Shown here one piece after another: positions 1 through 64,000 of a stretch of 64,000 bases of DNA. How positions within the stretch are numbered: position 1 is the first letter of the stretch; each line of letters starts with the position of its first letter. This stretch comes from Dictyostelium discoideum (taxonomy: Eukaryota), in NCBI GenBank assembly GCA_000004695.1, contig CM000151.3:288001-352000 (forward strand). The letters are read 5' to 3'. Both the position numbers and the translations under genes were made by a program. The notes beneath the pieces are model-generated. The model worked only from the letters and a program-made list of their open reading frames with translations, searched no databases and was not told the DNA's origin.

Positions 1-159
1 AGTGAAATGTTTTGAATTGTACCTAATGAATCTTTATTATTATTATTATCTCTATTAAAATAAAAATAAATTAAAAAAAAAAAATGAAAAAAAAAATGAA
101 AAAAAAAAAAATGAAAAAAAAAAAAAATTAAAAAAAAAAGGGTTTTTTTTTTTTTTATT

Positions 160-400
160 TTAATTATTTTAAAGTAATTTCATTGTTTACTCATCAAAAC
201 CTATTGATAATAGTAAAGGTCTTGGTGGTGGTGGTGGTGGTCGATTACATAAAGAACCTATTTTAATTTATTAATATTTATTTGATAATATTTTCATCAC
301 CATTAACATCAATTAGATATTATAAAATTTAATATCTATAGTCCAAAACTATTAATAATCCATATTTCACAATAATATTATGAAAAAATAAAAATTAATT
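160..400 (+). pseudogene. C-terminal remnant of a paralog-array family member (internal deletion, stops)
   Basis: Matches ...DFIVYSSK..GGGG..RLHKEPI..YLFDNIF.SPLTSIR.Y.....NPYF of the intact copies, but is interrupted by stops and lacks the N-terminal 500 aa. Confidence 0.5.
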
Positions 401-472
401 ATTATCCAAAAAAAAAAAAAAAAAAAATTTAACATTGGTCAAACCCACTCTTTATAATTTAAACAAATAATA

Positions 473-2452
473 ATGTCAACAAGTAAAAAAATTAAAACAG
501 ATAATAATAATAAAATATTTCAAGATGTTATTGATTTTGAAATTTTAAAATCTATTATCAATTATTTATTAATCAGTAAAAAAAATAATAAAAATAATAA
601 TACTATTAATCAATATAAAATTAGTAAATTTTATTTAAATAGAAATGAAATATTAAATTATATATTAGTTTCAAAAAAGTGGTATAATTTTATATCATTA
701 ACAATATCAAATAATATTATTAATAATAAATCATTTGAACATTGGTTAGAAATTAATTATAATAAAAATAAATCATTTACTGAAAATTATAATAATCAAA
801 ATCAATATGATAAAAATAATTTAGTTTTTTATAGTAAAGATGATGGTGAATTCTATGTACATAAACATAATAATATTAGTTTTAATAAAGAGTTTTCAAT
901 TATAAAAATCAAAGAATCAATAATCAATGATTATCTCAAAAACAATTTATTTTTAGATAAAATTACAATTGATGATTTTAAAGAAATTAAAAATAAATTT
1001 GAAAATAATCAATTACTTTATAATAGAATTGTAGTTAATTTTTGTCGTAATAATGATGATACACAAATGACAACATATAAATATGGTGAAGTTCATTATT
1101 TTAAAGATCAATATAAAATTTTATTTAAAATACATGAATATGTATCAAATGAAAATTCAGAAACCATATCAAATTTATTTAAAGTGTTAGAATTAAATCA
1201 TGATTTTGAGTTGGATAAAATTTATAATCCAAAATCTGAAAAGGATAATAAAGGTAATAAGAAACCTACTACTGAATTATATTTAAATAGTTTATCAATT
1301 GTTGGTTATGATTGGAGTAAAGATGAGGATGATGATGAAGAAACAGTAAAGATATTCAAAATTTTCAAAGGTAAGAATTTAATTTATGATGGTTCCGATA
1401 TTCAGCATGAAATTTCAACACATGTCAATTATTCAGCATTATTTGACCCAGATAACTCAGGTCAACAAGTTGAATCAATTAAAGTAAAAAGTGAACGTGG
1501 TAATGATGAGTATGTCGAAGCACGTCATTTAATTAAAATTAATCAATTTGAAAATTTACATTCAATTACAATACCAATTAATTCATTTCAAATATTATCA
1601 AACTTATCCGATGATAAAATGGTATTTTATCAGTTTCATAGATATGATACAGATCCAGACAATTCAGATAATATGAAATCAGAATTAAATCAAATGATCA
1701 ATTCACTCATCACATGTAAATCTTTAAAGAATTTAAAAATACTATGTGTAAATTCAAAAAACTATTCAATTGATTTTGAAAGATTGGTTGGTGGTGATAA
1801 AGTTTCGCCTTATGAAATAAATAAAACTATAGAATCATTTTCAAATTCATTTAAACCATTATTTTCAGAATTAAATTCATCAATTGAAAGAATTGAATTT
1901 GATTGTATGGGTTTATTAAATATCAATACATTTTCAAATTTATTAAATAATAAATCAATTAAATATTTATATTTATATGATGATAGTGATTTCTTTGTTT
2001 ACTCTTCAAAAGCAAGTGATAATGGTGGTGGTAATGAATTACATAAAGAACCTATTTCAATTAATCAATATTTACTTGAGAATATTTTTTCATCACCATT
2101 AACATCAATCAGGCATTATAGAATTTGTTTCAGAGAATCAAAACAATTAAAATTCATATTTAATTTAATATTAAATAATATTTTTAAATTACATTTATAT
2201 TCATTAATATTTGAATTCTGTGAAAACGAAATAGTTGGTGAATTTGTTAAAGAATATAAAAATTTAATAAATAATATTTCAACACAACAACAACAACAAG
2301 AAGAACAACAAAAATCAAACAACATCAATTTAAAAGAAATTAAAATTAAAATTATAACTCCATTTGAATATGAAGAATATATTCAAGAATTGAATAATAT
2401 TAATAATCCATATTTCGCAACAGTAATAAAGAAAATAATTACTGATTGTTAG
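473..2452 (+). CDS. Paralog-array family member 1 (659 aa, intact): F-box-like N-terminus with polyN linker
   Basis: Intact 1980-nt ORF in about 78% AT DNA. The N-terminus FEILKSIINYLL..(polyN)..NEILNYILVSKKWYNFISLTISN resembles an F-box split by a low-complexity insert. It has the invariant ALFDPDNSGQQVESIKV and the C-terminal NPYFATVIKK shared by all copies. The conserved leader CTCTTTATAATTTAAACAAATAATA lies directly 5' of the ATG. Confidence 0.75.
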   Translation: MSTSKKIKTDNNNKIFQDVIDFEILKSIINYLLISKKNNKNNNTINQYKISKFYLNRNEILNYILVSKKWYNFISLTISNNIINNKSFEHWLEINYNKNKSFTENYNNQNQYDKNNLVFYSKDDGEFYVHKHNNISFNKEFSIIKIKESIINDYLKNNLFLDKITIDDFKEIKNKFENNQLLYNRIVVNFCRNNDDTQMTTYKYGEVHYFKDQYKILFKIHEYVSNENSETISNLFKVLELNHDFELDKIYNPKSEKDNKGNKKPTTELYLNSLSIVGYDWSKDEDDDEETVKIFKIFKGKNLIYDGSDIQHEISTHVNYSALFDPDNSGQQVESIKVKSERGNDEYVEARHLIKINQFENLHSITIPINSFQILSNLSDDKMVFYQFHRYDTDPDNSDNMKSELNQMINSLITCKSLKNLKILCVNSKNYSIDFERLVGGDKVSPYEINKTIESFSNSFKPLFSELNSSIERIEFDCMGLLNINTFSNLLNNKSIKYLYLYDDSDFFVYSSKASDNGGGNELHKEPISINQYLLENIFSSPLTSIRHYRICFRESKQLKFIFNLILNNIFKLHLYSLIFEFCENEIVGEFVKEYKNLINNISTQQQQQEEQQKSNNINLKEIKIKIITPFEYEEYIQELNNINNPYFATVIKKIITDC

Positions 2453-3224
2453 AAAATAAAAAATAAAAAATAAAAAAAAAAACAAAAAAAAATATTTCTA
2501 ATATTAATACATGTATGCATAGAGTTTTTATTCTAACATTCAATTTTTGTTTTTGGCGAAGTGTTAAATTAAAATACTTATAGGCTATCTCTTTGATGAA
2601 AGGAATTGTTATCCTTCTCTTGCCAAGTTTGTTTTAATTATAATACTATTGGAATGTGAAGATAGTGATAAATTATTATATGGTAGCAGTGATTTTGGAA
2701 TATGGAGATGATGGTGATAATAAAGATTTTTGGTTGAAAAAGATGGTGAAACTTTGTGAAGTTGTTGATAGATCTTTTAAACCTAAACTTTGCATATTGG
2801 AATAGCTGATGTTATTGAACAAAATACATTACCTCTAAAACCAAATAATTATGTTTGAACCACCAAATAAACTAGTTCCAAAGCTTGAAATTGTAAATAA
2901 TAGACCACCAATTGGTTGAGTTGAATCACATAGAAATCCACCATAGTAGTTGTTGATTGATGAGCCATGAGTAAATTGGTAGATGCCAATTCGAAGATGC
3001 TCCACTAGGTGATTATTGTATTGAAGCGAACAATTCCCAAGTGATACATATCAAGCAGTTAATACATCATCAGATTCACCATTCTCTTCAGACAATTCAA
3101 TTGTTAAATCATGTTTCAGGAACATTAGATTATCAAAACTTAGGTTTATCAACATTCTATGAAATTGGTACCATTGTTTGGATTGATTCAAATAACAATG
3201 ATAAATTCGAACAACCACGTGATT

Positions 3225-3884
3225 GTCCCATGCCAAAATTATCATATTAATTTCAGCAGCCATATTAATTTTGGCATGGGACTTATGTCTGCCAAAATTA
3301 CCGTATTAATTTCAGCATGTACATAGCAGCCAAAATTAATAAGGTAATTTTGGCATAGAAAAAAAAAAAAGTCAAAGTCATTTAATTAATAATCATCTCA
3401 AATATAAACAAAATTTTAGTACTAAAATTATTATTATTATTTTTATTATAATAATTATAATAAAAAAAAAAAAAAAAAAATTTCATATTATTTTATTTAT
3501 ATCTTTTATTTATTTTTATCTTTTTATTTTTATTATTAATTTTATAATTTATTTTCATTTCTTTTTTTTAGTTGATGTATATTTTTTTATTATTCATTTA
3601 TGTCTACGTTCTAATAAAAAAAATATACACAAAAAAAAAAAAAATTAAAAATAAAAAAAAAAATAAATTGAAGGCACTCATATACTGTCTTCCCAAATAA
3701 CATGTTTTTCAATGTTTTTATACAAATCAGAATTATTTTAAAATAAATTTATGGGATTCTTTTTTTTGTTAATCAAGCAAAATAACGCAGGTATCTCAAT
3801 CAGTCACTTTTCTAAATATTAATTTTTTATTATTAAATCATTATATAATTAAATTAATTAAAATAATTAAAAAAAAAATAAAAA

Positions 3885-3920
<36 letters not shown>

Positions 3921-4420
3921 GAATGAAATGGAATAAAATAAATTAAAAAAAAGAAATACAGAAATTAAAGAAACTTATTTCGAAATTGTTTAAACAATCA
4001 TACAGTTTAAAATTAAATAAATTGTTTTAAACCACCACTTTTTTTGAACACATGAAAATAAATAAGAAATAAAAATAAAAAGATAAAAAAAGATTTGTTT
4101 TTATTTTTTTTTATTTTATAATTATTCTTGTCGTCAGTATTGTTACTATTAATTAATCCCATGAGTTTTTTATTATTATTATTTTTAATTCTTTTATATT
4201 TGAGATGATTATTATTAATTAAATGACTTTGAGTTTTTTTTTTTATTTTTCTATGCCCAAAATTACCATATTAATTTCAGCCTAAAATAGGTGGTCTGTG
4301 CATGCCAAAATTAATATGGCTGCTGAAATTAATATGGTAATTCTAGCAGACATAAGTCCCATGCCAAAATTATCATATTAATTTCAGCAGCCATATTAAT
4401 TTTGGCATGGGACACGTGAT
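3225..4420. mobile_element. MITE-like non-autonomous element (P element family) with complex palindromic termini
   Basis: The same 58-bp palindrome GTCCCATGCCAAAATTATCATATTAATTTCAGCAGCCATATTAATTTTGGCATGGGAC sits at both ends (3225-3282 and 4366-4420). Subterminal modules (CTCAAATATAAA..AATGACTTTGA..CTATGCC) are in inverted orientation at 3340-3420 versus 4190-4265. The interior is AT-rich and non-coding. Related ends occur at 11760-11885, 19690-20155, 45890-46030, 60020-60500 and 61930-62215. Confidence 0.6.
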
Positions 4421-4740
4421 ATCGGAAAATCACATGCATCAATTACATTAACCAACAATGGCAATGGTGAAACATCAACAATTCCAACAGATGTTGATGG
4501 AGCAGTAGTGGTTGATGATTACAAATTTTTATCCGTTAATTGTGGTTATAAAGTGTTTTTAATTTCAAATATTATATATAAAAAAAATAAAATTTTAAAA
4601 AAAACCAATTTGTAAAATACATTATAAAAAACAAATAATAATTATGTAACTATATGTAAAATAAACTTTTCAAATAAATAATATTAAAAATTATAGAAAG
4701 AAATTTTTAAGTTATCAATTTTCATTATTTTTTTTTTTAC

Positions 4741-4920
4741 TGAATTTGGTGTACACAGGATCATAGGTTCCCCCGTCATTTTTTGAAAATGGGGCACATC
4801 CCCTTAAAATAAAAAACTAAATGCTAAAAGTTATCTATTTTTATATCTAATTTCGAATTAATATTATCGAGGAAATCTGTGAATGCTAATCTAACCAACA
4901 GATACCTGCTTTTTCATTTC
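4741..4920 (+). repeat. Dispersed repeat with conserved hairpin core GGTGNACACAGGATCATAGGTTCCCCGTCATTTTTTGAAAATGGGG
   Basis: Near-identical copies at 5551-5700, 37795-37915 and 50555-50640 (reverse), plus a fragment at 11590-11620. Always next to Ser/Thr-rich coding-like repeat segments. Confidence 0.6.
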
Positions 4921-5844
4921 TATCAACATTGAATCTACTACAGATATTGATATTATTATTATTTAATTTTTGTGAAAGAAATGTCACGGAGGTGAACCTG
5001 TTTCTTCTTATTTGATTCTATACTTCTTAGTTGATAAAGAGTGTGGACCTGTAGTTTAAGTTAGTAGGTAGTGGTGGTAAAACTTGATGGCATCGTGTAA
5101 AGGATGATACAGTATGAGTGGTTGTTGATGCAGAACGAGTTGAAGCCTTTGTCAAAGTTGTGTATATCAAATGATGCGAATACTCTATTAGTTTGAACGA
5201 TGCTATTGTAAACTACTAAATCAGTGTAAGCTGTACATTTGGTAAGTGGCGTAATAATTGAACTTTGTGACATTGTGTAAAAGAGATCGTTGACATAGTG
5301 ACCTTGTGGTGTGAGGGTTCATTTGATTTTGTATAGAGCAAAGCCATACTAATAATACATTGTGGTGTGAGGGTCAATTGAGTTGGAAATTAATTTGTTT
5401 TATTATCGAACCTGATGCTTTCTACTATTAACACTACTTCTGGATTTAGTGTGATACCTATCCACTTTTACTATTACAATTACATGAAGTTCATGATAAT
5501 TTTAGGTTTTTTGATTTTGCTGATGGATATTGATGATCTTCTTCTTTGGTGAACACAGGATCATAGGTTCCCCGTCATTTTTTGAAAATGGGGCCCATCC
5601 CCTTAAAATAAAACCATATGCTAAAATTTATCCCTTTTTACATCCAATGTTGAATTAATTATCGAGGAAATAGGTGACCTGCTTTTCATTTCTATCTTCT
5701 GCTATGTATCAAAATTGTACCAAGATTAAATTGATCACTTGGGTTTCTATTGTTGTTTGGTGCTGACAGAAACCATTAAATCAGATTGTTGATCCGTTTT
5801 ATCTCTTCTTTACCACCACCAATACTTGATTTGCCGCAAGTAGT

Positions 5845-6213
5845 TTATGGTGCACCATGAGTAGCTGATGGAACAGTAGTGGTTGATGATGCAAAATGAG
5901 AAGTTAATGGACCAATAGAAGTTGATGGTGTTGCATGAGTAGTTGATGGACCAGTGGAAGTTGATGATGTAACATGAGTAGTTGGTGAATCAATGGAAGT
6001 TGATGATACAGTATGAGTATTTGATGGACCAGTGGAAGTTGATGATGTAACATGAGTAGTTGATCTACTACTACCACTACTACCACTACAACTACTGCTA
6101 CTATTAATACTAATACTAATACTATTACTAATACTAATACTAATACTAATACTAATACTAATACTAATACTAATTCTACTATCTTTACTATTCATTCCAA
6201 TTGGTGTTATCAT
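5845..6213 (-). repeat. Ser/Thr-rich mucin-like tandem-repeat ORF (TTHVTSSTSTGPS units, poly(IS) run); probably part of a repetitive element
   Basis: 122-aa ORF of imperfect 13-aa repeats. Related Thr/Ser/Pro-coding segments lie at 4440-4520, 31240-31500 (frameshifted) and 37640-37740, each beside the hairpin repeat. Confidence 0.35.
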
Positions 6214-6764
6214 CTGAAGTTGAATTAATTTTTATCACTTTTAAAACCGAATTCTCGACGTCTCCAAGAATATAAGAACAATAATTCAATATTGTTACAT
6301 TATGTTGTTGAAACATTTACACCTCTACCCCGTGCATATGTATCATTATTATTTGATATTGCAATTGAATGATTAACAATTAAAATGAAAACCAAAAAAA
6401 AAAAAAAAATTGGAAATTGGTAATGTTTCTACTGTAAAAAAAAAAATTAAAAAAAAAAATTAAAAAAAAAAAAAATAAAAAAAAAAATAAATAATTTTAG
6501 AAGCTATTATTATTTATTTATTTATTTATGTATTTATTTTTTTTTTATTTTTTTTATATATTTATCTTTTTAATTATTTTTTTGACAAATAATTGAGAAT
6601 GAAAACTAGAATTATTACCAATCTAATTTATTTCTTAATTTTTTTTTTTTTTGATTTTTCTTTTTTTTTTGATATTTTTCAAAAATTTTTTTTTAAAATA
6701 TATAAATGAGATATTTTAAAACATATCATTTATCAGACACTCTTTATAATTTAAACAAATAATA

Positions 6765-8618
6765 ATGTCAACAAATAAAAAAATAAAAACAGATAATAAT
6801 AATAAAATATTTCAAGATATTATTGATTTTGAAATTTTAAAATCTATAATCGATTATTTATTAACCAGCAAAAAAAATAAAAATAATAATAATATTAATA
6901 ATAATCAATATATAATTAAAAAATTTTATTTATATAGAGATGAAATATTAAATTATATATTAGTTTCAAAAAAGTGGTATAATTTTATATCATTTACAAT
7001 ATCAAATAATATTATTAATAATAAACTATTTGAACATTGGTTAAAAACTAATTTTAGTAATAATTCATTTATTGAAAATTATAATAATCAAAATCAATAT
7101 GATAAAAATAATTTAATTTATAATAACATAGAAGATAAACAATATAAAATTAGTTTTAATAAAGAATTTTCAATTATAAAAATCAAAGAATCAATAATCA
7201 ATGATTATTTTAAATTCAATTTATTTTTAGATCATTTTACGATTGACGATGATTTTAAAGAAATTAAAAATAAATTTGAAAAAAATCAATTACTTTATCA
7301 TAGAATTGTAGTTAGTGTTGATACTGATAATTATGGGTTTCCTAGTGATATTTTATTTACAATACATGAATATGTATCAAATGAAAATTCAGAAATCATA
7401 TCAAATTTATTTAAAATATTAGAATTAAATTTTGATTTTTGGTTGGATTACGGATATTGTCCACGTTCTGAAGAGGAGGATGATGAAGGTAATAAAAAAT
7501 GTAGAGAAATATATTTAAATAATTTATCAATTGCTGGTTATAATAGAGAAGTAGGTGAAGATGAAGAAACATTAAAGATATTCAAAATTTTCAAAAGTAA
7601 AAATATAATTTATGATGGATCCAATATTGATGAAAGTGATACTCCAACACATATCGATTATTCAACATTATTCGATCCAGATAATTCAGGTCAACAAGTT
7701 GAATCAATTAAAGTAAAAAATGAATATGGTAATGAAGCACGTCATTTAATCAAACTTAATCAATTTAAAAATTTACATTCAATTACAATACCAATTAATT
7801 CATTTCAAATATTATCAAACTTATCTGAAGAAATGGGATTTTGTAAGTTATATCGTACGATATATTCAGGTGATTCAGATAATATGAAATCAGAATTAAA
7901 TCAAATGATTAATTCATTCATTACAAATAAATCTTTAAAGTATTTAAATATATCATCTGTAAATTCAATATACACTCTTCCAATTAAAAATTATGATGGA
8001 GGTTATCATGAAATTTTTTTTAATAAAATAAATAAAACTATAGAATCATATTCAAATTCATTTAAACCATTATTTTCAGAATTAAATACATCGATTGAAA
8101 GAATTGAATTTGATTGTATGGGTTTATTAAATAATAAATCAATTAAATATTTATATTTATATGATAGTGATTTCATTGTTTATTCATCAAAACAAAAAGG
8201 TAATGTTAGTGGTATTCGATTACATAAAGAACATATTTCAATTAATCAATATTTATTTGATAATATATTTTCATCACCATTAACATCAATTAGACATTAT
8301 AAAATTAAATTCATAGAATTAAATCAAATCAAATTCTTATTTAATTTAATATTAAATAATATTTTTAAATTACAATTATATTCATTAATATTTGAATTCA
8401 ATGATAGCGAATTAATTGGTGAATTTGTTAAAGAATTTAAAAACTTAATAAATAATATTTCAACACAAGAACAACAAAAATCAAATAACATAAATTTAAA
8501 AGAAATTAAGATTAAAATTCAAGATGTTAATATTGATAAATATATTCAAGAATTAAATAATATTAACAATCCATATTTTACAACAATAATAAAGAAAAAA
8601 GCTAATAATGATGATTAA
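6765..8618 (+). CDS. Paralog-array family member 2 (617 aa, intact)
   Basis: Same architecture and motifs as 473..2452. The conserved leader ...CTCTTTATAATTTAAACAAATAATAATG is present upstream. Confidence 0.75.
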   Translation: MSTNKKIKTDNNNKIFQDIIDFEILKSIIDYLLTSKKNKNNNNINNNQYIIKKFYLYRDEILNYILVSKKWYNFISFTISNNIINNKLFEHWLKTNFSNNSFIENYNNQNQYDKNNLIYNNIEDKQYKISFNKEFSIIKIKESIINDYFKFNLFLDHFTIDDDFKEIKNKFEKNQLLYHRIVVSVDTDNYGFPSDILFTIHEYVSNENSEIISNLFKILELNFDFWLDYGYCPRSEEEDDEGNKKCREIYLNNLSIAGYNREVGEDEETLKIFKIFKSKNIIYDGSNIDESDTPTHIDYSTLFDPDNSGQQVESIKVKNEYGNEARHLIKLNQFKNLHSITIPINSFQILSNLSEEMGFCKLYRTIYSGDSDNMKSELNQMINSFITNKSLKYLNISSVNSIYTLPIKNYDGGYHEIFFNKINKTIESYSNSFKPLFSELNTSIERIEFDCMGLLNNKSIKYLYLYDSDFIVYSSKQKGNVSGIRLHKEHISINQYLFDNIFSSPLTSIRHYKIKFIELNQIKFLFNLILNNIFKLQLYSLIFEFNDSELIGEFVKEFKNLINNISTQEQQKSNNINLKEIKIKIQDVNIDKYIQELNNINNPYFTTIIKKKANNDD

Positions 8619-9223
8619 AAAAAATTATCTATATCTAAATTATTCATTTTTCATCCAACTATTTATTTTTTTTTTATTTTTTTTTTTTCAAGTTTTATTT
8701 GGATAAAATTAAATAAAATATTTTTTTTATTTATTTTTTTTTTTTTAGTTTCAAACTGTCACACCTGAATAAAAAAAATAAATGAAAAAACCCTCCCTCT
8801 TTATAATTTTTACAAATAATAATAATATCAACAAATTAAACAGACAATTATAATTTACAAAAAAAAAAAAAAAAAAAAAAAAAAATGGAAAAAAGAAAAC
8901 ATTTTTTTTTTTTAATTATTTCTAATTATTTTTAGAATTTAAACACTTTTATACACCTTATTATATTTTAAAATTTAAATTATTTAAAATGAGTGAATTA
9001 GGGGCAAAAAACGAAAAAAAAAAAAGAATTTCTTGCATAAAAAATATCTTTCTCAAATTTTTTTTTTTTTTTTTTATTTTATTTCATTTTTATTTTTATT
9101 TTATTTTTTATTTTATTTCATTTTATTTTTTTTTCCCAAAAAAAACCTTGTTTGAACCAAACAAATACTGTAACACACAAAAAAAAAAAATTGTAAACAT
9201 CTTTAATGGGTGCGACCATAAAT

Positions 9224-9272
<49 letters not shown>

Positions 9273-9662
9273 TTTGGGACAGTATTTGTTCGTTTCACAA
9301 AAAAAACAATTGAAAAAATCTTTCATGGCACTAAAAAAAGATTTTTAAAAAAAAAAAAAATGGATAAAATTTTAAAAAAACGATATCCATTTTGAATAAT
9401 TTAAAAAAAAAATAGGATGTATAAAGATAATCAAAAAAGAAACTTTTTATCCAAAAATGGATAAAGGTAAAATACTAAAAATTAAAATATATATATTAAA
9501 AAAAAAAATTAAATATATTTTTTTTATATATTTATTTTTTTTTTTTTTTTTTTTTTTTCTAAAAATTTAACAAAATAAACATTTTTTCAAAAAAAAAAAA
9601 AAAAAAAAAAAAAAAATTACCTCATTATTCTCGCGCACTCTTTATAATTTAAAAAAATAATA

Positions 9663-11516
9663 ATGTCAACAAATAAAAAAATAAAAACAGATAATAATAA
9701 AAAAATATTTCAAGATATTATTGATTTTGAAATTTTAAGATCAATAATTAATTATTTATTAATCAGCAAAAAAAATAAAAATAATAATAATAATACTAGT
9801 AATCAATATAAAATTAATAAATTTTATTTAAATAGAGATGAAATATTAAATTATATATTAGTTTCAAAAAAGTGGTATAATTTTATATCATTAACAATAT
9901 CAAATAGTATTATTAATAATAAATTATTTGAACATTGGTTAAAAATTAATTATAATAATAAATCATTTATTGAAAATTTTAATAATCAAAATCAATATGA
10001 TAAAAATAATTTAATTTCTAAAAACAAAAAATATAAACAAAATAAAATTAGTTTTAATAAAGAGTTTTCAATTATAAAAATCAAAGAATCAATAATCAAT
10101 GATTATTTTAAATTCAATTTTTTTTTAGATTATATTACAATTGATGATTTTAAAGAAATTAAAAATAAATTTGAAAATAATCAATTACTTTATAATAGAA
10201 TTGTAGTTAATGGTAGTTATGAAGGGGAAGTTTTATTTGGAATACATGAATATTTATCAAATGAAAATTCAGGAGTTATTTTAAATTTATTTAAAATATT
10301 AGAATTAAATCATGCTTTTAATTTATATTATAAACCAAAATCTGAAGAGAAGGATGAGGAGGATGGTCATGATGATAAAGGTAATAAGAAATGTACTGAA
10401 ATATATTTAAATAGTTTATCAGTTTTTGGTTTTGATGAAGGTGAGGGTGAAGTTCAAACATTAAAGATATTCAAAGTTTTCAAAGGTAAAAATTTAGTTT
10501 ATGATGGATCTGAAGAAGATCCTGATTTTCAAACACATATCAATTACTCTGCATTATTTGATCCAGATAGCTCAGGTCAACAAGTTGAATCGATTCAAGT
10601 ACAAAATAAATATGATAATGAAGAGTCAGTCGAAGCACGTCATTTAATCAAAGTTAATCAATTTAAAAATTTACATTCAATTATAATACCAATTAATTCA
10701 TTTCAAATATTATCAAACTTATCTAAAGAAATGGGATTTATTAGTTCCCATGGTTATGAAGAATATTCAGGAAATTCAGAAAATATGAAATCAGAATTAA
10801 ATCAAATGATCAATTCAATCGTTACAAGTAAATCTTTAAAGAATTTAAAAATAACATCTGTAAATTCAATATATTATCCAATTGATTACAAAGCTTTTTA
10901 TGATGGTGATCTTGAAACCCTTACTAATAAAGTAAATGAAACTATAGAATCATTTTCAAATTCATTTAAACCATTATTTTCAGAATTAAATACATCAATT
11001 GAAAGAATTGAATTTGATTGTATGGGTTTATTAAATATCAATACATTTTCAAATTTATTAAATAATAAATCAATTAAATATTTATATTTATATAATAGTG
11101 ATTTCATTGTTTTTTCACCTAAAAAAAGAGGTGGTCCATTTCATAGAGAACCTATTTCAATTAATCAATATTTATTTGATAATATATTTTCATCACCATT
11201 AACATCAATTAGACATTATAAAATTAAATTCATAAAATCAAATGAATTAAAATTCATATTTAATTTAATATTAAATAATATTTTTAAATTACAATTATAT
11301 TCATTAATATTTGAATTCAATGAAAACGAATTAATTGGTGAATTTTTTAAAGAATATAAAAATTTAAAAAATAATATTTCAACACAACAACAAAAATCAA
11401 ATAACATAAATTTAAAAGAAATTAAAATTAAAATTAAAGATGATGAATATATTCAAGAATTAAATAATATTAATATTCCATATTTCACCACAACATTAAT
11501 AAAGAAAATAACCTAA
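9663..11516 (+). CDS. Paralog-array family member 3 (617 aa, intact)
   Basis: Paralog with the same N-terminal F-box-like motif, ALFDPDSSGQQVESIQV core and IPYFTTTLIKKIT end. Conserved leader upstream. Confidence 0.75.
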   Translation: MSTNKKIKTDNNKKIFQDIIDFEILRSIINYLLISKKNKNNNNNTSNQYKINKFYLNRDEILNYILVSKKWYNFISLTISNSIINNKLFEHWLKINYNNKSFIENFNNQNQYDKNNLISKNKKYKQNKISFNKEFSIIKIKESIINDYFKFNFFLDYITIDDFKEIKNKFENNQLLYNRIVVNGSYEGEVLFGIHEYLSNENSGVILNLFKILELNHAFNLYYKPKSEEKDEEDGHDDKGNKKCTEIYLNSLSVFGFDEGEGEVQTLKIFKVFKGKNLVYDGSEEDPDFQTHINYSALFDPDSSGQQVESIQVQNKYDNEESVEARHLIKVNQFKNLHSIIIPINSFQILSNLSKEMGFISSHGYEEYSGNSENMKSELNQMINSIVTSKSLKNLKITSVNSIYYPIDYKAFYDGDLETLTNKVNETIESFSNSFKPLFSELNTSIERIEFDCMGLLNINTFSNLLNNKSIKYLYLYNSDFIVFSPKKRGGPFHREPISINQYLFDNIFSSPLTSIRHYKIKFIKSNELKFIFNLILNNIFKLQLYSLIFEFNENELIGEFFKEYKNLKNNISTQQQKSNNINLKEIKIKIKDDEYIQELNNINIPYFTTTLIKKIT

Positions 11517-11759
11517 AATTTAGGTGGTGTAATAGTTGAACGTGATGACATCGTGTAAAGGGGATCGTTGGCATAATAACCTACTAAATTTGGTGAACAC
11601 AGGATCATAGGTTTACTATAAACAAACATATAAAGAAATAAAAGATAAAAATAAAATGATATAAGATTTTTTTTTTTTTTTTTTTTTTTATTATTATTAT
11701 TATTGTAATAAAAAAAAAATAATAATTTTAGTACTAAAATTTTTTTAGTAATTTTAGTA

Positions 11760-11885
11760 ACAGTTAATTAATCCCATGAGTTTCTATTTGTTTATATTTG
11801 AGATGATTATTAATTAAATGACTTTGACTTTTTTCTTTTTTCTATGCCAAAATTACCATATTAATTTCAGCATATACATAGCTGC
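11760..11885 (+). repeat. Solo end fragment of the palindromic-end MITE family
   Basis: TTAATTAATCCCATGAGTTT..ATTTGAGATGATTATTAATTAAATGACTTTGA..CTATGCCAAAATTACCATATTAATTTCAGC matches the 4110-4290 terminus. No partner end nearby. Confidence 0.5.
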
Positions 11886-11936
11886 CAATGTGGTGTTCAA
11901 TTCATTCTAGATAATTTAAATAGTAACTATTATTAA

Positions 11937-12050
11937 CTATTTCTTTATTACTGTTGTGAAATATGGAATATTAATATTATTTATTTCTTGAATATATTCA
12001 TTATCATTAGTTTCAATTTTAATTTCTTTTAAAGTAATGTTATTTGATTT

Positions 12051-12126
<76 letters not shown>

Positions 12127-13916
12127 ATTGAAATATTATTTATTAAATTTTTAAATTCTTTAACAAAATCACAAACTAATTCGTTTTTATTGAATTCAAA
12201 TATTAATGAATATAATTGTAATTTAAAAATATTATTTAATATTAAATTAAATATGAATTTTAATTGATTTAATTCATTCAATTTAATTTTATAATGTCTA
12301 ATTGATGTTAATGGTGATGAAAATATATTATCAAATAAATATTGATTAATTGAAATAGGTTCTTGATGTAATTCATTACCGCTATAACTTGGTTTTGAAG
12401 AGTAAACAATGAAATCACTACCATATAAATATAAATATTTAATTGATTTATTATTTAATAAATTTGAAAATGTATTGATATTTAATAAACCACAACAATC
12501 AAATTCAATTCTTTCAATTGATGTATTTAATTCTGAAAATAATGGTTTAAATGAATTTGAAAATGATTCTATAGTTTCGTTTATTTTATTAGCAAAAATT
12601 TCATGATCAGCTCCCTTACAATCACGATAATATAAACCTTCATAATCAATTGGAGAATATTTTGAACTTACTGATGAGATATTTAAATTCTTTAAAGATT
12701 TACTTGTAATAAATGAATTGATCATTTGATTTAATTCTGTATTAATATTTTCAGAGTTACCCGATTCTGATTTACTATTATAAAATCTAATAAATCCCAT
12801 ATCCTCAGATAAGTTTGATAATATTTGAAAAGAGCTAATTGGTATTGTAATTGAATGTAAATTTTCAAATTGATTAACTTTGGCTAAATGGAGAGGTTCA
12901 ACAAATTCATCATTATCAGGTTCAATTTGTACTTTAATTGATTCAACTTGTTGACCTGAATTATCTGGATCAAATAATGCTGAATAATTGACATGTGTAG
13001 GCATATCACTACAAGTATCAGATCCATCATAAAATATATTTCTACCTTTGAAAATTTTGAATATCTTTACTGTTTCTTCATCATTACCTACTTCTCCATC
13101 AAAACCTGCAATTGATAAATTATTTAAATATAATTCAGTACATTTCTTACCACCTTTATCAGTATCATGATCACCTTCCTCCTCTTCAGAGTTTGGGCTA
13201 TAACCATTATCCAAACAAAAATCAATATTTAATTCTAATATTTTAAATAATTTTGATATGACTTCTGAATTTTCATTTGATACATATTCATGTATTCTAA
13301 ATAAAGTTGTTTTATTATTATTACTATCATAATCAGCATCAACATTAACTACAATTCTATTATAAAGTAATTGATTATTTTCAAATTTATTTTTAATTTC
13401 TTTAAAATCATCAATTGTAATCTTATATAAAAATAAATTGATTTTAAAATAATCATTGATTATTGATTCTTTGATTTTTATAATTGAAAACTCTTTATTA
13501 AAACTAATTTTATTTTGTTGATAATTATAATCTTCATCTTTAAAAATTAAATTATTTTTATCATATTGATTTTGATTATTATAATTTTCAATAAATGATT
13601 TATTTTTATTATTATAATTAATTTTTAACCAATGTTCAAATAATTTATTATCAATAATATTATTTGATATTGTTAATGATATAAAATTATACCACTTTTT
13701 TGAAACTAATATATAATTTAATATTTCATTTCTATAAAAATAAAATTTATTAATTTTATATATATTAATAGTATTATTATTTAAATTATTATTTTTATTT
13801 TTATTTTTTTTGCTAGTTAATAAATAGTTGATTATAGATTTTAAAATTTCAAAATCAATAATATCTTGAAATATTTTATTGTTATTATTTGTTTTTATTT
13901 TTTTACTTGTTGACAT
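11937..13916 (-). CDS. Paralog-array family member 4 (659 aa, intact), the only inverted copy; carries a (CAA)n-encoded polyQ tract of about 26 Q
   Basis: Intact ORF on the minus strand with the family motifs. A (TTG)n/(CAA)n microsatellite at 12050-12125 encodes QQQ...Q just before the C-terminal SNNITLKEIKI motif. Confidence 0.75.
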
Positions 13917-14227
13917 TATTATTTGTTAACATGATATGTTAAGAGTGAGTTTGAATTTTTAAAGTGTTTGAAAAAAAAAAAAGTAAAAAAAAAAAGAAAA
14001 AAAAAAAAAAAGTTGTGATTAGAGATGCTGGAAATGAAAAAAAAATAAAAAAAAAAAAAAAAAAAAATTTGGCAAAAAAAAAAAAAAATTGTTTTTTTTT
14101 ATTTTTTTTATTTTTTTTAAAAACAAGTTTAAACGATCCATCTTCTAATGGTAAAATGATGGGATCATTTAATTTTAATCTCTGAGTGCCGAAGAATTCC
14201 AATGGAGTATGAAGATGTTCAGTTGGT

Positions 14228-14708
14228 TCTATAGTTTTGTTTATAAATAAAAAAAGAGAGAATTTAATTAATTAATTAAAAATAATAATAATAATAATAA
14301 TAGTTTACCTTGGTAAGCTTTACTCAAATCATGTAGTTTTTGTTTCTTTAGTGGTGACTTTCTTTTGAGGCTAGAGTTGGATTTTGAATCTTCATCTGAC
14401 TCCGATTCTGATGGATCTGAATATTCTTCCTCATTGTCATTTGGGTTTGGTAATTGTGGTTGTGGTGGTGTTATTGTTGGTATTGTCTGTGCAGTAGATG
14501 CAGAAGGGACTTGAACGGTGATTGTGTGACTTTTTAAATCTGATGAAATTTTCTTTATCCTTTGGGTTAACGCAGTTTTGGTTCTTTTTTGTTGGAAATT
14601 AATATTTAAATTATTGAGAATATCGTCGGCAACCAAAGAAGGTTTTTTTAATAATTCGCTTTTAATATAATTATCTTCAGCTGGAGACCAATTTGAAGTT
14701 TTGGGCAT
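14228..14708 (-). CDS. Myb/SANT-like DNA-binding protein. Exon 1 is 14309..14708, then a GT..AG intron 14229..14308; exon 2 starts at 14228 and its 3' end is uncertain. Likely the accessory gene of a Harbinger/PIF-like transposon
   Basis: N-terminal WSPAEDNYIKSELLKK...KRTKTALTQRIKKI fits the W-x-EED Myb/SANT pattern, followed by an acidic Ser-rich tail. The splice donor CAAG|GTAAAC and acceptor CTATAG| join in frame to ...EPTEHLHTPLEFFGTQRLKLNDPIILPLEDGSFKL. It lies next to, and diverges from, a DDE_Tnp_4 fragment. Confidence 0.5.
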
Positions 14709-14731
14709 TCTTTAAATATAAAAATAAAATT

Positions 14732-14771
<40 letters not shown>

Positions 14772-14945
14772 AAAAAAAAAAGAAGTTTTGTCAAAATACT
14801 CTCCATTAGTTTTTTCAAAAAAAAAAAAATGCACATTTTTTTTAAAAAAAATTACAGTAACAATAAATTACTATAAGCTGCTCGTAATATTTTACGAGGG
14901 CAGCACCAAAAAAAAAGTCCAGTAACTTTTACACTAAAAAAAAAA

Positions 14946-15115
14946 GATTGATGGTATTAAAATTTATTCAGTCATAGACACCACATTATTTAATATTCAA
15001 AAACCAACTGATTTTCAAGATGTTTATTATTCACCAAAACACAAAAAACATGGCATCAAATTGGAAGTTGTATGCAACGTTTCAGATGGAAAAATCATTT
15101 GGGTATCAAATGGTG

Positions 15116-15183
<68 letters not shown>

Positions 15184-15319
15184 AAGAAACTAATTTTTTT
15201 TTTTAATTTTAGAATTTTATGGTGGGTCTGAACACGATATTACTATTTCAAGACATTCAGGTTTGGTTGATGGTGAATTTAATTTAGAGGAAGATGAAAA
15301 AATTTTGGCTTTCTATTAA
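14946..15319 (+). pseudogene. Harbinger/PIF-type DDE transposase (DDE_Tnp_4) fragment, N- and C-terminally incomplete
   Basis: IDGIKIYSVIDTT...YYSPKHKKHGIKLEVVCNVSDGKIIWVSN(E)FYGGSEHDITISRHS matches the Harbinger core (aIDGThi..YynrKg.ysiNvq.vcD..g.i..v..GwpGS.HD..vl..S). A 104-nt intron (15108..15211) made mostly of a 68-nt poly(A) separates ...VSN from EFYGGSEHD. No upstream catalytic N-terminus, and it stops about 30 aa after the HD motif. Confidence 0.6.
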
Positions 15320-15444
15320 TTAATAGAAACACTTTATCGATTATAAATAAAAATATTAAAATAACTAAAGATAAAAATGAAAATTTATAAAAAAAATTTA
15401 AATAATCATAAATAAAAGATAAAAATAAAAAGATATAAAAAAGA

Positions 15445-15475
<31 letters not shown>

Positions 15476-15583
15476 ATTCTTGTCATCAGTATTGTTACTA
15501 TAATTAATCCATGAGTTTTTTAATTATTGAATTTATATTTGAGAGATTATTATTTAAATGACTAAGAATTTTTTATTTTTTTT

Positions 15584-16540
15584 TTACTTACTATCATTAT
15601 AATCAGTAGCAGTATAGTTTATTGGGTCATCTAGCATTGATTTTAATCTATTATTATCTAATTTTCCTTCAAAATTTTCAATTTCTTGAATTGTTGTCGG
15701 AACTGATTCTAAAGATACTTTTAATAATATTATTGAAGTTGAAACTTGTTCTTTTTCTTTTTCTTTTTCTGATTCAGTTAATATCTTTAATTTTATTATT
15801 AATTTACAAGTGGTAATTAATCTTTTTAATGTTGATCTTTCATTAACCTGATATATAGTTTTGAGGTTTTTAATTATTAGATCAATTGTTAATTTACTAT
15901 TATTACAACTACTACTATTATTATTATTATTATTATCATTACCAATGTTATTTAAATAACATAATAATCCTTTAAAAATATTATCATTTTTTGGAATTTC
16001 ATCTAACTCGATTGATTTCTCACCAAAATCAGTGTTATTTAATGATGTTTCTAATGATGTTGATGATGGTGAGTTTGATTTTTTTAATTCTAAATTCTTT
16101 GATTGTATTATTGCAGTTGATACATAAATTGGTGAAGAGTAATAATACCTTTGAATTTTGAAAAAGTTTCTATTAAATTTGAAATCATTTTTAATTATTT
16201 CAAATAATTTCTTTAAATAAATTAAAATTAAATCTTTACGCCAACTAGATTGATCAGACTCTTTACGCCAACAAGTTTCACCAAATTCTAAATATCTACA
16301 ATTTCTATAAGCTTTTTCTTTTAAAATACTAATTTGATTTGAATCTATTAGTTTAGTTATTGACGATACTGAATCGTAACTAAATGAATATTGGTTATAC
16401 ATAAATGAGAATATCTTTTTATAAATTGCTTTATTTCTAAACAATTTCCAAAATAATATTTCAATTGGTTCTATATTATCTGTAATTGTTAATTTTATTG
16501 AATGAATTAGTATTTTCTTTTCGTTCATGTTCTTCTTCAT
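15584..16540 (-). CDS. ORF1-family protein (318 aa), intact short copy; transposon-associated, function unknown
   Basis: Intact ORF MKKNMNEKKILIHSIKLTITDNIEPIEILFWKLFRNKAIYKKIFSFM.... An identical N-terminal 150 aa occurs in the longer degenerate copy at 55222..57782. Family fragments at 58300-58400 and 63450-64000. Bounded downstream by a truncated palindromic-MITE terminus (15470-15580). Confidence 0.6.
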   Translation of the reverse strand: MKKNMNEKKILIHSIKLTITDNIEPIEILFWKLFRNKAIYKKIFSFMYNQYSFSYDSVSSITKLIDSNQISILKEKAYRNCRYLEFGETCWRKESDQSSWRKDLILIYLKKLFEIIKNDFKFNRNFFKIQRYYYSSPIYVSTAIIQSKNLELKKSNSPSSTSLETSLNNTDFGEKSIELDEIPKNDNIFKGLLCYLNNIGNDNNNNNNSSSCNNSKLTIDLIIKNLKTIYQVNERSTLKRLITTCKLIIKLKILTESEKEKEKEQVSTSIILLKVSLESVPTTIQEIENFEGKLDNNRLKSMLDDPINYTATDYNDSK

Positions 16541-17424
16541 ATTCTCTTTTTCTTTTTTTTTACAATTTTAATCCTTTCAATTATTTCTTGTTTATTTAAG
16601 TGATTTATTTCTATACAATATGATTTTGCAATTTCTTTAATTGATTTTAAATTCTTTTTCTCTAATTCACAATTATTATCATTATCTTTATCATCTTATT
16701 AATTAAAGATGACAAAAATAATTTAAATATATAAATTATTTTTCATTGTTGTGGTGGTGGGGGAAATTAAAAAATAAAAAAAAAAAAATATAAAAAAATA
16801 TAAAAAAAAATATAAAAAAAAAAATAAAAAAAAAAAAAAACAAATAAAAAACATTTTTATGGTGAAACGGATTTTATTTAGTTTTTTTTTTTTTTTTTTT
16901 TTTTTTCTATTTTATTTTTTTTTTTTACTATTTTATTAAATATTTATATTTAAAAAAAAAAAAAAAAAAAACATATAAAAAACATTTTGTAACACTTAAA
17001 AAAAAAAAAAAAAAAAAAAAAATTCAGCGACTCTATTATGGTTTTAAAAAAAAAATGGTAAGTCATAAATATTCACTTAAAATAAACAAAAGTTTTACAA
17101 TCTTTATTATGATATACTAATATTAATTTTAGAAAAAAAAAAAAAAAAAAAAAAATTTTAGTTTAGATTAAAAAATTTTAAAAATAAAGGAATTAAATGT
17201 TATTGAAAATTAAATAAAATTAAATTTATTTATTTATTTATTTATTTATTTATTTGTTTATTTATTTTTTATTTATTTAATGGAATTCCGTTTATATATT
17301 TTTTTTTAATGAAATTTCATTAATTTTTTTTCAATGAAATTTCAAACAAAGAAATAAGCAAATATATATTATTTGTTTATTTCTTTGTTTGAAATTTCGT
17401 TGAACATTATTTTTAAACGAATTC

Positions 17425-17550
17425 AAATGACTACATAACCCCTGTAAGCGGTTAGTATCCCCTTGTAATCCTTACAACCAGTGTAGCCCACAAATCCGGC
17501 CATTCGTCTTACAGGCCTATTAGCCGCTTACAGGGGTTACGTAGTCATTT
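17425..17550. repeat. GC-rich (about 55% GC) 126-bp palindromic element: 27-bp inverted repeats around a 71-bp core with three CTTACAGG motifs
   Basis: AAATGACTACATAACCCCTGTAAGCGG ... CCGCTTACAGGGGTTACGTAGTCATTTT. A second copy in inverse orientation lies at 54262-54400 with 5 substitutions, none compensatory. It stands out sharply in AT-rich surroundings. Confidence 0.55.
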
Positions 17551-18086
17551 TGCTCGTTGGGGGTGTAATTAATATTTATTTATATTTTTATTATGGGCTA
17601 ATTCTTTTTTTATTATTTAATGATAATTTTATATTAAAATATGATATATTATTAATTAATATTAATTTGTTAAAAATTTTATTATATTATAATCTCTTTA
17701 TAAAAAGTGAGAAATTATGTGTCATAAAATATCTAATAAAATAATGAATTTTCTAAAATTTTTTTTTCCAGCGAATAATAAAAAAAAAAAAACTGTTTTT
17801 GTTAACAATGGGGTGAAGATGATTTATTGTAATTTTTTAATAATTTTAGTTCTGTTTTTTTTTTAATGGAGATATGAGAGAGATTATTATGATATTTTGA
17901 ATGATTGGATCATAGTAATAAAACAATATTTTTAATTTTTTTCTTTTTTTTTTTTCTTTTCATTCTTTTTTTTTTTCTTTTCATTCTTTTTTTTTAGTAC
18001 TTAATCTTTTTTTTTTTCATCTTTCAAAATAAAAAAAAAATATTTATATAAATTTTAACTTTAAATTAAAATAAATAAATTTTAGA

Positions 18087-18509
18087 ATGGCTGAAGAATA
18101 TCATCAATTGAAAATTACAATATTTACTGATAAAGGGAGATCAACAATAAGTGGTTTTGGTAAGTTAATTAGAATTATTAATTTATAAATATTTAATTTT
18201 AGTTTATATATTAAAAAATGTAACATTTAATTTCATTCTTCTGGCTTTTTTAAAAATATAGAGTATCCTCAACCTATATTACCTTATCCTGCACCATATA
18301 CTTTTAGATTTTTTCATTACGATATTGAAGGCCCAAATTTAACCAACAAAGAATTTAAAGTAAAAACAGGTAAAATTGAATACAAAGGAGAAGAATTTGA
18401 TATTCCTCCATCATCTAAGGGCTCATGGAGAAGAGAAGATAACCTATTCGATTTAATCTCTGTTACAATATATCCAAGTAGACAACCAAAAAAAGTTTTT
18501 CATTATTAG
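18087..18509 (+). CDS. Small two-exon gene (about 106 aa), hypothetical protein. Exon 1 is 18087..18159, intron 18160..18261, exon 2 18262..18509
   Basis: ATG..GGTTTTG|GTAAGTT donor and TATAG|AG acceptor. The spliced frame gives MAEEYHQLKITIFTDKGRSTISGFEYPQPILPYPAPYTFRFFHYDIEGPNLTNKEFKVKTGKIEYKGEEFDIPPSSKGSWRREDNLFDLISVTIYPSRQPKKVFHY*. A diverged paralog with the same exon/intron structure lies at 53330..53751 (-). Confidence 0.6.
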
Positions 18510-18766
18510 ATCTTAAAAACAGATCTGAAACAATGAAAACAAAAATAAAAAATTTTAAAATTTTTTCATAATTGAATTGATATAAAAAAAAAATTATGAT
18601 TAAAAAAAAAATATGTGTGGAAAAAAAAAAAAATTAAAAATAAAAAATATATTTGTTTATGGTGTTATGTTTTTTGGTAAGGTTTAAAGTGATCAAAAAA
18701 TTATCATTCAAACTTGTATACCAGTGTTCGACCTTTTTCCACATTTGGAAAAAAAGGGTGTCTTTT

Positions 18767-19420
18767 TTAATTTCCCTTCCATTCCATGTTTTTGTTTGAT
18801 TGAGTTGTGATTCCACCATTATTGGAAGTTGTTGCAGCTTCATGTGTTGATCTAACTTCGGTGGTAGAGTGCTCGATTGCTTTTCCAACTAGGTCATCTG
18901 TTGATTTTCTTTTGGTTATTTCGATATCCCTTTGCAATTTATTTTTACTTGAGAGTTTGGTGGCCTCTATTCTAGAAGTAGGCTCAGTATTGTAATAAGC
19001 CTTTATAATAGCAGAATGATTATCTGCTTTATAATGATTACTGATGTGCTGTTGACACTGGTTTTGATTAATCATATGAGAGACACCATCTTCATCTTTG
19101 TTAAGCCTAACCTTCTCTATAATCTTCACTAAGTCTTTTGGGTACCAATTTTTTCTTTTTATCTTTATCAATATAAAACACTTCTTTAATAGTTGCCGTA
19201 CCATATTCTACATTCTCAACAACATACTGTTTATCCAAAATGTTTTTCCAATAGCTTATATTTTGTCCACTCAATTTGGTATTATGAAATTTATAATCTA
19301 TTTTAAATTTTACATCTTCGTCATATTTTTCCAAGAGTTTTTTTAATTTATTTTTATTATTTTTTCAATTTCTGTTGCAGAAAGTTGATTATTTAATTTA
19401 TTGTCTTTACTGAAGACCAT
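18767..19420 (-). pseudogene. ORF-T: repeat-associated coding region split across two overlapping frames (19107..19334 and 18767..19204); probable transposon ORF with a frameshift
   Basis: The MEKYDEDVKFKIDYKFHNTKLSGQ...LVPKRLSEDYREG frame ends where the frame-shifted MVRQLLKK...RLNKDEDGVSHM...EATTSNNGGITTQSNKN frame is already open. A third upstream segment (MVFSKDNKLNNQLSATEIEKIIKIN*) needs another +1 shift. A mirror copy at 60955..61697 (+) has the same frame breaks. Confidence 0.4.
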
Positions 19421-19620
19421 TTTTTGGAACGAAAACTTTAAAAAAATAAAAAAATAAAAAAAAAAATACTTTTTTTTTTTAATTTTTTTTTTTATATTTT
19501 TTTTTTTATATTTTTTTTTTTTAAATTTTTTTTTTTAATTTTTTTTTTTTATTTTATTTTTTTAAAGTTTCGAACAATTATATATAAAAAAAAAGTAAAA
19601 GATATCCCTTCGGTTAATTA

Positions 19621-19689
<69 letters not shown>

Positions 19690-19698
<9 letters not shown>

Positions 19699-20155
19699 TT
19701 CGAAATGTTTAAACAATCATACAGTTTAAAATTAAATAAATTGTTTTAAACCACCACTTTTTTTGAACACATGAAAATAAATAAGATATAAAAATAATAA
19801 GATAAAAAAAGATTTTTTTTTTTTTTTTTTTTTATTTTATAATTATTCTTGTCGTCAGTATTGTTACTATAATTAATCCCATGAGTTTTTTTTATTATTA
19901 TTTTTAATTCTTTTATATTTGAGATGATTATTATTAATTAAATGACTTTGAGTTTTTTTTTTTATTTTTCTATGCCCAAAATTACCATATTAATTTCAGC
20001 AGCCATATTAATTTCAGCCTAAAATAGTTGGTCTGTGCATGCCAAAATTAATATGGCTGCTGAAATTAATATGGTAATTCTAGCAGACATAAGTCCCATG
20101 CCAAAATTACCATATTAATTTCAGCAGCCATATTAATTTTGGCATGGGACACACA
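19690..20155 (+). repeat. Terminus of the palindromic-end MITE family, capping the 15.4-20.2 kb duplicated block
   Basis: Matches the 3955-4420 subterminal and terminal sequence, including the double palindrome ...CCATATTAATTTCAGCAGCCATATTAATTTCAGC...GTCCCATGCCAAAATTACCATATTAATTTCAGCAGCCATATTAATTTTGGCATGGGAC. Preceded by (AAT)n at 19621-19690. Confidence 0.55.
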
Positions 20156-21069
20156 CTACTACTATGATTCAACCAAATCAATATTCAACATTTAAATTAG
20201 AATTAATAGTATTAAAACAAGAATTTTCATTAATGTTCATTAAATTTAGAACGTAGTTTGAAATCATAGAATCATGACCCAACCACTGACTAGTAGTTTA
20301 AATCCATTCTCAAGTAATCATTCCAAATTATCACCACCAGCACCAAATGCAACATCAACTACAACATCAAATCAGCAGCATCTCAATCGAAACAATTGCA
20401 GCTCATGAATCAATTCTTACTCTTCAAATCTAGCCAGTAAATGGTATCTCTGAAAATGAGACAAAATCTCAACAAGCCACCCCAGAGAATTAGATTAGAG
20501 CTCTGAAGTTGATTGATGCAACCCATTGTTATCACAGGTGGTAAATCTGTAACAATATTTTCAACCATATGGTTAATATGAATAAATTTTATTATCTATA
20601 ATTAAAGGTTGTTGATTTAATCTATCGTTATTATTAATTTTATCTATTGATAAATCTAGTAGTATATCTCTTATCTCGTCTAATCTTTTTTTTGCAGTTT
20701 TTTGTGAAATTTTAAAAATAAATGATAAATTATCCATAGTAGGATAATTTTTTATAAAATAAAAAAATAATAATTTGAAATTTTTATTTTATTTTATTTT
20801 TCTTCGTTTATTGATCCATATATTTTAATAAAGGAAATTTTATCTACCCAAAATAAGGAGCGAAATTCCCTTTAATATATTCTCTAAGGAATTATATGTT
20901 TCCATTCTTTAATAATAATTCATTAAAATTAAAAAAAAAAAAAAAATTTAAAAAAAATAAAAAAAAAAAAAGACTTTTAAAATTGAATATGAAAATGGTG
21001 ATAATTATGCCATTATTGAATTTGTACTCTATGATAAATTTAATGGTCAAGAAATTTTAAACAAATGGG

Positions 21070-21112
<43 letters not shown>

Positions 21113-21489
21113 TTTTCTTTAATTTTACTGGCAATTAATATCTATCACACCACCAAAAAAAATACCCCATAATTTACATTCCTTTTAAAAAATTATGTAA
21201 AATGTATGTAAATTCATATTATTTTTTGAGTAGTTTTTTAATTTTTTAAGTTGTCGTGGAATTTTTTTATTTTATTTTTTTTTGTTTTTTTATTTTGTTT
21301 TTTTTTTTTTTATTTATTTTTTTTAATTTTTTATTTTCATTAATCCAAAAGGCTTTAAGTATCGATTTCTCTTTTATTTATTCTATTATATTATGTTCTA
21401 ATTTTTGTTGTAGACTTGTTCCGCAACTACAACATTAACTGTGTCACACCCAAACAAATAAAATTAAAAAAAAGATAAAAATAATAATA

Positions 21490-23472
21490 ATGTCAACAAA
21501 AAAAAAAATTAAAACAGATAATAATAATAAAATATTTCAAGATTTTATTGATTTTGAAATTTTAAGATCTTTAATCAATTATTTATTAATCAACAAAACA
21601 AATAATAATAATAATAATAATAATAAATATAAAATTAGTAAATTTTATTTACATAGAAATGAAATATTGAATTATATATTAGTTTCAAAAAAGTGGTATA
21701 ATTTTATATCATTAACAATATCAAATAATATTATTAATAATAAATCATTTGAACATTGGTTAAAAATTAATAATAATAATAATAATAAATCATTTACTAA
21801 AAATTATAATAATCAAAATCGATATGATAAAAATAATTTAATTTTTAATAACAAATATAGTAAAAATAAAATTGGTTTTAATAAAGAATTTTCAATTATA
21901 AAAATCAAAGAATCAATAATCAAAGATTATTTTAAATTCAATTTATTTTTAAGTAATATTACAATTGATGATTTTAAAGAAATTAAAAATAAATTTGAAA
22001 ATAATCAATTAGTTTATAATAGAATTGTTGTTGATATTAAAACTGGCTATTATGGTGAAGGGAATCAAGATGAAATTTTATTTAAAATACATGAATATGT
22101 ATCAAATGAAAATTCAGAAATCATATCAAATTTATTTAAAATATTAGAATTAAATCATGATTTTATGATAATCGATGACTTTCATCCAAAATCTAAAGAA
22201 GAGGATGAAGAGGATGAGGAGGATGATGAAAATGATAAAGGTAGTAAGAAATGTACTGAAATATATTTAAATAATTTATTGGTTTCCGGTTATGATCTAA
22301 CTATGGATGAGGATGAAGATAGAGAATCATTAAAGATATTCAAAATATTTAAAAGTAAAAATATATTTTATGATGGGTCTGGTATTGCTAGTGATATTCC
22401 AACACATGTCAATTATTCAGCATTGTTTGATCCTGATAATTCAGGTCAACAAGTTGAATCGATTAAAGTAAAAAATGAACTTGAAGATCCTGATTTTGTA
22501 GAACCACTCCATTTAATCAAAGTTAATCAATTTAAAAATTTACATTCAATTACAATACCAATTAATTCATTTCAAATATTATCAAACTTATCCGAAGAAA
22601 TGGGATATTTTAGTATCGATTGTTTTAAATCTGGTTTTGGTCTTTCAGATAATATGAAATCAGAATTAAATCAAATGATCAATTCATTCATTACAAGTAA
22701 ATCTTTAAAAAATTTAAAAATAACATCTATTAGTACAAAAGAAGATCCAATTGATTATGATGCTTATTATGATGAAGGTGATCTTCAAACTTTTATGAAT
22801 CAAATAAATGAACCTAAAGAATCATTTTCAAATTGTTTCAAACCATTATTTTCAGAATTAAATACATCAATTGAAAGAATTGAATTTGATTGTTGCGGTT
22901 TATTAAATATCAATACATTTTCAAATTTATTAAATAATAAATCAATTAAATATTTATATTTATATGATAGTGATTTCTTTTTTTCTTCATTAAAAACAAG
23001 TGATGGTGGTAGTGATGATTGTGGTATTGATGATGATGGTGGTAGTGATGATTGTGGTATTGATGATGATGGTGGTAGTGATGATTGTGATGCATATCAA
23101 AAAATTATTTCCATTAATCAATATCTATTTGAAAATATATTTTCATCACCATTAACATCAATTAGACATTACAGAATTAAATTCAAAGAATTAGATGAAT
23201 TAAAATTCATATTTAATTTAATATTAAATAATATTTTTAAATTACAATTATATTCATTAATATTTGAATTCAATGAAAACGAATTAGTTTATGAATTTGT
23301 TAAAGAATTTAAAAATTTAATAAATAATATTTCAATACAAGAACAACAACAACAACAACAAAAATCAAACAACATAAATTTAAAAGAAATTAAAATTATA
23401 ATAAATGATGACTGTTTAGAAGAATTAAATAATCCATATTTCAAAACAACAATAAAGAATAGCCCATATTAA
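21490..23472 (+). CDS. Paralog-array family member 5 (660 aa, intact); contains an internal 3x (DDCGIDDDGGSD) tandem expansion
   Basis: Intact ORF with the family motifs. A 39-nt unit is repeated three times at 22990-23100 inside the variable region that precedes the conserved ISINQYLF motif. Confidence 0.75.
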   Translation: MSTKKKIKTDNNNKIFQDFIDFEILRSLINYLLINKTNNNNNNNNKYKISKFYLHRNEILNYILVSKKWYNFISLTISNNIINNKSFEHWLKINNNNNNKSFTKNYNNQNRYDKNNLIFNNKYSKNKIGFNKEFSIIKIKESIIKDYFKFNLFLSNITIDDFKEIKNKFENNQLVYNRIVVDIKTGYYGEGNQDEILFKIHEYVSNENSEIISNLFKILELNHDFMIIDDFHPKSKEEDEEDEEDDENDKGSKKCTEIYLNNLLVSGYDLTMDEDEDRESLKIFKIFKSKNIFYDGSGIASDIPTHVNYSALFDPDNSGQQVESIKVKNELEDPDFVEPLHLIKVNQFKNLHSITIPINSFQILSNLSEEMGYFSIDCFKSGFGLSDNMKSELNQMINSFITSKSLKNLKITSISTKEDPIDYDAYYDEGDLQTFMNQINEPKESFSNCFKPLFSELNTSIERIEFDCCGLLNINTFSNLLNNKSIKYLYLYDSDFFFSSLKTSDGGSDDCGIDDDGGSDDCGIDDDGGSDDCDAYQKIISINQYLFENIFSSPLTSIRHYRIKFKELDELKFIFNLILNNIFKLQLYSLIFEFNENELVYEFVKEFKNLINNISIQEQQQQQQKSNNINLKEIKIIINDDCLEELNNPYFKTTIKNSPY

Positions 23473-23481
23473 CCATCAGTA

Positions 23482-23523
<42 letters not shown>

Positions 23524-23570
23524 AAACTTGTTTTCAAACATACTCTTTAATATTAACAAATAATGTCAAC

Positions 23571-23625
23571 AAATAAATTAAAAAACAGATAATAATAATA
23601 CAATATTTTAAAATTTAATTTTTTT
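23571..23625 (+). pseudogene. N-terminal stub of a family paralog truncated just left of the transposon TIR
   Basis: AACAAATAATGTCAACAAATAAATTAAAAAACAGATAATAATAATACAATATTTT matches leader + MSTNK.K.DNNN.IF, then is lost. The matching C-terminal stub (LNNIFKLQLYSLKFE) lies at 29095-29150 on the other side of the transposon. Confidence 0.45.
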
Positions 23626-23895
23626 TTTTTTTTTTTTATATAAATAAATAATTTACCTTTTGATTTGGAAATATAATTTATTTTATTTTGTTTGTTGTAG
23701 GGAATTTTCCATAAAATTTCACTACAGTAGCGTAGTGAATTTTATTATTTAATTTCACTACAGTAGCGTAGTGAAAAAAAAAAATCACTGACCTTAAATT
23801 TTTTTTTTTTTCAAAAAACAAATAAAGTTTATTAAATTGAAATTTTATTTTTTGTTTTAATTATTATTTTATTTATTTTTATTATAATTATTGTT

Positions 23896-23935
<40 letters not shown>

Positions 23936-24076
23936 CAATTTTTTTTTTTTAAATTTTTTTCAATTTTTATTTGTTTATTAAATTGTAATTTTATTTTTTG
24001 TTTTAATTATTATTTTATTTATTATTATTGTTAATTTTTTTTTTTTTTCAATTTTTTTTTTTTTAATTTATTTTTA

Positions 24077-24385
24077 TTAATTTATTTTTATTAACTCCCT
24101 GAGTTGTTCAATTGCTTGATTTACCATATCACTGTAAACACTGCACACAATTGAATTTTTTCTAGCTTTGTTACCTCTGGTGCATTTGATGTTTTTGCAT
24201 TTTCCTTTGTATACAAAAAAGTCCAAATATAATTCGTTTTCTATTACAGTTTTTACACAATGTTGGTGAAATTGTTTTGATTTTAATTCTAATGCTTCTA
24301 ACATCATATTTGGATTTTTAACGATTAAAGCATCACCACTATTTACATATAGTACTTTGGCTGCTTTTTCGAGGAATTTAGTCAA
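24077..24385 (-). CDS. Hypothetical ORF (102 aa) inside the Tdd-4-like element
   Basis: Open frame LEKAAKVLYVNSGDALIVKNPNMMLEALELKSKQFHQHCVKTVIENELYLDFFVYKGKCKNIKCTRGNKARK.... A possible short upstream exon at 24386-24480. No recognisable domain. Confidence 0.3.
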   Translation of the reverse strand: MTKFLEKAAKVLYVNSGDALIVKNPNMMLEALELKSKQFHQHCVKTVIENELYLDFFVYKGKCKNIKCTRGNKARKNSIVCSVYSDMVNQAIEQLRELIKIN

Positions 24386-24842
24386 ATTTTCCTCTGAATC
24401 TAACTATTCTTCATTGCCATATTCAATGGCTAAATTTCTTAAGAGTTTTATCGAATCTATTAATTCTTCGATCATTCTTTTTTTTTGAAATTTTTTTTTA
24501 TTTTGTTTTTTCAATTTTTTTTTTTTATTTTGTTTTTTCAATTTTTTTTAAGTTTTATTTTTTTTTATTTTTTTTTATTTTTTTTAACAAATGTAATTTT
24601 TTTTTATTTTTTTCAATTTTTTTTTTTTTTTAATTTTTAATTTTTTTTTTTTTTTTTAATTTTTTGTGTTGATTTGTGTTTTTTTTGTTTTTTTGATTTG
24701 GCCACTTGTTTTTATTTTCTAATTTCCCCATACCCCCTTCTATTAATTGCAACCAAATCAAGTTCTAATTTTTGTGTCCTTGTTAACTTTGTTTTTGCAA
24801 CTTTTTTTGAAGGTATCACATTAACGATTTTTCCTATTGATG

Positions 24843-25042
24843 GTGATTTGGAAGGTGATTTAAATGGTGATTTAAAAGGTGAATTGGAAGGTGATTTAAA
24901 TGGTGAATTGGAAGGTGAAATGGATGGTGATTTGGAAGGTGATTTAAATGGTGATTTGGAAGGTGATTTTAATGGTGATTTAAATGGTGAATTGGAAGGT
25001 GAAATGGATGGTGATTTGAGAGGTGATTTGGATGGTTTAGAA
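24843..25042. repeat. 15-bp tandem repeat (GGTGATTTRRAWGGT, about 13 units); possible subterminal transposase-binding repeats
   Basis: Direct tandem units in the DNA. Translates in the + frame to GDLEGDLNGDLKGELEG..., but more likely non-coding. Its reverse complement carries the AAATCACC motif that is also tandemly repeated inside the R elements. Confidence 0.5.
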
Positions 25043-26121
25043 TGTGATTTTAAAGGAGGTTTATTAACAATTGGTAGGACGGGAGGACGGCCTCTGAACA
25101 GTTGTTACTATACCACTATACCATTACCAGATTGTGGTATAGTATACGATGGTATTATTTGCACTTGAGGTAACTATTTCTTTTAATCTTTTAAATTCAT
25201 ATCCTTTCTCAAACAATTCATTAAATTTGGCGCTGTTAGATTATTATTTAAAAATGGGAGTATTTCTTCTTGTTCCATTTCATTATTGAGTTTGTGTTGA
25301 AATGGATTATCGTTAATGATAGGTGGAATATTTGATGGATTGTTAATAGCATCTTCCAAAACCCTAAATGGATCATTTTGTGTTACCAATTGATGCAAGT
25401 TGAAATTGGATAAATCCTTACCAAGATTTTTAATAAACTGAACCAAAAATTCAATAACTTTCCCATCATTATTTAAATAAAGACCAGAAGTAAAAGAATC
25501 AATATCTTTTTGTATGTTTGGCGATGTTCTAAAAATATCAACTGTTGATTGTTTATAAAGAACCAACTTGTTACCTCCTACAAAACCAGAGTATAAACCT
25601 TTTTTTTGAAGGCTATTGATTCCATCTTCCAAAAATTCAAGTTTATAAAGTTGTTTAGTGTCTTCCTGTATTACCTTATGAATTTTACACAAAATCAATA
25701 TTTTCTATTAGAATTAAATATAAAATTTGTTAATTATTACTGTTTCATATATTATTAATCTTTATGTTTTAATTACTTACATTATTTTTTTTAATTTCTA
25801 GAAAGAGTACAGTATCACCAACTTTCAATCCCTTTGGTGGTTTTGAATTCCATTGATTTTGGTAACTTGTGAGATTTTCAAGAATAATAGCTGTTCTTTC
25901 TTCTTTTGAAACATCTGAAACACCAATTGATTGAGAGTCTTGTTCTGATTGAACATTAATAAACAAAGGAACAATACCAACAGCTTGAGATGGTGTCATT
26001 TTAATTGTTCTTGTTTTTGTATTATTGTAATCATACAAAGCTTGTTTTAATAGTTCAGAAAGAGACCTAGAAGTACCATCAAGAAAACTAAAATTTATTT
26101 ATAAATGATTAATTAATAAAC

Positions 26122-26873
26122 ATCACAGCAAAGAAAAAACCACCTTTAAATTCGCTTTAAATTAAATTTAAATTTGCTTTAAAGTCCTGAATTAAAGCAA
26201 TTTTAAAGGTAATTTTTAAGGTTACTTTAAAATCACCTTAAAAATTACCTTTAAAATTACCTTTAAAATTACCTTTTTAATGGCTTTAAAAGCGAGGTCC
26301 TGAGTTCGAATCCGTTATTTAACGGATAAATTTTTTAAAATTTTTTTTTTAATTTTTCAAAAATTACCCAAAAGGGATTCGATCCCCCGACCCTCTATCA
26401 AAGGGTAGTCTCATCAACCATTACACCATTTGATTGCTTTGATGAAAAATTTAAAAATGATAGAATATTTTATCCCCATTTTTTTGTGCTAAAATTAGAT
26501 CTTTTTTATTAAAAATCTTAAATTTATGTTTAAAGGAAATTTAAATTCACTTTAAATCTACTTTTAATCTACTTTAAATCCTATTTAAAATTAATTTAAA
26601 ATAAATTTTAAAGGTATTTTTAAATATCTTAAAAATTATCTTAAAAATTACCTTAAAAATCACCTTTAAAATCACCTTTAAAATCACCTTTAAAATTGCT
26701 TAAAAATTTATTTTAAAGCAAATTTTAAAGGCATTTTTAAATATCTTAAAAATTACCTTAAAAATTACCTTAAAAATGAATTTTTTAAACGCGGCTTTAA
26801 ATTCAATTTAAATCCAATTTAAATCAACTTTTCTTTAAATTTGCTTTAAAGGTGCATTTTTCTTTGCTGTGAT
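26122..26873. mobile_element. R element copy 1 (about 750 bp, MITE-like) inserted in the transposase gene
   Basis: 12-bp terminal inverted repeat ATCACAGCAAAG / CTTTGCTGTGAT. Internal tandem AAATCACCTTT and AAATTACCTTT repeats. Internal tRNA-like segment with A-box and B-box. Flanked on both sides by AT. A second copy at 27678..28458 is more than 98% identical in the same orientation. An R-like fragment also lies inside a MITE at 35100-35200. Confidence 0.6.
26374..26437 (-). ncRNA. tRNA-like module inside R element (A-box TGGTGTAATGG, anticodon-arm-like ACCCT/TTGATAG/AGGGT, B-box GGATCGAATCC); lacks an acceptor stem, so a tRNA-derived / SINE-like promoter module
   Basis: The minus strand reads GCAATCAAATGGTGTAATGGTTGATGAGACTACCCTTTGATAGAGGGTCGGGGGATCGAATCCC. 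The T-arm and anticodon arm fold, but the 3' acceptor strand does not pair with the 5' end. An identical module lies in R2 at 27959..28022. Confidence 0.4.
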
Positions 26874-27677
26874 ATCGATAATTTATATTGTTCACAATAT
26901 CATACTCTTGTTGTTTTAATTTTGAGATCCTCTCCTTGATAGTTCGATTCAATCTTTCTACCATACCTTGAGTTGTTGGTGTACGAGGAGCTCCATGTGC
27001 TGACTTGGAGCCTGGAAAAAGTTTTAGGAATTCTTTTTGGACTTTGTTTTTAAATTCACGTCCATTATCGCAGTGCCATACTTTCACAGGTTTGCCAAAG
27101 TACGTGAGAGCCAAAAAATTGTATATGGGAACTGTTCTCTTTGTTGTCAAACATCTAAAAAATAAATGATAATTAAAATAAAAAAAGAAAACTAATAAAT
27201 TAATAAATAAAAAATAAATACCTTCCAGTAGCAAATTTTGTAAAAGAATCTATGCATAGAATAATGTAAACAACATCGGTGTCGTACGGTTGTACAGAGT
27301 CATATTGGATAAGATCATCTAGTTTAGTTAGTATCTTTTCATTATCATCATCGTATGTAACTTTTTCTTTATGTTCACCTTTAATTGATGTTAAATCATA
27401 AACCAATCTTGAGTATTCCTCGGTATCTACAATTGGAGCAAAATCCTTTGTTATACCTATTAATTTATTTAAATTATTAAAAGAGTTTTAATATAAAAGT
27501 TACAAAACATCATATAAAAATGATTGATACCAAACCTTTTATTCTATTTCGTTGGCAAATGTCACACGTATCTACTGCATCAGATACAAAAGAATACAAT
27601 CCCATATTATAATATTTAGTCTTGTAGTTCCCATAGGTTGCATCTCTTCCTATATGACCTTTATGCATTTCTTCCCA

Positions 27678-28458
27678 GAGTGATACCATCACAGCGAAGA
27701 AAAAACCACCTTTAAATTCGCTTTAAATTAAATTTAAATTTGCTTTAAAGTCCTGAATTAAAGCAATTTTAAAGGTAATTTTAAAGGTAATTTTTAAGGT
27801 TACTTTAAAATCACCTTATTTAATATTTATTTATAGGCTTATCATTTAAGCTGAAGGGTTATTTTAATGGCTTTAAAAGCGAGGTCCTGAGTTCGAAGCC
27901 GTTATTTAACGGATAAATTTTTTAAAATTTTTTTTTAATTTTTCAAAAATTACCAAAAGGGATTCGATCCCCCGACCCTCTATCAAAGGGTAGTCTCATC
28001 AACCATTACACCATTTGATTGCTTTGATGAAAAATTTAAAAATGATAGAATATTTTATCCCCATTTTTTTGTTCTAAAATTAGATCTTTTTTATTAAAAA
28101 CCTTAAATTTATGTTTAAAGGAAATTTAAATTCACTTTAAATCTACTTTAAATCTACTTTAAATCCTATTTAAAATTAATTTAAAATAAATTTTAAAGGT
28201 ATTTTTAAATATCTTAAAAATTATCTTAAAAATTACCTTAAAAATCACCTTTAAAATCACCTTTAAAATCACCTTTAAAATTGCTTAAAAATTTATTTTA
28301 AAGCAAATTTTAAAGGCATTTTTAAATATCTTAAAAATTACCTTAAAAATTACCTTAAAAATGAATTTTTTAAACGCGGCTTTAAATTCAATTTAAATCC
28401 AATTTAAATCAACTTTTCTTTAAATTTGCTTTAAAGGTGCATTTTTCTTTGCTGTGAT
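27678..28458. mobile_element. R element copy 2 (MITE-like) inserted in an exon of the transposase gene
   Basis: Same TIRs and internal structure as 26122..26873. Removing it plus one flanking AT dinucleotide joins ...EVCLEVINDYR to MVSLWEEMHKGHIGRD... in frame. Confidence 0.6.
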
Positions 28459-28743
28459 TCTATAATCATTAATTACTTCTAAACACACTTCTTTTGATAT
28501 ATTTCTATCTCCGCCACAATTCATGACTTTTTTTTCAATTCTAAATAATTTTTCTTTTCTGTTTCTGTTTTTTATTGGTCAGAATTTAAAAAATGATTGT
28601 GTTATTGTAAGGAAAAATATTTACTCATCATGTAAAAATTTATAATTTTTATGTTTAGTATTTTCAAAATTATTATCTTCAATAAATTTTAAATAATTTA
28701 TAATTTCATTTATTTTATCTTGTTTCATTTTGGGAAAATGAAA

Positions 28744-28778
<35 letters not shown>

Positions 28779-29313
28779 TGTTGGGGAAAAAAAAAAAAAG
28801 TTTTGGCGCAAAAAAAAAAAAAAAAATTAAATAAAAAAAAAAAAAAATTAAATAAAAAAAAAAAAAAATAAAAAAACTTATATAGAACTAATAATCAAAT
28901 AAAAGATAATAATTTAATAAACTTTATTTGTTTTTTGAAAAAAAAAAAATTTAGGGTCAGTGATTTTTTTTTTTCACTACGCTACTGTAGTGAAATTAAA
29001 TAATAAAATTCACTACGCTACTGTAGTGAAATTTTATTGAAAATTCCCTACAACATTGTTCGATGAAAATGAGAAGATTTTTTTTATCCCAGTTGTAGTG
29101 AAAAAATTAAATAATATTTTTAAATTACAATTATATTCATTAAAATTTGAAAAAAAATAATAAAAAAAAAAAAAAATTTTTGGCTTTTAAGATTTATGGA
29201 GAATTATCCATCAAAAAAAAAAAAAAAAAAAAAAGGTTAAAAAAAAAAAAAAGGTTAAAAAAAAAAAAAAAATTAAACTTTTTTTTAAAAACTTATTCTT
29301 AAAACAAATAAAA

Positions 29314-31125
29314 ATGTTAACAAATAAAAAAATTAAAACAGATAATAGTAATAAAATATTTTCAAATACTAATGATAATGAAATTTTAAGATCTTTAATC
29401 GATTATTTATTAATCAGCAAAAACAATAAAACAAATAATAATAATAATGCAAATCAATATAAAATTAAAAAAATTTTAATAAATAGAAATGAAATATTCA
29501 ATTATATATTAGTTTCAAAAAAGTGGTATAATTTTATATCATTAACAATATCAAATAATATTATTGATAATAAATCATTTGAACATTGGTTAGAAATTAA
29601 TTATACAAAAAAATCATATACTAAAAATAATAATAATCAAATTCAATATGATAAAAAGAAAATTAATTTTAATAAAAAGTTTTCAATTATAAAAATCCAA
29701 GAATCAATAATCAATGATTATTTTAAATTCAATTTATTTTTAGATAATTTTACAATTAATTATTTTAAAGAAATTAAAGATAAATATGAAAATAATCAAT
29801 TAGATTATAAAAGAATAGTTGTTAATCTTAAAACTAATTCTGGTGGTAATAAAAAAATTTTATTAAATATAAATGAATATGTATCAAATGAAAATTCAGA
29901 AATCATACCAAATCTATTTAAAATATTAGAATTAAATTCTGATTTTAAGTTGGACAAGTGCTATATTCCAATATCTGAAGGTACTGAAATATATTTAAAT
30001 AATTTATCGATTTCTGGTTATGAGGGTATAACATCGAAGATATTCCAAATTTTCAAAAGTAAAAAGATAATTTATGATGGGTCTTGTTGTCCAACAAATG
30101 TCAATTATTCAAAGATATTTGATCCAGATAATTCAGGCCAACAAGTTGAATCGATTAAAGTTAAAAATGAAAGTGGTAATAAACAGTTTGTTGAACCACA
30201 TCATTTAATTAAAGTTTACCAATTTGAAAATTTACATTCAATCACAATACCAATGGATTCATTTCAAATATTATCAGGCTTTTCTGAAAAAATGGGATTC
30301 AATAAATTTGATATGAATAATAAATATCCAGGTAATTCGAAAAATATGGAATCAGAATTAAATCAAATGATCAATTCATTCATTACAAGTGAATCTTTAA
30401 AGAATTTAAAAATATCATCAGTATGTTCACAATACGTTATTTTTAAAATGAATATTGATAAAATAAATCAAATTAAAGAATCAATTTCAAAATCATTTAA
30501 ACCATTATTTTCAGAATTAAATACATCAATTGAAAGAATTGAATTAGATTGTGGTGGTATATTAAATATCAATACATTTTCAAATTTATTAAATAATAAA
30601 TCAATTAAATATTTATATTTATATGATAGTGATTTTATTGTTTATTCATTTAAACAAACTGGTGGTGGAAGTTATTGTAGTATTAATCAATTTCTATTTG
30701 AAAATATATTTTCATCACCACAAACATCAATTAAACATTATGGATTTTGCTTCAAAAAATCAAATGAACTCGAATTAATATTTAATTTAATATTAAATAA
30801 TATTTTTAAATTACAACTATATTCATTAATATTTGTATTAAATAAAAACGAATTAATTGAGAAATTTGTTAAAGAATATGGAAAATTTATAAAAAAAATT
30901 TCAACACTAATACAAAAACCACAACAAGAACAACAAGAAAAACAAGAACAAGAACAACAACCACAGGAAATACAAAATTTAAATTTAAAAGAAATTAAAA
31001 TTAAAATTAAAATTAAAATAAAATTATTTTAAAATTAAATATAATCAATATTTTCAAGAATTAAAAAATTTAAAAAATCCATATTTCACAACAGTAATAG
31101 AGAAAACGGTTAATATTAATGGTTA
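29314..31125 (+). pseudogene. Paralog-array family member 6 (572-aa ORF 29314..31032 plus a frameshifted C-terminus); lacks the acidic variable insert
   Basis: Family motifs are present. After the stop at 31032 the NPYFTTVIEK C-terminal motif continues in another frame (31040-31125). Could be a real frameshift or a homopolymer sequencing error. Confidence 0.55.
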
Positions 31126-31764
31126 AAAAAATATAAAAATTATAACACTCAATCAAATACTAAAACAAAAAACTTTTCAATTAAAAATCAAAACAATCTT
31201 GATGCTGAATCAATTTTTAAACCAATTAAACATAAAATTCATTCAACAGGTAAACCAACTACCCATGCCGTACCATCAACCACAACTGCTCCATCAACTA
31301 CTGGTGCTGAATCATCAGCCCCTACTGGTTCATCAACTACTCTTGCTGTATTACCATCACCACTACTGTACCATCAACCACAACTGCTCCATCAACTACT
31401 GTTTCACAAACTACTCATGCTGTATTACCATCACCACTACTGGTTCATCAACCACCCATGCTACACCATCCACCACTAGTGACTAACCAACTACTCGTGC
31501 TGCACCATAATATATATAATAATAAATAAATAAATAAATAAATAAATAAAAAGAATAAATAAATAAAAAAAAGATAAAAATTAAAATTGAATACCATCTT
31601 TCAATATTTTTTTTTTTATTGGTATCATTCGTTTTAATATGGTATCATTCGTTTTATTGGTGTAAGACTAGAGAAATTATTAGGTGTAGTTGGTGAAAAT
31701 TCAACATTCCCAATTGAAAGTATGGCAATATCAAGAAATAATCATTATTTAGGTAGTATTTCTC

Positions 31765-32151
31765 ATGATTTTAGTTAAAAGTTGGAATATTGCTTGTTTC
31801 TATGAAGAGGATGAAAGTGAAGATGCTGATTCTGCAAATGCAAATGCAATTGAAATTGAAAATGATGATGATGATGATAGTGGTAGTGAAATGGGTGATG
31901 ATGACCATGATGATGATCATCATCATGGCGAAGAACAAGACAAAGAAGAAGAGGAATCTTCACCCGATGAAGATATTAAACTTAAAAAACCTCAACAAAA
32001 TCCAATTAAAGCTCAACAAATTGAAAAACAAAAACAAAAACAAAATCAAAAAGAAGTTTCTTTAAAAATAAAAAAAAATAAAAAAAATGAAAAAAAAAAA
32101 AAAAAAAAAAAGAAAGGAGTGGAGTTAATCAATTACATGTTCATATGTTAA
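31765..32151 (+). CDS. Hypothetical acidic/His-rich then Lys-rich low-complexity ORF (128 aa)
   Basis: An ORF without family similarity: EEDESEDADSANANAIEIENDDDDDSGSEMGDDDHDDDHHHGEEQDKEEEESSPDED..KKNKKNEKKKKKKKK. The composition is protein-like, but low complexity makes coding status uncertain. Confidence 0.25.
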   Translation: MILVKSWNIACFYEEDESEDADSANANAIEIENDDDDDSGSEMGDDDHDDDHHHGEEQDKEEEESSPDEDIKLKKPQQNPIKAQQIEKQKQKQNQKEVSLKIKKNKKNEKKKKKKKKGVELINYMFIC

Positions 32152-33639
32152 TCACAACATTTGTTTTTTTTTTTTTATTTTATTTTATTAAATTTAAAAT
32201 AAAAATAAAATAATCAAAAAAGAACTTTACATTTTAACATCAAAAAAGTTAAAATAGAATATAAGTAAGGGGTTAAATAAAAAAGGAAAAAAAAAAAAAA
32301 GATCACTTTTATCCCATTTTTGGTATTTTAAAAAATTATTTCAGATATGGTAATTTTTATTACTTTTAATTTTTTTTTTATTATTTTTTATTTTTTTTTT
32401 GGGAAATCGGATTTAATTAAAATGGAAATTTTCCTTTTTTAATTAATAGAAATTGAAATAATATTTAGTATAAATAGTAAAAAAAAAAAAAATTAAAAAA
32501 TCATTTTTAACAAAGAAATAACAAATAAAAAATAAATATAACTTTAAGCAAATACATATAGTTTTTCCAATGTAATCTTTTTTAAATTAAAAAAAAAAAA
32601 AAAAAATTTAATAAATCTAACATATCAATCTAATCAATATTAAAAGTTTAATACTATTAAAAAGTTTAGATATAGGTTTTTTATGGTTGCTTAATTGTAA
32701 CAAAAAAAAAAAATAAAAATAAAAAAAAAAAAAAAAAAAAAGAATTTTTTTATAAATTTAAATGGTAAATAATAATAACTATAATAATAATTATAATAAT
32801 AATAATAAAAATAATATTATTAATTAAAAAAAAAAGTAGTAATAAACTAATGGTAATTTTTTAATGGTTGCGAAAACCCTTTTTAAAATATTAAACTAAG
32901 AAACATTTAAATAACTATTAAAGTAAAAAAAGTTTAGATTGAAGTTTTATTACTGGATTTCTAAAAGAAAAATTAAAAAAAAGGGAGTTTCTTTAATAAA
33001 AATGTAGATGATTATGTAAGCGATACCTCTCCGATGATAATATATCGTTGAGATACCACCCTCAAATGATAAGACCGTTGAGATCTCTCAAATGATAAGA
33101 TATCGTTGTTTGGTTCACCATATGATATTACAGATTAAAGTAAATCAAAGGGCGGGGCCATTGTTTGGGTTGGTAATATAAAATGAATCAATTCTGATCA
33201 AATTTTAGAGAACTAAAATTTTGAAAGTATTTGACCATATATTTAAAAATATTACCACAATGCAAGCAATTTTAGAAATCCAGATAAAACTTCAAAAAAA
33301 ATCTTACTGGAAACCAATTACACCCGTTTTGCTAGGCTAAAAATGAATGGTTTGGAAAACTCATCAGGGGAAAAAAGAAATTAATAAATTTAATTATAAA
33401 ATAATAAAATTACGCAATTTATAATTTTTTTATTGATTTTATCAGATATTTCTTATTTTTTAATAGTTTTTGTCATATTTTTTTTACATAAACATACACC
33501 AACTCATATACACATAAAAAGATGAATATAGAATAACAATAATACAATAAATAAAATAAAATAAAATAAAATAATATAATATAATATAATATAATATGTG
33601 TAATAGTAATAATAATAATAATAATTTTTTAAGCCCAAT

Positions 33640-34716
33640 CCATTGGTATTACAGAAAACTTTATTTGAGAAATCTATAATATTTTCACTCTTTAAAATGT
33701 TACCTGTATCATCTAAACCATACTCTTTCAAAAAGTTATCAATTGGAATTTGTTTTGAAAATTTCTCAACATTCCAATCACATTGCCCTTTAATTGTAAA
33801 TCCAAATCCTTTTACAACATCATCTAAATCTAAACCTTCTTCACCCTTAATTTTACCTCTAGTTTTCTTCCAATAAACATATTCTGTAAATCCAACAGGT
33901 CCTGCAAAAACATTACCAAAATAAATAAAATCTCTCTAAAAAATAAATTAAAATTAGTAAAAAAAAACCAAAAAAAACAAAATAAATTATTATTTTTTAC
34001 TTACTGGTTTACCAAGTACAGGTATAATTGGTGTTAATAAATCAGCCAATTTATCAATATTTGCCATTTTAACAGCAGATCTATTAATAAAGATTGAACC
34101 TTTAATTGATTCATAAGGATTTGATTTGTTTCTTGCAACATAGAATCTCTTTGAATCTAAAGTATCCAATGCATTTTTATGTTGATCTAATTCCCCTAAT
34201 AACTCTTCTGAACAATGACCTCTTATTGGTTTATCTGTTATTGAACCTTACCAACAAATTTAACAAGGGTATGATCAACTGAAAATCCTTCCCATGGATT
34301 ATAACATTCACTATTACAATTTATCCATTCAAATATTTGTTTTGATGGAAAACCAAGATCCTCATCCTCTAATATATGTTCAGTTTGTCTATAAAATTCT
34401 GGTAAATCTTTCTCTGCAAATGCAAGTCCTTTTGTACTTTGAAATCTATCAACTTTAATTAAATCATTTCTACCATCTTGTTCTTTACCTAATCCTTGAC
34501 CTTCAATATGCCCATGTTTTGCCTTTTTTTAAAAAAAAAATAAATAAATAAATATTAAATTATTTTAATTTTTTTTTGATAAGTGATACATACCAAAAAA
34601 TTTGCACCAAAACTTAATTTAGGTGTATCTTCTTCTTCTTTATCATCATCTTCTTCATATACGAAACTATCTTCGAAATCTTGATCATCGTTTTCACTTC
34701 TATTTGATGATAACAT
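33640..34716 (-). pseudogene. CMTR1-like (cap-specific mRNA 2'-O-methyltransferase; G-patch + FtsJ/RrmJ) gene fragment: three exons, one internal frameshift, 3'-truncated
   Basis: Exon 1 34594..34716 MLSSNRSENDD...KLSFGANFL. Intron 34523..34593. Exon 2 from 34522: AKHGHIEGQGLGKEQDG (G-patch) ... a frame break near 34240-34250 ... ELLGELDQHKNALDTLDSKRFYVARNKSNPYESIKGSIFINRSAVKMANIDKL (FtsJ K motif). Intron 33936..34004. Exon 3 from 33935: RDFIYFGNVFAGPVGFTEYVYWKK (AGPGGF-type SAM motif) ...GFGFTIKGQCDW.... The coding stops being recognisable at about 33640, before the FtsJ D-K-E residues. Confidence 0.55.
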
Positions 34717-34790
34717 TCAAATTGGACACCCAACAATGGGTGATAGATTTTAAAAAAGAATAAAATTAATTTGGTTGAATTAATTGTTAA

Positions 34791-34823
<33 letters not shown>

Positions 34824-34904
34824 TAAAAAATGTGAATTTGAATGTTTGAATTAATAAATTAAAATGAAAAAAAAAAAAAAAAAAAAAAATATTGATAAAA
34901 ACAT

Positions 34905-35322
34905 TCAAATTGGACACCCAAAAAAATTTTCATTTTATTTTTCATTTTTTTTTTTTTTTTTTTTACAAACAATAATTTAAATTTATTAATTCTTAATATG
35001 AATTAAGTATAGATAAATAGAGCACTCAAAAATACACAAAATGATATAAAAATTAAAAAAAATGAATGTAATCATTCTGTTTTTTGAATTTTTTATTTTA
35101 CTTTTTAAATCAAAATAAATTTTAAAGGCATTTTTAAATATCTTAAAAATATCTTAAAAATCACCTTTAAAATTATTTACCATTCATTCGTTTTTATCAA
35201 TAAAAAATAAAATTAGAAAAAAAAAAGAAAATTGTGATTTTTTTTTTTTTTTTATTTTTTTATTTTTTTTTTTTATTTTATTTTTTTTTTTTTTTTGGTT
35301 GTCCAATTTGAATGCTGTTATC
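34905..35322. mobile_element. Small MITE (about 420 bp) with 22-bp TIRs CATTCAAATTGGACACCCAAAAA; the interior carries an R-like AAATCACC repeat fragment
   Basis: ACATTCAAATTGGACACCCAAAAAA at 34905 and its reverse complement TTTTTGGTTGTCCAATTTGAATG at 35297-35322. A solo TIR copy at 34706-34730 overlaps the CMTR1-like ATG. A related copy lies at 43276-43520. Confidence 0.5.
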
Positions 35323-35359
35323 AACCAAAAAAAAAATATAACAACTTAAACAAAAAATA

Positions 35360-37456
35360 ATGTCAAAAAATAAAAAAACTAAAACAGATAATAAAATATT
35401 TCAAGATGTTATTGATTTTGAAATTTTAAGACCTATAATCAATTATTTATTAATCAGCAAAAATAAAAATAATAATAATAATAATAATAATAATACTAAT
35501 AGTAATCAATATAAAATTAATAAATTTTATTTAAATAGAAATGAAATATTAAATTATATATTAGTTTCAAAAAAGTGGTATAATTTTATATCATTAACAA
35601 TATCAAATAATATAATTAATAATAAATCATTTGAAAATTGGTTAGAAATTAATAATAATAATAATAATAATAATAAATCATTTATTGAAAATTATAATAA
35701 TCAAAATCAATATGATAAAAATAATTTAATTTTTAATATTAAAAATGAAAAACCAAATTATTATAATCAAAAACGAAATAATACAGTTTTTAATAACAAA
35801 GAAGATAAACAAAATAAAATTAGTTTTAATAAAGAGTTTTCAATTATAAAAATCAAAGAATCAATAATCGATGATTATTTTAAATTCAATTTATTTTTAG
35901 ATGATATTACAATTGATGATTTTAAAGAAATTAAAAATAAATTTGAAAATAACCAATTACTATATAATAGAATTGTAGTTAATCTTAAAACTAGTGGTAA
36001 TAATACTTTATTTGAAATAAATGAATATGTATCAAATGAAAATTCAGAAATCGTATCAAATTTATTTAAAATATTAGAATTAAATTTTGATTTTTGGTTG
36101 GAGGATGGTTATAGTGCAAAATATGAAGAGTTGGAGGAGGAGGATGATCATGGTGGTAAGAAATGTACTGAATTATTTTTAATAAATAATTTATCAATTT
36201 CTGGTTTTAATATTAGTATAGGTAATGATGAAACATTAAAGATATTCAAAAATTTCAAAAGTAAACATATAATATATGATGGGTCAGATGATGTTGATAA
36301 TTATCAAGCGCATGCCAATTATTCAGTATTATTCGATCCAGATAATTCAGGTCAACAAGTTGAATCAATTAAAGTACAAAGTAAACATGGTAATAAAGAG
36401 TCTGTTGAACCACTCCATTTGATCAACGTTAATCAATTTGAAAATTTACATTCAATTACAATACCAATAAATTCAATTCTATTATTATCAGAGATATCTA
36501 AAGAAATGGGCTTTTATGGATTCTATGATGGAAATGCATATTCAAGTTTTACTGGAGATGTCAAATCAGAATTAATCGAAATGGTCTTTTCAATCGCTAC
36601 AAGTGAATCTTTAAAGAATTTAAATATAACATCAATCAATTTTGAACAATATCCAATTAATTTCCAAGATTACGCTCACTATTATTTATCTCTTCCTGGT
36701 GGTGGTGGTCTTGAATTTTTTGCAAACAAAATAAATGAAATTATAGAACAATTTTCAAATTCATTTCAACCATTATTTTCAGAATTAAATACATCAATTG
36801 AAAGAATTGAATTTGATTGTTGTGGTTTATTAAATATCAATACATTTTCAAATTTATTAAATAATAAATCAATTAAATATTTATATTTATATAATAGTGA
36901 TTTCATTGTTTATTCATTAAAACAAAATGATAGTGGTAGTGGTAGTATGAAGCAAATGCATAAAGAACCTATTTCAATTAATCAATATTTATTTGAAAAT
37001 ATATTTTCATCACCATTAACATCAATTAGACATTATAAAATTAATTTCAAAGAATCAAAACAAATCAAACCAGTATTTAATTTAATATTAAATAATATTT
37101 TTAAATTACAATTATATTCATTAATATTTGTATTAAATAAAAGTAAATTAATTGGTGAATTTGTTAAAGAATTTAAAAATTTAATAAATAATATTTCAAT
37201 ACAACTACAACATCAACAAGAACAACAACAACAACAAGAACAACAAAAACAAAAATTAAATAATATAAATTTAAAAGAATTTAAAATTAAAATTGAAATT
37301 GAAAATAAAATTAAAATTAAAATCAAAGATAAAAATGAAATTAAAATTAATGAAAGGTATATTCAAGAATTAAATAATATTGATAATCCATATTTCACAA
37401 CAGTAATAAAGAAGATAGTTAGAAATGAAACCCCAAAAAAAAATTATCGAAAATAA
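35360..37456 (+). CDS. Paralog-array family member 7 (698 aa, intact; the longest, with extra N-rich insert and KIKIEIENKIKIKIK tail repeat)
   Basis: Intact ORF with the family motifs (LFDPDNSGQQVESIKV, NPYFTTVIKK). Confidence 0.75.
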   Translation: MSKNKKTKTDNKIFQDVIDFEILRPIINYLLISKNKNNNNNNNNNTNSNQYKINKFYLNRNEILNYILVSKKWYNFISLTISNNIINNKSFENWLEINNNNNNNNKSFIENYNNQNQYDKNNLIFNIKNEKPNYYNQKRNNTVFNNKEDKQNKISFNKEFSIIKIKESIIDDYFKFNLFLDDITIDDFKEIKNKFENNQLLYNRIVVNLKTSGNNTLFEINEYVSNENSEIVSNLFKILELNFDFWLEDGYSAKYEELEEEDDHGGKKCTELFLINNLSISGFNISIGNDETLKIFKNFKSKHIIYDGSDDVDNYQAHANYSVLFDPDNSGQQVESIKVQSKHGNKESVEPLHLINVNQFENLHSITIPINSILLLSEISKEMGFYGFYDGNAYSSFTGDVKSELIEMVFSIATSESLKNLNITSINFEQYPINFQDYAHYYLSLPGGGGLEFFANKINEIIEQFSNSFQPLFSELNTSIERIEFDCCGLLNINTFSNLLNNKSIKYLYLYNSDFIVYSLKQNDSGSGSMKQMHKEPISINQYLFENIFSSPLTSIRHYKINFKESKQIKPVFNLILNNIFKLQLYSLIFVLNKSKLIGEFVKEFKNLINNISIQLQHQQEQQQQQEQQKQKLNNINLKEFKIKIEIENKIKIKIKDKNEIKINERYIQELNNIDNPYFTTVIKKIVRNETPKKNYRK

Positions 37457-38163
37457 ATCAGGTTCTTCTCATTAATTGTATGGGATTTTATTATTATAAT
37501 AATAATTTTTTTTTTATTTCTATAATTCATTTTTAAGTATCAAGGTTGGTTATATTATTTTATTTATATATTTATTTTAATTTCAAAGGATGGAAAGAAA
37601 TGTGGAGGTGAATCTATTTCTACTTATTTGATAAATAGTGTGTAGTCCTGTATTTGACGTTTTACCACCACCATCACAACTACTTGATTTATTTCCAGTA
37701 GTTGATTGATGGTACAGCATGAATAGTTGGCAGACTTCCATGGAAGTTGATGAATGAATTTTAAATTTAAATGGTTTAAAAATTTAAATGTTGTTTATTG
37801 GTGTGCACACAGGGTCATAGGTTCCCCGTCATTTTTTGAAAATGGGCATATCCCCTTAAAATAAAAAACTATATGCTAAAATTTATCTCTTTTTATGTCC
37901 AATCATTTCATTACAGTTAGTGGTGGTGGTGGTGGTGGAACTATTACCAATACTATCTACTATTTCCTTTACTTTATTGTTGTTGTGTGATATATTGTTG
38001 ATTATTTATTTTTTTGCTGCATATTTTGTTTATTTATTTATTTTTTTTTTTTATTTTTTTATTTTATTTTTTAATCTCGAACGAAAAATTTTCAAAAAAA
38101 AAAAATTAACCTCTTTTGACATTATTATTTGTTTAAATTAACTCACTCTTTATAATTTAAACA

Positions 38164-38201
38164 AATAATAATGTCAACAAATAAAAAAATTAACCAGCAA
38201 A

Positions 38202-38234
<33 letters not shown>

Positions 38235-38440
38235 TATAATAATAATAGTAATAATAATAATAATTATACTTCTAATAATATAAAATTAGTAAATAATATT
38301 AATCAATATAAAATTAGTAAATTTTATTTGAATAGAAATGAAATATTTAATTATATATTAGTTTCAAAAAAGTGATAATTTTATATCATTAACAATATCA
38401 AATAACATTATTAATAATAAATCAACAAACCCGCTTGCAT
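38164..38440 (+). pseudogene. Family N-terminal fragment with internal deletions and stops
   Basis: Leader ACTCTTTATAATTTAAACAAATAATAATGTCAACAAATAAAAAAATTAACCAGC... skips part of the N-terminus. The ILVSKKW motif is disrupted (..AAAAAGTGATAATTT). Confidence 0.5.
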
Positions 38441-38564
38441 AAAATTTAATAAAAATAAAATATAAAAAAAAAATAAAATAAAAATTTCTAAAAGTTTGGC
38501 AAACAAAAAAAAAATAAGTTTTTTATTCAAAACATACTCTTTATAATTTTTAAAACAAATAATA

Positions 38565-38675
38565 ATGTCAACAAATAAAAAAATTAAAACAGATAATAAT
38601 AATAATAATAAAATATTTCAAGAAATTATTGATTTTGGAATTTTAAAATCTTTAATCGATTATTTATTAATCAAC

Positions 38676-38746
<71 letters not shown>

Positions 38747-40345
38747 TAATAATCACAATACTAGTAATCAATATAAAATTAATAAATTTTATTTAAATAG
38801 AAATGAAATATTAAATTATATATTAGTTCAAAAAAGTGGTATAATTTTATATCATTAACAATATCAAATAATATTATTGATAATAAATTATTTGAACATT
38901 GGTTAAACATTAATAATATTAGTAATAAATCATTTATTGAAAATTATAATAATCGAAATCAATATGATAAAAATAATTTAATTTCTAAAAACAAAGAAGA
39001 TAATCATAATAAAATTAGTTTTAATAAAGAGTTTTCAATTATAAAAATCAAAGAATCAATAATCAATGATTATTTTAAATTCAATTTATTTTTATATAAG
39101 ATTACAATTGATAATTTTAAAGATATTAAAAATAAATTTGAAAATAATCAATTACTTTATAATAGAATTGTTGTTAATGTTGATACTGGTTATGATGAAG
39201 AGAATCTAGATGAAATTTTATTTAGGATACATGTGTATCAAATGAAAATTCAGAAATCATATCAAATTGATTTAAAATATTAGAAAAAAATTATGATTTT
39301 ATGGTAATCGATGGTTATAATACAAACTCTGAAGAGGAGGAGGAGGATAAAAGTAATAAGAAATGTACTGAAATATATTTTAATAATTTATCAATTGTAG
39401 GTTTTGATACAAATATAGGTGAGGATAGAGAAGCAGTAAAGATATTCAAAATATTCAAAAGTATAAATATATTTTATGATGGGACCTTTCTTAATGCTAT
39501 TCCAACACATGTCAATTATTCAGCATTATTTGATCCAGATAATTCAGGTCAACAAGTTAAATCAATTATAGTACAAATTGGACGTGAAGAATATTCTGAT
39601 TTTGTTGAACCACGTCATTTAATCAAAGTTAATCAATTTGAAAATTTACATTCAATTACATTTTCAATCAATTCATTTCAAATATTATCCAATCTATCGA
39701 AAGAAATGGGATATTTTAGTTTCAAATGTATAAAATCTGATTTTGGTAATTCAGATAATATCAAATCAGAATTAAATCAAATGGTAAATTCAATCATTAC
39801 AAGTAAATATTTAAAGAATTTAAAAATAACATCCATTAATACAGAAAAACATCCAATTGATTATGATACTTATTATGATTATGGTGAACCTCAAGCTTTT
39901 GTTAATAAAATAAATGAAACTGCAGAATCATTTTCAAATTCATTTAAACCATTATTTTCAGAATTAAATACATCAATCGAAAGAATTGAATTTGATTGTA
40001 TGGATCAATACATTTCAAAATTATTAAATAATAAATCAATTAAATATTTATATGATAGTGATTTCATTGTTTACTCATTAAAACCAAGTGGTGGTGCTGG
40101 TGGTGCTGATGGTAGTCAAGTACATAAAGAACCTATTTCAATTAATCTATATCTATTTGATAACATATTTCCATCACCATTTACATCAATTAGACATTAA
40201 AGAATTAAATTCAAAGAATCAAAACAATTAAAATTCATATTTAATTTAATATTAAATAATATTTTTAAATTACCATTATATTCATTAATATTTGAAGAAT
40301 TAATTAATATTAATAGTCTATATTTCAAAATAGTAATAAAGAATA
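38565..40345 (+). pseudogene. Family member with multiple frameshifts (ORF pieces 38565..38858 and 39301..40200 plus a shifted C-terminus); contains a very long (AAT)n polyN tract
   Basis: The N-terminal ORF breaks at ILVQKSGIILYH (versus ILVSKKWYNFIS), resumes in another frame, and after the stop at 40200 continues as RIKFKESKQLKFIFNLILNNIFKL. Confidence 0.6.
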
Positions 40346-40675
40346 ACTATAAATATGAACGTGACATTTTTCAAAAACTCTTCATCAGTCCAAAAGCCCC
40401 AAAAAAAAATAAAAATAAAAATTGAATAAACACACTGCAAAAATTAATAATATTTTAATTTTTTATTATTTTTTTTTCAAATAGTTTTTAGCTTTTTCTT
40501 TATTTATCATTTTTTTAATTTCTTTTAAATTTATTTTTTATGTAATTTTAAAAACATTCAAACCAAATATCAATATTACACTTTTCAAATAAGCTTAAAA
40601 AATAATAAAATAATAAATAAAAAGTGTGGAATTTTAAAGATTTTTTGACTTAACCGATTTATTAATAAATTTTTT

Positions 40676-42047
40676 TTAAAGTTCAATTTTTGGTTCCCAA
40701 CCTAACATGGTAACATCACAATTTTTCACCTTTGGATGAGTGAGTTGTTGTTTATATTTTGGAGTTCTGTAAACAAAAGTTTCAAATGGGAAATTTGTTA
40801 AAGGAGTATCAAAAAGGTATAAATTAACTGATTGTGGTATTTCACTTTTTTCTTGATTAAATCCATCTAATAAAAACCAATTGGAAACACAATTTGGTAT
40901 TGAACCTTTTAATAATGGTTTTTTAATTGCACCAACGAGCAGATATGTAATTGATTCTGGTAGCATACCTTTTGTTAGTTGAATATTGAATCCATCAAGT
41001 AATAGTAAAAATTGAACCGATGTTGGAATTGAACCTATTTCAATTGTTTTAACACTTGGTGCAATCGCTACACGAATAGTACCTTTTGGAATGACAGAAT
41101 CATTTTTATAAAAAAAATATTCATATCCTAAAACTGTATATAATAATTTAATATTAATAAAATAATTTAAATAAACAAAACCACAATTATTATTATTGTA
41201 GTTTTATTTTTTCAAAATATTTACCAGTAACTCTTTTTGGATCCTTTACATTTGTAATAGAGGGGGAATCTCTAATTTCAAATATTTCTTTAATTGAATT
41301 TTTAACTTGTTCACTATTTACAATATTTACATTTTTATATTGATTCATTAATTCTTTGATTTTATTAACATTTTGATTATCTTTTATTAATAGTTGTGAT
41401 TGGTGACAATGTTTTAACATTTCAATATGTTGATAACTATTATTATTATTGTTTTTATTATTATTAATGATTTCATCAATATTTATTTGATTTATTGTAT
41501 TTTTATATTTATTTGTAATTAAATTAATAATATTTAAATTATCATGTATAGTGGTTGAAATATTTGTATTGGTATCTTTATTTTCATCATAGATTGTTAC
41601 TAATTGTTTGATTTTATCAATTTCAATGATTTGTAATAATTTGGAGAGTTCTTTAAATTCTTCTGTGATTGTATTTACATTTTCAGTGTGTTTATCTTCT
41701 AATGATTTAAATAAATTATTTGATTCTTTCAATAGCTCATTATTGATACCGATTTGGTTATTTAAATTTTGAAGGTGATTATTTTTGAATTCTTCAAAGA
41801 TTGCTTTTGAATTCTCTACATCTATATGATCAAATTTATGACCAATATGACCTGAAACAATACAATCATTACATACTACTGTCTGTTATAATTGTAATAA
41901 TATGAATGAAAATAATTAGTAAGAATTACTTTTTTTTTATTTATTAAAATGTAGAATAATAACTACCTTACAGGTTGAACAAATCAATTTAATATCATAC
42001 TCTTTATGTATTGAACATTTGTTATCATATTTATTTATATTATCCAT
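40676..42047 (-). CDS. B-box zinc-finger + FNIP-repeat protein, 3 exons (42047..41967, 41882..41225, 41127..40676), about 396 aa
   Basis: Exon 1 MDNINKYDNKCSIHKEYDIKLICSTCK plus exon 2 TVVCNDCIVSGHIGHKF gives a C-x2-H-x7-C-x2-C-x4-C-x2-C-x4-H-x2-H B-box. A coiled-coil-like N/K-rich middle. Exon 3 has FNIP-type repeats (IPTSVQFLLLLDGFNIQLTKGMLPESITYLLVGAIKKPLLKGSIPNCVSNWFLLDGFNQEK..IPQSVNLYLFD). Introns 41883..41966 and 41128..41224 have GT..AG ends and keep the frame. Confidence 0.6.
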
Positions 42048-42459
42048 TGTAAAAATTTTGAAATGATTTAAAAAAAATAAATTTTGGTGTTAAGATTCAA
42101 AAAAAAAAAAATAAAAAAAAAATAAAAAAAAATAAAATAAAATAAAAAAAATAAAAATTAAAAAAAGAAAATCTTATTATTATTATAGCAATGAATTAAA
42201 AATTTTTTATTTATTTATTTATTTGTTTATTTGTTGTTTATGTAATCCGAAGTGATTTGAGGTTGTGATGGTGATTGTGTTGTTGGATATGTTTGTTGTT
42301 GTTGTTCTTGTGGTGATTTTTGAGTTTGTTCTACTGGTTATTGTGTTTGTATTTGGTGAATATTGTTGATGTATTATTAAAAGATTGAAAATCTTGATTT
42401 TTCCAATCACTGATGCTGAATTAACACTACCAAATCTAATACAATGTCGTTGTATTTGA

Positions 42460-42923
42460 TTTTTGAAAATTTGCTAAAATATTTCACCACTAGTTGTGGC
42501 ACTATCGGTATCAACACCCCTCTGCTATGTCGTCAGGGAAAAGGAATTGAACTTTTAATGGTACCTTTTTACCAAGTGCTTCGATCTCTGTATCTACACA
42601 GGTGTTAATGAATGTGGACCCAATTGAGTGAGTGCATCCAACCTATAGAGACAATACTAGCGAAACCATCATCATCATCTCTACTTTATTTAAAAGAGTG
42701 TAAATAGTTTGAAACATACTTTGAAAGTCTTGATATCGGGTGCAAATGAACCACAACACCACAACAAAGTGATAACAATTCCCAACCTCTAAAGCTTTAT
42801 TCTCTCTCTCTTTTACCTGGATGACCTGTCAATTGTTTAATGATTTGACAATAGATTTCATCACGTAACTCTGGATGATTTAAACATTGACGAACATAAA
42901 TGTACAAATTTGATTATGTGGTT

Positions 42924-42966
<43 letters not shown>

Positions 42967-43080
42967 CCCATATATTATAAATTTGCAACAATTGATGCAT
43001 TTAAATTATTATTATTATTTATATTATCATTATTTGATGAAAATACTTTATTAACGACAACTGGTGATGTTGAAGGAAAA
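42460..43080 (-). pseudogene. MyTH4-domain (unconventional myosin tail) gene fragment embedded in a 0.6-kb duplicated repeat
   Basis: The minus strand encodes ...[27 protein letters not shown] followed, after a 1-frame shift, by [34 protein letters not shown], the characteristic MyTH4 core. A second, further-deleted copy of the same repeat lies at 49320..49860. Upstream parts 42220-42460 and 48650-48830 also match. Confidence 0.5.
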
Positions 43081-45148
43081 TAAATAAATGATGGGTTACA
43101 AAAAATTTTCAGTGTGAGATTTGAAAAAAAAAAATTAAAAAAAAAAAAATAAAAAAAATAAAAAAAAAATAAAAAAAATAAAAAAAAAAGGATATATAAA
43201 AATCAAATCTAACCATTTGTTAGATTTGATTTTTATATATCCTAAAAAGGATTTAGTAGATAAATTGTAAAAACATTCAAGATGGACAACCAAAAAAAAA
43301 AAAAAAAAAATTTTCTTTTAACGGGCGAATATATTTTATAAAAAATAATGTTTATATTGATGAACATTCAAATTAGACCCAAAAAAAAAAAAAAAAAAAA
43401 AAAAAAAATCGATAACAATTTAAATTTATTAATTTTTAATATGAATTTAGTATAGATAAATAAAGCACCCAAAAATACACAAAATGATATAAAATATATC
43501 AAAAACGAATTTAATTATTATTATTATTTTTAATTTTTTTTTTTTTTTTTTTTTTTTGGGTTCAATCGAGAAAAAAAAAATTAACTTGGCTGAAATAATT
43601 GTTTTATTTTTATTTTTTAATAATGAATTTAATCTTGATCAGTGTAAATATTTTTATTTTTTTAATTTTTTTATTTTTTTTTTTTTTTTTTTATTTTTTT
43701 TTTTTTTATTTTTTTTTGTTATCCCAGATTTTAATTTTTTATTTTTTATTCATCCCTTTTTTATTATATTTTAGTTATTTTATTTAACAACAAACACTGT
43801 TCTTTTTCTTTTATTTCTTTTAGTTTATCTTGGTCGAATTCAATGCCAAAACCATCATTATATGTTTCTTGAAGATCACCTAACATACAGAGTATTAAGA
43901 CGATTTTGTTTAAATGATCCAAATTTCCTCGGTATGTTGAAATTATTTTAAAATGATTAATTTTTTAAAAAAAAGTTTTCCACATACACACGGTTGGAGC
44001 TTACAAAATTAGGTAAAGATATATCTAGAAAAAAAAATAATAAAATAATAAAAAATAAAAAATACCAATAATATAATTATTTTAATAATAATAAAAAAAA
44101 AAAAAAATAAAAAAAATAAAAAAAATAATAATAAAATAAAATTAATAACAAAGTATTATAAGAAAGAGATTTGGTTATTTAAAATAATTACCCAATATTG
44201 GAAAGCTATCATGTTTACGAATAATTTGACCATTATTATAGTATTGTGGCTCTCTATTTTGGTCTTTTATAGTATATATTTGATCATGATCAGGAACCTG
44301 GGAATCCCTCAGGATGTAGTAAAATAATCTGTATGATCTAGTGCATACCTTACAATGAAATTTGACCACATGACTTTGCTTTTACCAGAATAGTATTTTT
44401 TTTTGGATTTGGTAATCAGTGGGAGTTTAAATATCAATAGGAGCAAGGAGCACAATTGGCAGAAGGATTTGATTTTCTTGGTGTTGGCATTTGTTTTCTT
44501 TTTTTTGGAATATGCATTTGCCGAGTATCAAGTATCATATTTTATTACCCACAAGAGAGCAAATAAGCGTTTTATTTGGGTCTGATGTGGCCAATAAATG
44601 GTCAATCAAAAATAATTGTTTACCTTTAAAAACAACATTGTTTCCTTTTTTACACTGTTCAGCAATTGCAAGTGAAAAAGCTAATATAAAACCCAATATA
44701 GATGCTTTTGGAAATATTGATGTGTTGATCCAACCAAAGGAAATAAAAAAAGTTGATGAAGAAGAATGGATCGAGAATTAATTAATTGGAAAAAAAAAAT
44801 CAAAAAAAATCAAATCAAATCAAATCAAATCAAATCAAATCAAATAAAATCCAATCCAATAAAATAAAATAAAATAAAATAGAATCGAATTAAATTAAAC
44901 AAAATCAAAAAAAAAAAAAAAAAAAAAAAAATTAATTAATTAATTAAATAAATAAATAAAATTGGATAATGCAAATTAATCTTTATTTTGTTTTTAAATT
45001 ATTATTTATTATTATTGTTTTTTATTATTTATTATTTTTTGAAATATTGCGATTTCTCGCAACTCTATTGTTTTTATCAATTTAATAATAATAAAAAAAA
45101 AAAAAAAAAAAAAAAAATTTTCATTTACAATTTTTACAAAAAATAATA

Positions 45149-46140
45149 ATGTCAACAAATAAAAAAGTTAAAACAGATAATAATAATAAAATATTTCAAG
45201 ATTTAATTGATTTTGAAATTTTAAGATATTTAATCGATTATTTATTAATCAGCAAGAAAAATAAAAATAAAAATAAAAATAATAATCAATATGAAATTAA
45301 TAGATTTTATTTTAATAGAAATGAAATATTAAATTATATATTAGTTTCAAAAAAGTGGTATAATTTTATATCATTAACAATATCAAATAATATTATTGAA
45401 AAAAAATCATTTGAACATTTGTTAGAAATTAAAAATAATAATAAAAAATCATTTATTAAAAATTATAATAATCAAAATCAATATGATAAAAATAATTTAA
45501 TTATCAAGGATCTATATTAGTTTTAATAAAGAGTTTTCAATTATAAAAATCAAAGAATCAATAATCGATGATTATTTAAAATTTAATTTATTTTTATATG
45601 GCATTACAGTTAATGATTTTAAAGAAATTAAAAAGAAATATATTTGATAATAATCAATTAGTTTATAATAGAATTGTATTTGATGTTTACTAATGATACA
45701 GATTATGATTATGGTGATTATAGTATTTTATTTAAAATACATAAATATGTATCAAATGAAAATTCAGAAATCATATCAAACTTATTTAAAATATTATAAT
45801 TAAATTTCGATCCTTTTTTAACCACTGGTTATAGCCCAAAATCTGAACATGATGAAAGTTATAAGAAATGTAGTGAAATATATTTTAATAAATTATCAAT
45901 TATGGGTTCTGATAGAGATATTAATATGGTAATTTTAGACTCCTGAAATTGATATGGATGCAAATTAAATTAATATGGCTGCTGAAATTAATATGGCTGC
46001 TTAAATTAAATTAATATGGATGCAAATTAATAAATAAATAAATAAAAAAAAAAAAAAAAAAAAATTTAATTTATAAAAAAATTTAGAATAATATTCATAA
46101 TCCATTTTTCAAAACAATAATAAAGAATAACAAATAATAA
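45149..46140 (+). pseudogene. Family member with frameshifts, a large internal deletion and an inserted palindromic-MITE fragment (45890-46030)
   Basis: ORF 45149..45520 has the family N-terminus, then breaks (..NNLIIKDLY*). The remaining frames carry KESIIDDY, NQLVYNRIV and SNENSEIISNLFKIL. A C-terminal NPFFKTIIKNNK stub lies at 46090-46140. Confidence 0.6.
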
Positions 46141-46338
46141 CTATCAGTAATAATATTAAAAAAAATAAAAAAAATAAAATAAAAGAAATAATAAAATAAA
46201 AAAGAGGTACAATTCAGGTTTCTGAATTTCTTTTTTTTCAATTTATTAATAAAAAGAATTCTTTTTAAAAAAATATTCAAACTAAATATCAACATTACAC
46301 TTTTCAAATAAATTTAGAAAATAGTATTAAAATAATAA

Positions 46339-46375
<37 letters not shown>

Positions 46376-46484
46376 ACTTTCTAAAAAAAAAACCAACTAC
46401 CAATCAAAAGATTTTTTTTTTTTTTTTTTTTTTATTTTTTTTTTTTTTTTTAATTTGTCAGACTCTTAAAAATTTAAACAAATA

Positions 46485-48395
46485 ATGTCAACATATAAAA
46501 TTAAAATAGATAATAAAATATTTCAAGATCTTATTGATTTTGAAATTTTAAGATCAATAATTAATTATTTATTAACCAGCAAAAAAAATAAAAAAAAAAA
46601 TAGTACTAATAATAGCAATACTAGTAATCAATACAAAATTAATAAATTTTATTTTAATAGAAATGAAATATTAAATTATATATTAGTTTCAAAAAAGTGG
46701 TATAATTTTATATCATTAACAATATCAAATAATATTATTAATAATAACTTTTTTGAACATTGGTTAAAAATTAATAATAATAAATCATTTATTGAAAATT
46801 ATAATAATCAAAATCAATATGATAAAAATAATTTAATTTTTAATAACAAAGGTCGTAAACAATATAAAATTAGTTTTAATAAAGAGTTTTCAATTATAAA
46901 AATCAAAGAATCAATAATCAATGATTATTTTAAATTCAATTTATTTTTAAATAATATTACAATTTATGTTTTTAAAGAAATTAAATACAAATTTGAAAAC
47001 AATCAATTACTTTATAATAGAATTGTAGTTAATATGGATACAAATTATGGTGAAGGGAATAAAGATGAAATTTTATTTAAAATACATAAATATGTATCAA
47101 ATGAAAATTCAGAAATCATATTAAATTTATTTAAAATATTAGAATTAAATCATGATTTTATGATAACCCATCTTCCGGGTTCTGAAGAGGTGGAGGATGA
47201 AGGTAATAAGAAATGTACTGAATTTCATTTAAATAATTTATCAATTTGTTGTTTTGATAGATGTGTAGGTGAAGATAGAAAAACATTAAAGATATTCAAA
47301 AATTTCAAAGGTAAAAATATAATTTATGATGGACCCAATGTTACTTATGATATTACAACATATATCGATTATTCAGTATTATTTGACCCAGACACTTCAG
47401 GTCAACAAGTTGAATCTATTAAAGTAAAAAATGAATATGAGGATTGTGCTAATTTTGTTGAAGCACGTCATTTAATCAAAGTTAATCAATTTGAAAATTT
47501 ACATTCAATTAAAATACCATTGAATTCATTTCAAATATTATCAAACTTATCTGAAGAATTGGGGTTTGATGGTTTCGATTGTTTTAAATCAGATTTTGGT
47601 TATTCAGATAATATGAAATCAGAATTAAATCAAATGATAAATTCATTTATTACAAGTAAATCTATAAAGAATTTAAAAATAACATCCATTATTTCAACAG
47701 AAGATTCTCCAATTGAATATCATACTTCTTGTGATGAAAGTAATATTCAAACTTTTATTAATAATATAAATGAAAGTAAAGAATCATTTTCAAATTCATT
47801 TAAACCATTATTTTCAGAATTGAATACATCAATTGAAAGAATTGAATTTGATTGTATGGGTTTATTAAATATCAATACATTTTCAAAATTGCTAAATAAT
47901 AAATCCATTAAATATTTATATTTATATGATAGTGATTTCATTTTTTATTCACTAAAACCAACTGGTGGTGATAGTGATGATGATGATGATGATGATGGTG
48001 ATGGTGGTAGTGCAGTACTTCAAGAAACTATTTCAATTAATCAATATTTATTTGAAAATATATTTTCATCACCATTAACATCAATTAGACATTATAAAAT
48101 TAATTTCAAAGAATCAAAACAATTAAAATTCATATTTAATTTAATATTAAATAATATTTTTAAATTACAATTATATTCATTAATATTTGTATTCAATGAT
48201 AACGAATTAATTGGTGAATTTGTTAAAGAATTTAGAAATTTAATTAATAATATTTCAACACAACAACAACAAAAATCAAATAACATAAATTTGAAAGAAA
48301 TTAAAATTGAAATGTATGATGAAAACTATTTCCAAGAATTAAATAATATTAATAGCCCATATTTCAAAACTGTAATAAAGAATTACCAATATTAA
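46485..48395 (+). CDS. Paralog-array family member (636 aa, intact); variable region is a poly-Asp run (SDDDDDDDGDGGS)
   Basis: Intact ORF with the family motifs (LFDPDTSGQQVESIKV, SPYFKTVIKNYQY). Confidence 0.75.
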   Translation: MSTYKIKIDNKIFQDLIDFEILRSIINYLLTSKKNKKKNSTNNSNTSNQYKINKFYFNRNEILNYILVSKKWYNFISLTISNNIINNNFFEHWLKINNNKSFIENYNNQNQYDKNNLIFNNKGRKQYKISFNKEFSIIKIKESIINDYFKFNLFLNNITIYVFKEIKYKFENNQLLYNRIVVNMDTNYGEGNKDEILFKIHKYVSNENSEIILNLFKILELNHDFMITHLPGSEEVEDEGNKKCTEFHLNNLSICCFDRCVGEDRKTLKIFKNFKGKNIIYDGPNVTYDITTYIDYSVLFDPDTSGQQVESIKVKNEYEDCANFVEARHLIKVNQFENLHSIKIPLNSFQILSNLSEELGFDGFDCFKSDFGYSDNMKSELNQMINSFITSKSIKNLKITSIISTEDSPIEYHTSCDESNIQTFINNINESKESFSNSFKPLFSELNTSIERIEFDCMGLLNINTFSKLLNNKSIKYLYLYDSDFIFYSLKPTGGDSDDDDDDDGDGGSAVLQETISINQYLFENIFSSPLTSIRHYKINFKESKQLKFIFNLILNNIFKLQLYSLIFVFNDNELIGEFVKEFRNLINNISTQQQQKSNNINLKEIKIEMYDENYFQELNNINSPYFKTVIKNYQY

Positions 48396-50011
48396 CTGGT
48401 AACAATATTAAAAAAAAAAATAAAATAAAATAAAAATAATAATATTCGGAAAACATTGAAACCATAATGTTAAAAATAAAAAATAAAAAATAAAAATAAA
48501 AATAAAAATAAAAATAAAAATAAAAATAAAAATAAAAATTAAAAATAGTTATAAAAATAATAATAAAAATAAAAATAAAAAAATAATAATTAAAATAAAA
48601 ATTTTGTTTGTTTAAATTATCATTTTTATCTTTAAAATTGAAAAAAAGGTCTGAAGTGATTTGGTTAATCAGTAGTTGTGAACGTGATTATGTTGTTGGA
48701 TATGTTTGTTTGTTGTTGTGATGTTTGAGTTTATTGTATTGTTGATGTATTATTAAAAGAGTGAAAATCTTGATTTTTACCAATCACTGATGCTGCATTA
48801 ACACTAACGACTAATACAATGTCATTGAATTTGAAAATTTCCTAAAATATGACCTGTCTCTACCACCTAAACTACTATTTTCTCTTCTTATACCACAATC
48901 AATACTATTTCCATCAACAGAATTTAAACTTGATAAACTTGTTGTTGATGCTACTGTTGCTGTATATTGAATTGAAGACGTAGAGCTGATAATTTTACGA
49001 CTAATTGGTAAATGATCTTTTGAAACGGATCTTAATAATTGATGGAAATAGAAACCAACTTGAAACTCACGAGGCGGTCTCTCTGGTTTTAAGAATAATT
49101 GAATCTTGAAATAGAATTGAAAAGGTTCCAATAGAATTCGTTCTGTTGTTGTTACACATGAAGATTATAATGATTCAAATTAAAGTAATGAATTCTCCCA
49201 TTTACTAACTAGATATCTAAAATGAATTCACTATTGGATATGGATCTCTCTTTATTCTTTAAAACTTCAAAAACTGACAAAACAAAAGCATCCGATTTTA
49301 AACCTGCCAATTTGGTTAGTCTATTGGTAATTTCACCACTAGTTGTGGCACTATCGATATCAACACCGCTCTGCCACGTCGTCAGGGAAAAGGAATTGAA
49401 CTTTTAATGGTACTTTTTGCCAAATGCTTCGATCTCCATATCTACACAGGTGTGTTAATGAACGTGAACCCAATTGAGTGATTGCATAGAGATAATACTT
49501 CACCACCTCTACTTTGTTTAAAAGAGTGTAAATAGTTGAAACATACTTTGAAAATCTTTATATCAGGTGCAAAGTGATAACAATTCCCAACCTAGCTTTA
49601 TTCTCTCTCTTTTACCTGGATGACCTGTCAATTGTTTAATGATTTGATAATAGATCTCATCACGTAACTCTGGATGATTTAAATGTGGTTTCTTTCTTTC
49701 TTTCTTTCTTTCTCCCATATATTGTAAAATATGTGAAAATACTAATGCTATCTTTTTAAAATTTGCAATTTATATTATTATCATTATTTGATGAAAATAT
49801 TTTATTAACAACACCTGGTGATGCAGAAAGGGTAGTTGATGGACAAAAGCCAAACTAGTAATACCTTGTGGTGTGAGGGTTTGAATAGAGAAAAATCTGG
49901 AATTTTTCTGAATATACCTTTACCAGTGGAGAGATAATCGATAGCCAACGTTCGGGAACAGAAAGCAACGATTGGAATTACAATTTACTATTACCGTACT
50001 ACTACTACTAT

Positions 50012-50059
<48 letters not shown>

Positions 50060-50296
50060 CACTTCTACAATCTTTACTATTCTTTCCAATTGGTGCTATC
50101 ATCTGGAGTTTAATTTCTATGAATCCATAACCTATCTGTTATTTTGTAACTAATTCGAGCGTATTATGCCTGCGAGAAACTCAAAAAGATATCTCAATTT
50201 TTTAATTTTTTTTTTTATTTTTTTAATTTTTTTTATTTTAATTTTTTTTTTTTTTTTTTTGAAATCTTCCCTCTTATATAATTTAAACAAATAATA

Positions 50297-50470
50297 ATGT
50301 CAACAAATAAAAAAGTTAAAACAGATAATAATAATAAAATATTCCAAGATATTATTGATTTTGAAATTTTAAGATCTATTATCAATTATTTATTAACCAG
50401 CAATAATACTAGTAATAATAATAATAGTAATCAATATAAAATTAAAAAATTTTATTTAAATAGAAATGAA
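50297..50470 (+). pseudogene. Family N-terminal fragment truncated by insertion of the hairpin-repeat element
   Basis: Leader + MSTNKKVKTDNNNKIFQDIIDFEILRSIINYLL...KIKKFYLNRNE. It ends where the repeat sequence GCAGGTATCTATTGG... begins, followed by the reverse copy of the 4741-4920 hairpin repeat at 50555-50640. Confidence 0.55.
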
Positions 50471-50872
50471 AAAGCAGGTATCTATTGGTTAGATAAGCAT
50501 TCACTGATTTAGTCGATAATATTAAGATTGATGAATATAAAAAGAGATAAATTTTAGCATATAGCTTTTTATTTTAAGGGATAGGCCCCATTTTCAAAAA
50601 ATGACGGGGAACCTATGACCCTGTGTGCACCAAATACAGTAGGTTACTATGTCAACGATCTCCTTTACACAATGTCATCACCACATTCAACTTATTATGA
50701 GGCCACTGACACACCCAAAGGTACAACTTACTTTGTTTTAGTAGTTACAATAAAATTGTTCAAATTAATACACAAAATGATATGAAATATAAAAAAAATG
50801 AATATTATAATTCTATTTTTAGAATTTTTTTTTTTTTTTTAATTTATTATCATAAAAACATTTTTGGTTGTG

Positions 50873-50908
<36 letters not shown>

Positions 50909-50948
50909 AACATTAACCAGTCAGGTACGCTCTATAAACAAAATATAA

Positions 50949-51039
50949 TGTCAACAAGTAAAAAAATTAAAACAGATAATAATAATAAAATATTTCAAGA
51001 TCTTATTGATCTATAACCAATTATTTATTAACCAGCAAA

Positions 51040-51109
<70 letters not shown>

Positions 51110-51440
51110 TTTCTTTTTAAAGTTGAAAAAAAAAAAAAAAGGTATGCTACAAGAAATCAAAAAATTCTTCGAAAATTAATGAAGTTTTTTTACATTATAT
51201 AATGATAAGGAATTAGTTGATGAATTTATTAAAGAATTTAAAAATCTAATAAATAATATTTCAACAAAACAAGAACAAAAATCAAGAAACATATTTTTTA
51301 AAGAAATTTCTTTACGTATTAATATGATTCAATTCTTCTAAATACGTAAATAAGTATTTAGAAGAATTGAATCATATTAATAATCCATTTTTCAAAACAA
51401 TAATAAAGAGTTACCAATTACAATACAAAACTATCAGTAA
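50949..51440 (+). pseudogene. Family member with a massive internal deletion (N-terminal 20 codons fused to a C-terminal tail)
   Basis: ATGTCAACAAGTAAAAAAATTAAAACAGATAATAATAATAAAATATTTCAAGATCTTATTGAT, then (AAT)n, then ...ELVDEFIKEFKNLINNISTKQEQKS...LEELNHINNPFFKTIIKSYQL. Confidence 0.5.
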
Positions 51441-52029
51441 TTATATTTAAAAAAAATAAAATGAGGTACATCTTAATCAAGGTTTCTATTTCAATTAATT
51501 ACAATTACTAATAAATAATTTGAAAATTATCAAACCAAATATCAACATTCTATTTTTCAAATAAAATTAATAATATAATTTATTTATTTTTATTTGTTTT
51601 TTTATAATTTATTAATTTACTTTTTTTTCACTATTTTTTTTTAATTGAAAAGGGGTAGGGGTGAAAAAAAGAAAAAAAAAGGGAAAATGTAAAGGTGAAT
51701 AATTTCTGAAAAAAAAAAAAAAAAAAAGTGGAAAATTCCACAATAAAATTTTAACTCAATCTAATAAAAATGCCTCAATAATAATGTTTTAAATTTCAAA
51801 TGTATCATTCTTCCATATGATGTTTCTGAAACCAATAAATTCCCTTCCCATGGACTTCTGATGATCCTCTTGATATAGCCATCAACCTTCCAGATTGTTA
51901 TGAATATAGTATACAATAGTGTTAGCCAATTTCCGGAAAAAAAATCCAATTTATGGCGGAAAATGGAAAATGGAAGATTTTCCAATATATTTTTAAATAG
52001 TGGAAATAATTGGAAAAAAGATTATAATG

Positions 52030-52091
<62 letters not shown>

Positions 52092-53329
52092 AATCAAATC
52101 AAATCAAATCAAATCAAATCAAATCAAATCAAATCAAATCAAATCAAATCAAACCAAATCAAATCAAATCAAATAAAATAGAATCTAATCAAATTAAACA
52201 AAATCAAAAAAAAAAAAAAAAAAAAAAAAAATAAATAAAATTGGATAATGCAAATTAATCTTTATTTTATTTTTAAATTATTATTTATTATTATTGTTTT
52301 TTTTATTATTTTACCTTTATTTTTTTTTTTTTTTAATTAATAATCGTCAAGATATTACAAAAAAAAAATAAAAAATAAAAATTAAATTTAGTAATAGTTT
52401 AAAAAATAAAGAGTATTTTTATTATTTATTTTTTTTATTTTAAAAATTTTACCAAAACAAAGTCTGCTAGTTTTTTTTTACTTTTTATTTTTAGCCTTAT
52501 TTTTATAAAAATAATTAGTCGTTAAAACATATCATTTATGTTCAATATACAAACTATACTTACTCAGAATCTACAAATTTTTATCCGTTAATTGTGGTTA
52601 TAAAGTGTTTTTAATTTCAAATATTATATAAAAAAAATAAAATTTTAAAAATAACCAATTTGTAATAAAAACAAATAAAAATTATGTAACTATTTGTAAA
52701 ATAAACTTTTCAAATAAATAATATTAATAATTATAGAAAAAGATTTTTAAGTTATCATTATTTTTTTTTTTTTTTTTGGTTTTGTTATTTTTTTTTTAAT
52801 ATGAAATTTGTAATATTATTAAAATGGTATTTTTAGATGATAACTGTTAAAAAATGTGGTTAAATTTTATGAAACTTTTATAAAAACTTAGTGTGTTTAT
52901 TTGATTTTTTTTTTTGTTTTTATTTTTTTTTCTCACTTTAGTAAAAAAAAAAATAAAAAAAAAAAATAAAAAATTAATGAATAATAAATAAATTGAATTG
53001 GGTGACCCATAATTAATAAATAATTAAAAAAAAAAATTTTTTGCTGACCCTGGTTAATTGAAAAAAAAAAAAATGGAAAAAATATTATATTAATATGGAA
53101 GTTTTTAAAAAAAACATGGAATGGAAGGGAAATTAAAAAAAACACCCTTTTTTTCCAAAAGTGGAAAAAGGTCGAACACTGGTATACAAGTTTGAATGAT
53201 AATTTTTTGATCACTTTAAACCTTACCAAAAAAACACATATTTTTTTTTTAATCATAATTTTTTTTTTATTACAATTCAATTCTGAAAAAATTTTATAAT
53301 TTTTTATTTTTGTTTTCATTGTTTCAGAT

Positions 53330-53751
53330 CTAATAATGAAAAACTTTTTTTGGTTGTCTACTTAGATATATTGTAACAAAGATTAAATTCATTAAGTTAT
53401 CTGCTCTTCTCCATGAGCCCTTAGATGATGGAGGAATATCAAATTCTTCTCCTCCGTATTCAATTTTACCTGTTATTACTTTAAATTCTTTATTGGTTAA
53501 AATTGGGCCTTCAATTGTGTATCCAGAAAGTCTAAAAGTATATGGTGCAGGATAAGGTAATATAGGTAGAGGATACTCTATATTTTTAAAAAAGCCAGAA
53601 GAATGAAATTAAATGTTTATTTTTTAATATATAAACTAAAATTAAATATTTATAAATTAATAATTCTAATTAACCTACCTGTACCACTTATTGTTGATCT
53701 CCCTTTATCAGTAAATATTGTAATTTTAAATTCAGGCACTTCTTCAGCCAT
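53330..53751 (-). CDS. Paralog of the small two-exon gene (about 106 aa): exon 1 53751..53679, intron 53578..53678, exon 2 53577..53330
   Basis: MAEEVPEFKITIFTDKGRSTISGT | EYPLPILPYPAPYTFRLSGYTIEGPILTNKEFKVITGKIEYGGEEFDIPPSSKGSWRRADNLMNLIFVTIYLSRQPKKVFHY*. The 73-nt exon 1, the phase-1 intron and the stop position match the copy at 18087..18509, while amino-acid substitutions keep the frame. Confidence 0.6.
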
Positions 53752-54261
53752 TCTATAATTTATTTATTTATTTTAATTTAAAGTTAAAATTTAAATAAAT
53801 ATTTTTTTTTTATTTTGAAAGATGAAAAAAAAAGATTAAATACTAAAAAAAAAAGAATGAAAAGAAAAAAAAAAAAGAAAAAAAAGAAAAAAATTAAAAA
53901 TATTGTTTTATTACTATGATCCAATTATTCAAAATATCATAATAATCTCTCTCATATCTCCATTAAAAAAAAACAGAACTAAAATTATTAAAAAATTACA
54001 ATAAATCATCTTCACCCCATTGTTAACCAAAACAGTTTTTTTTTTTAATATTGGCTGAAAAAAAAATTTTAGAAAATTCATTATTTTATTAGATATTTTA
54101 TGACACGTAATTTCTCACTTTTAATAAAGAGATTGTAATTTAATAAAATTTTTAACAAATTAATATTAATTAATAATATATCATATTTTAATATAAAATT
54201 ATCATTAAATAATAAAAAAAGAATTAGCCCATAATAAAAATACAAATAAATATTAATTACA

Positions 54262-54400
54262 CCCCCAACGAGCAAAATGACTACGTAACCCCTGTAAGCG
54301 GCTAATAGGCCTGTAAGACGAATAGCCGGATTTGTGGGCTACACTGGTTGTAAGGATTACAAGGGCTACTAACCGCTTATAGGGGTTATGTAGTTATTTG
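54262..54400. repeat. Second copy (inverse orientation) of the GC-rich palindromic element
   Basis: Reverse complement of 17425-17560 with 5 substitutions, three of them in the stem arms (CTTATAGG, TTATGTAGTT). Confidence 0.55.
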
Positions 54401-54850
54401 AATTCGTTTAAAAATAATATTCAACGAAATTTCAAACAAAGAAATAAACAAATATATTTATATATAAATTTGCTTATTTCTTTGTTTGAAATTTCATTGA
54501 AAAAAAATAATAAAATTTCATTAAAAAAAATAAATAAACGGAATTCCATAAAATAAATAAAAAATAAATAAACAAATAAACAAATAAATAAATAAATAAA
54601 TAAATTTAATTTTCAATAACATTTAATTCCTTTATTTTTAAAATTTTTTAATCTGAACTAAAATTTTTTTTTTTTTTTTTTTTTCTAAAATTAATATTAG
54701 TATATCATAATAAAGATTGTAAAACTTTTGTTTATTTTAAGTGAATATTTATGAATTACAATTTTTTTTTAAATGTTACAAATGTCGCTGTATTTTTTTA
54801 AGTGTTACAAAATGTTTTTTATTGGTTTTTTTTTTTTTTTTTTTAAATTT

Positions 54851-54883
<33 letters not shown>

Positions 54884-55221
54884 CTAAATAAAATCCGTTA
54901 CACCATAAAAATGTTTTTTATTTGTTTTTTTTTTTATTTTTTTTTTTATATTTTTTTTTATATTTATTTATTTTTTTTTTTTTTTTATTTTTTAATTTCC
55001 CCCACCACCACAACAATGAAAAATAATTTATATATTTAAATTATTTTAATCATCTTTAATTAATAAGATGATAAAGATAATGATAATAATTGTGAATTAG
55101 AGAAAAAGAATTTAAAATCAATTAAAGAAATTGCAAAATCATATTGTATAGAAATAAATCACTTAAATAAACAAGAAATAATTGAAAGGATTAAAATTGT
55201 AAAAAAAAAGAAAAAGAGAAT

Positions 55222-57782
55222 ATGAAGAAGAACATGAACGAAAAGAAAATACTAATTCATTCAATAAAATTAACAATTACAGATAATATAGAACCAATTG
55301 AAATATTATTTTGGAAATTGTTTAGAAATAAAGCAATTTATAAAAAGATATTCTCATTTATGTATAACCAATATTCATTTAGTTACGATTCAGTATCGTC
55401 AATAACTAAACTAATAGATTCAAATCAAATTAGTATTTTAAGAGAAAAAGCTTATAGAAATTGTAGATATTTAGAATTTGGTGAAACTTGTTGGCGTAAA
55501 GAGTCTGATCAATCTAGTTGGCGTAAAGATTTAATTTTAATTTATTTAAAGAAATTATTTGAAATAATTAAAAATGATTTCAAATTTTATAGAAACTTTT
55601 TCAAAATTCAAAGGTATTATTACTCTTCACCAATTTATGTATCAACTGCAATAATACAATCAAAGAATTTAGAAATTTAGAAATTATTTATAAATGAATT
55701 CAATTACCAACCAACAAAAACAGATCTTTTAAATTCAATCGAGACAGGTTCAAATAAAATCATCAAATATATATTAGAATTAAAAAAATCAAACTCACCA
55801 TCATCAACATCATTTGAAACATCATTAAATAACACTGATTTTGGTGAGAAATCAATCGGGTTAGATGAAATTCCAAAAAATGATAATATTTTTAAAGGAT
55901 TATTATGTTAAATAACATTGGTAATGTAATAATAATAATAATAGTAGTAGTTGTAATAATAGTAAATTAACAATAATTAAAAACCTCAAAACTAAATATC
56001 AGATTAATGAAAGATCAACATTAAAAAGATGAATTACCACTTGTAAATTAATAATAAAATTAAAGATATTATCTGAATCAGAAAAAGAAAAAGAAAAAGA
56101 ACAAGTTTCAACTTCAATAATATTATTAAAAGTATCTTTAGAATCAGTTCCAACAACAATTCAAGAATTGAAAATTTTGAAGTAAAATTAGATAATAATA
56201 GATTAAAATCAATGCTAGATGACCCAATAAACTACACTGCTACTGATTATAATGATAGTGAAATTAAAATTTTTATAAAGAAATCATTAATATTTATATT
56301 ATTCAACAACAAATATTACAAATTCTTTATATTTACATCAATATTATAATAATGAAATTAGTAACGTTAATTTAAATTTCATTAAAGAAATTCATTTTAT
56401 TGAAATTGCATTTAGATTTGGAAATTGTGAAATTTTATCAAAGGTTACCGATGTAAATAATATATATGGACTATTCAATTCTAAAACACTATTATTACCA
56501 AATAATAATAAAGATATTAGTAGTTTAGGAAATTATAATATTCTATTCTCACATTGTTGTAATGATAATAAAGAGAAAAAGATGAAATTCATGGATCAAC
56601 TATCAATTGAAAGTGTATACCAAACAACATTATCCTACTATATGTTCATTATGCTCATAGTTCATAATGATATTGAACTATTGAGATATTATTGCAGGAA
56701 TAGGGGAATGAATTTTAATTTTTATATTGATTTTCAAAGTTTAGATGTTCAACCAACTTATTATATAGAATCAACAGAGATGTTAGATTATTTATTTAAT
56801 AACCATATTAGATACTTTTTAGATCCTTTTTATACTGGGAATTATAGTACACATTTTAAAAGTTTAATACTATTAAAACATTTTGAATCATTATTGTTTA
56901 AAACAGGACAGCTTCAATTAGAGGAAAATGATAATCTTGTTTGCTTTATAAAAAAAGAAGATAAAAGATATAATAATATTCAAAATAAAAATTCAAGAAA
57001 TATCAAGATTTTGTTGATTAATCATTTTTCATCAAATCCATCAATATACTATAATGAAAGATTAGATCATCAATTATTTTTAGTACTCACCAGCAGTAAT
57101 GACGATTCATCATCATCTTCATCATCACCACCAATCAACTTTGAAGTATTAAAAGATTTAGCAATCGATGCACTCAAATTTGATATTAATCTATTTCATT
57201 CAAGAACATTAACAAAAAATCATTATACCAAGAATTATTTGAAATTTATAGAATGGATGTTTTTAAACTATAATGATGAAATGAAAAAAGGTGGTCATTT
57301 TTATCATAATGAAGTCTACTATTTCCATTTATTAATGTCAATTGATCAATTTGATTATAATAATAATAGTAACGATTTAAAAGAAAAAGGTGGTACTACT
57401 ATTAATATTGAAAAAAATGCTTAAATTAATTATTCTAGTTAAAGAATTAACACCTTATTTATTTGAAGCAAATAATTTTAAATTTTTAAATTGGTTTTTA
57501 ACAAACATTAAAGATTATCATCATCAATTAAAATTATCATCATCATCACTCAAAACAAAACCAGATAAGGAATCAACTACGGTAGGAGATATTGTTTGTT
57601 CAATTTTATCTTTTATTTCAAGCAATTCAAGATTAAAAATACTTGAATATATTCAAAACTTTAGTTTCATTTTAAAGAATAAACCAAATAATGGAGTTTT
57701 AAATCCTGGTCAATTTTATTTTTATCACTTTCTTGTTCAATTAATATTTCAGAATTTCTTTTACAATTCATTCCAATCATGA
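55222..57782 (+). pseudogene. Long degenerate copy of the ORF1-family gene (ORF pieces 55222..55680, 56582..57424, 57390..57782)
   Basis: The first 152 aa are identical to 15584..16540. After that the frame breaks repeatedly, but the coding-like composition continues for about 2.5 kb. It ends at a truncated palindromic-MITE terminus (58040-58100). Confidence 0.5.
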
Positions 57783-58958
57783 ATTTAATTCAAATGAAAT
57801 CTTTGAACCATACTTTAAAAATAATTTTAAATATCTAACAAATTAATAAAATAATTGATGATGACCATTCTTCATACAAACCAGCATTACCAAAATTATT
57901 GGACATAATTATTTATTTATTTACTTATTTAGATTTGGATGATTTGGATCAACAACAGCATCAAGTTATTTAGTAGTGATAGTGGAACATCAAAAACTAC
58001 TAATACTACACAGCTAACCAAAAGCAATAATAATCAATAATAAAAAAACTCATGGATTAATTATAGTAACAATGTTGATGACAAGAATAATTATAATTTT
58101 AATAAAAAAAAAAAAAAAAAAAAAAATCTTTTATATCTTTTTATTTTTATATTTTATTTATGACTATTAAATATTAATAAATAAAGATAAAAATGGAAAT
58201 ATATAAAAAATTTTTTTAATATTTAATATTTAATCTGAATTTTACAATCTTTTTTTTTTTTTGTTACTCTAATATTCAATTTTTTTTTTTTTTTTTTTTT
58301 TATTAAATTAACAATTACAGATAATATTGAACCTACTGAAATATTATTTTGTTTAGAAATAAGGCAATTTATTAAAAGATATTCTCATTTATGGATATCC
58401 AAATCTCAATAACATATGATTCAATGTCATCAATAACACAACTAATAGATTCAAATCAATATGGTATAATTAACTCTTACAAAAGATCCGAGTAATTTTA
58501 AAAGACCCAGAGTAATTTCCTTAAACTAACAATCAAATTAAGGAAATTAACTTTCAAAGTATTTTGTATTAAAGATTTGCATAGTCTATGTTAACTTCAT
58601 GAAGGATCCTTCTTCATATTTGGTGGGATTATAGGTTTAATTGCGTTATTCGTGGGTCAAGATCCCATGTTTTCCGCGGGCTGTTGTAATGTATATAAAT
58701 TTTTTCAATCTAATGTCTTTTTTTATTGATTAAACAAGTTCTCCCAGTATATGAATAAAAAATAATTAATAGTTTTATAAATGGATTTAAATTTTAAAAA
58801 TTATTCCTTTTTAATACTTGTAAGGTTATTATTATTATTTTATTTTATTTTTTTATTTTTTTTATATTCAAAGGAATTTTAAATTATTAAAATGTTGTAA
58901 TAAATATTATATGAATTAATCGAATGAAAAAAGATTTGCAAGCATCAACTAGTTTTCT

Positions 58959-58998
<40 letters not shown>

Positions 58999-59021
58999 CA
59001 ATAAATTTTTAAAATTGAAAG

Positions 59022-59095
59022 TATTCAGAGCGGGAATCGAACCCACGACCTAATCCGTGTTAAGGATTCGTGATAACCGACTACACCATCCGAAC
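59022..59095 (-). tRNA. tRNA-Val(AAC): tRNA-Val (anticodon AAC)
   Basis: The minus strand reads GTTCGGA TG GTGT AGTCGGTTA TCAC G AATCC TTAACAC GGATT AGGTC GTGGG TTCGATT CCCGC TCTGAAT A. This is a cloverleaf with a canonical T-loop and a 5-bp anticodon stem. The 7-bp acceptor stem has two G-T wobble pairs (1-72 and 5-68), so it may be slightly degenerate. Confidence 0.6.
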
Positions 59096-60019
59096 TAATT
59101 GATAAAATTTTTGAAAAACCAACAGTACATGCAATTAATTTTATTCCAATTCAAAAAAAAAAAAAAAAAAAAAAAAGCAATTAATTTTAAACAGATCGAA
59201 AAAAAACAAACAACAACAACAATCTTTTTTTTTGATTATTTCATTTTTCATATAAAAAAGACTTAAAAAACAAATAAATAAATAAATAAACTATTTTAAA
59301 AAGCCATCTTTTTACTTTATTGGAATTAATTATTTGTTCCGTTTTGAGAATTTTGCGTAGCAAAATTTTCAAAAAAAAAGCAAAAAATAATCAGATCGAA
59401 AAAAAACAAACAACAACAAAAATCTCTTTTTTTGATTATTTCATTTTTCATATAAAAAAGTAAACTAACCCCTCTTTTAGAGACCCTGTAAAAAAAAAAA
59501 AATTACAAATAAAATGAGATCTAGCATCTCAAGAAGAAGCAACTAATAATTGCGTTATCCAATTCAAAAAAAAAAATAAAAAAAAATTTAATTTTATTTA
59601 ATGGTATTTAATTTTTATATATTTATTATACAATTTTTAATTTATTTTAATACAATTTGAAATAAAATTTTATTTTGTTTTTATATTGAAATTTTTGTAA
59701 TTTTAATTTTAGATTTTTATAATTATAAGAATTGGTGTTTGTAAATTTGTAATTTGTAAATTGTGAGTTTTTAGAAATACAGAGTTTATGACTTTTGATA
59801 TTTATATTAAATCAATAATTTTAAATTTTTAAATTGGTTTTTAACAATCATTCAAAAGTATCACAATTACCCGTTCCTTGCAGCACCAATGATTGTATTA
59901 AAATTTTGGTTATCACACTTTTGGATCGTTTTATATTAAATTTTAAATTACATATATTTGAATACATTCATCAAAATTTCGATTTTATTTTAAAGAAAAA
60001 CTCAGAAGGTGGAATATTA

Positions 60020-60500
60020 ACTGTCCCATGCCAAAATTAATATGGCTGCTGAAATTAATATGGTAATTTTGGCATGGGACTTATGTCTGCTAGAATTACC
60101 ATATTAATTTCAGCAGCCATATTAATTTTGGCATGGGCCGACCAACTATTTTAGGCTGAAATTAATATGGCTGCCGAAATTAATATGGTAATTTTGGGCA
60201 TAGAAAAATAAAAAAAAAAACTCAAAGTCATTTAATTAATAATAATCATCTCAAATATAAAAGAATTAAAAATAATAATAAAAAAAAACTCATGGGATTA
60301 ATTATAGTAACAATACTGACGACAAGAATAATTATAAAATAAAAAAAAAAAAAAAAATCTTTTTTTATCTTTTTATTTTTATTTCTTATTTATTTTCATG
60401 TGTTCAAAAAAAGTGGTGGTTTAAAACAATTTATTTAATTTTAAACTGTATGATTGTTTAAACAATTTCGAAATAAGTTTCTTTAAAGAAATTCTGTATT
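60020..60500 (-). repeat. Palindromic-MITE terminus (reverse orientation), followed by (ATT)n at 60601-60750
   Basis: Reverse complement of the 3955-4420 terminal block, including the triple CCATATTAATTTCAGC palindromes and CTCAAAGTCATTTAATTAATAAT...CTCATGGGATTAATTATAGTAACAATACTGACGACAAGAATAATTAT. Confidence 0.55.
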
Positions 60501-60596
60501 TCTTTTTTTTATTTTATTTTATTTCATTTCATTCTATTTTTTTTTTTTTATTTTTTTTATTTTTTTATTTTTTTATTTTTTTTTTGTATATTTAAG

Positions 60597-60752
<156 letters not shown>

Positions 60753-60954
60753 TAATTAACCGAAGGGATATCTTTTACTTTTTTTTTATATATAATTGTT
60801 CGAAACTTTAAAAAAATAAAATAAAAAAAAAAAATTAAAAAAAAAAATTTAAAAAAAAAAAATATAAAAAAAAAAATATAAAAAAAAAAAATTAAAAAGT
60901 ATTTTTTTTTTTATTTTTTTATTTTTTTAAAGTTTTCGTTCCAAAAAATGGTCT

Positions 60955-61697
60955 TCAGTAAAGACAATAAATTAAATAATCAACTTTCTGCAACAGAAAT
61001 CGAAAAAATAATAAAAATAAATTAAAAAAACTCTTGGAAAAATATGACGAAGATGTAAAATTTAAAATAGATTATAAATTTCATAATACCAAATTGAGTG
61101 GACAAAATATAAATTGGAAAAACATTTTGGATAAACAGTATGTTGTTGAGAATGTAGAATATGGTACGGCAACTATTAAAGAAGTGTTTTATATTGATAA
61201 AGATAAAAAGAAAAAATTGGTACCCAAAAGACTTAGTGAAGATTATAGAGAAGGTTAGGCTTAACAAAGATGAAGATGGTGTCTCTCATATGATTAATCA
61301 AAACCAGTGTCAACAGCACATCAGTAATCATTATAAAGCAGATAATCATTCTGCTATTATAAAAGCTTATTACAATACTGAGCCTACTTCTAGAATAGAG
61401 GCCACCAAACTCTCAAGTAAAAATAAATTGCAAAGGGATATCGAAATAACCAAAAGAAAATCAACAGATGACCTAGTTGAAAAAGCAATCGAGCACTCTA
61501 CCACCGAAGTTAGATCAACACATGAAGCTGCAACAACTTCCAATAATGGTGGAATCACAACTCAATCAAACAAAAACAAAACGGGTAAAAAAAGAGCTAA
61601 TCAATTACAATCTGATGCTGATTTTTTCACCAAAAGATTTTCAAACGAAACTTCATCTGTTAGTAACAAAAGAGTAAGTAGAAGAGTAGATAATTAA
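60955..61697 (+). pseudogene. Mirror copy of ORF-T (ORF pieces 61034..61258 and 61161..61697) with the same frame breaks
   Basis: Protein pieces are more than 97% identical to 18767..19420. The 61161 frame extends further here (..TGKKRANQLQSDADFFTKRFSNETSSVSNKRVSRRVDN). Confidence 0.4.
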
Positions 61698-61929
61698 AAA
61701 AAAAAAATTAAAAAAAAAAAATTATTTTAATTTTTTTTTTTTTTTTTATTTTATTTTTTTTTTTTATTTTTAATTTTTTTTTTTGTTAGCCTTGGAAATA
61801 AATGAATAATAAAAAAATATATATCAACTAAAAAAAAAAGAAATGAAAATAAATTATAAAATTAATAATAAAAATAAAAAGATAAAAATAAATAAAAGAT
61901 AAAATAAAATAATATGAAAATTTTTTTTT

Positions 61930-62215
61930 TTTTTTTTTTATTATTATAATTATTATAATAAAAATAATAATAATATTAATTTTAGTACTAAAATTTTGTT
62001 TATATTTGAGATGATTATTAATTAAATGACTTTGACTTTTTTTTTTTCTATGCCAAAATTACCATATTAATTTTGGCAGCTATGTACATGCTGAAATTAA
62101 TATGGCTGCTGAAATTAATAAGGTAATTTTGGCAGACCTAAGTCCCATGCCAAAATTAATATGGCTGCTGAAATTAATATGGTAATTTTGGCATGGGACA
62201 ATTAACTATTAAAGA
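61930..62215 (+). repeat. Palindromic-MITE terminus
   Basis: ATTTGAGATGATTATTAATTAAATGACTTTGA..CTATGCCAAAATTACCATATTAATTTTGGCAGC...GTCCCATGCCAAAATTAATATGGCTGCTGAAATTAATATGGTAATTTTGGCATGGGAC. Confidence 0.5.
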
Positions 62216-62880
62216 ATTAAAATATTTTTTATTTTCATCACTTCAAAGGGATAAAGTTAAAATTTCTAAATTCCTTTTTCAATTTATTTCTATTTCCGAA
62301 ATTTGAAGCACATAAAAAATCACATAAAAATAATAAATATAATTAATAATAAAAAAAAAAAATAAAAAAAAAAAATAAAAAAAAAAAATATTGAAAATTA
62401 AAAATTTTGGTTGGGAATTAAAAAAATAAAAAATGCAGCAAAAAGCATTATTAAAATTAAATCAAACAAAAATAAATTAAATTATATTAAATTAAATCAA
62501 ATAAAATTTTTATTTTTTTTTTTATTTTTATTTTTTTTCGTTTTTATTTTTATTTTTTTTTTTTTTACTTTTATTTTTTTATTTTCATTGCCCTGCAAAT
62601 AAATCCTCACTCTTTCTTCGAATTTTATTTTAATTTGACCGTTTTATTAGCGAGAGAATTAAAAAAAAAAAAAAAAAAATTAAAAAAAATAAATAGAATT
62701 GACCTTGTAACGCGATATATACTATTATAATTATTGTAGTAGAAGTTGGTGCTACTGTATAACTACCTAAACTTTCATTTTTACAATTATTATCATTACC
62801 AAAATATCTGAATTTGATTTTAGAAAATTTAACCTCTACAAATACTACTTCCATCAATTGAATTTAAGCCTGATAAACTT

Positions 62881-62900
62881 GTGAGATTTATTGTTGATGC

Positions 62901-62973
<73 letters not shown>

Positions 62974-62975
62974 GA
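62881..62975. repeat. (GTT)n microsatellite, about 95 bp
   Basis: Perfect trinucleotide repeat. Other simple repeats: (CAAAT)n at 44807-44850 and 52083-52170, (TTTC)n at 42920-42962, (AGT)n-like at 49985-50060, and a poly(A) of about 68 nt at 15113-15180. Confidence 0.9.
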
Positions 62976-63449
62976 AGTAGACTAATAATTTGGTGGATGT
63001 GGTTTTTGAGTCTAATTAATTTTGATGTATTGTTACTAACTTTCATGTCAACCTTTGTTCTACCTCTAGCTAATTGATAGTAATTTTATGAATAATATTG
63101 TTAATTAATGTATCTGTAGTGCACCTAAGAAAAGCTGGATAATCTATTGTTGGTTGTGATGATAATTGTTACTAATTTAATTGAATCTCTATTTATTGTT
63201 TTCATTGTGATTATTGATATAATTTTTTTTTTTTTTTGAATTTAGTAATTGTGACAAAAAAAAAAAATAAAAAATAAAAAATGTTGAAACAAGGCTGTGG
63301 AAACCAAGAAAAAAAAAAATAAATAAAATAAAATTAAAAAAAAAAATGGTGAAATTTTAATAAAAAAAAAAAAAAAAATTTTATTTTTAAGAGCAAAGGG
63401 ATTTACTTTTTTTATTTAATTTTATTTTATTTTATTATTTTTAAAATTT

Positions 63450-63779
63450 TTGCCACAGCATCACACATCAATGAACAACAATATAGAAAATGAAGATGGT
63501 AGTGAATTAGATAAATTTGATGATAGTGAATTAGAGAAAGAGATTGCTCAATCATACAGTATTTCAACAAGTAGATTAAAAATAGCAGAAATCATTGAAA
63601 AGATTAAATCAGTAGTTAAAAGGATAAGAGAAAATGAAGAACAAAAACAAAATGTTAATTCATTTAATAAAATTATTAAATTAACAATTACAGATAATAT
63701 TGAACCTACTGAAATATTATTTTGGAAATTATTTAGAAATAAAACAATTTATAAAAAGATATTCTCATTTATGGATTGA
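63450..63779 (+). pseudogene. ORF1-family N-terminal fragment. Another copy starts at 63940; a related fragment at 58300-58400
   Basis: ...ELEKEIAQSYSISTSRLKIAEIIEKIKSVVKRIRE...KIIKLTITDNIEPTEILFWKLFRNKTIYKKIFSFMD* ends where the intact copy continues with YNQYSF. Confidence 0.45.
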
Positions 63780-64000
63780 AACAATCTGATAAAAATTTAA
63801 ATAAAAAAAAAAAGTAAAGGTAATATCACTATTTTTTTTTATTTTTTTTTTTATTTTTTTTTTTTGAAATTTCGTAACTTTTTTTTTATTTTTTATTTTT
63901 TATTATTTTCATAATTTTTTGACAGCGCTTCATAACAATGAACAATAGTGTAGAAAATGAAGATGATATTGATGATTGTGAATTAGAAAAAAAGAATTTA

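Follow-up and report, generated by a model that had tools for sequence, protein, structure and literature searches.

A defective copy of the Dictyostelium transposon Tdd-4, lodged in the remnant of a tandem-array gene and struck twice by a smaller element

The window analyzed here, a 64-kb stretch of Dictyostelium discoideum DNA, contains a 5,363-bp unit (23693..29055, with its gene on the minus strand) that was originally predicted to be a Tdd-4-type DNA transposon, i.e. an element with terminal inverted repeats (TIRs), a target duplication of 5 bp, and an integrase-like transposase whose gene contains introns. The locus raises the question of which element this is, whether it can still encode its transposase, and what its arrival did to the gene in whose remains it lies. 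We find it almost certain that the unit is a copy of the cut-and-paste transposon Tdd-4 (Ginger2/TDD group) that sits in the remnant of a tandem-array gene, has been hit twice by a second element, R, and is incapable of making transposase.

Ends, identity, and insertion site

The TIRs lie at 23693..23838 (plus strand, the 3' end relative to the gene; starts TGTTGTAGGG) and 28911..29055 (minus strand, the 5' end of the element; ends ...CCCTACAACA). Alignment of the two arms, 146 and 145 nt long, reveals 3 mismatches and 1 one-base indel; they are near-perfect, as predicted, but about 145 nt in length rather than the ~100 bp first proposed. An imperfect extension to about 23935 on one side and about 28813 on the other brings the repeat to about 243 nt at 80% identity, and Bao et al. 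(PMC2836005) list the Tdd-4 inverted repeat as 260. The termini read TGTTG...CAACA, i.e. the TG...CA / TGTNR class. The terminal 17-mer (TGTTGTAGGGAATTTTC) occurs at only two places in the 64-kb window, both at the ends of the element, where shuffles predict 0. A 23-nt subterminal motif (TTTCACTACAGTAGCGTAGTGAA) is present exactly twice per arm, at 23717..23775 (plus strand; 23717-23739 and 23753-23775) and 28973..29031 (minus strand; 28973-28995 and 29009-29031), with 4 exact matches in the window, none outside the TIRs, and 0 expected. Each motif contains the small palindrome CACTAC/GTAGTG, and these motifs are putative transposase-binding sites.

The proposed target-site duplication is borne out by a perfect 5-bp match (TTGTT) at 23688..23692 and 29056..29060; given the base composition, a 5-mer would match by chance with a probability of 0.0067 per copy. 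A search for the same TIR ends at other D. discoideum loci, a test set beforehand, recovered further copies with different 5-bp duplications: L005 (3,821 bp, CATAT), L007 (3,831 bp, ATGAC), and L002 (TCATC). A matching duplication is absent from 2 of the 6 complete copies examined (L006 and L009), presumably owing to rearrangement in transposon clusters. Because R-free copies with the same ends and different 5-bp duplications exist in D. discoideum, the element is Tdd-4 itself, an ordinary mobile element that is hence already known.

Size and coding sequence lead to the same element. Removing the two R insertions with their 2-bp duplications leaves 3,844 bp (5,363 - 750 - 769), in agreement with the ~3.8 kb anticipated, while R-free copies at other loci measure 3,815-3,831 bp and the TDD-4 listed by Bao, Kapitonov and Jurka (2010, PMC2836005) has a length of 3,839 bp, TGTNR termini, and a duplication of 5 bp. 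The spliced window protein is identical to "TDD4(XP_629668)" (Additional file 1, PMC2836005) at 255 of 256 positions (99.6%) across the zinc-finger and DDE region, which sharpens the assignment from Tdd-4-type to Tdd-4. Other D. discoideum copies encode an intact protein of 715 aa (P0023), to which the 558-codon frame of the window copy is identical at 555 of 558 residues. All close homologues (E <= 1e-50) come from D. discoideum or D. cf. discoideum, with only four weak ENA matches elsewhere (E 1e-8 to 1e-4). At the nucleotide level, identity to Tdd-4 is based on comparison with further D. discoideum copies and with the lengths in print. The original label was "Tdd-4/DDT-type"; published work treats Tdd and DDT as distinct families.

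Stubs of a tandem-array paralogue do lie outside both TIRs, as predicted, and match the start and near-end of the array gene. Specifically, the left stub (23563..23677, plus strand) is a degenerate N-terminal portion with its upstream region, equivalent to gene nt 1-114 in the best-matching paralogues. The right one (29103..29151, plus strand; LNNIFKLQLYSL) is a fragment of the same family from about 250 nt before the stop (about nt 1730-1780), and is 94-96% identical to intact members. The element begins 15 nt past the end of the left homology and the right homology starts about 45 nt beyond the element, with no paralogue homology found in these ~60 nt.

The transposon was also said to have "helped destroy" this paralogue, a claim that is unproven. 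The element sits between the stubs, with the deletion junction and insertion site coinciding, as would be expected if the internal loss of ~1.6 kb had arisen from the arrival of Tdd-4 or from a faulty transposition or excision at this site. We regard this as unlikely, since a perfect 5-bp duplication is the signature of simple integration, in which no target DNA is removed, the ~60 nt described above separate the stubs from the element, and unequal recombination within the tandem array explains the gap equally well. With the duplication intact, the ~1.6-kb gap cannot be attributed to the integration itself.

The transposase gene and its defects

The element carries a minus-strand gene with GT...AG introns, in line with the prediction. 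Exon 1 (28625..28728, with the ATG at 28728 and a splice choice modelled on P0023) precedes a GT-AG intron of 60 nt (28565-28624). Exon 2 is divided into a 5' part truncated by the second R insertion, R2 (28457..28564, from the splice reconstruction), and a 3' part with the HHCC zinc-binding motif (27536..27687; HKGH...CDIC), identified by its Integrase_H2C2 match. Exon 3 (27222..27456) provides the first catalytic Asp (VYDLTS) and, by the alignment in Bao et al. 2010, an insertion of ~33 residues before the next strand. The second catalytic Asp, in HCDNG, and the Glu, in GMVERLN, are both encoded by exon 4 (26906..27154), as placed by Pfam and PDB matches. In the predicted structure, exon 5 (25781..26087) completes the catalytic core and opens a beta-rich domain (KVGDTVLF...). 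Exon 6 reaches a premature stop (25183..25704; ...KDMNLKD*), where intact copies continue for another 157 codons in frame; the rest of this last large exon (24715..25182) is out of frame or interrupted, includes 16 tandem SPXX repeats at about 24840-25060, and ends ...RRGYGEIRK*. All these exons lie on the minus strand, and splicing of the five introns (60, 79, 67, 68 without the first R insertion, R1, and 76 nt) restores the 558-codon frame.

Downstream on the same strand is an open frame of 102 codons (24077..24385; ...KFLEKAAKVLYVNSGDAL...) that is conserved and present in all copies. A Pfam search with this frame gave no match, and some AX4 gene models (P0021) fuse it to the transposase; it represents either a second product or the terminal exon of an extended isoform. 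Tdd-4 as described by Wells in 1999 reportedly has a 145-bp repeat, six introns, the sixth being AT-AA and alternatively spliced, and "15 SPXX repeats".

The HHCC domain and the D, D, E catalytic core of the original prediction are both recovered. The Pfam Integrase_H2C2 match reaches 32.8 bits (cut-off 25.5), with rve and rve_3 matching below their curated cut-offs, and the protein sequence aligns with the integrase cores of RSV, PFV, and HIV (PDB sequences) over a stretch that includes the DNG and MVER motifs. Full-length integrases (PFV, HIV, RSV, and Ty3) match the predicted structure over 360-440 columns (E 1e-10 to 1e-7), from a model that is weak overall (mean pLDDT 49), with only the core and beta domain exceeding 65-85. 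The predicted GPY/F-like C-terminus does not hold up: a motif scan of the whole 715-aa protein found neither G-P-[YF] nor [YF]-P-[YF]-[YF], and the C-terminus of the intact protein is instead the run of 16 SPXX units, a candidate DNA-binding region. Lack of GPY/F is part of the definition of the Ginger2/TDD group; Ginger2 elements lack both GPY/F and YPYY, unlike Ginger1 and Gypsy (Bao et al., PMC2836005).

The window copy is unable to encode its own transposase because R2 splits exon 2 and frameshifts precede the SPXX repeats. An uninterrupted transposase frame was sought in this copy and none was found; in addition to the split exon, the frame stops at codon 558 of 715, after KDMNLKD. The stops are created by a patch of period-8 changes (25077..25186; 8-nt duplications, 8-nt deletions, and one 6-nt replacement), as compared with another, newer assembly. 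The patch is missing from the same locus in that assembly, and may reflect a strain difference or faulty assembly; both assemblies contain R2 in exon 2. R2 separates the coding stretches ...GATTATAGAAT and GGTATCAC..., and the coding sequence around it reads ...INDYR on one side and MVSLWEEMHKGH on the other. As such, "complete-looking" describes the two intact ends of the element but not its coding capacity.

Could this nevertheless be an intact autonomous copy, with R1 and R2 removed as introns and the premature stops being sequencing errors? R1, being within intron 4, could be removed when that intron is spliced, the stop-creating patch is absent from the newer assembly, and both TIRs are intact. 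However, R2 lies in coding sequence, starts CACAGC and ends TGTGAT, and thus has no GT...AG borders. Its presence in both assemblies also counts against autonomy, as do the gene models: at the orthologous locus in the other assembly, P0034 runs into R2 and then stops, and the downstream model P0026 restarts at MVSLW, without the first ~70 residues. We consider an autonomous copy very improbable. Four loci in one D. discoideum assembly encode an identical 715-aa protein, and the window copy could still be mobilized in trans by the transposase of intact copies because both of its ends are intact.

With published Tdd-4, this copy shares the TGTNR ends, 5-bp duplication, GT-AG introns, HHCC and DDE domains, and SPXX tail, and it differs by the two R insertions (one in an exon, one in an intron) and the stop at codon 558 of 715. 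We class it as a defective Tdd-4 rather than as a variant family.

Relation to other integrase-type elements

Tdd-5 (AF298206) belongs to the same Ginger2/TDD group and resembles Tdd-4 in size class, 5-bp duplication, and domain order; it measures 3,783 bp, and its gene is likewise integrase-like (PMC2836005). These likenesses, and the presence of Tdd-5-like proteins (P0004 and P0005) in the same genomes, are what would speak for Tdd-5, or for a new Tdd family, at this locus. The zinc-finger and first catalytic-Asp region of P0004 closely resembles, by eye, the printed TDD5 (AF298206). The window protein, however, shares only 43-45% identity with P0004 and P0005, which lack the tandem SPXX array, against 99.6% to the printed TDD4; at the protein level, Tdd-5 and a new Tdd family are refuted, and we give them practically no weight.

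The animal Ginger2 elements (e.g. Ginger2-1_NV and Ginger2-1_HM) have, like Tdd-4, an integrase-like H2C2 plus DDE transposase, TGTNR termini, inverted repeats (45-180 nt), and neither GPY/F nor YPYY. They produce 4-bp duplications with an RTATAY target preference (PMC2836005), whereas Tdd-4 duplications are 5 bp and those seen here (TTGTT, TCATC, CATAT, and ATGAC; n = 4) have no RTATAY-type consensus. Ty3/gypsy and retroviral integrases have the three-domain layout, the catalytic D, D, E, and the fold in common with Tdd-4, but Tdd-4 has no reverse transcriptase, RNase H, long terminal repeats, or GPY/F, and its gene has introns. Compared with these integrases, it also carries the ~33 extra residues after the first catalytic Asp, and its D-to-E spacing is 37 residues (HIV: 36).

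An LTR-type pol with reverse transcriptase and RNase H upstream, named originally as contrary evidence, was not found in the element, as neither domain was detected there among open frames or by Pfam, nor was any other domain besides the zinc finger and the DDE core. Although the protein matches integrase families and structures, including Ty3, and LTR retrotransposon genes lie near other Tdd-4 copies, a Ty3/gypsy LTR retrotransposon fragment (Skipper or DGLT-A) with a surviving integrase and incidental inverted repeats has negligible probability: it is refuted by ends that are inverted rather than direct (145 nt, 3 mismatches), by the lack of protease and gag as well as of reverse transcriptase and RNase H between them, by spliceosomal introns, by the same ends bounding 3.8-kb units with 5-bp duplications elsewhere, and by the 255/256 identity to published TDD4.

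Given that the element is Tdd-4, its mechanism can be proposed from what is established for integrase-type enzymes. The transposase would be a DDE enzyme resembling retroviral integrases, with an HHCC zinc domain, an RNase-H-fold core, a beta-rich C-terminal domain, and then the SPXX tail. It would bind the ~145-nt TIRs, probably at the twice-repeated 23-nt motif, cut at the TG...CA ends, and join these to target DNA with a 5-bp stagger, the repair of which would leave a 5-bp duplication (TTGTT at the window locus). At this locus a Tdd-4 copy entered what remained of one tandem-array gene, and was afterwards hit twice by the ~750-nt R element, by R1 in intron 4 and by R2 in exon 2.

The nested R insertions

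R1 (26124..26871, plus strand) is 748 nt long and flanked by a 2-bp duplication (AT at 26122-26123 and 26872-26873); R2 (27690..28456, plus strand) is 767 nt long, non-autonomous, and likewise flanked by AT (27688-27689 and 28457-28458). The two are 94-95% identical, and both sites are empty in other Tdd-4 copies (L001 and L002), with an overlap of exactly 2 bp. More generally, R elements are ~750-770 nt long, with CACAGC...GCTGTG termini (those of R2 included), inverted repeats of ~27 nt, arrays of 12-nt repeats, and a tRNA-like piece with B-box-like motifs. Duplications of 2 bp, variable in sequence, flank 6 of 6 complete R copies (chance 0.12 per copy).

Five of the 8 R copies seen lie inside Tdd-4. 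A Tdd-5 gene model also contains R-derived peptides. A DDT element (DDT-A, -B, or -S) is a candidate identity for R on the circumstantial ground that DDT and Tdd elements have been reported in the same genomic regions (PMC2665215). It is conceivable, but doubtful, that R is an undescribed non-autonomous DNA transposon, or shows an undescribed behavior of a catalogued one, with a preference for Tdd elements as landing sites; if true, R would be a parasite that inactivates another transposon family.

Ends, target duplication and family of the element

The Tdd-4 copy at 23693-29055 is bounded by inverted repeats, with 23693-23838 aligning to the reverse complement of 29055-28911 over 146 columns (3 mismatches and one single-base gap) and a looser extension reaching up to 243 nt at 80% identity. 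The terminal repeats of the original prediction are real, but the length of about 100 bp assigned to them was too short. Within the 64-kb window, the terminal 17-mer TGTTGTAGGGAATTTTC occurs at the two element ends only (shuffled sequence contains none), and a 23-nt motif, TTTCACTACAGTAGCGTAGTGAA, which includes the palindrome CACTAC/GTAGTG, is present twice per repeat arm at a spacing of 36 nt and absent elsewhere. We also find the proposed 5-bp duplication, with TTGTT standing directly outside both ends (23688-23692 and 29056-29060); at the 20.5% G+C of this sequence, two random 5-mers would match with a probability of 0.0067.

Searches of protein collections returned close relatives from D. 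discoideum and D. cf. discoideum only, plus a weak tail of four ENA hits (E 1e-8 to 1e-4), and the closest clusters comprise ~27 gene models that come from every AX4 chromosome and from a newer assembly. Bao, Kapitonov and Jurka 2010 (PMC2836005) print the TDD4 transposase (XP_629668), across its zinc finger and DDE core, in their Additional file 1. The same source gives TDD-4 a length of 3,839 bp, a 5-bp duplication and TGTNR termini, and describes the Ginger2/TDD group as lacking GPY/F and YPYY (PMC2836005). All of these TDD-4 and Ginger2/TDD features are found in the window element, and its protein is identical to the printed TDD4 at 255/256 residues, which sharpens the earlier Tdd-4-type reading: the element is Tdd-4, in its known host, and is in itself nothing new. 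By contrast, the window protein shares only 43-45% identity with the Tdd-5-like model P0004, to which the printed TDD5 (AF298206) is a close match by eye. Knowledge of Tdd-4, founding member of the Ginger2/TDD group of integrase-like DNA transposons, dates back to 1999. The sole difference of Tdd-4 from animal Ginger2, i.e. a duplication of 5 bp as opposed to 4 bp, is already in the literature.

The rest of the genome was where the original prediction expected the same ends to recur, and Tdd-4 ends are indeed found at other D. discoideum loci. Duplications of CATAT, ATGAC and TCATC flank the copies in L005 (2681-6501; 3,821 bp), L007 (2677-6507; 3,831 bp) and L002 (5722-11790; 6,069 bp, with three other insertions of the small nested element R), respectively, while those in L006 (2686-6500; 3,815 bp) and L009 (4410-8230; 3,821 bp), both located in transposon clusters, have no matching 5-bp duplication. 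Within one assembly, the intact 715-aa transposase (P0023) is encoded identically at four loci and, given these four identical genes, the family looks active or recently active.

Extra solitary Tdd-4 ends are present in the clusters (L006 6500-8075; L007 382-1995; L005 8463), with L007 382-1995 representing a possible ~1.6-kb deleted copy, and L009 and L005 lie about 4.8 kb apart on one contig. DDT and Tdd elements tend to share the same regions (PMC2665215), and the clustered Tdd-4 copies fit this reported joint accumulation.

The transposase gene and its protein

The minus-strand gene contains introns, as had been predicted: splicing out five GT...AG introns of 60, 79, 67, 68 (with R1, the first nested R copy, removed) and 76 nt yields a single 558-codon frame, which also needs the removal of one AT copy at the site of R2, the second. 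An earlier 550-aa model was discarded, its intron-1 acceptor being dropped for one matching the intact protein P0023.

In Pfam, the integrase zinc-binding domain scores above its curated cut-off and the integrase core below it, though consistent. A search of solved-structure sequences retrieved the integrase cores of RSV, PFV and HIV, aligned across the DNG...F and MVER motifs. For P0001, a related full-length protein, the structure model is poor as a whole, with a mean pLDDT of 49, but residues ~110-280 (the core) and ~350-410 (a beta-rich domain) are usable, and the model's best PDB matches are all full-length integrases (PFV, HIV, SIV, RSV, MVV and Ty3; alignments of 360-440 columns, E 1e-10 to 1e-7). 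Following the published alignment, the intact 715-aa protein carries the zinc motif H79-x2-H82 ... C112-x2-C115 and the catalytic residues D142, D229 and E266, so that the predicted HHCC domain and D,D,E core are both in place. By phmmer alone the first catalytic Asp is ambiguous (D174 region), and the assignment VYD(142)LTS is that of the published alignment; this Asp is followed by ~33 extra residues, and the distance from the second Asp to the Glu is 37 positions.

The GPY/F-like C-terminus of the original prediction did not survive: neither a G-P-Y/F nor a YPYY motif occurs anywhere in the 715-aa protein, and the C-terminal part has 16 tandem SPXX units instead. The alternative named there, an LTR-retrotransposon pol with reverse transcriptase and RNase H accompanying the integrase gene, finds no counterpart, as neither reverse transcriptase nor RNase H, nor any further domain, was detected within the element. 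Compared with Ty3/gypsy, Tdd-4 differs by its introns and by having no reverse transcriptase, long terminal repeats or GPY/F.

Downstream of the transposase, on the minus strand at 24077-24385, a 102-codon frame is conserved in all Tdd-4 copies examined; it has several Cys and His (…HQHC…CKNIKC…) and no family match. Some AX4 gene models fuse this frame to the transposase, and it is either the last exon or a separate product. In 1999, Wells reportedly proposed that two products arise by alternative splicing, a full-length transposase and a shorter inhibitor without the SPXX DNA-binding tail.

Nested R insertions and the condition of the window copy

The two R copies in the window are 94-95% identical, and both start with CACAGC and finish with GCTGTG. 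R1 (26124-26871) lies inside intron 4 and R2 (27690-28456) in exon 2, between ...INDYR and MVSLWEEMHKGH, each with a 2-bp duplication AT. The Tdd-4 copies in L001 and L002, from D. discoideum assemblies, are empty at these sites and their flanks align with an overlap of exactly 2 bp at either site, which identifies R1 and R2 as true insertions that duplicated 2 bp of target. Four more R copies in L002, at 6108-6867, 8299-9056, 10108-10867 and 11978-12736, are flanked by TA, TT, TT and GA, such that a 2-bp duplication accompanies 6/6 complete copies (chance expectation 0.12 per copy) and its sequence varies (AT, AT, TA, TT, TT, GA). Once R1 and R2 are taken out, each together with one copy of its duplication, Tdd-4 measures 3,844 bp, in agreement with the ~3.8 kb originally estimated.

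R is ~750-770 nt long, with no long open frame, ~27-nt inverted repeats behind its CACAGC...GCTGTG termini, and an interior made of arrays of 12-nt repeats (TTAAAAATTACC / TTTAAAATCACC). Five of the eight copies seen are inside Tdd-4 (both window copies and three in another Tdd-4 copy), in a sample biased by the choice of loci besides the window for containing Tdd-4. R-derived peptides are present in models P0002 (another Tdd-4 copy) and P0004 (Tdd-5). R may be a small DDT-type element, which the DDT/Tdd co-location reported in PMC2665215 would fit; the literature searched gave no sequence-level description of DDT-S or thug by which to name it. Two candidates for an autonomous partner of R were rejected: R-like termini at 55009 and 16753 are 2-mismatch chance matches within a large inverted segmental duplication, and a 382-aa rve gene beside an R copy in L002 is part of an LTR retrotransposon, a reverse transcriptase gene preceding it on the same strand. 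Transposition of a Tdd-4::R composite left no trace in P0031 and P0036 (645/646-aa models from other loci), neither of which has R at the R1 or R2 site.

By eye, R also contains a tRNA-like stretch (26290-26330 and 26375-26445, and the same positions in R2) in which one segment resembles a D arm, a stem with GAT looks anticodon-like, and GGATCGAATCC and GAGTTCGAATCC are T-arm/B-box-like; a closing acceptor stem is absent. ARAGORN called no tRNA in R, nor did Rfam at E<=1; weak Rfam matches to microRNA hairpins were far under gathering scores and were taken as chance hits on AT-rich palindromes. The sole ARAGORN tRNA call in the window is a tRNA-Val (AAC) at 59021-59095 on the minus strand. The B-box-like sites could matter given that the host's TRE retrotransposons target tRNA genes. 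R is the one part of the locus that could merit a brief follow-up.

The window copy had been described as complete-looking, which holds for its two intact ends but not for its coding sequence, broken by R2 in exon 2 and by stops. Its protein is identical to P0023 at 555/558 residues and then stops after ...KDMNLKD, whereas intact copies have 157 more codons, which include the SPXX array and end in ...RRGYGEIRK. The stops arise in a patch at 25077-25186 in which all changes have an 8-nt period: 8 nt are duplicated in tandem at two points and deleted at two others, and 6 nt have been replaced by a copy of sequence 8 nt away. The same locus in GCA_054883475.1 (L003/L004) is 99.1% identical, with the same Tdd-4, R1, R2 and TTGTT, and has neither this patch nor a ~45-nt scrambled stretch of R2 (27816-27861); at both patches, the window also differs from all other copies. 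These patches may reflect strain-specific mutation, template switching or an error in the source assembly. R2 is in exon 2 in both assemblies, where P0034 runs into it and P0026 restarts at MVSLW, so the gene models are shortened independently of the patches. As such, the window Tdd-4 has structurally complete ends and cannot encode a full transposase. No unoccupied allele of the locus was found, the sole other matching assembly having the same Tdd-4, R1 and R2.

Insertion into a paralogue, transposition and significance

Tdd-4 sits in a tandem array of paralogues of ~570-700 aa, and the predicted paralogue stubs outside its ends are present: the left flank (23563-23677) corresponds to the upstream region of the paralogue genes and their first ~114 nt, and the right flank (29103-29151) matches, at 94-96%, a stretch about 250 nt before the paralogue stop. 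Judging from these matches, Tdd-4 is enclosed by a paralogue remnant missing ~1.6 kb, with gap and insertion site coinciding. The evidence supports a landing of the transposon in an array member, but its supposed part in destroying it is not shown. The intact 5-bp duplication means that integration took out no paralogue sequence. The ~1.6-kb loss either preceded it or had a different origin, for example unequal recombination within the array.

The array spans 473-48395 and has at least eight full-length paralogues (572-698 aa; one of them, 11937-13916, reads in the opposite direction), a truncated member at 39301-40200 and the remnant around Tdd-4; orthologous gene models have no Pfam family on record. 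Inverted segmental duplications of 91-99% identity link 54000-56269 with 17828-15582, 60680-61578 with 19693-18787, and 60014-60617 with 4422-3836. Among the duplicated sequence is a gene starting MKKNMNEKKILIHSIKL, found at 15584-16540 (minus strand, 318 aa) and at 55222-55680 (plus strand, truncated to 152 aa).

What is seen of transposition comprises TG...CA inverted ends, 5-bp duplications found independently at four loci, a three-domain protein of integrase type whose family consensus retains every catalytic residue, and many Tdd-4 copies, some with intact, identical genes. By analogy with the known chemistry of retroviral-integrase-type DDE enzymes, the transposase would bind the Tdd-4 ends, with the paired 23-nt motifs as obvious candidate sites, expose a 3' OH at the CA ends and attach these ends to the target DNA across a 5-bp stagger, after which repair of the gaps would produce the target duplication.

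Beyond correct annotation the significance is small: gene models in this interval, e.g. P0026 and P0034 at the orthologous locus, are transposon fragments, partly running into R, and not host genes. The copy is a clean worked example of Tdd-4 ends, 5-bp duplication and intron structure, and an example of a DNA transposon put out of action by the nested insertions of another, while its insertion marks a dated step in the decay of an array member. The wider interest of the Ginger2/TDD group is that the DNA transposon from which LTR retrotransposons obtained their integrase may have been similar to it.

Follow-up and report, generated by a model that had tools for sequence, protein, structure and literature searches.

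Two short non-coding DDT-type elements nested in one Tdd-4 transposon of Dictyostelium discoideum

A single Tdd-4 copy in the window (the whole stretch of 64,000 nucleotides of Dictyostelium discoideum DNA analyzed here) holds two independently inserted copies of a short repeated element, R, one in an exon and one in an intron. We consider it highly probable that these copies, R1 and R2, represent two independent cut-and-paste insertions of a non-coding element of ∼760 bp, which belongs to the DDT class and has a CACTA-like partner, into a Tdd-4 that was previously full-length. R consists of an imperfect terminal inverted repeat (TIR) of ∼27 bp that opens with CACAG, of 12-bp subterminal repeats extending over several hundred bp, and of a core derived from a tRNA, and is most probably a short non-autonomous relative of a ∼5.2-kb element with which it shares ends, repeats, and target-site duplication (TSD).

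Results

The host element (Ginger2/TDD; Table 1) is bounded by long inverted arms (23693-23935 and 28813-29055) and is collinear, at 96-99% identity, with the Tdd-4 copies in loci L004, L005, and L006. Its integrase-like exons display the motifs HHCC, DNGREF, and GMVERLN and are 92-97% identical to Tdd-4 proteins of AX4. In its present state the element measures 5363 bp; subtracting R1, R2, and their duplicated AT leaves 3844 bp. The published TDD-4 is 3839 bp long and generates a 5-bp TSD (PMC2836005).

Both R copies lie inside this Tdd-4 in the same orientation, 0.8 kb apart, and are flanked on both sides by AT, just as a sequence-only reading of this DNA had described them. That reading placed the start of R2 at 27678; the element in fact begins at 27690, or at 27688 with its AT. 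It also put the identity of the two copies above 98%, a figure that we revise to 97.1% over aligned columns (∼94.4% by BLAST with gaps). Identity exceeds 99% only outside two differences: a 12-bp repeat unit missing from R1 relative to the 760-bp canonical copy, and a 46-bp patch in R2 (27816-27862). The patch is present neither at the same locus in assembly GCA_054883475.1, where the copy is canonical (L007 16184-16941), nor in any other copy.

In every full copy both ends carry the TIR, CACAGC[A/G]AAGAAAAA...; it is imperfect over ∼27 bp, with the first 15 nt identical and ∼25 of 27 positions matching when the following CACCTTTAAA is included; the R-type terminus reads CACAGCRAAGAAAAA. Within the window, the 12-mer ATCACAGC[A/G]AAG is confined to the four element ends (4 matches versus 0.16 expected, a count reached in 0 of 100 shuffles). 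The adjoining AT belongs to the target-site duplication and not to the TIR. The longest ORF of R comprises 37 codons of repeat sequence. We considered CACAACAATGAAAAA, found at 16753 (minus strand) and 55009 (plus strand), as possible termini of a larger element related to R and rejected it as a chance match; an ordinary duplicated gene (...caacaATGaaaaa...) has this sequence at its 5′ end.

Empty sites prove that insertion of R was precise. The Tdd-4 copies of L004, L005, and L006, which we examined for sites lacking R, are uninterrupted at both positions, reading aataaacAT|atcgataa at the R1 site and gataccAT|tctataat at the R2 site. The exon that R2 entered codes for the HHCC zinc-finger N-terminus; the element separates the codons of ...DYR from those of MVSLW..., and AX4 proteins read DYRMVSLW without interruption at this site. 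Conceptual removal of R2 and one AT yields ...EVCLEVINDYRMVSLWEEMHKGHIGRDATY... in one frame, a reading that AX4 protein DDB_G0292352 and three further gene models share exactly and that agrees with the frame restoration proposed from the sequence. The same proposal had suspected that R1, where the frame is restored poorly, might sit at an exon/intron edge; R1 lies inside an intron, which accounts for the poor restoration. This intron is 68 nt long in empty Tdd-4 copies and 818 nt here, and its splice, KLKQQ|DFLDGT, is common to six independent gene models (gene predictions, not cDNA). Since R2 splits the HHCC-domain exon and R1 lengthens the 68-nt intron to 818 nt, this Tdd-4 copy is, as judged from its sequence, inactivated. 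The view of R as a non-autonomous element that moves by cut and paste and inserts precisely with a 2-bp duplication is likewise supported, and empty-site alleles, whose absence would have spoken against insertion, exist in three Tdd-4 copies.

We weighed whether R might instead be integral to a variant of Tdd-4, or whether R1 and R2 might have arisen from one another by local duplication or gene conversion. Their shared orientation, 0.8-kb spacing, and AT flanks would suit such an origin, as would the fact that the arrangement is common to two assemblies, being present at the same locus in the one other assembly compared (GCA_054883475.1; L007/L008). However, R is missing from exactly these two sites in three Tdd-4 copies, and each R copy has its own TSD. 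Moreover, at least five diagnostic sites group R1 with L5b/L5e and R2 with L5a/L5c/L5d, and the closest relatives of R1 (99.9%) and R2 (97.6%) lie at other loci, each nearer than R1 and R2 are to one another (97.1%). Both versions of this alternative are therefore very improbable; because R1 and R2 belong to different subfamilies, they are independent insertions.

R is a dispersed, young family, represented by 16 copies in the ∼250 kb sampled, and its copies are 98-99.9% identical; identities of up to 99.9% between copies suggest recent mobility. Its insertions also lie in retroelements, DDT-type elements, and other sequence. The 2-bp flanks match in 14 of 16 copies (TA eight times, AT three times, TT twice, AA, and GT) and fail to match in the other two. 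By our own estimate flanks would match by chance in ∼0.12 of copies, so that at least 14 matches in 16 have P ∼1e-11. The TSD of R is thus any dinucleotide, mostly of A and T; the expectation that all insertions would be flanked by AT or TA is contradicted by the occurrence of TT, AA, and GT.

Autonomous DDT-type elements fall into two clades, and CACAG termini and a 2-bp TSD are common to R and both. The clade 2 element (L010 10844-16790) is ∼5.2 kb long, or 5187 bp after removal of a nested R, contains an 861-codon open frame, and has a TSD of AA/AA. Its first 29 nt are identical (29/29) to the reverse complement of the right end of R, and its ∼300 bp of subterminal sequence, which likewise carries TTTAAAATCACC-type repeats, is 65-68% similar to that of R and shares its GTCCT indel pattern. 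Clade 1 (L009 5978-12222; L002 from 17004) has CACAGGGGCG ends, a TSD of TA/TA, 12-13-bp subterminal repeats (ACTTAATAAGTAT arrays), and minus-strand A/B-box modules.

The clade 2 element bears directly on the hint, given in the sequence-only reading, that R parasitizes Tdd-4, which would make it a non-autonomous derivative moved by the integrase-like transposase of Tdd-4. In its favor are the position of R inside Tdd-4, R copies lying 0-67 bp from Tdd-4 ends in L001 and L005, and a Tdd-4 12-bp repeat (24842-25036) that is 10/12 identical to the R 12-mer and 82.7% identical over 52 nt. We find it extremely improbable. The termini of Tdd-4, TGTTGTAGGGAATTTTCC..., share nothing with the CACAGC... 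ends of R, Tdd-4 duplicates 5 bp (TTGTT) where R duplicates 2 bp, R also occurs in retroelements, DDT-type elements, and other sequence, and the L010 element, with identical termini, is a far better partner. As to the repeat, the kinship proposed for AAATCACC lies in coding sequence (KSPx) present in all Tdd-4 proteins, and its similarity to R is probably coincidental; the period of the Tdd-4 array, previously given as 15 bp, is 12 bp (with supra-periods of 24 and 36). The AAATCACC 12-bp repeats of R, its termini, and its TSD length instead match a different autonomous element, one with a CACTA-type transposase. The stretch at 35100-35200, described before as a small MITE, turns out to be a 70-bp fragment that lacks CACAG termini (Table 1).

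Duplications of 2 bp usually stem from Tc1/mariner-type MITEs, and the most frequent TSD of R is TA (8/14), as would be expected of a Stowaway-like element. Assigning R to that group nevertheless appears highly unlikely, given that the TSD is not TA in 6/14 cases (AT, TT, AA, GT), that long arrays of subterminal repeats accompany termini beginning with CACAG, and that the element bearing R's ends encodes a Transposase_21-related protein instead.

The relationship of this protein to Transposase_21 emerged from profile comparisons. A profile search started from the DDT-type transposase reaches proteins that pass Pfam PF02992 (Transposase_21). With hhalign, the DDT-type profile reached a probability of 81.8% when compared with one PF02992-passing protein. 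Compared with an alignment in which most proteins are PF02992-positive, it reached 98.3% (E = 1.2e-14, 539 columns). The motifs D, D, CxxC, and E are paired; candidate catalytic residues are the D of LLRIFTD, the D of LTMDIPE, and the E of SAExFE. Scanned directly against Pfam, the Dictyostelium DDT-type proteins gave no match, and an AlphaFold2 model of one such protein, P0038, has a mean pLDDT of 33. Profile-profile homology thus indicates that the DDT-type transposase is detectably homologous to, and probably a divergent, distant relative of, the CACTA/En-Spm Transposase_21 enzymes. Its nearest relatives outside Dictyostelium are metagenome proteins; the R terminus itself had no match in a metagenome scan.

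Between its subterminal arrays R contains a tRNA-like module (position ∼250-320 of R) that reads towards the nearer end, with an A-box-like TGGTGTAATGG, a pseudo-anticodon loop TTGATAG, and a B-box-like GGGGGATCGAATCCC, and that does not form a foldable tRNA. Within the window, GWTCGAATCC is confined to the R copies (3 matches versus 0.01 expected). The plus strand carries a second B-box-like motif followed by a perfect hairpin, ATCCGTTA-TT-TAACGGAT, and a T run. ARAGORN calls a tRNA-Ile(GAT) at the equivalent module of an older R copy (L001 11914-11985). In the cores of R1 and R2, neither ARAGORN nor Rfam reports a tRNA, even at E≤10, and the fold z-scores of the R core are not significant; we therefore call the core only tRNA-derived, with A/B-box-like motifs. 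We also considered preferential conservation of the core and rejected it, as identities between old and young copies of 0.90-0.93 in the center and 0.82-0.89 in the arms differ too weakly to imply constraint.

The A-box and B-box motifs, together with the tRNA-Ile-like call in one old copy, raise the question of whether R could be a SINE-like retroposon of tRNA origin that RNA polymerase III transcribes. We assign this reading practically no probability: R has TIRs, a fixed 2-bp TSD, and precise empty sites, it ends without a 3′ A-rich or simple-repeat tail, and its tRNA-like module is internal and has no Rfam tRNA score.

Table 1. Positions in the window of R1, R2, the host Tdd-4, and related features.
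Feature	Position	Strand	Basis or remark
Host Tdd-4, complete	23693-29055	- (genes)	inverted arms, collinearity, integrase-like exons
Tdd-4 TSD TTGTT	left 23688-23692; right 29056-29060	.	matches published 5-bp TSD
Tdd-4 coding 12-bp repeat (KSPS/KSPF...; KSPx)	24842-25036	-	belongs to host, not R
Tdd-4 integrase intron (GTATGA...TTTTAG) holding R1	26088-26905	-	donor/acceptor read from sequence
R1, 748-bp non-autonomous DDT-type element, subfamily A	26124-26871	+	99.9% identical to L005 13264-14023
R1 TSD AT	26122-26123 and 26872-26873	.	single AT in empty sites
R1 subterminal arrays, degenerate 12-bp repeats (TTTAAAATCACC / TTAAAAATTACC)	26540-26824 and 26143-26291	+	same repeats in subterminal region of the L010 element
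R2, 767-bp non-autonomous DDT-type element, subfamily B	27690-28456	+	empty sites, protein reading
R2 TSD AT	27688-27689 and 28457-28458	.	on minus strand one AT is first two bases of Met codon
R2 subterminal arrays, degenerate 12-bp repeats (TTTAAAATCACC / TTAAAAATTACC)	27709-27815 and 28125-28409		
Patch private to the window's R2, scrambled sequence replacing canonical repeats	27816-27862	+	not a family feature
tRNA-derived core	R1 26372-26442; R2 27957-28027	-	A-/B-box-like motifs, degenerate
Second B-box-like motif	R1 26304-26313 (GTTCGAATCC); R2 27891-27900 (GTTCGAAGCC)	+	followed by hairpin and T run
Relic of ∼70 bp resembling R/DDT-type subterminal repeats, without termini	35100-35175	+	91% identical to R positions 470-539

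Discussion

By analogy with CACTA elements, the transposase for R would be supplied in trans, would recognize the subterminal 12-mers, and would cut at the CACAG ends; integration at a 2-nt staggered cut would then duplicate 2 bp, which could be any dinucleotide but would mostly consist of A/T.

The class to which R belongs, DDT, has been known since 2001; the DDT elements of D. discoideum (DDT-A, DDT-B, and DDT-S) were reportedly catalogued by Glockner et al. in that year. DDT-S, which we take to be a short DDT member without ORFs, fits R (760 bp, non-coding). As DNA transposons, DDT elements, which come from the same organism as R, are classed apart from Tdd and thug (PMC5633606). In DDT-B, which is ∼5.5 kb long, a tRNA-like A/B-box motif lies internally, no more than ∼430 nt from one end (PMC9012585), much as in the clade 1 element of L002, whose A/B-box module also lies near an end. 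Since Tdd, DDT, and thug are the only classes and the A/B-box motif matches DDT-B, R is probably the published DDT-S, a name that we reach by exclusion and description.

Among transposons elsewhere, the CMC group (CACTA/En-Spm, Mirage, Chapaev) offers close parallels. CMC termini begin with CAC and the TSD is 2-4 bp, and En/Spm carries subterminal 12-bp motifs that bind TnpA; R, similarly, has termini starting with CAC, many short subterminal repeats, a short TSD, and a partner whose protein is homologous to Transposase_21, with the D, D, CxxC, and E motifs aligned. R differs from classical CACTA elements in having CACAG rather than CACTA termini and a TSD of 2 bp rather than 3 bp, and its partner's transposase has diverged too far to match Pfam directly. 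CMC elements are not known to have an A/B-box module of tRNA origin such as is found in R and the autonomous DDT-type elements. Tdd-4 (Ginger2-TDD) is, like R, a TIR DNA transposon of D. discoideum, but uses an integrase-type enzyme, in contrast to the Transposase_21-type protein of R's partner. R further resembles classical MITEs (Stowaway/Tourist) in that it has no coding capacity, is bounded by TIRs, occurs in multiple copies of uniform size, and shares its termini with an autonomous partner; however, at 760 bp it stands at the upper size limit, its TSD is not TA/TAA-specific, and, rather than being a minimal TIR pair, it still has long arrays of subterminal repeats and a tRNA-like module inside.

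Insertion of one transposon into another is common in D. discoideum, and the nesting of R in Tdd-4 is an ordinary case, albeit a useful worked example of precise insertion. From the R family the DDT class gains a TSD defined as 2 bp and a consensus for its TIR. The homology of the DDT-type transposase to Transposase_21 may interest transposon specialists: a 2017 review saw no DDT transposase recognizably similar to known transposases (PMC5633606), and among the papers searched none places DDT elements in a superfamily.

The A/B-box motif of DDT-B is a shown target of TRE5-A retrotransposons (PMC9012585), and the short element R keeps a tRNA-derived A/B-box core like this target. A bolder idea, which we regard as rather doubtful, is that the module of R and of both autonomous DDT-type clades might be a working TFIIIC/RNA polymerase III site, each insertion being a decoy tRNA gene; we know of no CACTA-type DNA transposon family described as spreading such polymerase III landing pads. 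If it were true, the decoys could attract TRE5, TRE3, and DGLT-A, or act as a chromatin boundary, and either role would help to build the transposon nests seen here.

Insertion of R1 and R2 into Tdd-4

R1 and R2, two copies of the small non-coding transposon R, are real and form a cleanly delimited pair nested in one Tdd-4, as the sequence-only reading had proposed. The motif ATCACAGC[A/G]AAG matches four times against 0.16 expected, only at their four ends, and the terminal inverted repeat (TIR) of R begins CACAGC[A/G]AAGAAAAA... The start of R2 had been placed 10 bp off, and the identity of the two copies, put at >98%, was measured as 97.1% over aligned columns, because R1 lacks one 12-bp repeat unit and R2 has a 46-bp patch (27816-27862). 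The patch, which reads like scrambled canonical repeats, is absent from all other R copies. In a second D. discoideum assembly (GCA_054883475.1), collinear with the window and 99.4% identical over 22 kb, R2 (locus L007, 16184-16941) is canonical at the patch and otherwise identical to the window's copy. The patch is therefore either a strain-specific cluster of private mutations or a sequence artefact of local quality.

Removing R1, R2 and one AT each leaves a host of 3844 bp; the published TDD-4 measures 3839 bp and has 5-bp target-site duplications (TSDs; PMC2836005). When one AT is retained per site, an integrase-like protein can be read from the minus strand; it contains the motifs HHCC, DNGREF and GMVERLN. 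Three Tdd-4 copies outside the window (sampled loci L004, L005 and L006) are uninterrupted at both positions, so empty-site alleles, whose absence would have spoken for R as an integral part of the element, do exist. At both sites the alignment blocks of these copies with the window overlap by exactly 2 bp; the empty sites read aataaacAT/atcgataa (R1) and gataccAT/tctataat (R2), and the occupied sites AT-CACAGC...GCTGTG-AT. R1 and R2 are insertions, and the proposed mechanics, precise insertion with a 2-bp duplication, were right. R2 disrupts the HHCC exon, and its conceptual removal restores the reading frame: four gene models, AX4 DDB_G0292352 among them, span the site with EVINDYRMVSLWEEMHKGH, exactly as reconstructed from sequence. 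R1 lies inside a 68-nt intron, since all six gene models covering the region splice KLKQQ/DFLDGT, and enlarges it twelve-fold.

An internal deletion of 388 bp, common to two of the other Tdd-4 copies (L004 ~9693-9699; L006 ~8203-8209; window equivalent 27094-27481), takes out the integrase exon GITKDFAP...FATGR, which the AX4 and ACTFIT gene models skip (NRIK/VWHCDNG). The window's copy and that in L005 are of the full-length form.

Coordinates of features in the window and, where a locus (L002, L009, L010) is named, in sampled DNA outside it
Feature	Position	Strand	Remarks
Tdd-4 host	23693-29055		~240-bp inverted arms; 5-bp duplication TTGTT/TTGTT
Tdd-4 coding repeat ATTTAAATCACC	24842-25036	minus	KSPx
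Tdd-4 intron holding R1	26088-26905	minus	68 nt when empty, GTATGA...TTTTAG
R1	26124-26871		flanked AT/AT
R2	27690-28456		flanked AT/AT
Clade-2 element	L010 10844-16790		5187 bp after nested R removed; one 861-codon frame; TSD AA/AA
Clade-1 elements	L009 5978-12222; L002 from 17004		TSD TA/TA (L009)
Paralogous ~2-kb gene units, first five	400-2490, 6620-8620, 9512-11516, 11924-13969, 21451-23520
Paralogous ~2-kb gene units, next five	29213-31172, 35260-37448, 38449-40313, 45079-45918, 46412-48517
mir-7131 hairpins	4311-4399, 20048-20136, 60037-60125	both	Rfam
tRNA-Val(AAC), genuine gene	59021-59095	minus	Rfam 57.9 bits; B box GTTCGATTCC

The R family

We found 16 R copies in ~250 kb of sampled DNA, including copies in Tdd-4, DDT-type elements and retroelements; six lie within 18 kb in L005. 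Canonical R is 760 bp and non-coding (longest ORF 37 codons). Young copies are 98-99.9% identical and older ones ~80-92%. At ≥5 diagnostic positions R1 groups with L5b and L5e and R2 with L5a, L5c and L5d (all copies in L005), so the two are independent arrivals from two subfamilies and not mutual duplicates. The 2-bp flanks match in 14 of the 16 copies. The predicted AT/TA duplication thus held in length but not in sequence (TA eight times, AT three, TT twice, AA and GT), and the AT at R1 and R2 is a true target-site duplication whose sequence differs between copies. Across the 16 copies the targets share no consensus other than being rich in A/T.

Relation of R to Tdd-4 and to DDT-type elements

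The suggestion that R parasitises the Tdd-4-like transposase proved wrong: Tdd-4 ends (TGTTGTAGGGAATTTTCC...) are unrelated to those of R, and the TSD is 5 bp in Tdd-4 versus 2 bp in R. The AAATCACC array cited as a link repeats every 12 bp and is coding: every Tdd-4 protein contains the resulting KSPx repeats. The repeat of the array matches the R/DDT subterminal 12-mer TTTAAAATCACC at 10 of 12 positions (82.7% over 52 nt), probably by chance in A/T-rich DNA. At 35100, the supposed small MITE proved to be a relic of 70 bp that lacks termini.

Adjoining R copies are ORFs of a Dictyostelium-only protein, in two clades, to which a Pfam scan gave no match. The first 29 nt of the clade-2 element are the reverse complement of the R right end; its other end matches the R left end, with indels and a GTCCT motif in common, and its subterminal region shares the TTTAAAATCACC repeats. 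This autonomous element is nested in another copy of its family (L010 7016-18519), 10 bp from where R copy L5c sits in homologous L005 sequence. Clade-1 elements start CACAGGGGCGAAAAT...CACCTTTAAA, followed by ~250 bp of ACTTAATAAGTAT repeats. Next, at ~850 bp upstream of their ORF, come two or three tRNA-like modules with A and B boxes on the minus strand; the elements carry the tRNA-Val(AAC) gene's B-box variant GTTCGATTCC. This layout fits DDT-B, for which an A/B-box motif near its end has been published (PMC9012585).

Only three DNA-transposon classes, Tdd, DDT and thug, are reviewed for this species (PMC5633606). Exclusion of the other classes, together with the architecture of R, makes it a short DDT-type element, an already-catalogued kind behaving as expected. 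We take it most likely to be DDT-S.

The tRNA-like core

The centre of R carries B-box-like motifs, matched elsewhere in the window only by the slightly different GTTCGATTCC of tRNA-Val. ARAGORN and Rfam called no tRNA at the R1/R2 core module, which folds no better than shuffled sequence; its conservation is slightly above that of the arms. ARAGORN called tRNA-Ile(GAT) at this module in one old, truncated copy abutting a Tdd-4 end (L001 11914-11985), whose module can fold thanks to a single C that young copies lack. The core is a relic, which might bind TFIIIC.

Superfamily of the DDT-type transposase

We built a profile from 14 DDT-type proteins; among 1.84 billion representatives it picked up ~30 distant proteins. 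Four of 20 tested passed the Pfam threshold for PF02992 (Transposase_21), the CACTA 'tnp2' family, and a fifth fell 0.8 bits short. With hhalign, the profile matched one passing protein with 81.8% probability and an alignment of eight distant proteins with 98.3% (E 1.2e-14, 539 columns), pairing LLRIFTD/LILNTDG, LTMDIPEFR/LVVADAPAR, CHTCD/CNTCE and HLLLHYP.YIKNWGAP..SAE.FE/HQLTHMVLYVRRWGSL..SAFSFE. The predicted structure (pLDDT 33) was too low in confidence to judge the fold. This homology, taken with termini that start CAC..., arrays of subterminal repeats and a TSD of short length, places the family with CACTA/Mirage/Chapaev-type transposons.

Genomic setting and proposed mobilisation

The window has ~20% G+C and long A/T tracts, and its top protein matches are D. 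discoideum AX4 proteins. It holds at least 10 paralogous ~2-kb gene units (73-85% nucleotide identity) whose asparagine-rich proteins of 570-660 aa have no Pfam match on record; two (ORFs 21490-23472 and 29314-31032) bracket the Tdd-4. A large inverted duplication (15582-20151 versus 53107-62200, 91-99% identity) holds mir-7131 hairpins and a duplicated gene start that mimicked the R terminus. The window's three palindromic mir-7131 hairpins (94-99 bits, gathering score 74) are probably thug-S copies, because multicopy D. discoideum miRNA loci are located in thug-S repeats according to the literature.

We propose that the clade-2 transposase mobilises R in trans by way of the ends and 12-mers that the two elements have in common. 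R would be enriched within other transposons because such insertions would be harmless in a compact haploid genome.

Follow-up and report, generated by a model that had tools for sequence, protein, structure and literature searches.

The non-coding element R of Dictyostelium discoideum carries in its core a tRNA-like module that is probably the decayed remnant of a captured tRNA gene, travelling as a passenger in a non-autonomous cut-and-paste transposon together with a second, convergent tRNA-gene fragment. The module is tRNA-derived and full length, and it occurs in every R copy found. Two copies, R1 and R2, occur in the window (the whole stretch of DNA analysed here, 64,000 nucleotides with a G+C content of 20.5%), and both are nested within a larger DNA transposon. 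Coordinates of the main features are collected in Table 1.

Table 1. Features of the R elements, their tRNA-like sequences and their host transposon
Feature	Position	Strand	Details
Host element, Tdd-4 DNA transposon	23693..29055	-	houses both R copies
R copy 1 (R1)	26124..26871	+	748 bp, non-coding TIR element
R1 ends			CACAGCAAAGAAAAA…/…TTTTTCTTTGCTGTG
R1 flanks	26122-26123 and 26872-26873		AT at each side, 2-bp direct repeat
R copy 2 (R2)	27690..28456	+	767 bp; orientation as R1; flanks AT/AT; within integrase coding sequence
Further R copies	L001 4083-4629; L001 11733-12237; L006 about 5437-6131; L007 about 8949-9840
tRNA-like sequence in R1, full length, degenerate	26365..26435	-	71 nt; Rfam tRNA model positions 1-71, 13.6 bits
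tRNA-like sequence in R2	27950..28020	-	one G fewer in 3' acceptor strand
A-box-like motif TGGTGTAATGG	26418..26428	-	fits TRGYNNANNGG
B box, internal type, GTCGGGGGATCGAATC	26376..26391	-	one mismatch (T54 to A) vs GTCnnnnGTTCRAnYC
T-run TTTT, module strand	26373..26370	-	inside 3' acceptor strand
T-run TTTTT, module strand	26363..26359	-	just past module
Second tRNA-derived piece, B box GTCCTGAGTTCGAATC	26297..26312	+	perfect match to GTCnnnnGTTCRAnYC
Hairpin CCGTTATTTAACGG	26312..26325	+	directly past plus-strand B box; followed by T-runs at 26331-26357
R2 plus-strand B box GTCCTGAGTTCGAAGC	27884..27899	+	1 mismatch

R is a mobile TIR element nested in Tdd-4

"R" is the label used here for a TIR family, and no distinctness from DDT-S or thug-T is claimed for it. 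R is a mobile, non-autonomous, MITE-like element bounded by TIRs and flanked by a 2-bp target duplication. Besides the two copies in the window, four more were found in other assemblies of the D. discoideum group, so that the sample comprises six copies, five of them independent, mostly drawn from the neighbourhood of Tdd-like integrase genes. The termini are inverted (CACAGCRAAGAAAAA…; consensus CACAGCRAAG…/…CTTYGCTGTG) and are the same in the copies from other genomes. Between arms made of sub-repeats of about 12 nt (26110-26174 and 26821-26885 in R1) lies a unique core of about 240 bp. Copies range from about 500 to 890 bp and differ mainly in the number of sub-repeats; R1 and R2 are nearly identical except for one variable sub-repeat block. 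No open reading frame of more than 37 amino acids is wholly contained in R.

Four of the five complete copies are flanked by a 2-bp duplication (AT/AT in R1, R2 and L006; TT/TT in L007), and the flanks of the copy designated L001a are imperfect (TA/TT). Because the flanks of L007 read TT/TT, the repeat is a target duplication and not a mere extension of the TIRs. Excision of R2 together with one AT restores the integrase reading frame (…VINDYRMVSLWEEMHKGHIGRDATY…) and yields a gap-free alignment to paralogous integrases, and this recovery of a colinear integrase marks R as a real insertion of the cut-and-paste type. A sequence-only reading of this DNA had placed the module inside a TIR element, and the inverted termini and 2-bp target duplication bear it out.

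The host element has TIRs of 243 nt, starting TGTTGTAGGGAATTTTCC / TGTTGTAGGG, a 5-bp target duplication, TTGTT (23688-23692 and 29056-29060), and a minus-strand integrase gene with an H2C2 zinc finger and an rve core. Subtracting R1 and R2 leaves about 3.84 kb, and this size, with the 5-bp duplication, identifies it as Tdd-4, for which 3,839 bp and a 5-bp duplication have been published (PMC2836005). A derivation of R from Tdd-4 (Ginger2/Tdd) was considered and rejected: R has CACAGCRAAG ends and a 2-bp duplication, whereas the host has TGT… ends and the 5-bp TTGTT.

All protein homologues of the integrase around the R copies come from Dictyostelium, among them DDB_G0282919 of strain AX4, which is 97% identical over part of its length. 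In another D. discoideum isolate the locus orthologous to this one (L012) is 99.5% identical and carries both R copies with identical modules; an allele without the R insertion (an empty site) was not found. In another isolate a gene model runs across both R copies and apparently takes them for introns of the integrase gene of Tdd-4.

A longer element with the TIR of R, which would be a candidate autonomous partner, was not encountered in the roughly 300 kb of sequence sampled. The core of R is absent from three DIRS-1-rich loci (L009-L011) and from four Tdd-like loci (L002-L005). The window also holds three palindromic mir-7131 loci identified with Rfam; mir-7131 is a D. discoideum microRNA family linked to the thug-S repeat (PMC4894637), and the TIR of R is not shared by these thug-S repeats.

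Two convergent tRNA-like sequences in the R core

The module lies on the minus strand of R, where the stretch 26437..26374 reads GCAATCAAATGGTGTAATGGTTGATGAGACTACCCTTTGATAGAGGGTCGGGGGATCGAATCCC. The sequence-only reading had described there an A-box-like motif, a B-box motif and, between them, a foldable anticodon-like arm, and all three are present at the positions it gave. The B-box motif, GGATCGAATCC, occupies 26385..26375 and is separated from the A-box motif by 32 nt; the arm, ACCCT-TTGATAG-AGGGT, spans 26406..26390 and has a perfect stem and the anticodon GAU. The same reading had reported an identical module in R2, and the two stretches (28022..27959 and 26437..26374) indeed agree at 64 of 64 positions, although the near-identity of R1 and R2 makes this agreement uninformative with respect to selection. 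Its statement that there is no acceptor stem has to be revised: AATCAAA pairs with TTTGGGT (TTTGGTA in other copies) at 5-6 of 7 positions, forming a weak stem, and the Rfam tRNA model can be aligned over its full length, positions 1-71.

The remaining parts of the cloverleaf are more degenerate. The D arm is weak and carries a G-G mismatch in its stem in all copies, pair 13-27 never forms, and the T stem has 4 bp (GGGG/CCCT). The substitution of T54 by A falls within GTTCRA, the most conserved core of the B box. T-runs such as those within and just past the 3' end of the module (Table 1) are likely pol III stop signals, and an internal TTTT is atypical of a working tRNA gene. The module has a G+C content of 45%, compared with 20% for the genome. 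The Rfam tRNA match (gathering threshold 29 bits) surfaced only in a reduced search space, with E = 1.5 for 91 bases against all families; a search of the whole of R in E-value mode returned only weak AT-rich hairpin matches to microRNA families, far below threshold. ARAGORN recovered the R1 module only under relaxed or mitochondrial settings and called the R2 module in mitochondrial mode. In a sister copy (L001 11914-11985) there is an additional G and the T stem has 5 bp; this copy scores 17 bits and is called tRNA-Ile(GAU) by ARAGORN at default settings.

Several other identities were examined and set aside. A tRNA-Gln-like register with a CTTTGAT loop was rejected with 3 of 5 stem pairs, compared with 5 of 5 for the GAU register. 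A C/D snoRNA on the plus strand was rejected since a D box is absent, and the UGAUGA at 26441-26446 is accordingly treated as chance. The anticodon-arm sequence has no matches in the bacterial and archaeal genomes or the viral contigs scanned, and a foreign donor is therefore not indicated. The only metagenome match (L008) to the conserved 20-mer AAAAGGGATTCGATCCCCCG lies inside a GC-rich bacterial coding region and was dismissed as chance.

The window holds one genuine tRNA gene, tRNA-Val(AAC), which scores 57.9 bits on the Rfam tRNA model. As the only genuine tRNA compared, it has the D-loop and T-arm style of the module in common with it but not the anticodon arm; 16 of 19 positions of its variable-loop and T-arm region are identical in the module.

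A second tRNA-derived piece, absent from the sequence-only reading, is located 62 nt from the 3' end of the module, on the plus strand, and points toward it, so that the two are convergent. Within it, AGGTCCTGAGTTCGAATCC is identical to tRNA-Val positions 44-63 at 16 of 19 sites (p about 0.001 against shuffles). Its B box has the GTC signature, which distinguishes tRNA-internal from external B boxes (PMC3159450). This piece has neither an A box upstream of it nor a T-stem or acceptor sequence on its 3' side, and its likeness to a tRNA ends past the T loop. The stem of the hairpin that follows it is retained in all six R copies. Compared with each other, the two relics agree at 24 positions over 33 nt (p = 0.012), a likeness that could reflect either an old inverted duplication or simply common tRNA ancestry. 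Taken together, the module and the plus-strand piece make the R core a pair of convergent tRNA-gene relics with an A/T-rich spacer between them.

Box motifs of this kind are far more frequent in the window than expected. The combination of an A box (TRGYNNANNGG) with a B box that follows it at tRNA spacing and has at most one mismatch occurs twice, both times in R, and not once in 200 simulated windows of matched dinucleotide content. For D. discoideum the published B-box consensus reads GTCnnnnGTTCRAnYC (PMC3159450). With at most one mismatch it is matched five times in the window, compared with 0.51 expected, and no shuffle reached five. Four of these matches lie in the R copies (none mismatched at 26297-26312 on the plus strand, one mismatch at each of the other three R sites), and the fifth lies in tRNA-Val.

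Decay, proposed capture and competing readings

As the sequence-only reading had maintained, the module is not a functional tRNA gene. The module and its best-scoring sister both remain under the 29-bit threshold (13.6 and 17 bits), and the acceptor strand contains an internal TTTT. Fold z-scores of 0.02 (26365..26435) and -0.28, compared with -2.32 for tRNA-Val, show folding no better than that of shuffled sequence. In the covariance-model check that the earlier reading had proposed, the alignment to the tRNA model is full length and the 13.6-bit score is below 29 bits; a cloverleaf emerges under relaxed ARAGORN settings.

Comparison of the copies indicates that the module is under no detectable constraint beyond that of the neighbouring R sequence. 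Among the five independent copies, 31% of columns vary in the module, 31% in the upstream flank (87 columns) and 51% in the downstream spacer, a comparison of rates whose power is low given only six copies (five independent), most of them taken from the vicinity of Tdd-like integrase genes. Although 84% of cloverleaf cells are paired across the copies, compensatory changes occur at none of the 20 cloverleaf pairs, and each stem change disrupts pairing. Both boxes are mutated in L001a (A box AGGTGTCAAGG, B box GGATGGAATCC), and the anticodon arm is missing from L006. Five of the six copies, among them the most diverged (L006, 75% identical), have the B-box region GGGGGATCGAATCCCTTTTGGT without any change.

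The position of the module bears on how R moves. In R1, R2, L006 and L007 the distance of the module from the left end is about 240 bp and that from the right end 330-440 bp; in the short copy L001a it is about 140-220 bp from the ends. None of the R copies found starts at the module. Since the module is internal in every copy, R is presumably mobilised by its TIRs. The likely history would begin with an ancestor of R picking up host DNA that carried tRNA-gene sequence, probably when a transposition event involved template switching or gap repair, or when TIRs were recruited to either side of a genomic segment. The relic would thereafter have been copied passively whenever the TIRs moved the element, and its A and B boxes would be an inheritance from the tRNA ancestor with no part in mobilising R, not an adaptation of the element. 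Capture of a tRNA pseudogene, which the sequence-only reading had offered as its fallback, is thus the best-supported reading.

A different view is that the boxes are live, and that R cores would recruit TFIIIC/TFIIIB and perhaps pol III to produce a short tRNA-like RNA. In that case the copies would be dispersed extra-TFIIIC sites, possible chromatin boundaries or landing pads for retrotransposons that target tRNA genes. Isolated B boxes are functional TFIIIC targets in D. discoideum (PMC3159450), the A box fits its consensus, and the module B box is one mismatch away from that of the species and unaltered in five of six copies; on the plus strand of R1 the B box matches the consensus perfectly, and T-runs stand at the terminator position on both strands. 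Against these motifs must be set the substitution of T54 in the GTTCRA core, a purine at the consensus pyrimidine position of the plus-strand box in most copies, the loss of both boxes in one copy and a conservation of the module no higher than that of its flank. Retrotransposons give a further indication. A TRE retrotransposon is present at 61% of genuine D. discoideum tRNA genes (PMC5006619), but no retroelement is inserted in the module or at typical distances from it in any of the six R copies, where the R sequence is unbroken. If R cores acted like tRNA genes of the same age, five empty independent copies would be unlikely (0.39^5, roughly 1%), although the absence could instead stem from young copies or from a heterochromatic setting. 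On balance, the view that R cores recruit the pol III factors appears unlikely, and the proposition that R would spread working TFIIIC-binding B boxes, possibly with a small pol III unit, around the Dictyostelium genome is more doubtful still.

It is very improbable that R, as a SINE-like retroposon or SINE/MITE hybrid, is copied via a pol III transcript from a tRNA-derived promoter. SINEs derived from tRNAs are defined by a promoter in the form of a tRNA-like head carrying A and B boxes, and A-rich sequence does follow the module; yet the module is internal and not at an end of R, and the element has TIR ends and 2-bp duplications in place of 5'-tRNA ends and long variable duplications. Moreover, TTTT/TTTTT would halt pol III at the 3' end of the module itself, so that neither arms nor TIRs would be transcribed. 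The idea of a tRNA-derived pol III promoter, raised in the sequence-only reading, therefore survives in part: the tRNA derivation is upheld by the covariance model and the box statistics, but a promoter relevant to the element is not. A SINE-like promoter role is unsupported given the TIR-bounded copies, the internal module, the T-runs, the flank-like variability, the disruptive stem changes and the mutated boxes.

The proposal that the repeat contains a genuine, if unusual, tRNA gene (tRNA-Ile with anticodon GAU, possibly of organellar type) is equally hard to sustain. It could draw on the default ARAGORN call in the sister copy, the mitochondrial-mode call in R2 and a cloverleaf drawing in which 84% of cells pair, but it is contradicted by scores of 13.6-17 bits against a threshold of 29, folding like that of shuffled sequence, T54 to A, the D-stem mismatch, the internal TTTT and the disruptive differences between copies. 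GAU is not known as a standard nuclear isoleucine anticodon in eukaryotes. Chance similarity in a repeat, the refutation allowed for in the sequence-only reading, could appeal to the marginal E-value of the tRNA-model match, but it is effectively refuted by the box counts and the tRNA-Val identity, and the full-length model alignment and high G+C content of the module in a genome of 20% G+C also count against it.

R compared with known mobile and tRNA-related sequences

As a decaying passenger, the module is a tidy case of the capture of host sequence by a non-autonomous DNA transposon. It has a practical consequence for annotation, as a sister copy can be miscalled as tRNA-Ile(GAU) by ARAGORN and R copies appear to have been treated as integrase introns. 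A broader significance would attach to R if its B boxes bound TFIIIC. In Dictyostelium, at least four retrotransposon lineages rely on the pol III machinery to locate sites for integration, and TRE5, TRE3, DGLT-A and Skipper-2 select theirs via the pol III complex. By supplying B boxes that move, one class of transposon would then have a new means of steering where others land, and R would create new landing pads or chromatin boundaries and could thus contribute to the nested transposon clusters that house it.

The closest parallel to R is found in MITE-like TIR transposons with a captured host core. Like these, R has TIRs, a short duplication of fixed length, no coding capacity, copies of varying length that nest in other transposons and a core derived from the host, here from tRNA genes. 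R differs in the nature of its cargo, material from pol III genes that consists of a complete tRNA-like unit and a second piece with a B box. No precedent for a MITE with a tRNA-derived core, or for Dictyostelium tRNA pseudogenes, was found in the searchable literature, which does not include the papers that defined the D. discoideum DNA transposons. Like tRNA-derived SINEs, R is a short, non-coding, interspersed repeat in which a tRNA-related sequence contains A and B boxes. In those elements, however, the tRNA head forms the 5' end and drives the transcript that is reverse transcribed, TIRs are lacking and the duplications are long and variable, whereas in R the module is internal, the ends are TIRs, the duplications are 2 bp and no transcript would get past the T-runs at the module.

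Isolated or external B boxes of D. discoideum (located downstream of 66% of tRNA genes, with 22 on the rDNA palindrome) and the extra-TFIIIC sites of yeast resemble R in having consensus matches outside functional tRNA genes, and the plus-strand copy in R1 is exact, including GTC. Most R copies have one mismatch, and for isolated B boxes the binding of TFIIIC and the attraction of TRE5-A have been shown or inferred, whereas R is known from its sequence. Dada DNA transposons, which insert specifically into tRNA and snRNA genes (PMC3706591), are likewise physically tied to tRNA-gene sequence. Dada elements are flanked by this sequence, which is their target; R carries it mid-element, and the insertion sites of R (an integrase exon and AT-rich DNA) are not tRNA genes. 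The R module has in common with tRNA pseudogenes a cloverleaf ancestry, a sub-threshold score, broken pairs and mutated boxes. Such pseudogenes decay in place at a single locus, whereas the module in R has been multiplied and dispersed by a mobile DNA element.

R copies and their Tdd-4 host

R, the non-coding element of about 750 bp with terminal inverted repeats (TIRs) and a tRNA-like core, occurs twice in the window (R1 and R2), both times within a complete Tdd-4 DNA transposon. At the orthologous locus of another isolate (L012), both copies appear to have been handled as introns, because a single integrase gene model of 645 aa (5423-8400) runs across the two. In a further isolate (L001), a Tdd-4 terminus at 11436-11733 directly adjoins a truncated R copy at 11733-12237. 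An R copy lies no more than 5 kb away at four of the eight sampled Tdd-like integrase loci, whereas none was found at that distance at the three loci rich in DIRS-1. R and Tdd elements seem to co-cluster.

Features of the window and of one R-like terminus elsewhere
Feature	Sequence	Coordinates	Strand	Details
Complete Tdd-4 DNA transposon	window	23693-29055	-	TIRs 243 nt; 5-bp target-site duplication TTGTT; holds both R insertions
Conserved palindrome, then T-run	window	26486-26509		R core; equivalent place in all R copies
Short stretches like the ~12-nt sub-repeats of the R arms (TTACCTTTAAAA-like)	window	24926-25000; 35104-35178		80-91% over 47-71 nt
Solitary R-like terminus (CACAGCGAAGAAAATCGCACC…)	L005	4552-4680		no tRNA-like core; followed by unrelated AT-rich tandem array
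Genuine tRNA-Val(AAC)	window	59021-59095	-	homopolymer runs in flanks, 58962-59010 and 59150-59176
Duplicated long ORFs, several families	window	473-2452, 11937-13916 (-), 21490-23472; 6765-8618, 9663-11516; 35360-37456, 38553-40294		
Palindromic Rfam mir-7131 matches (three)	window	4311-4399, 20048-20136, 60037-60125	both	94-99 bits

The R core and R-like sequence

The palindrome of the R core has the sequence GATCTAAAATTAGATC in the majority of copies, and R1 has GTGCTAAAATTAGATC; it might act as a hairpin of the terminator type or as a site for protein binding. The likeness of two short stretches of the window to the R sub-repeats is probably simple-sequence convergence; the first falls within a segment of Tdd-4 where the plus strand carries an ORF with a repetitive, GDLEGDLNG-like translation. 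The solitary terminus at L005, a Tdd-like locus, may stem from a broken copy or belong to another subfamily.

Other features of the window

Downstream of the tRNA-Val(AAC) gene, an A-run of about 45 nt starts after about 25 nt and no external B box was seen; a T-run of about 27 nt is located about 70 nt upstream. Both runs may represent the tails of TRE retrotransposons, which target tRNA genes. The duplicated ORFs (617-698 aa, with some pairs 78-86% identical in DNA) have no Pfam match, and the region that contains them is a lineage-specific paralogue cluster. Each match to the microRNA family mir-7131 is surrounded by a repeat common to all three loci. The termini of this repeat are not shared with R, and it is presumably the thug-S element, the known source of these microRNAs (PMC4894637).

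Follow-up and report, generated by a model that had tools for sequence, protein, structure and literature searches.

The cap1 mRNA 2'-O-ribose methyltransferase of human cells, CMTR1 (FTSJD2/hMTr1; PDB 4N48, 8P4E), combines an N-terminal G-patch with a following RrmJ/FtsJ domain, and its active site is formed by K239/D364/K404 (PMC3941023). Animal CMTR1 proteins also carry guanylyltransferase-like and WW domains, in place of which the dictyostelid proteins have low-complexity tails. An intact Dictyostelium discoideum protein of 517 aa (P0002; assembly GCA_054859385.1, ACTFIR, locus L001) has the domain order of the human enzyme, aligns with it over residues 14-501 (E = 5e-86) and retains K197, D324, K364 and E401. 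Unlike human CMTR1, the copy in the D. discoideum window studied here (the whole stretch of 64,000 nucleotides that was analysed, with an A+T content of ~80% throughout) is frameshifted, retains the first Lys alone of the catalytic residues, carries a degraded SAM motif and breaks off five residues before the Asp.

The locus can be compared with three further kinds of element. As in unitary pseudogenes, an ancestral gene was disabled in situ by a frameshift and a structural deletion, with introns and synteny kept, near-neutral substitutions and intact alleles in relatives; protein databases yielded no functional paralogue (best 120 of 159 matches), and the intact carriers are 7-12% diverged, the AX4-like isolate 0.19%. 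Pack-MULEs and Pack-MITEs also present a gene fragment beside a transposon end, yet the fragment here occupies the native locus of the gene with introns retained, is not enclosed by the repeat pair, and no parent turned up for it in protein databases. The repeat at the start codon, finally, resembles Stowaway/Tc1-mariner-type MITEs: it is ~230-430 bp long, A+T-rich and non-coding, with terminal inverted repeats and dispersed copies, and one segment is insertion-polymorphic with TA on both flanks. Unlike in such MITEs, the inverted repeats are imperfect, the ends have A/T runs inside, there are two elements and isolated ends in ~107 kb, and TA flanks mean little in 80% A+T. 'MITE-like' is a fair label for the repeat; no autonomous partner was identified for it, and the titles listed in literature searches on MITEs included nothing relevant to it. 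The D. discoideum genome also has short non-coding palindromes, the thug-S repeats and mir-7131 hairpins, with three copies in the window; they have no sequence similarity to the start-codon motif.

Results

The gene at 34716-33627 on the minus strand (Table 1) is very probably the native D. discoideum CMTR1 orthologue DDB_G0271428, present as a pseudogene in the AX4-type lineage. A search with the window product matched three D. discoideum proteins and little else. Its exon 1 translation is identical to the N-termini of two of them, namely P0003, the strain AX4 protein DDB_G0271428 (8.48-Mb chromosome record), and P0001, the model from GCA_054883475.1 (locus-tag prefix ACTFIT). The exon make-up of both models corresponds exactly to the window exons, and the ACTFIT locus (L002) differs from window positions 44718-23287 by 40 mismatches in 21.4 kb (0.19%; 99.5% match). 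Hence, the window gene is the annotated AX4-type gene. Two window proteins had exact matches in ACTFIT only; exact look-ups of P0003, the 698-aa neighbour and a 318-aa ORF matched no record.

Two other assemblies carry an intact gene. Besides P0002, this is the 519-aa protein P0007 (GCA_054859355.1, ACTFIW, locus L003); both contain PF01585 (G-patch) and PF01728 (FtsJ), and both gene models could be rebuilt exactly, with four exons each. The window product shares 82-84% amino acid identity with these alleles and 48% with the Polysphondylium violaceum protein. To either side of the gene, L001 and L003 follow the order of the window with 86-93% of nucleotides identical, anchored by a B-box/FNIP gene, the 698-aa orphan-family neighbour and downstream family genes; Pfam assigned no family to six neighbouring ORFs. 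Introns 1 and 2 occupy identical positions in the window, L001 and L003. Furthermore, orthologues of 681-796 aa, the extra length being low-complexity tails, were found among the best 120 of 159 matches in P. violaceum, Tieghemostelium lacteum, Heterostelium album and Acytostelium subglobosum. Given the intact collinear alleles, the shared introns and the dictyostelid orthologues, the CMTR1 gene is old and vertically inherited in dictyostelids, and the window holds its native locus. The difference of L001 and L003 from the window, 7-12%, extends over the whole 20 kb (0.19% for ACTFIT), and the intact gene may be carried by an ancient haplotype or by a deeply diverged lineage that goes under the name D. 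discoideum.

These data bear directly on one of the two origins first suggested for the fragment, its capture by the mobile element (transduplication, Pack-MITE-like). A gene fragment beside a repeat end is what such a capture would leave, and the second repeat copy at 43.3-43.6 kb also adjoins a decayed MyTH4-like gene fragment. The fragment, however, occupies the place that synteny assigns to the intact gene, flanked on both sides by conserved, collinear neighbours, both introns are in place, and the inverted repeats do not enclose the coding sequence, which lies outside them; protein databases (best 120 of 159 matches) gave no parent copy elsewhere, and the window no other CMTR1 fragment. 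We therefore regard capture as extremely unlikely. A processed pseudogene is excluded, both introns being kept at the native locus.

Table 1. Positions of the CMTR1-type gene, its 3' replacement and the repeat copies in the window
Feature	Position	Strand	Remarks
Homology restart	31507-31620	-	94% to L001 11818-11934, just after the intact stop
2,006-bp haplotype-specific segment	31621-33626	.	stands in for ~0.7 kb of 3' coding sequence
Small two-exon acidic ORF inside the 2,006-bp segment	31765-32151	+	
Read-through of the open frame into AT-rich microsatellite	33504-33626	-	YYYYYYYY... tail of the AX4 model
Exon 3 remnant, degraded SAM motif	33627-33935	-	homology limit 33627 = P0002 residue 319
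Intron 2, GTAAGT..AG	33936-34004	-	position as in intact alleles
Exon 2, G-patch and FtsJ K motif	34005-34522	-	holds the 1-nt deletion
Intron 1, GTATGT..AG	34523-34593	-	position as in intact alleles
Exon 1, 41 codons	34594-34716	-	ATG 34716-34714
Repeat end TTGATGATAACATTCAAATTGGACACCCAACAA	34704-34736	+	on the minus strand gives the ATG and first codons (MLSS); motif also in L001, L003
Partial inverted copy AAACATTCAAATTCACATT	34830-34848	-	kept in L001, L003
311-bp segment	34890-35200	-	in the window and L002, missing from L001 and L003
Inverted repeat end TTGATAACAGCATTCAAATTGGACAACC, then poly-A	35297-35324 (19-mer 35297-35315)	-	ends 35 bp from the neighbour's ATG
698-aa divergent neighbour, orphan tandem gene family	35360-37456	+	orthologues flank intact CMTR1 in L001, L003
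Further motif copy	43264-43291 (19-mer 43273-43291)		
Second dispersed copy	43350-43600	-	motif 43355-43382 (19-mer 43364-43382)

The gene structure initially read from the window, three exons encoding the G-patch, the FtsJ K motif and the SAM motif, was confirmed with slightly corrected coordinates: the window copy does contain HIEGQGLGK, NRSAVKMANIDKL (K motif) and AGPVGFTEY. An in-frame TGA stands immediately 5' of the ATG, which is thus the first possible start. The one internal frame break that had been predicted also exists and consists in the loss of a single A at 34249-34248, where L003 reads GGTAAAGG and the window GGTAAGG; the frameshift leads to a stop at 34240-34238, after 135 codons. 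Five replacements (G75A, A190S, D222N, C224F and G228V) affect sites at which none of the eight other CMTR1s in the comparison varies. G75A concerns the last invariant Gly of the G-patch, A190S lies beside the catalytic Lys, and D222N, C224F and G228V fall in SAM motif I, which reads GNVFAGPVGF in the window and GDVCAGPGGF in the intact alleles. Pfam recognises the G-patch of the window product (PF01585, E = 5.7e-7, residues 35-74) and gives no PF01728 (FtsJ) match at E <= 0.1, because the N-terminal half of this domain alone survives.

At the 3' end, the last position homologous to the intact genes is 33627, five residues before D324, in agreement with the earlier claim that the gene runs out before the catalytic D-K-E, and homology restarts at 31620, just past the intact stop codon. 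The lost part corresponds to L001 11111 to ~11817 and comprises D324, K364, E401, intron 3 and the C-terminus, so that the window copy is left with a single catalytic residue, the first Lys (in NRSAVKMAN). The open frame beyond the homology limit has no homology to any CMTR1. Residues 320-517 of P0002 gave no tblastn match across the 64-kb window, which rules out a downstream exon or long intron completing the gene. The original prediction had named, as the case against it, a sole CMTR1-like locus that is complete; this locus is the only one detected in the window and in protein databases (best 120 of 159 matches), but it is incomplete.

The 2,006-bp segment that takes the place of the lost sequence occurs once in the window and is absent from L001 and L003, and we rejected it as a known repeat on these grounds. 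Rfam returned nothing at E <= 1 for its GC-richer part except one chance miRNA match, and an RNA gene within the segment was rejected on this result.

The independent assembly L002 has the frameshift, the altered motif I and the 3' breakpoint too, and the gene models of AX4 and ACTFIT each had to skip the frameshift by a different invented 'intron'. The lesions are therefore real and not read errors. An artefact of sequencing or assembly that conceals an intact gene might be suspected from the position of the frameshift in a short A run of a genome with 80% A+T, but it is scarcely credible in view of the agreement between the two assemblies and of the two independent gene models; moreover, the 2-kb replacement cannot be a homopolymer error.

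The substitution pattern was compared over the 313 codons common to the window, L001 and L003. The window differs from L001 with dS 0.075 and omega 0.69 and from L003 with dS 0.066 and omega 0.65, against dS 0.042 and omega 0.40 between L001 and L003. Codon changes unique to the window lineage (27 non-synonymous, 7 synonymous) look neutral when set beside the expectation of ~4.2:1 (sites 758:181). The two intact lineages pooled have 11 non-synonymous and 7 synonymous changes, a contrast with the window lineage that goes in the expected direction and is not significant alone (Fisher p = 0.20).

The replacements specific to the window lineage are equally dense on either side of the frameshift, with 14 in the 133 codons before and 11 in the 180 codons after it, which counts against a preserved G-patch-only protein. 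Such a truncated but functional product of 135 aa, for instance a cofactor of a DHX15/Prp43-type helicase, would be in keeping with the G-patch that Pfam still recognises, with the intact start codon and splice sites, and with the human CMTR1 G-patch, which is described as binding DHX15 (PMC6232587, PMC6071836). Besides the density of replacements, G75A at a glycine invariant in all other G-patches compared argues against it, and we consider it quite unlikely; some residual expression or function from the 135-aa G-patch-only ORF with its intact splice sites is possible.

The start codon lies within a repeat. The 19-mer ACATTCAAATTGGACACCC at 34713-34731 contains a CAT that is the complement of the start codon, and 4 occurrences with <=3 mismatches are present in the window, where chance predicts 0.02. 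The conserved unit is ~30 nt long, TTGAT(G/A)A(T/A)AACATTCAAATTGGACACCCAA followed by an A run on the inner side. The original prediction had placed the ATG in a solo terminal inverted repeat; the CAT of the 19-mer is indeed the start codon, but the repeat is not solo, as a direct copy (34901-34919) and an inverted one (35297-35315) are present. The prediction had also taken the motif for a terminal repeat, and the motif does terminate a dispersed element with inverted repeats at its ends. The elements ending at 34892 and 43355 have ~170 bp in common, with a ~105-bp core and the terminus ...GAATGTT..ATCAATAT, and the repeat is thus a genuine dispersed family; its inverted-repeat arms at 35297-35324 and 34892-34921 measure ~28 nt. 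The 311-bp segment is bounded by 11-bp perfect terminal inverted repeats TTGATAAAAAC and carries at its right end a full direct motif copy (34892-34924) with an identical 19-mer. It has TA on both flanks, likely by chance in 80% A+T, and its empty site in L001 and L003 is a T run. The motif is not part of a large transposon at 23.7-29.1 kb: the terminal repeats of that element are unrelated, and its similarity to the 311-bp segment is confined to 70 bp in its interior.

The intact alleles have the motif as well. Over the same ATG, L001 and L003 show TTGGG(TG)TCTAATTTGAATGTTATCA, with L003 reading TTGGGTGTCTAATTTGAATGTTATCATCAA, and a shortened version of the 35297-35324 arm is found in both beside the neighbour's ATG. 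Since the full motif runs across the CMTR1 ATG in L001 and L003, the junction of motif and ATG is older than the haplotype split and coexists with an intact gene, and the repeat would thus antedate the decay of the window copy.

This bears on the other origin suggested at the outset, that insertion of a MITE into the 5' end truncated or inactivated a working gene. The idea draws on the position of the ATG inside the motif that ends an inverted-repeat element and on the haplotype-specific 311-bp segment upstream. However, the alleles of 517 and 519 aa are intact with the same motif over the same ATG, so the repeat did not kill the gene. No N-terminal coding sequence is missing, MLSS... being shared; the disabling lesions are an internal frameshift and the 2.0-kb replacement at the 3' end, where the truncation lies; and the 311-bp segment is ~175 bp upstream of the ATG, clear of coding sequence. 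Inactivation by the MITE is thus very unlikely.

Discussion

We propose that an intact CMTR1 with G-patch and FtsJ/RrmJ domains, residing at its native locus, became a pseudogene in the AX4-type lineage. The 1-nt deletion halts translation from the ATG after 135 codons, replacements ruin the SAM-binding motif, and within a gene array prone to rearrangement ~0.7 kb of 3' coding sequence has given way to 2.0 kb of unrelated sequence, with the removal of three of the four catalytic residues (Asp, Lys and Glu). Given the stop after 135 codons, the ruined SAM motif and the lost catalytic residues, the window copy is most likely enzymatically inactive, and the initial view of the locus as a non-functional, truncated host gene of CMTR1 type was upheld. 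DDB_G0271428 is carried as a protein-coding 'cap-specific mRNA 2'-O-methyltransferase 1'; annotation as a pseudogene fits better.

This proposal treats the genes of L001 and L003 as alleles or orthologues of the window copy. They could instead be paralogues in a duplicated segment, in which case AX4-type genomes may hold, or may recently have held, a working copy. The tandem array does rearrange readily, as L003 has a second copy of the gene's 3' end (17369-17614), and a divergence of 7-12% is high for one species. Yet each assembly has one CMTR1-type protein among the best 120 of 159 matches (an intact one in ACTFIR and ACTFIW, a truncated one in AX4 and ACTFIT), the gene order around it is shared by all four, and in the three new assemblies the gene is found ~0.3-0.4 Mb from the start of the contig record. 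We consider paralogy unlikely and retain the reading of one locus with intact and disabled alleles.

A functional copy had been presumed to exist elsewhere in the genome. None was found: among the best 120 of 159 matches to the intact protein in protein databases there is no other CMTR1-type protein from AX4 or an AX4-like assembly, a search with the fragment returned DDB_G0271428 as the sole AX4 match, and no 3' half is present in the window. Any second protein of CMTR1 type would rank far above the lowest of these 120 matches, while a distant CMTR2-type enzyme may exist in AX4. The same 120 matches contain no CMTR1 from D. purpureum or Cavenderia fasciculata, which hints that CMTR1 may be dispensable in parts of the dictyostelid group.

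As an object, the locus is an ordinary pseudogene. Its wider meaning lies in the cap structure of D. discoideum mRNA, as the reference laboratory lineage may be without a canonical cap1 enzyme. Dottin, Weiner and Lodish (Cell 1976) reportedly found that most D. discoideum caps lack 2'-O-methylation, the penultimate nucleotides being mostly unmethylated. Slime mould mRNA is listed as cap 0 (PMC9825183). No paper linking Dictyostelium with CMTR1, DDB_G0271428 or 'cap 0' was found in our literature search. We put at about even the chance that the NC4/AX4 laboratory lineage naturally lacks a working canonical cap1 methyltransferase and so has cap 0 mRNA, while close relatives deposited as D. discoideum keep an intact CMTR1 under selective constraint, which takes its start codon, and probably its transcription start, from a repeat end. 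If there is no other cap1 enzyme, AX4 mRNA would be cap 0 and that of relatives with intact alleles cap 1. Were this true, the isolates would form a ready pair with and without the enzyme for the role of cap1 in a eukaryote lacking the interferon/IFIT system, and the role of cap1 outside animals would be testable in a natural system.

The repeat may also matter for expression of the intact gene. The MITE-like element with its inverted repeats fills the space between CMTR1 and the divergent neighbour, and one repeat end supplies the ATG, and probably the region of the transcript start, in intact alleles also. Transcription in D. discoideum is described as starting at a G that has up to 26 T-rich nucleotides before it (PMC6161686). 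When the five motif copies are read outward, three have G as their first base directly after a T run, and a fourth follows a T run of 7 nt. Since a T run followed by G fits the start-site pattern, the repeat ends may serve as start regions of the two divergent genes. In the intact alleles, whose start codon is formed by a repeat end, a gene has on a small scale co-opted the end of a mobile element for its own 5' end.

Rearrangement at the 3′ end of CMTR1

L003, the collinear locus of the ACTFIW assembly, has an intact CMTR1 gene and, 5.5 kb further downstream, a second copy of the final ~130 bp of CMTR1 coding sequence together with the 3′ flank (L003 positions 17369–17614). This duplication suggests that the 3′ end of CMTR1 is a recurrent rearrangement breakpoint. 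The 2-kb segment that replaces this end in the window contains a small ORF (see table), which is annotated in the AX4-like ACTFIT assembly as a 99-aa gene.

In a database search with the intact CMTR1 protein, homologues were found in four other dictyostelid genera, and none from Dictyostelium purpureum or Cavenderia fasciculata was among the matches listed (best 120 of 159). CMTR1 has possibly been lost repeatedly among dictyostelids.

A second decayed gene fragment at a repeat end

The repeat family that covers the CMTR1 start codon has a second copy in the window, and a MyTH4(-FERM)-like coding fragment lies immediately downstream of that copy. Since this fragment carries stops and frameshifts and is situated next to the copy, it is a second decayed gene fragment adjoining a repeat end. 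The entire 4.2-kb block around it is missing in both L003 and L001, the corresponding locus of the ACTFIR assembly.

Features of the window outside the CMTR1 gene
Feature	Position	Strand	Context
Two-exon ORF, protein very acidic with Lys-rich tail	31709-32151	+	within the 2-kb segment
MyTH4(-FERM)-like coding fragment	~42260-43100	minus	42130-46379
Perfect palindrome, 25-bp stem, AGGATATATAAAAATCAAATCTAAC..GTTAGATTTGATTTTTATATATCCT	43189-43243		directly after motif copy at 43273-43291
DNA transposon remnant, ~5.4 kb	23693-29055		terminal inverted repeats, internal direct repeats
tRNA-like stretch, ..GGTGTAATGGTTGATGAGACTACCC..GGGGGATCGAATCCC..	27900-28030	minus	inside the transposon's 780-bp internal repeat
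Tandem-array ORFs (examples)	473-2452, 6765-8618, 9663-11516, 11937-13916, 21490-23472, 29314-31032, 35360-37456, 46485-48395
Palindromic hairpins, three, near-identical	4311-4399, 20048-20136, 60037-60125	both	Rfam mir-7131

Surrounding genes and repeats

Most of the window is occupied by a tandem array of at least 10 paralogous ORFs of 570–700 aa, which share 70–85% nucleotide identity and whose order and copy number vary among the three haplotypes. A Pfam scan of three members revealed no domain.

The large transposon is bounded by terminal inverted repeats of 305–330 bp (82% identical) and contains a direct repeat of 780 bp in two copies (94%). In ACTFIT, the orthologous gene model gives a match to integrase (rve), and the element is missing from the corresponding site of L001. 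ARAGORN made no call for its tRNA-like stretch; the only tRNA called in the window is tRNA-Val(AAC) at 59021–59095.

The three hairpins score 94–99 bits against Rfam mir-7131 on both strands (gathering score 74). Multicopy miRNA loci of D. discoideum have been reported within thug-S repeats (PMC6161686).
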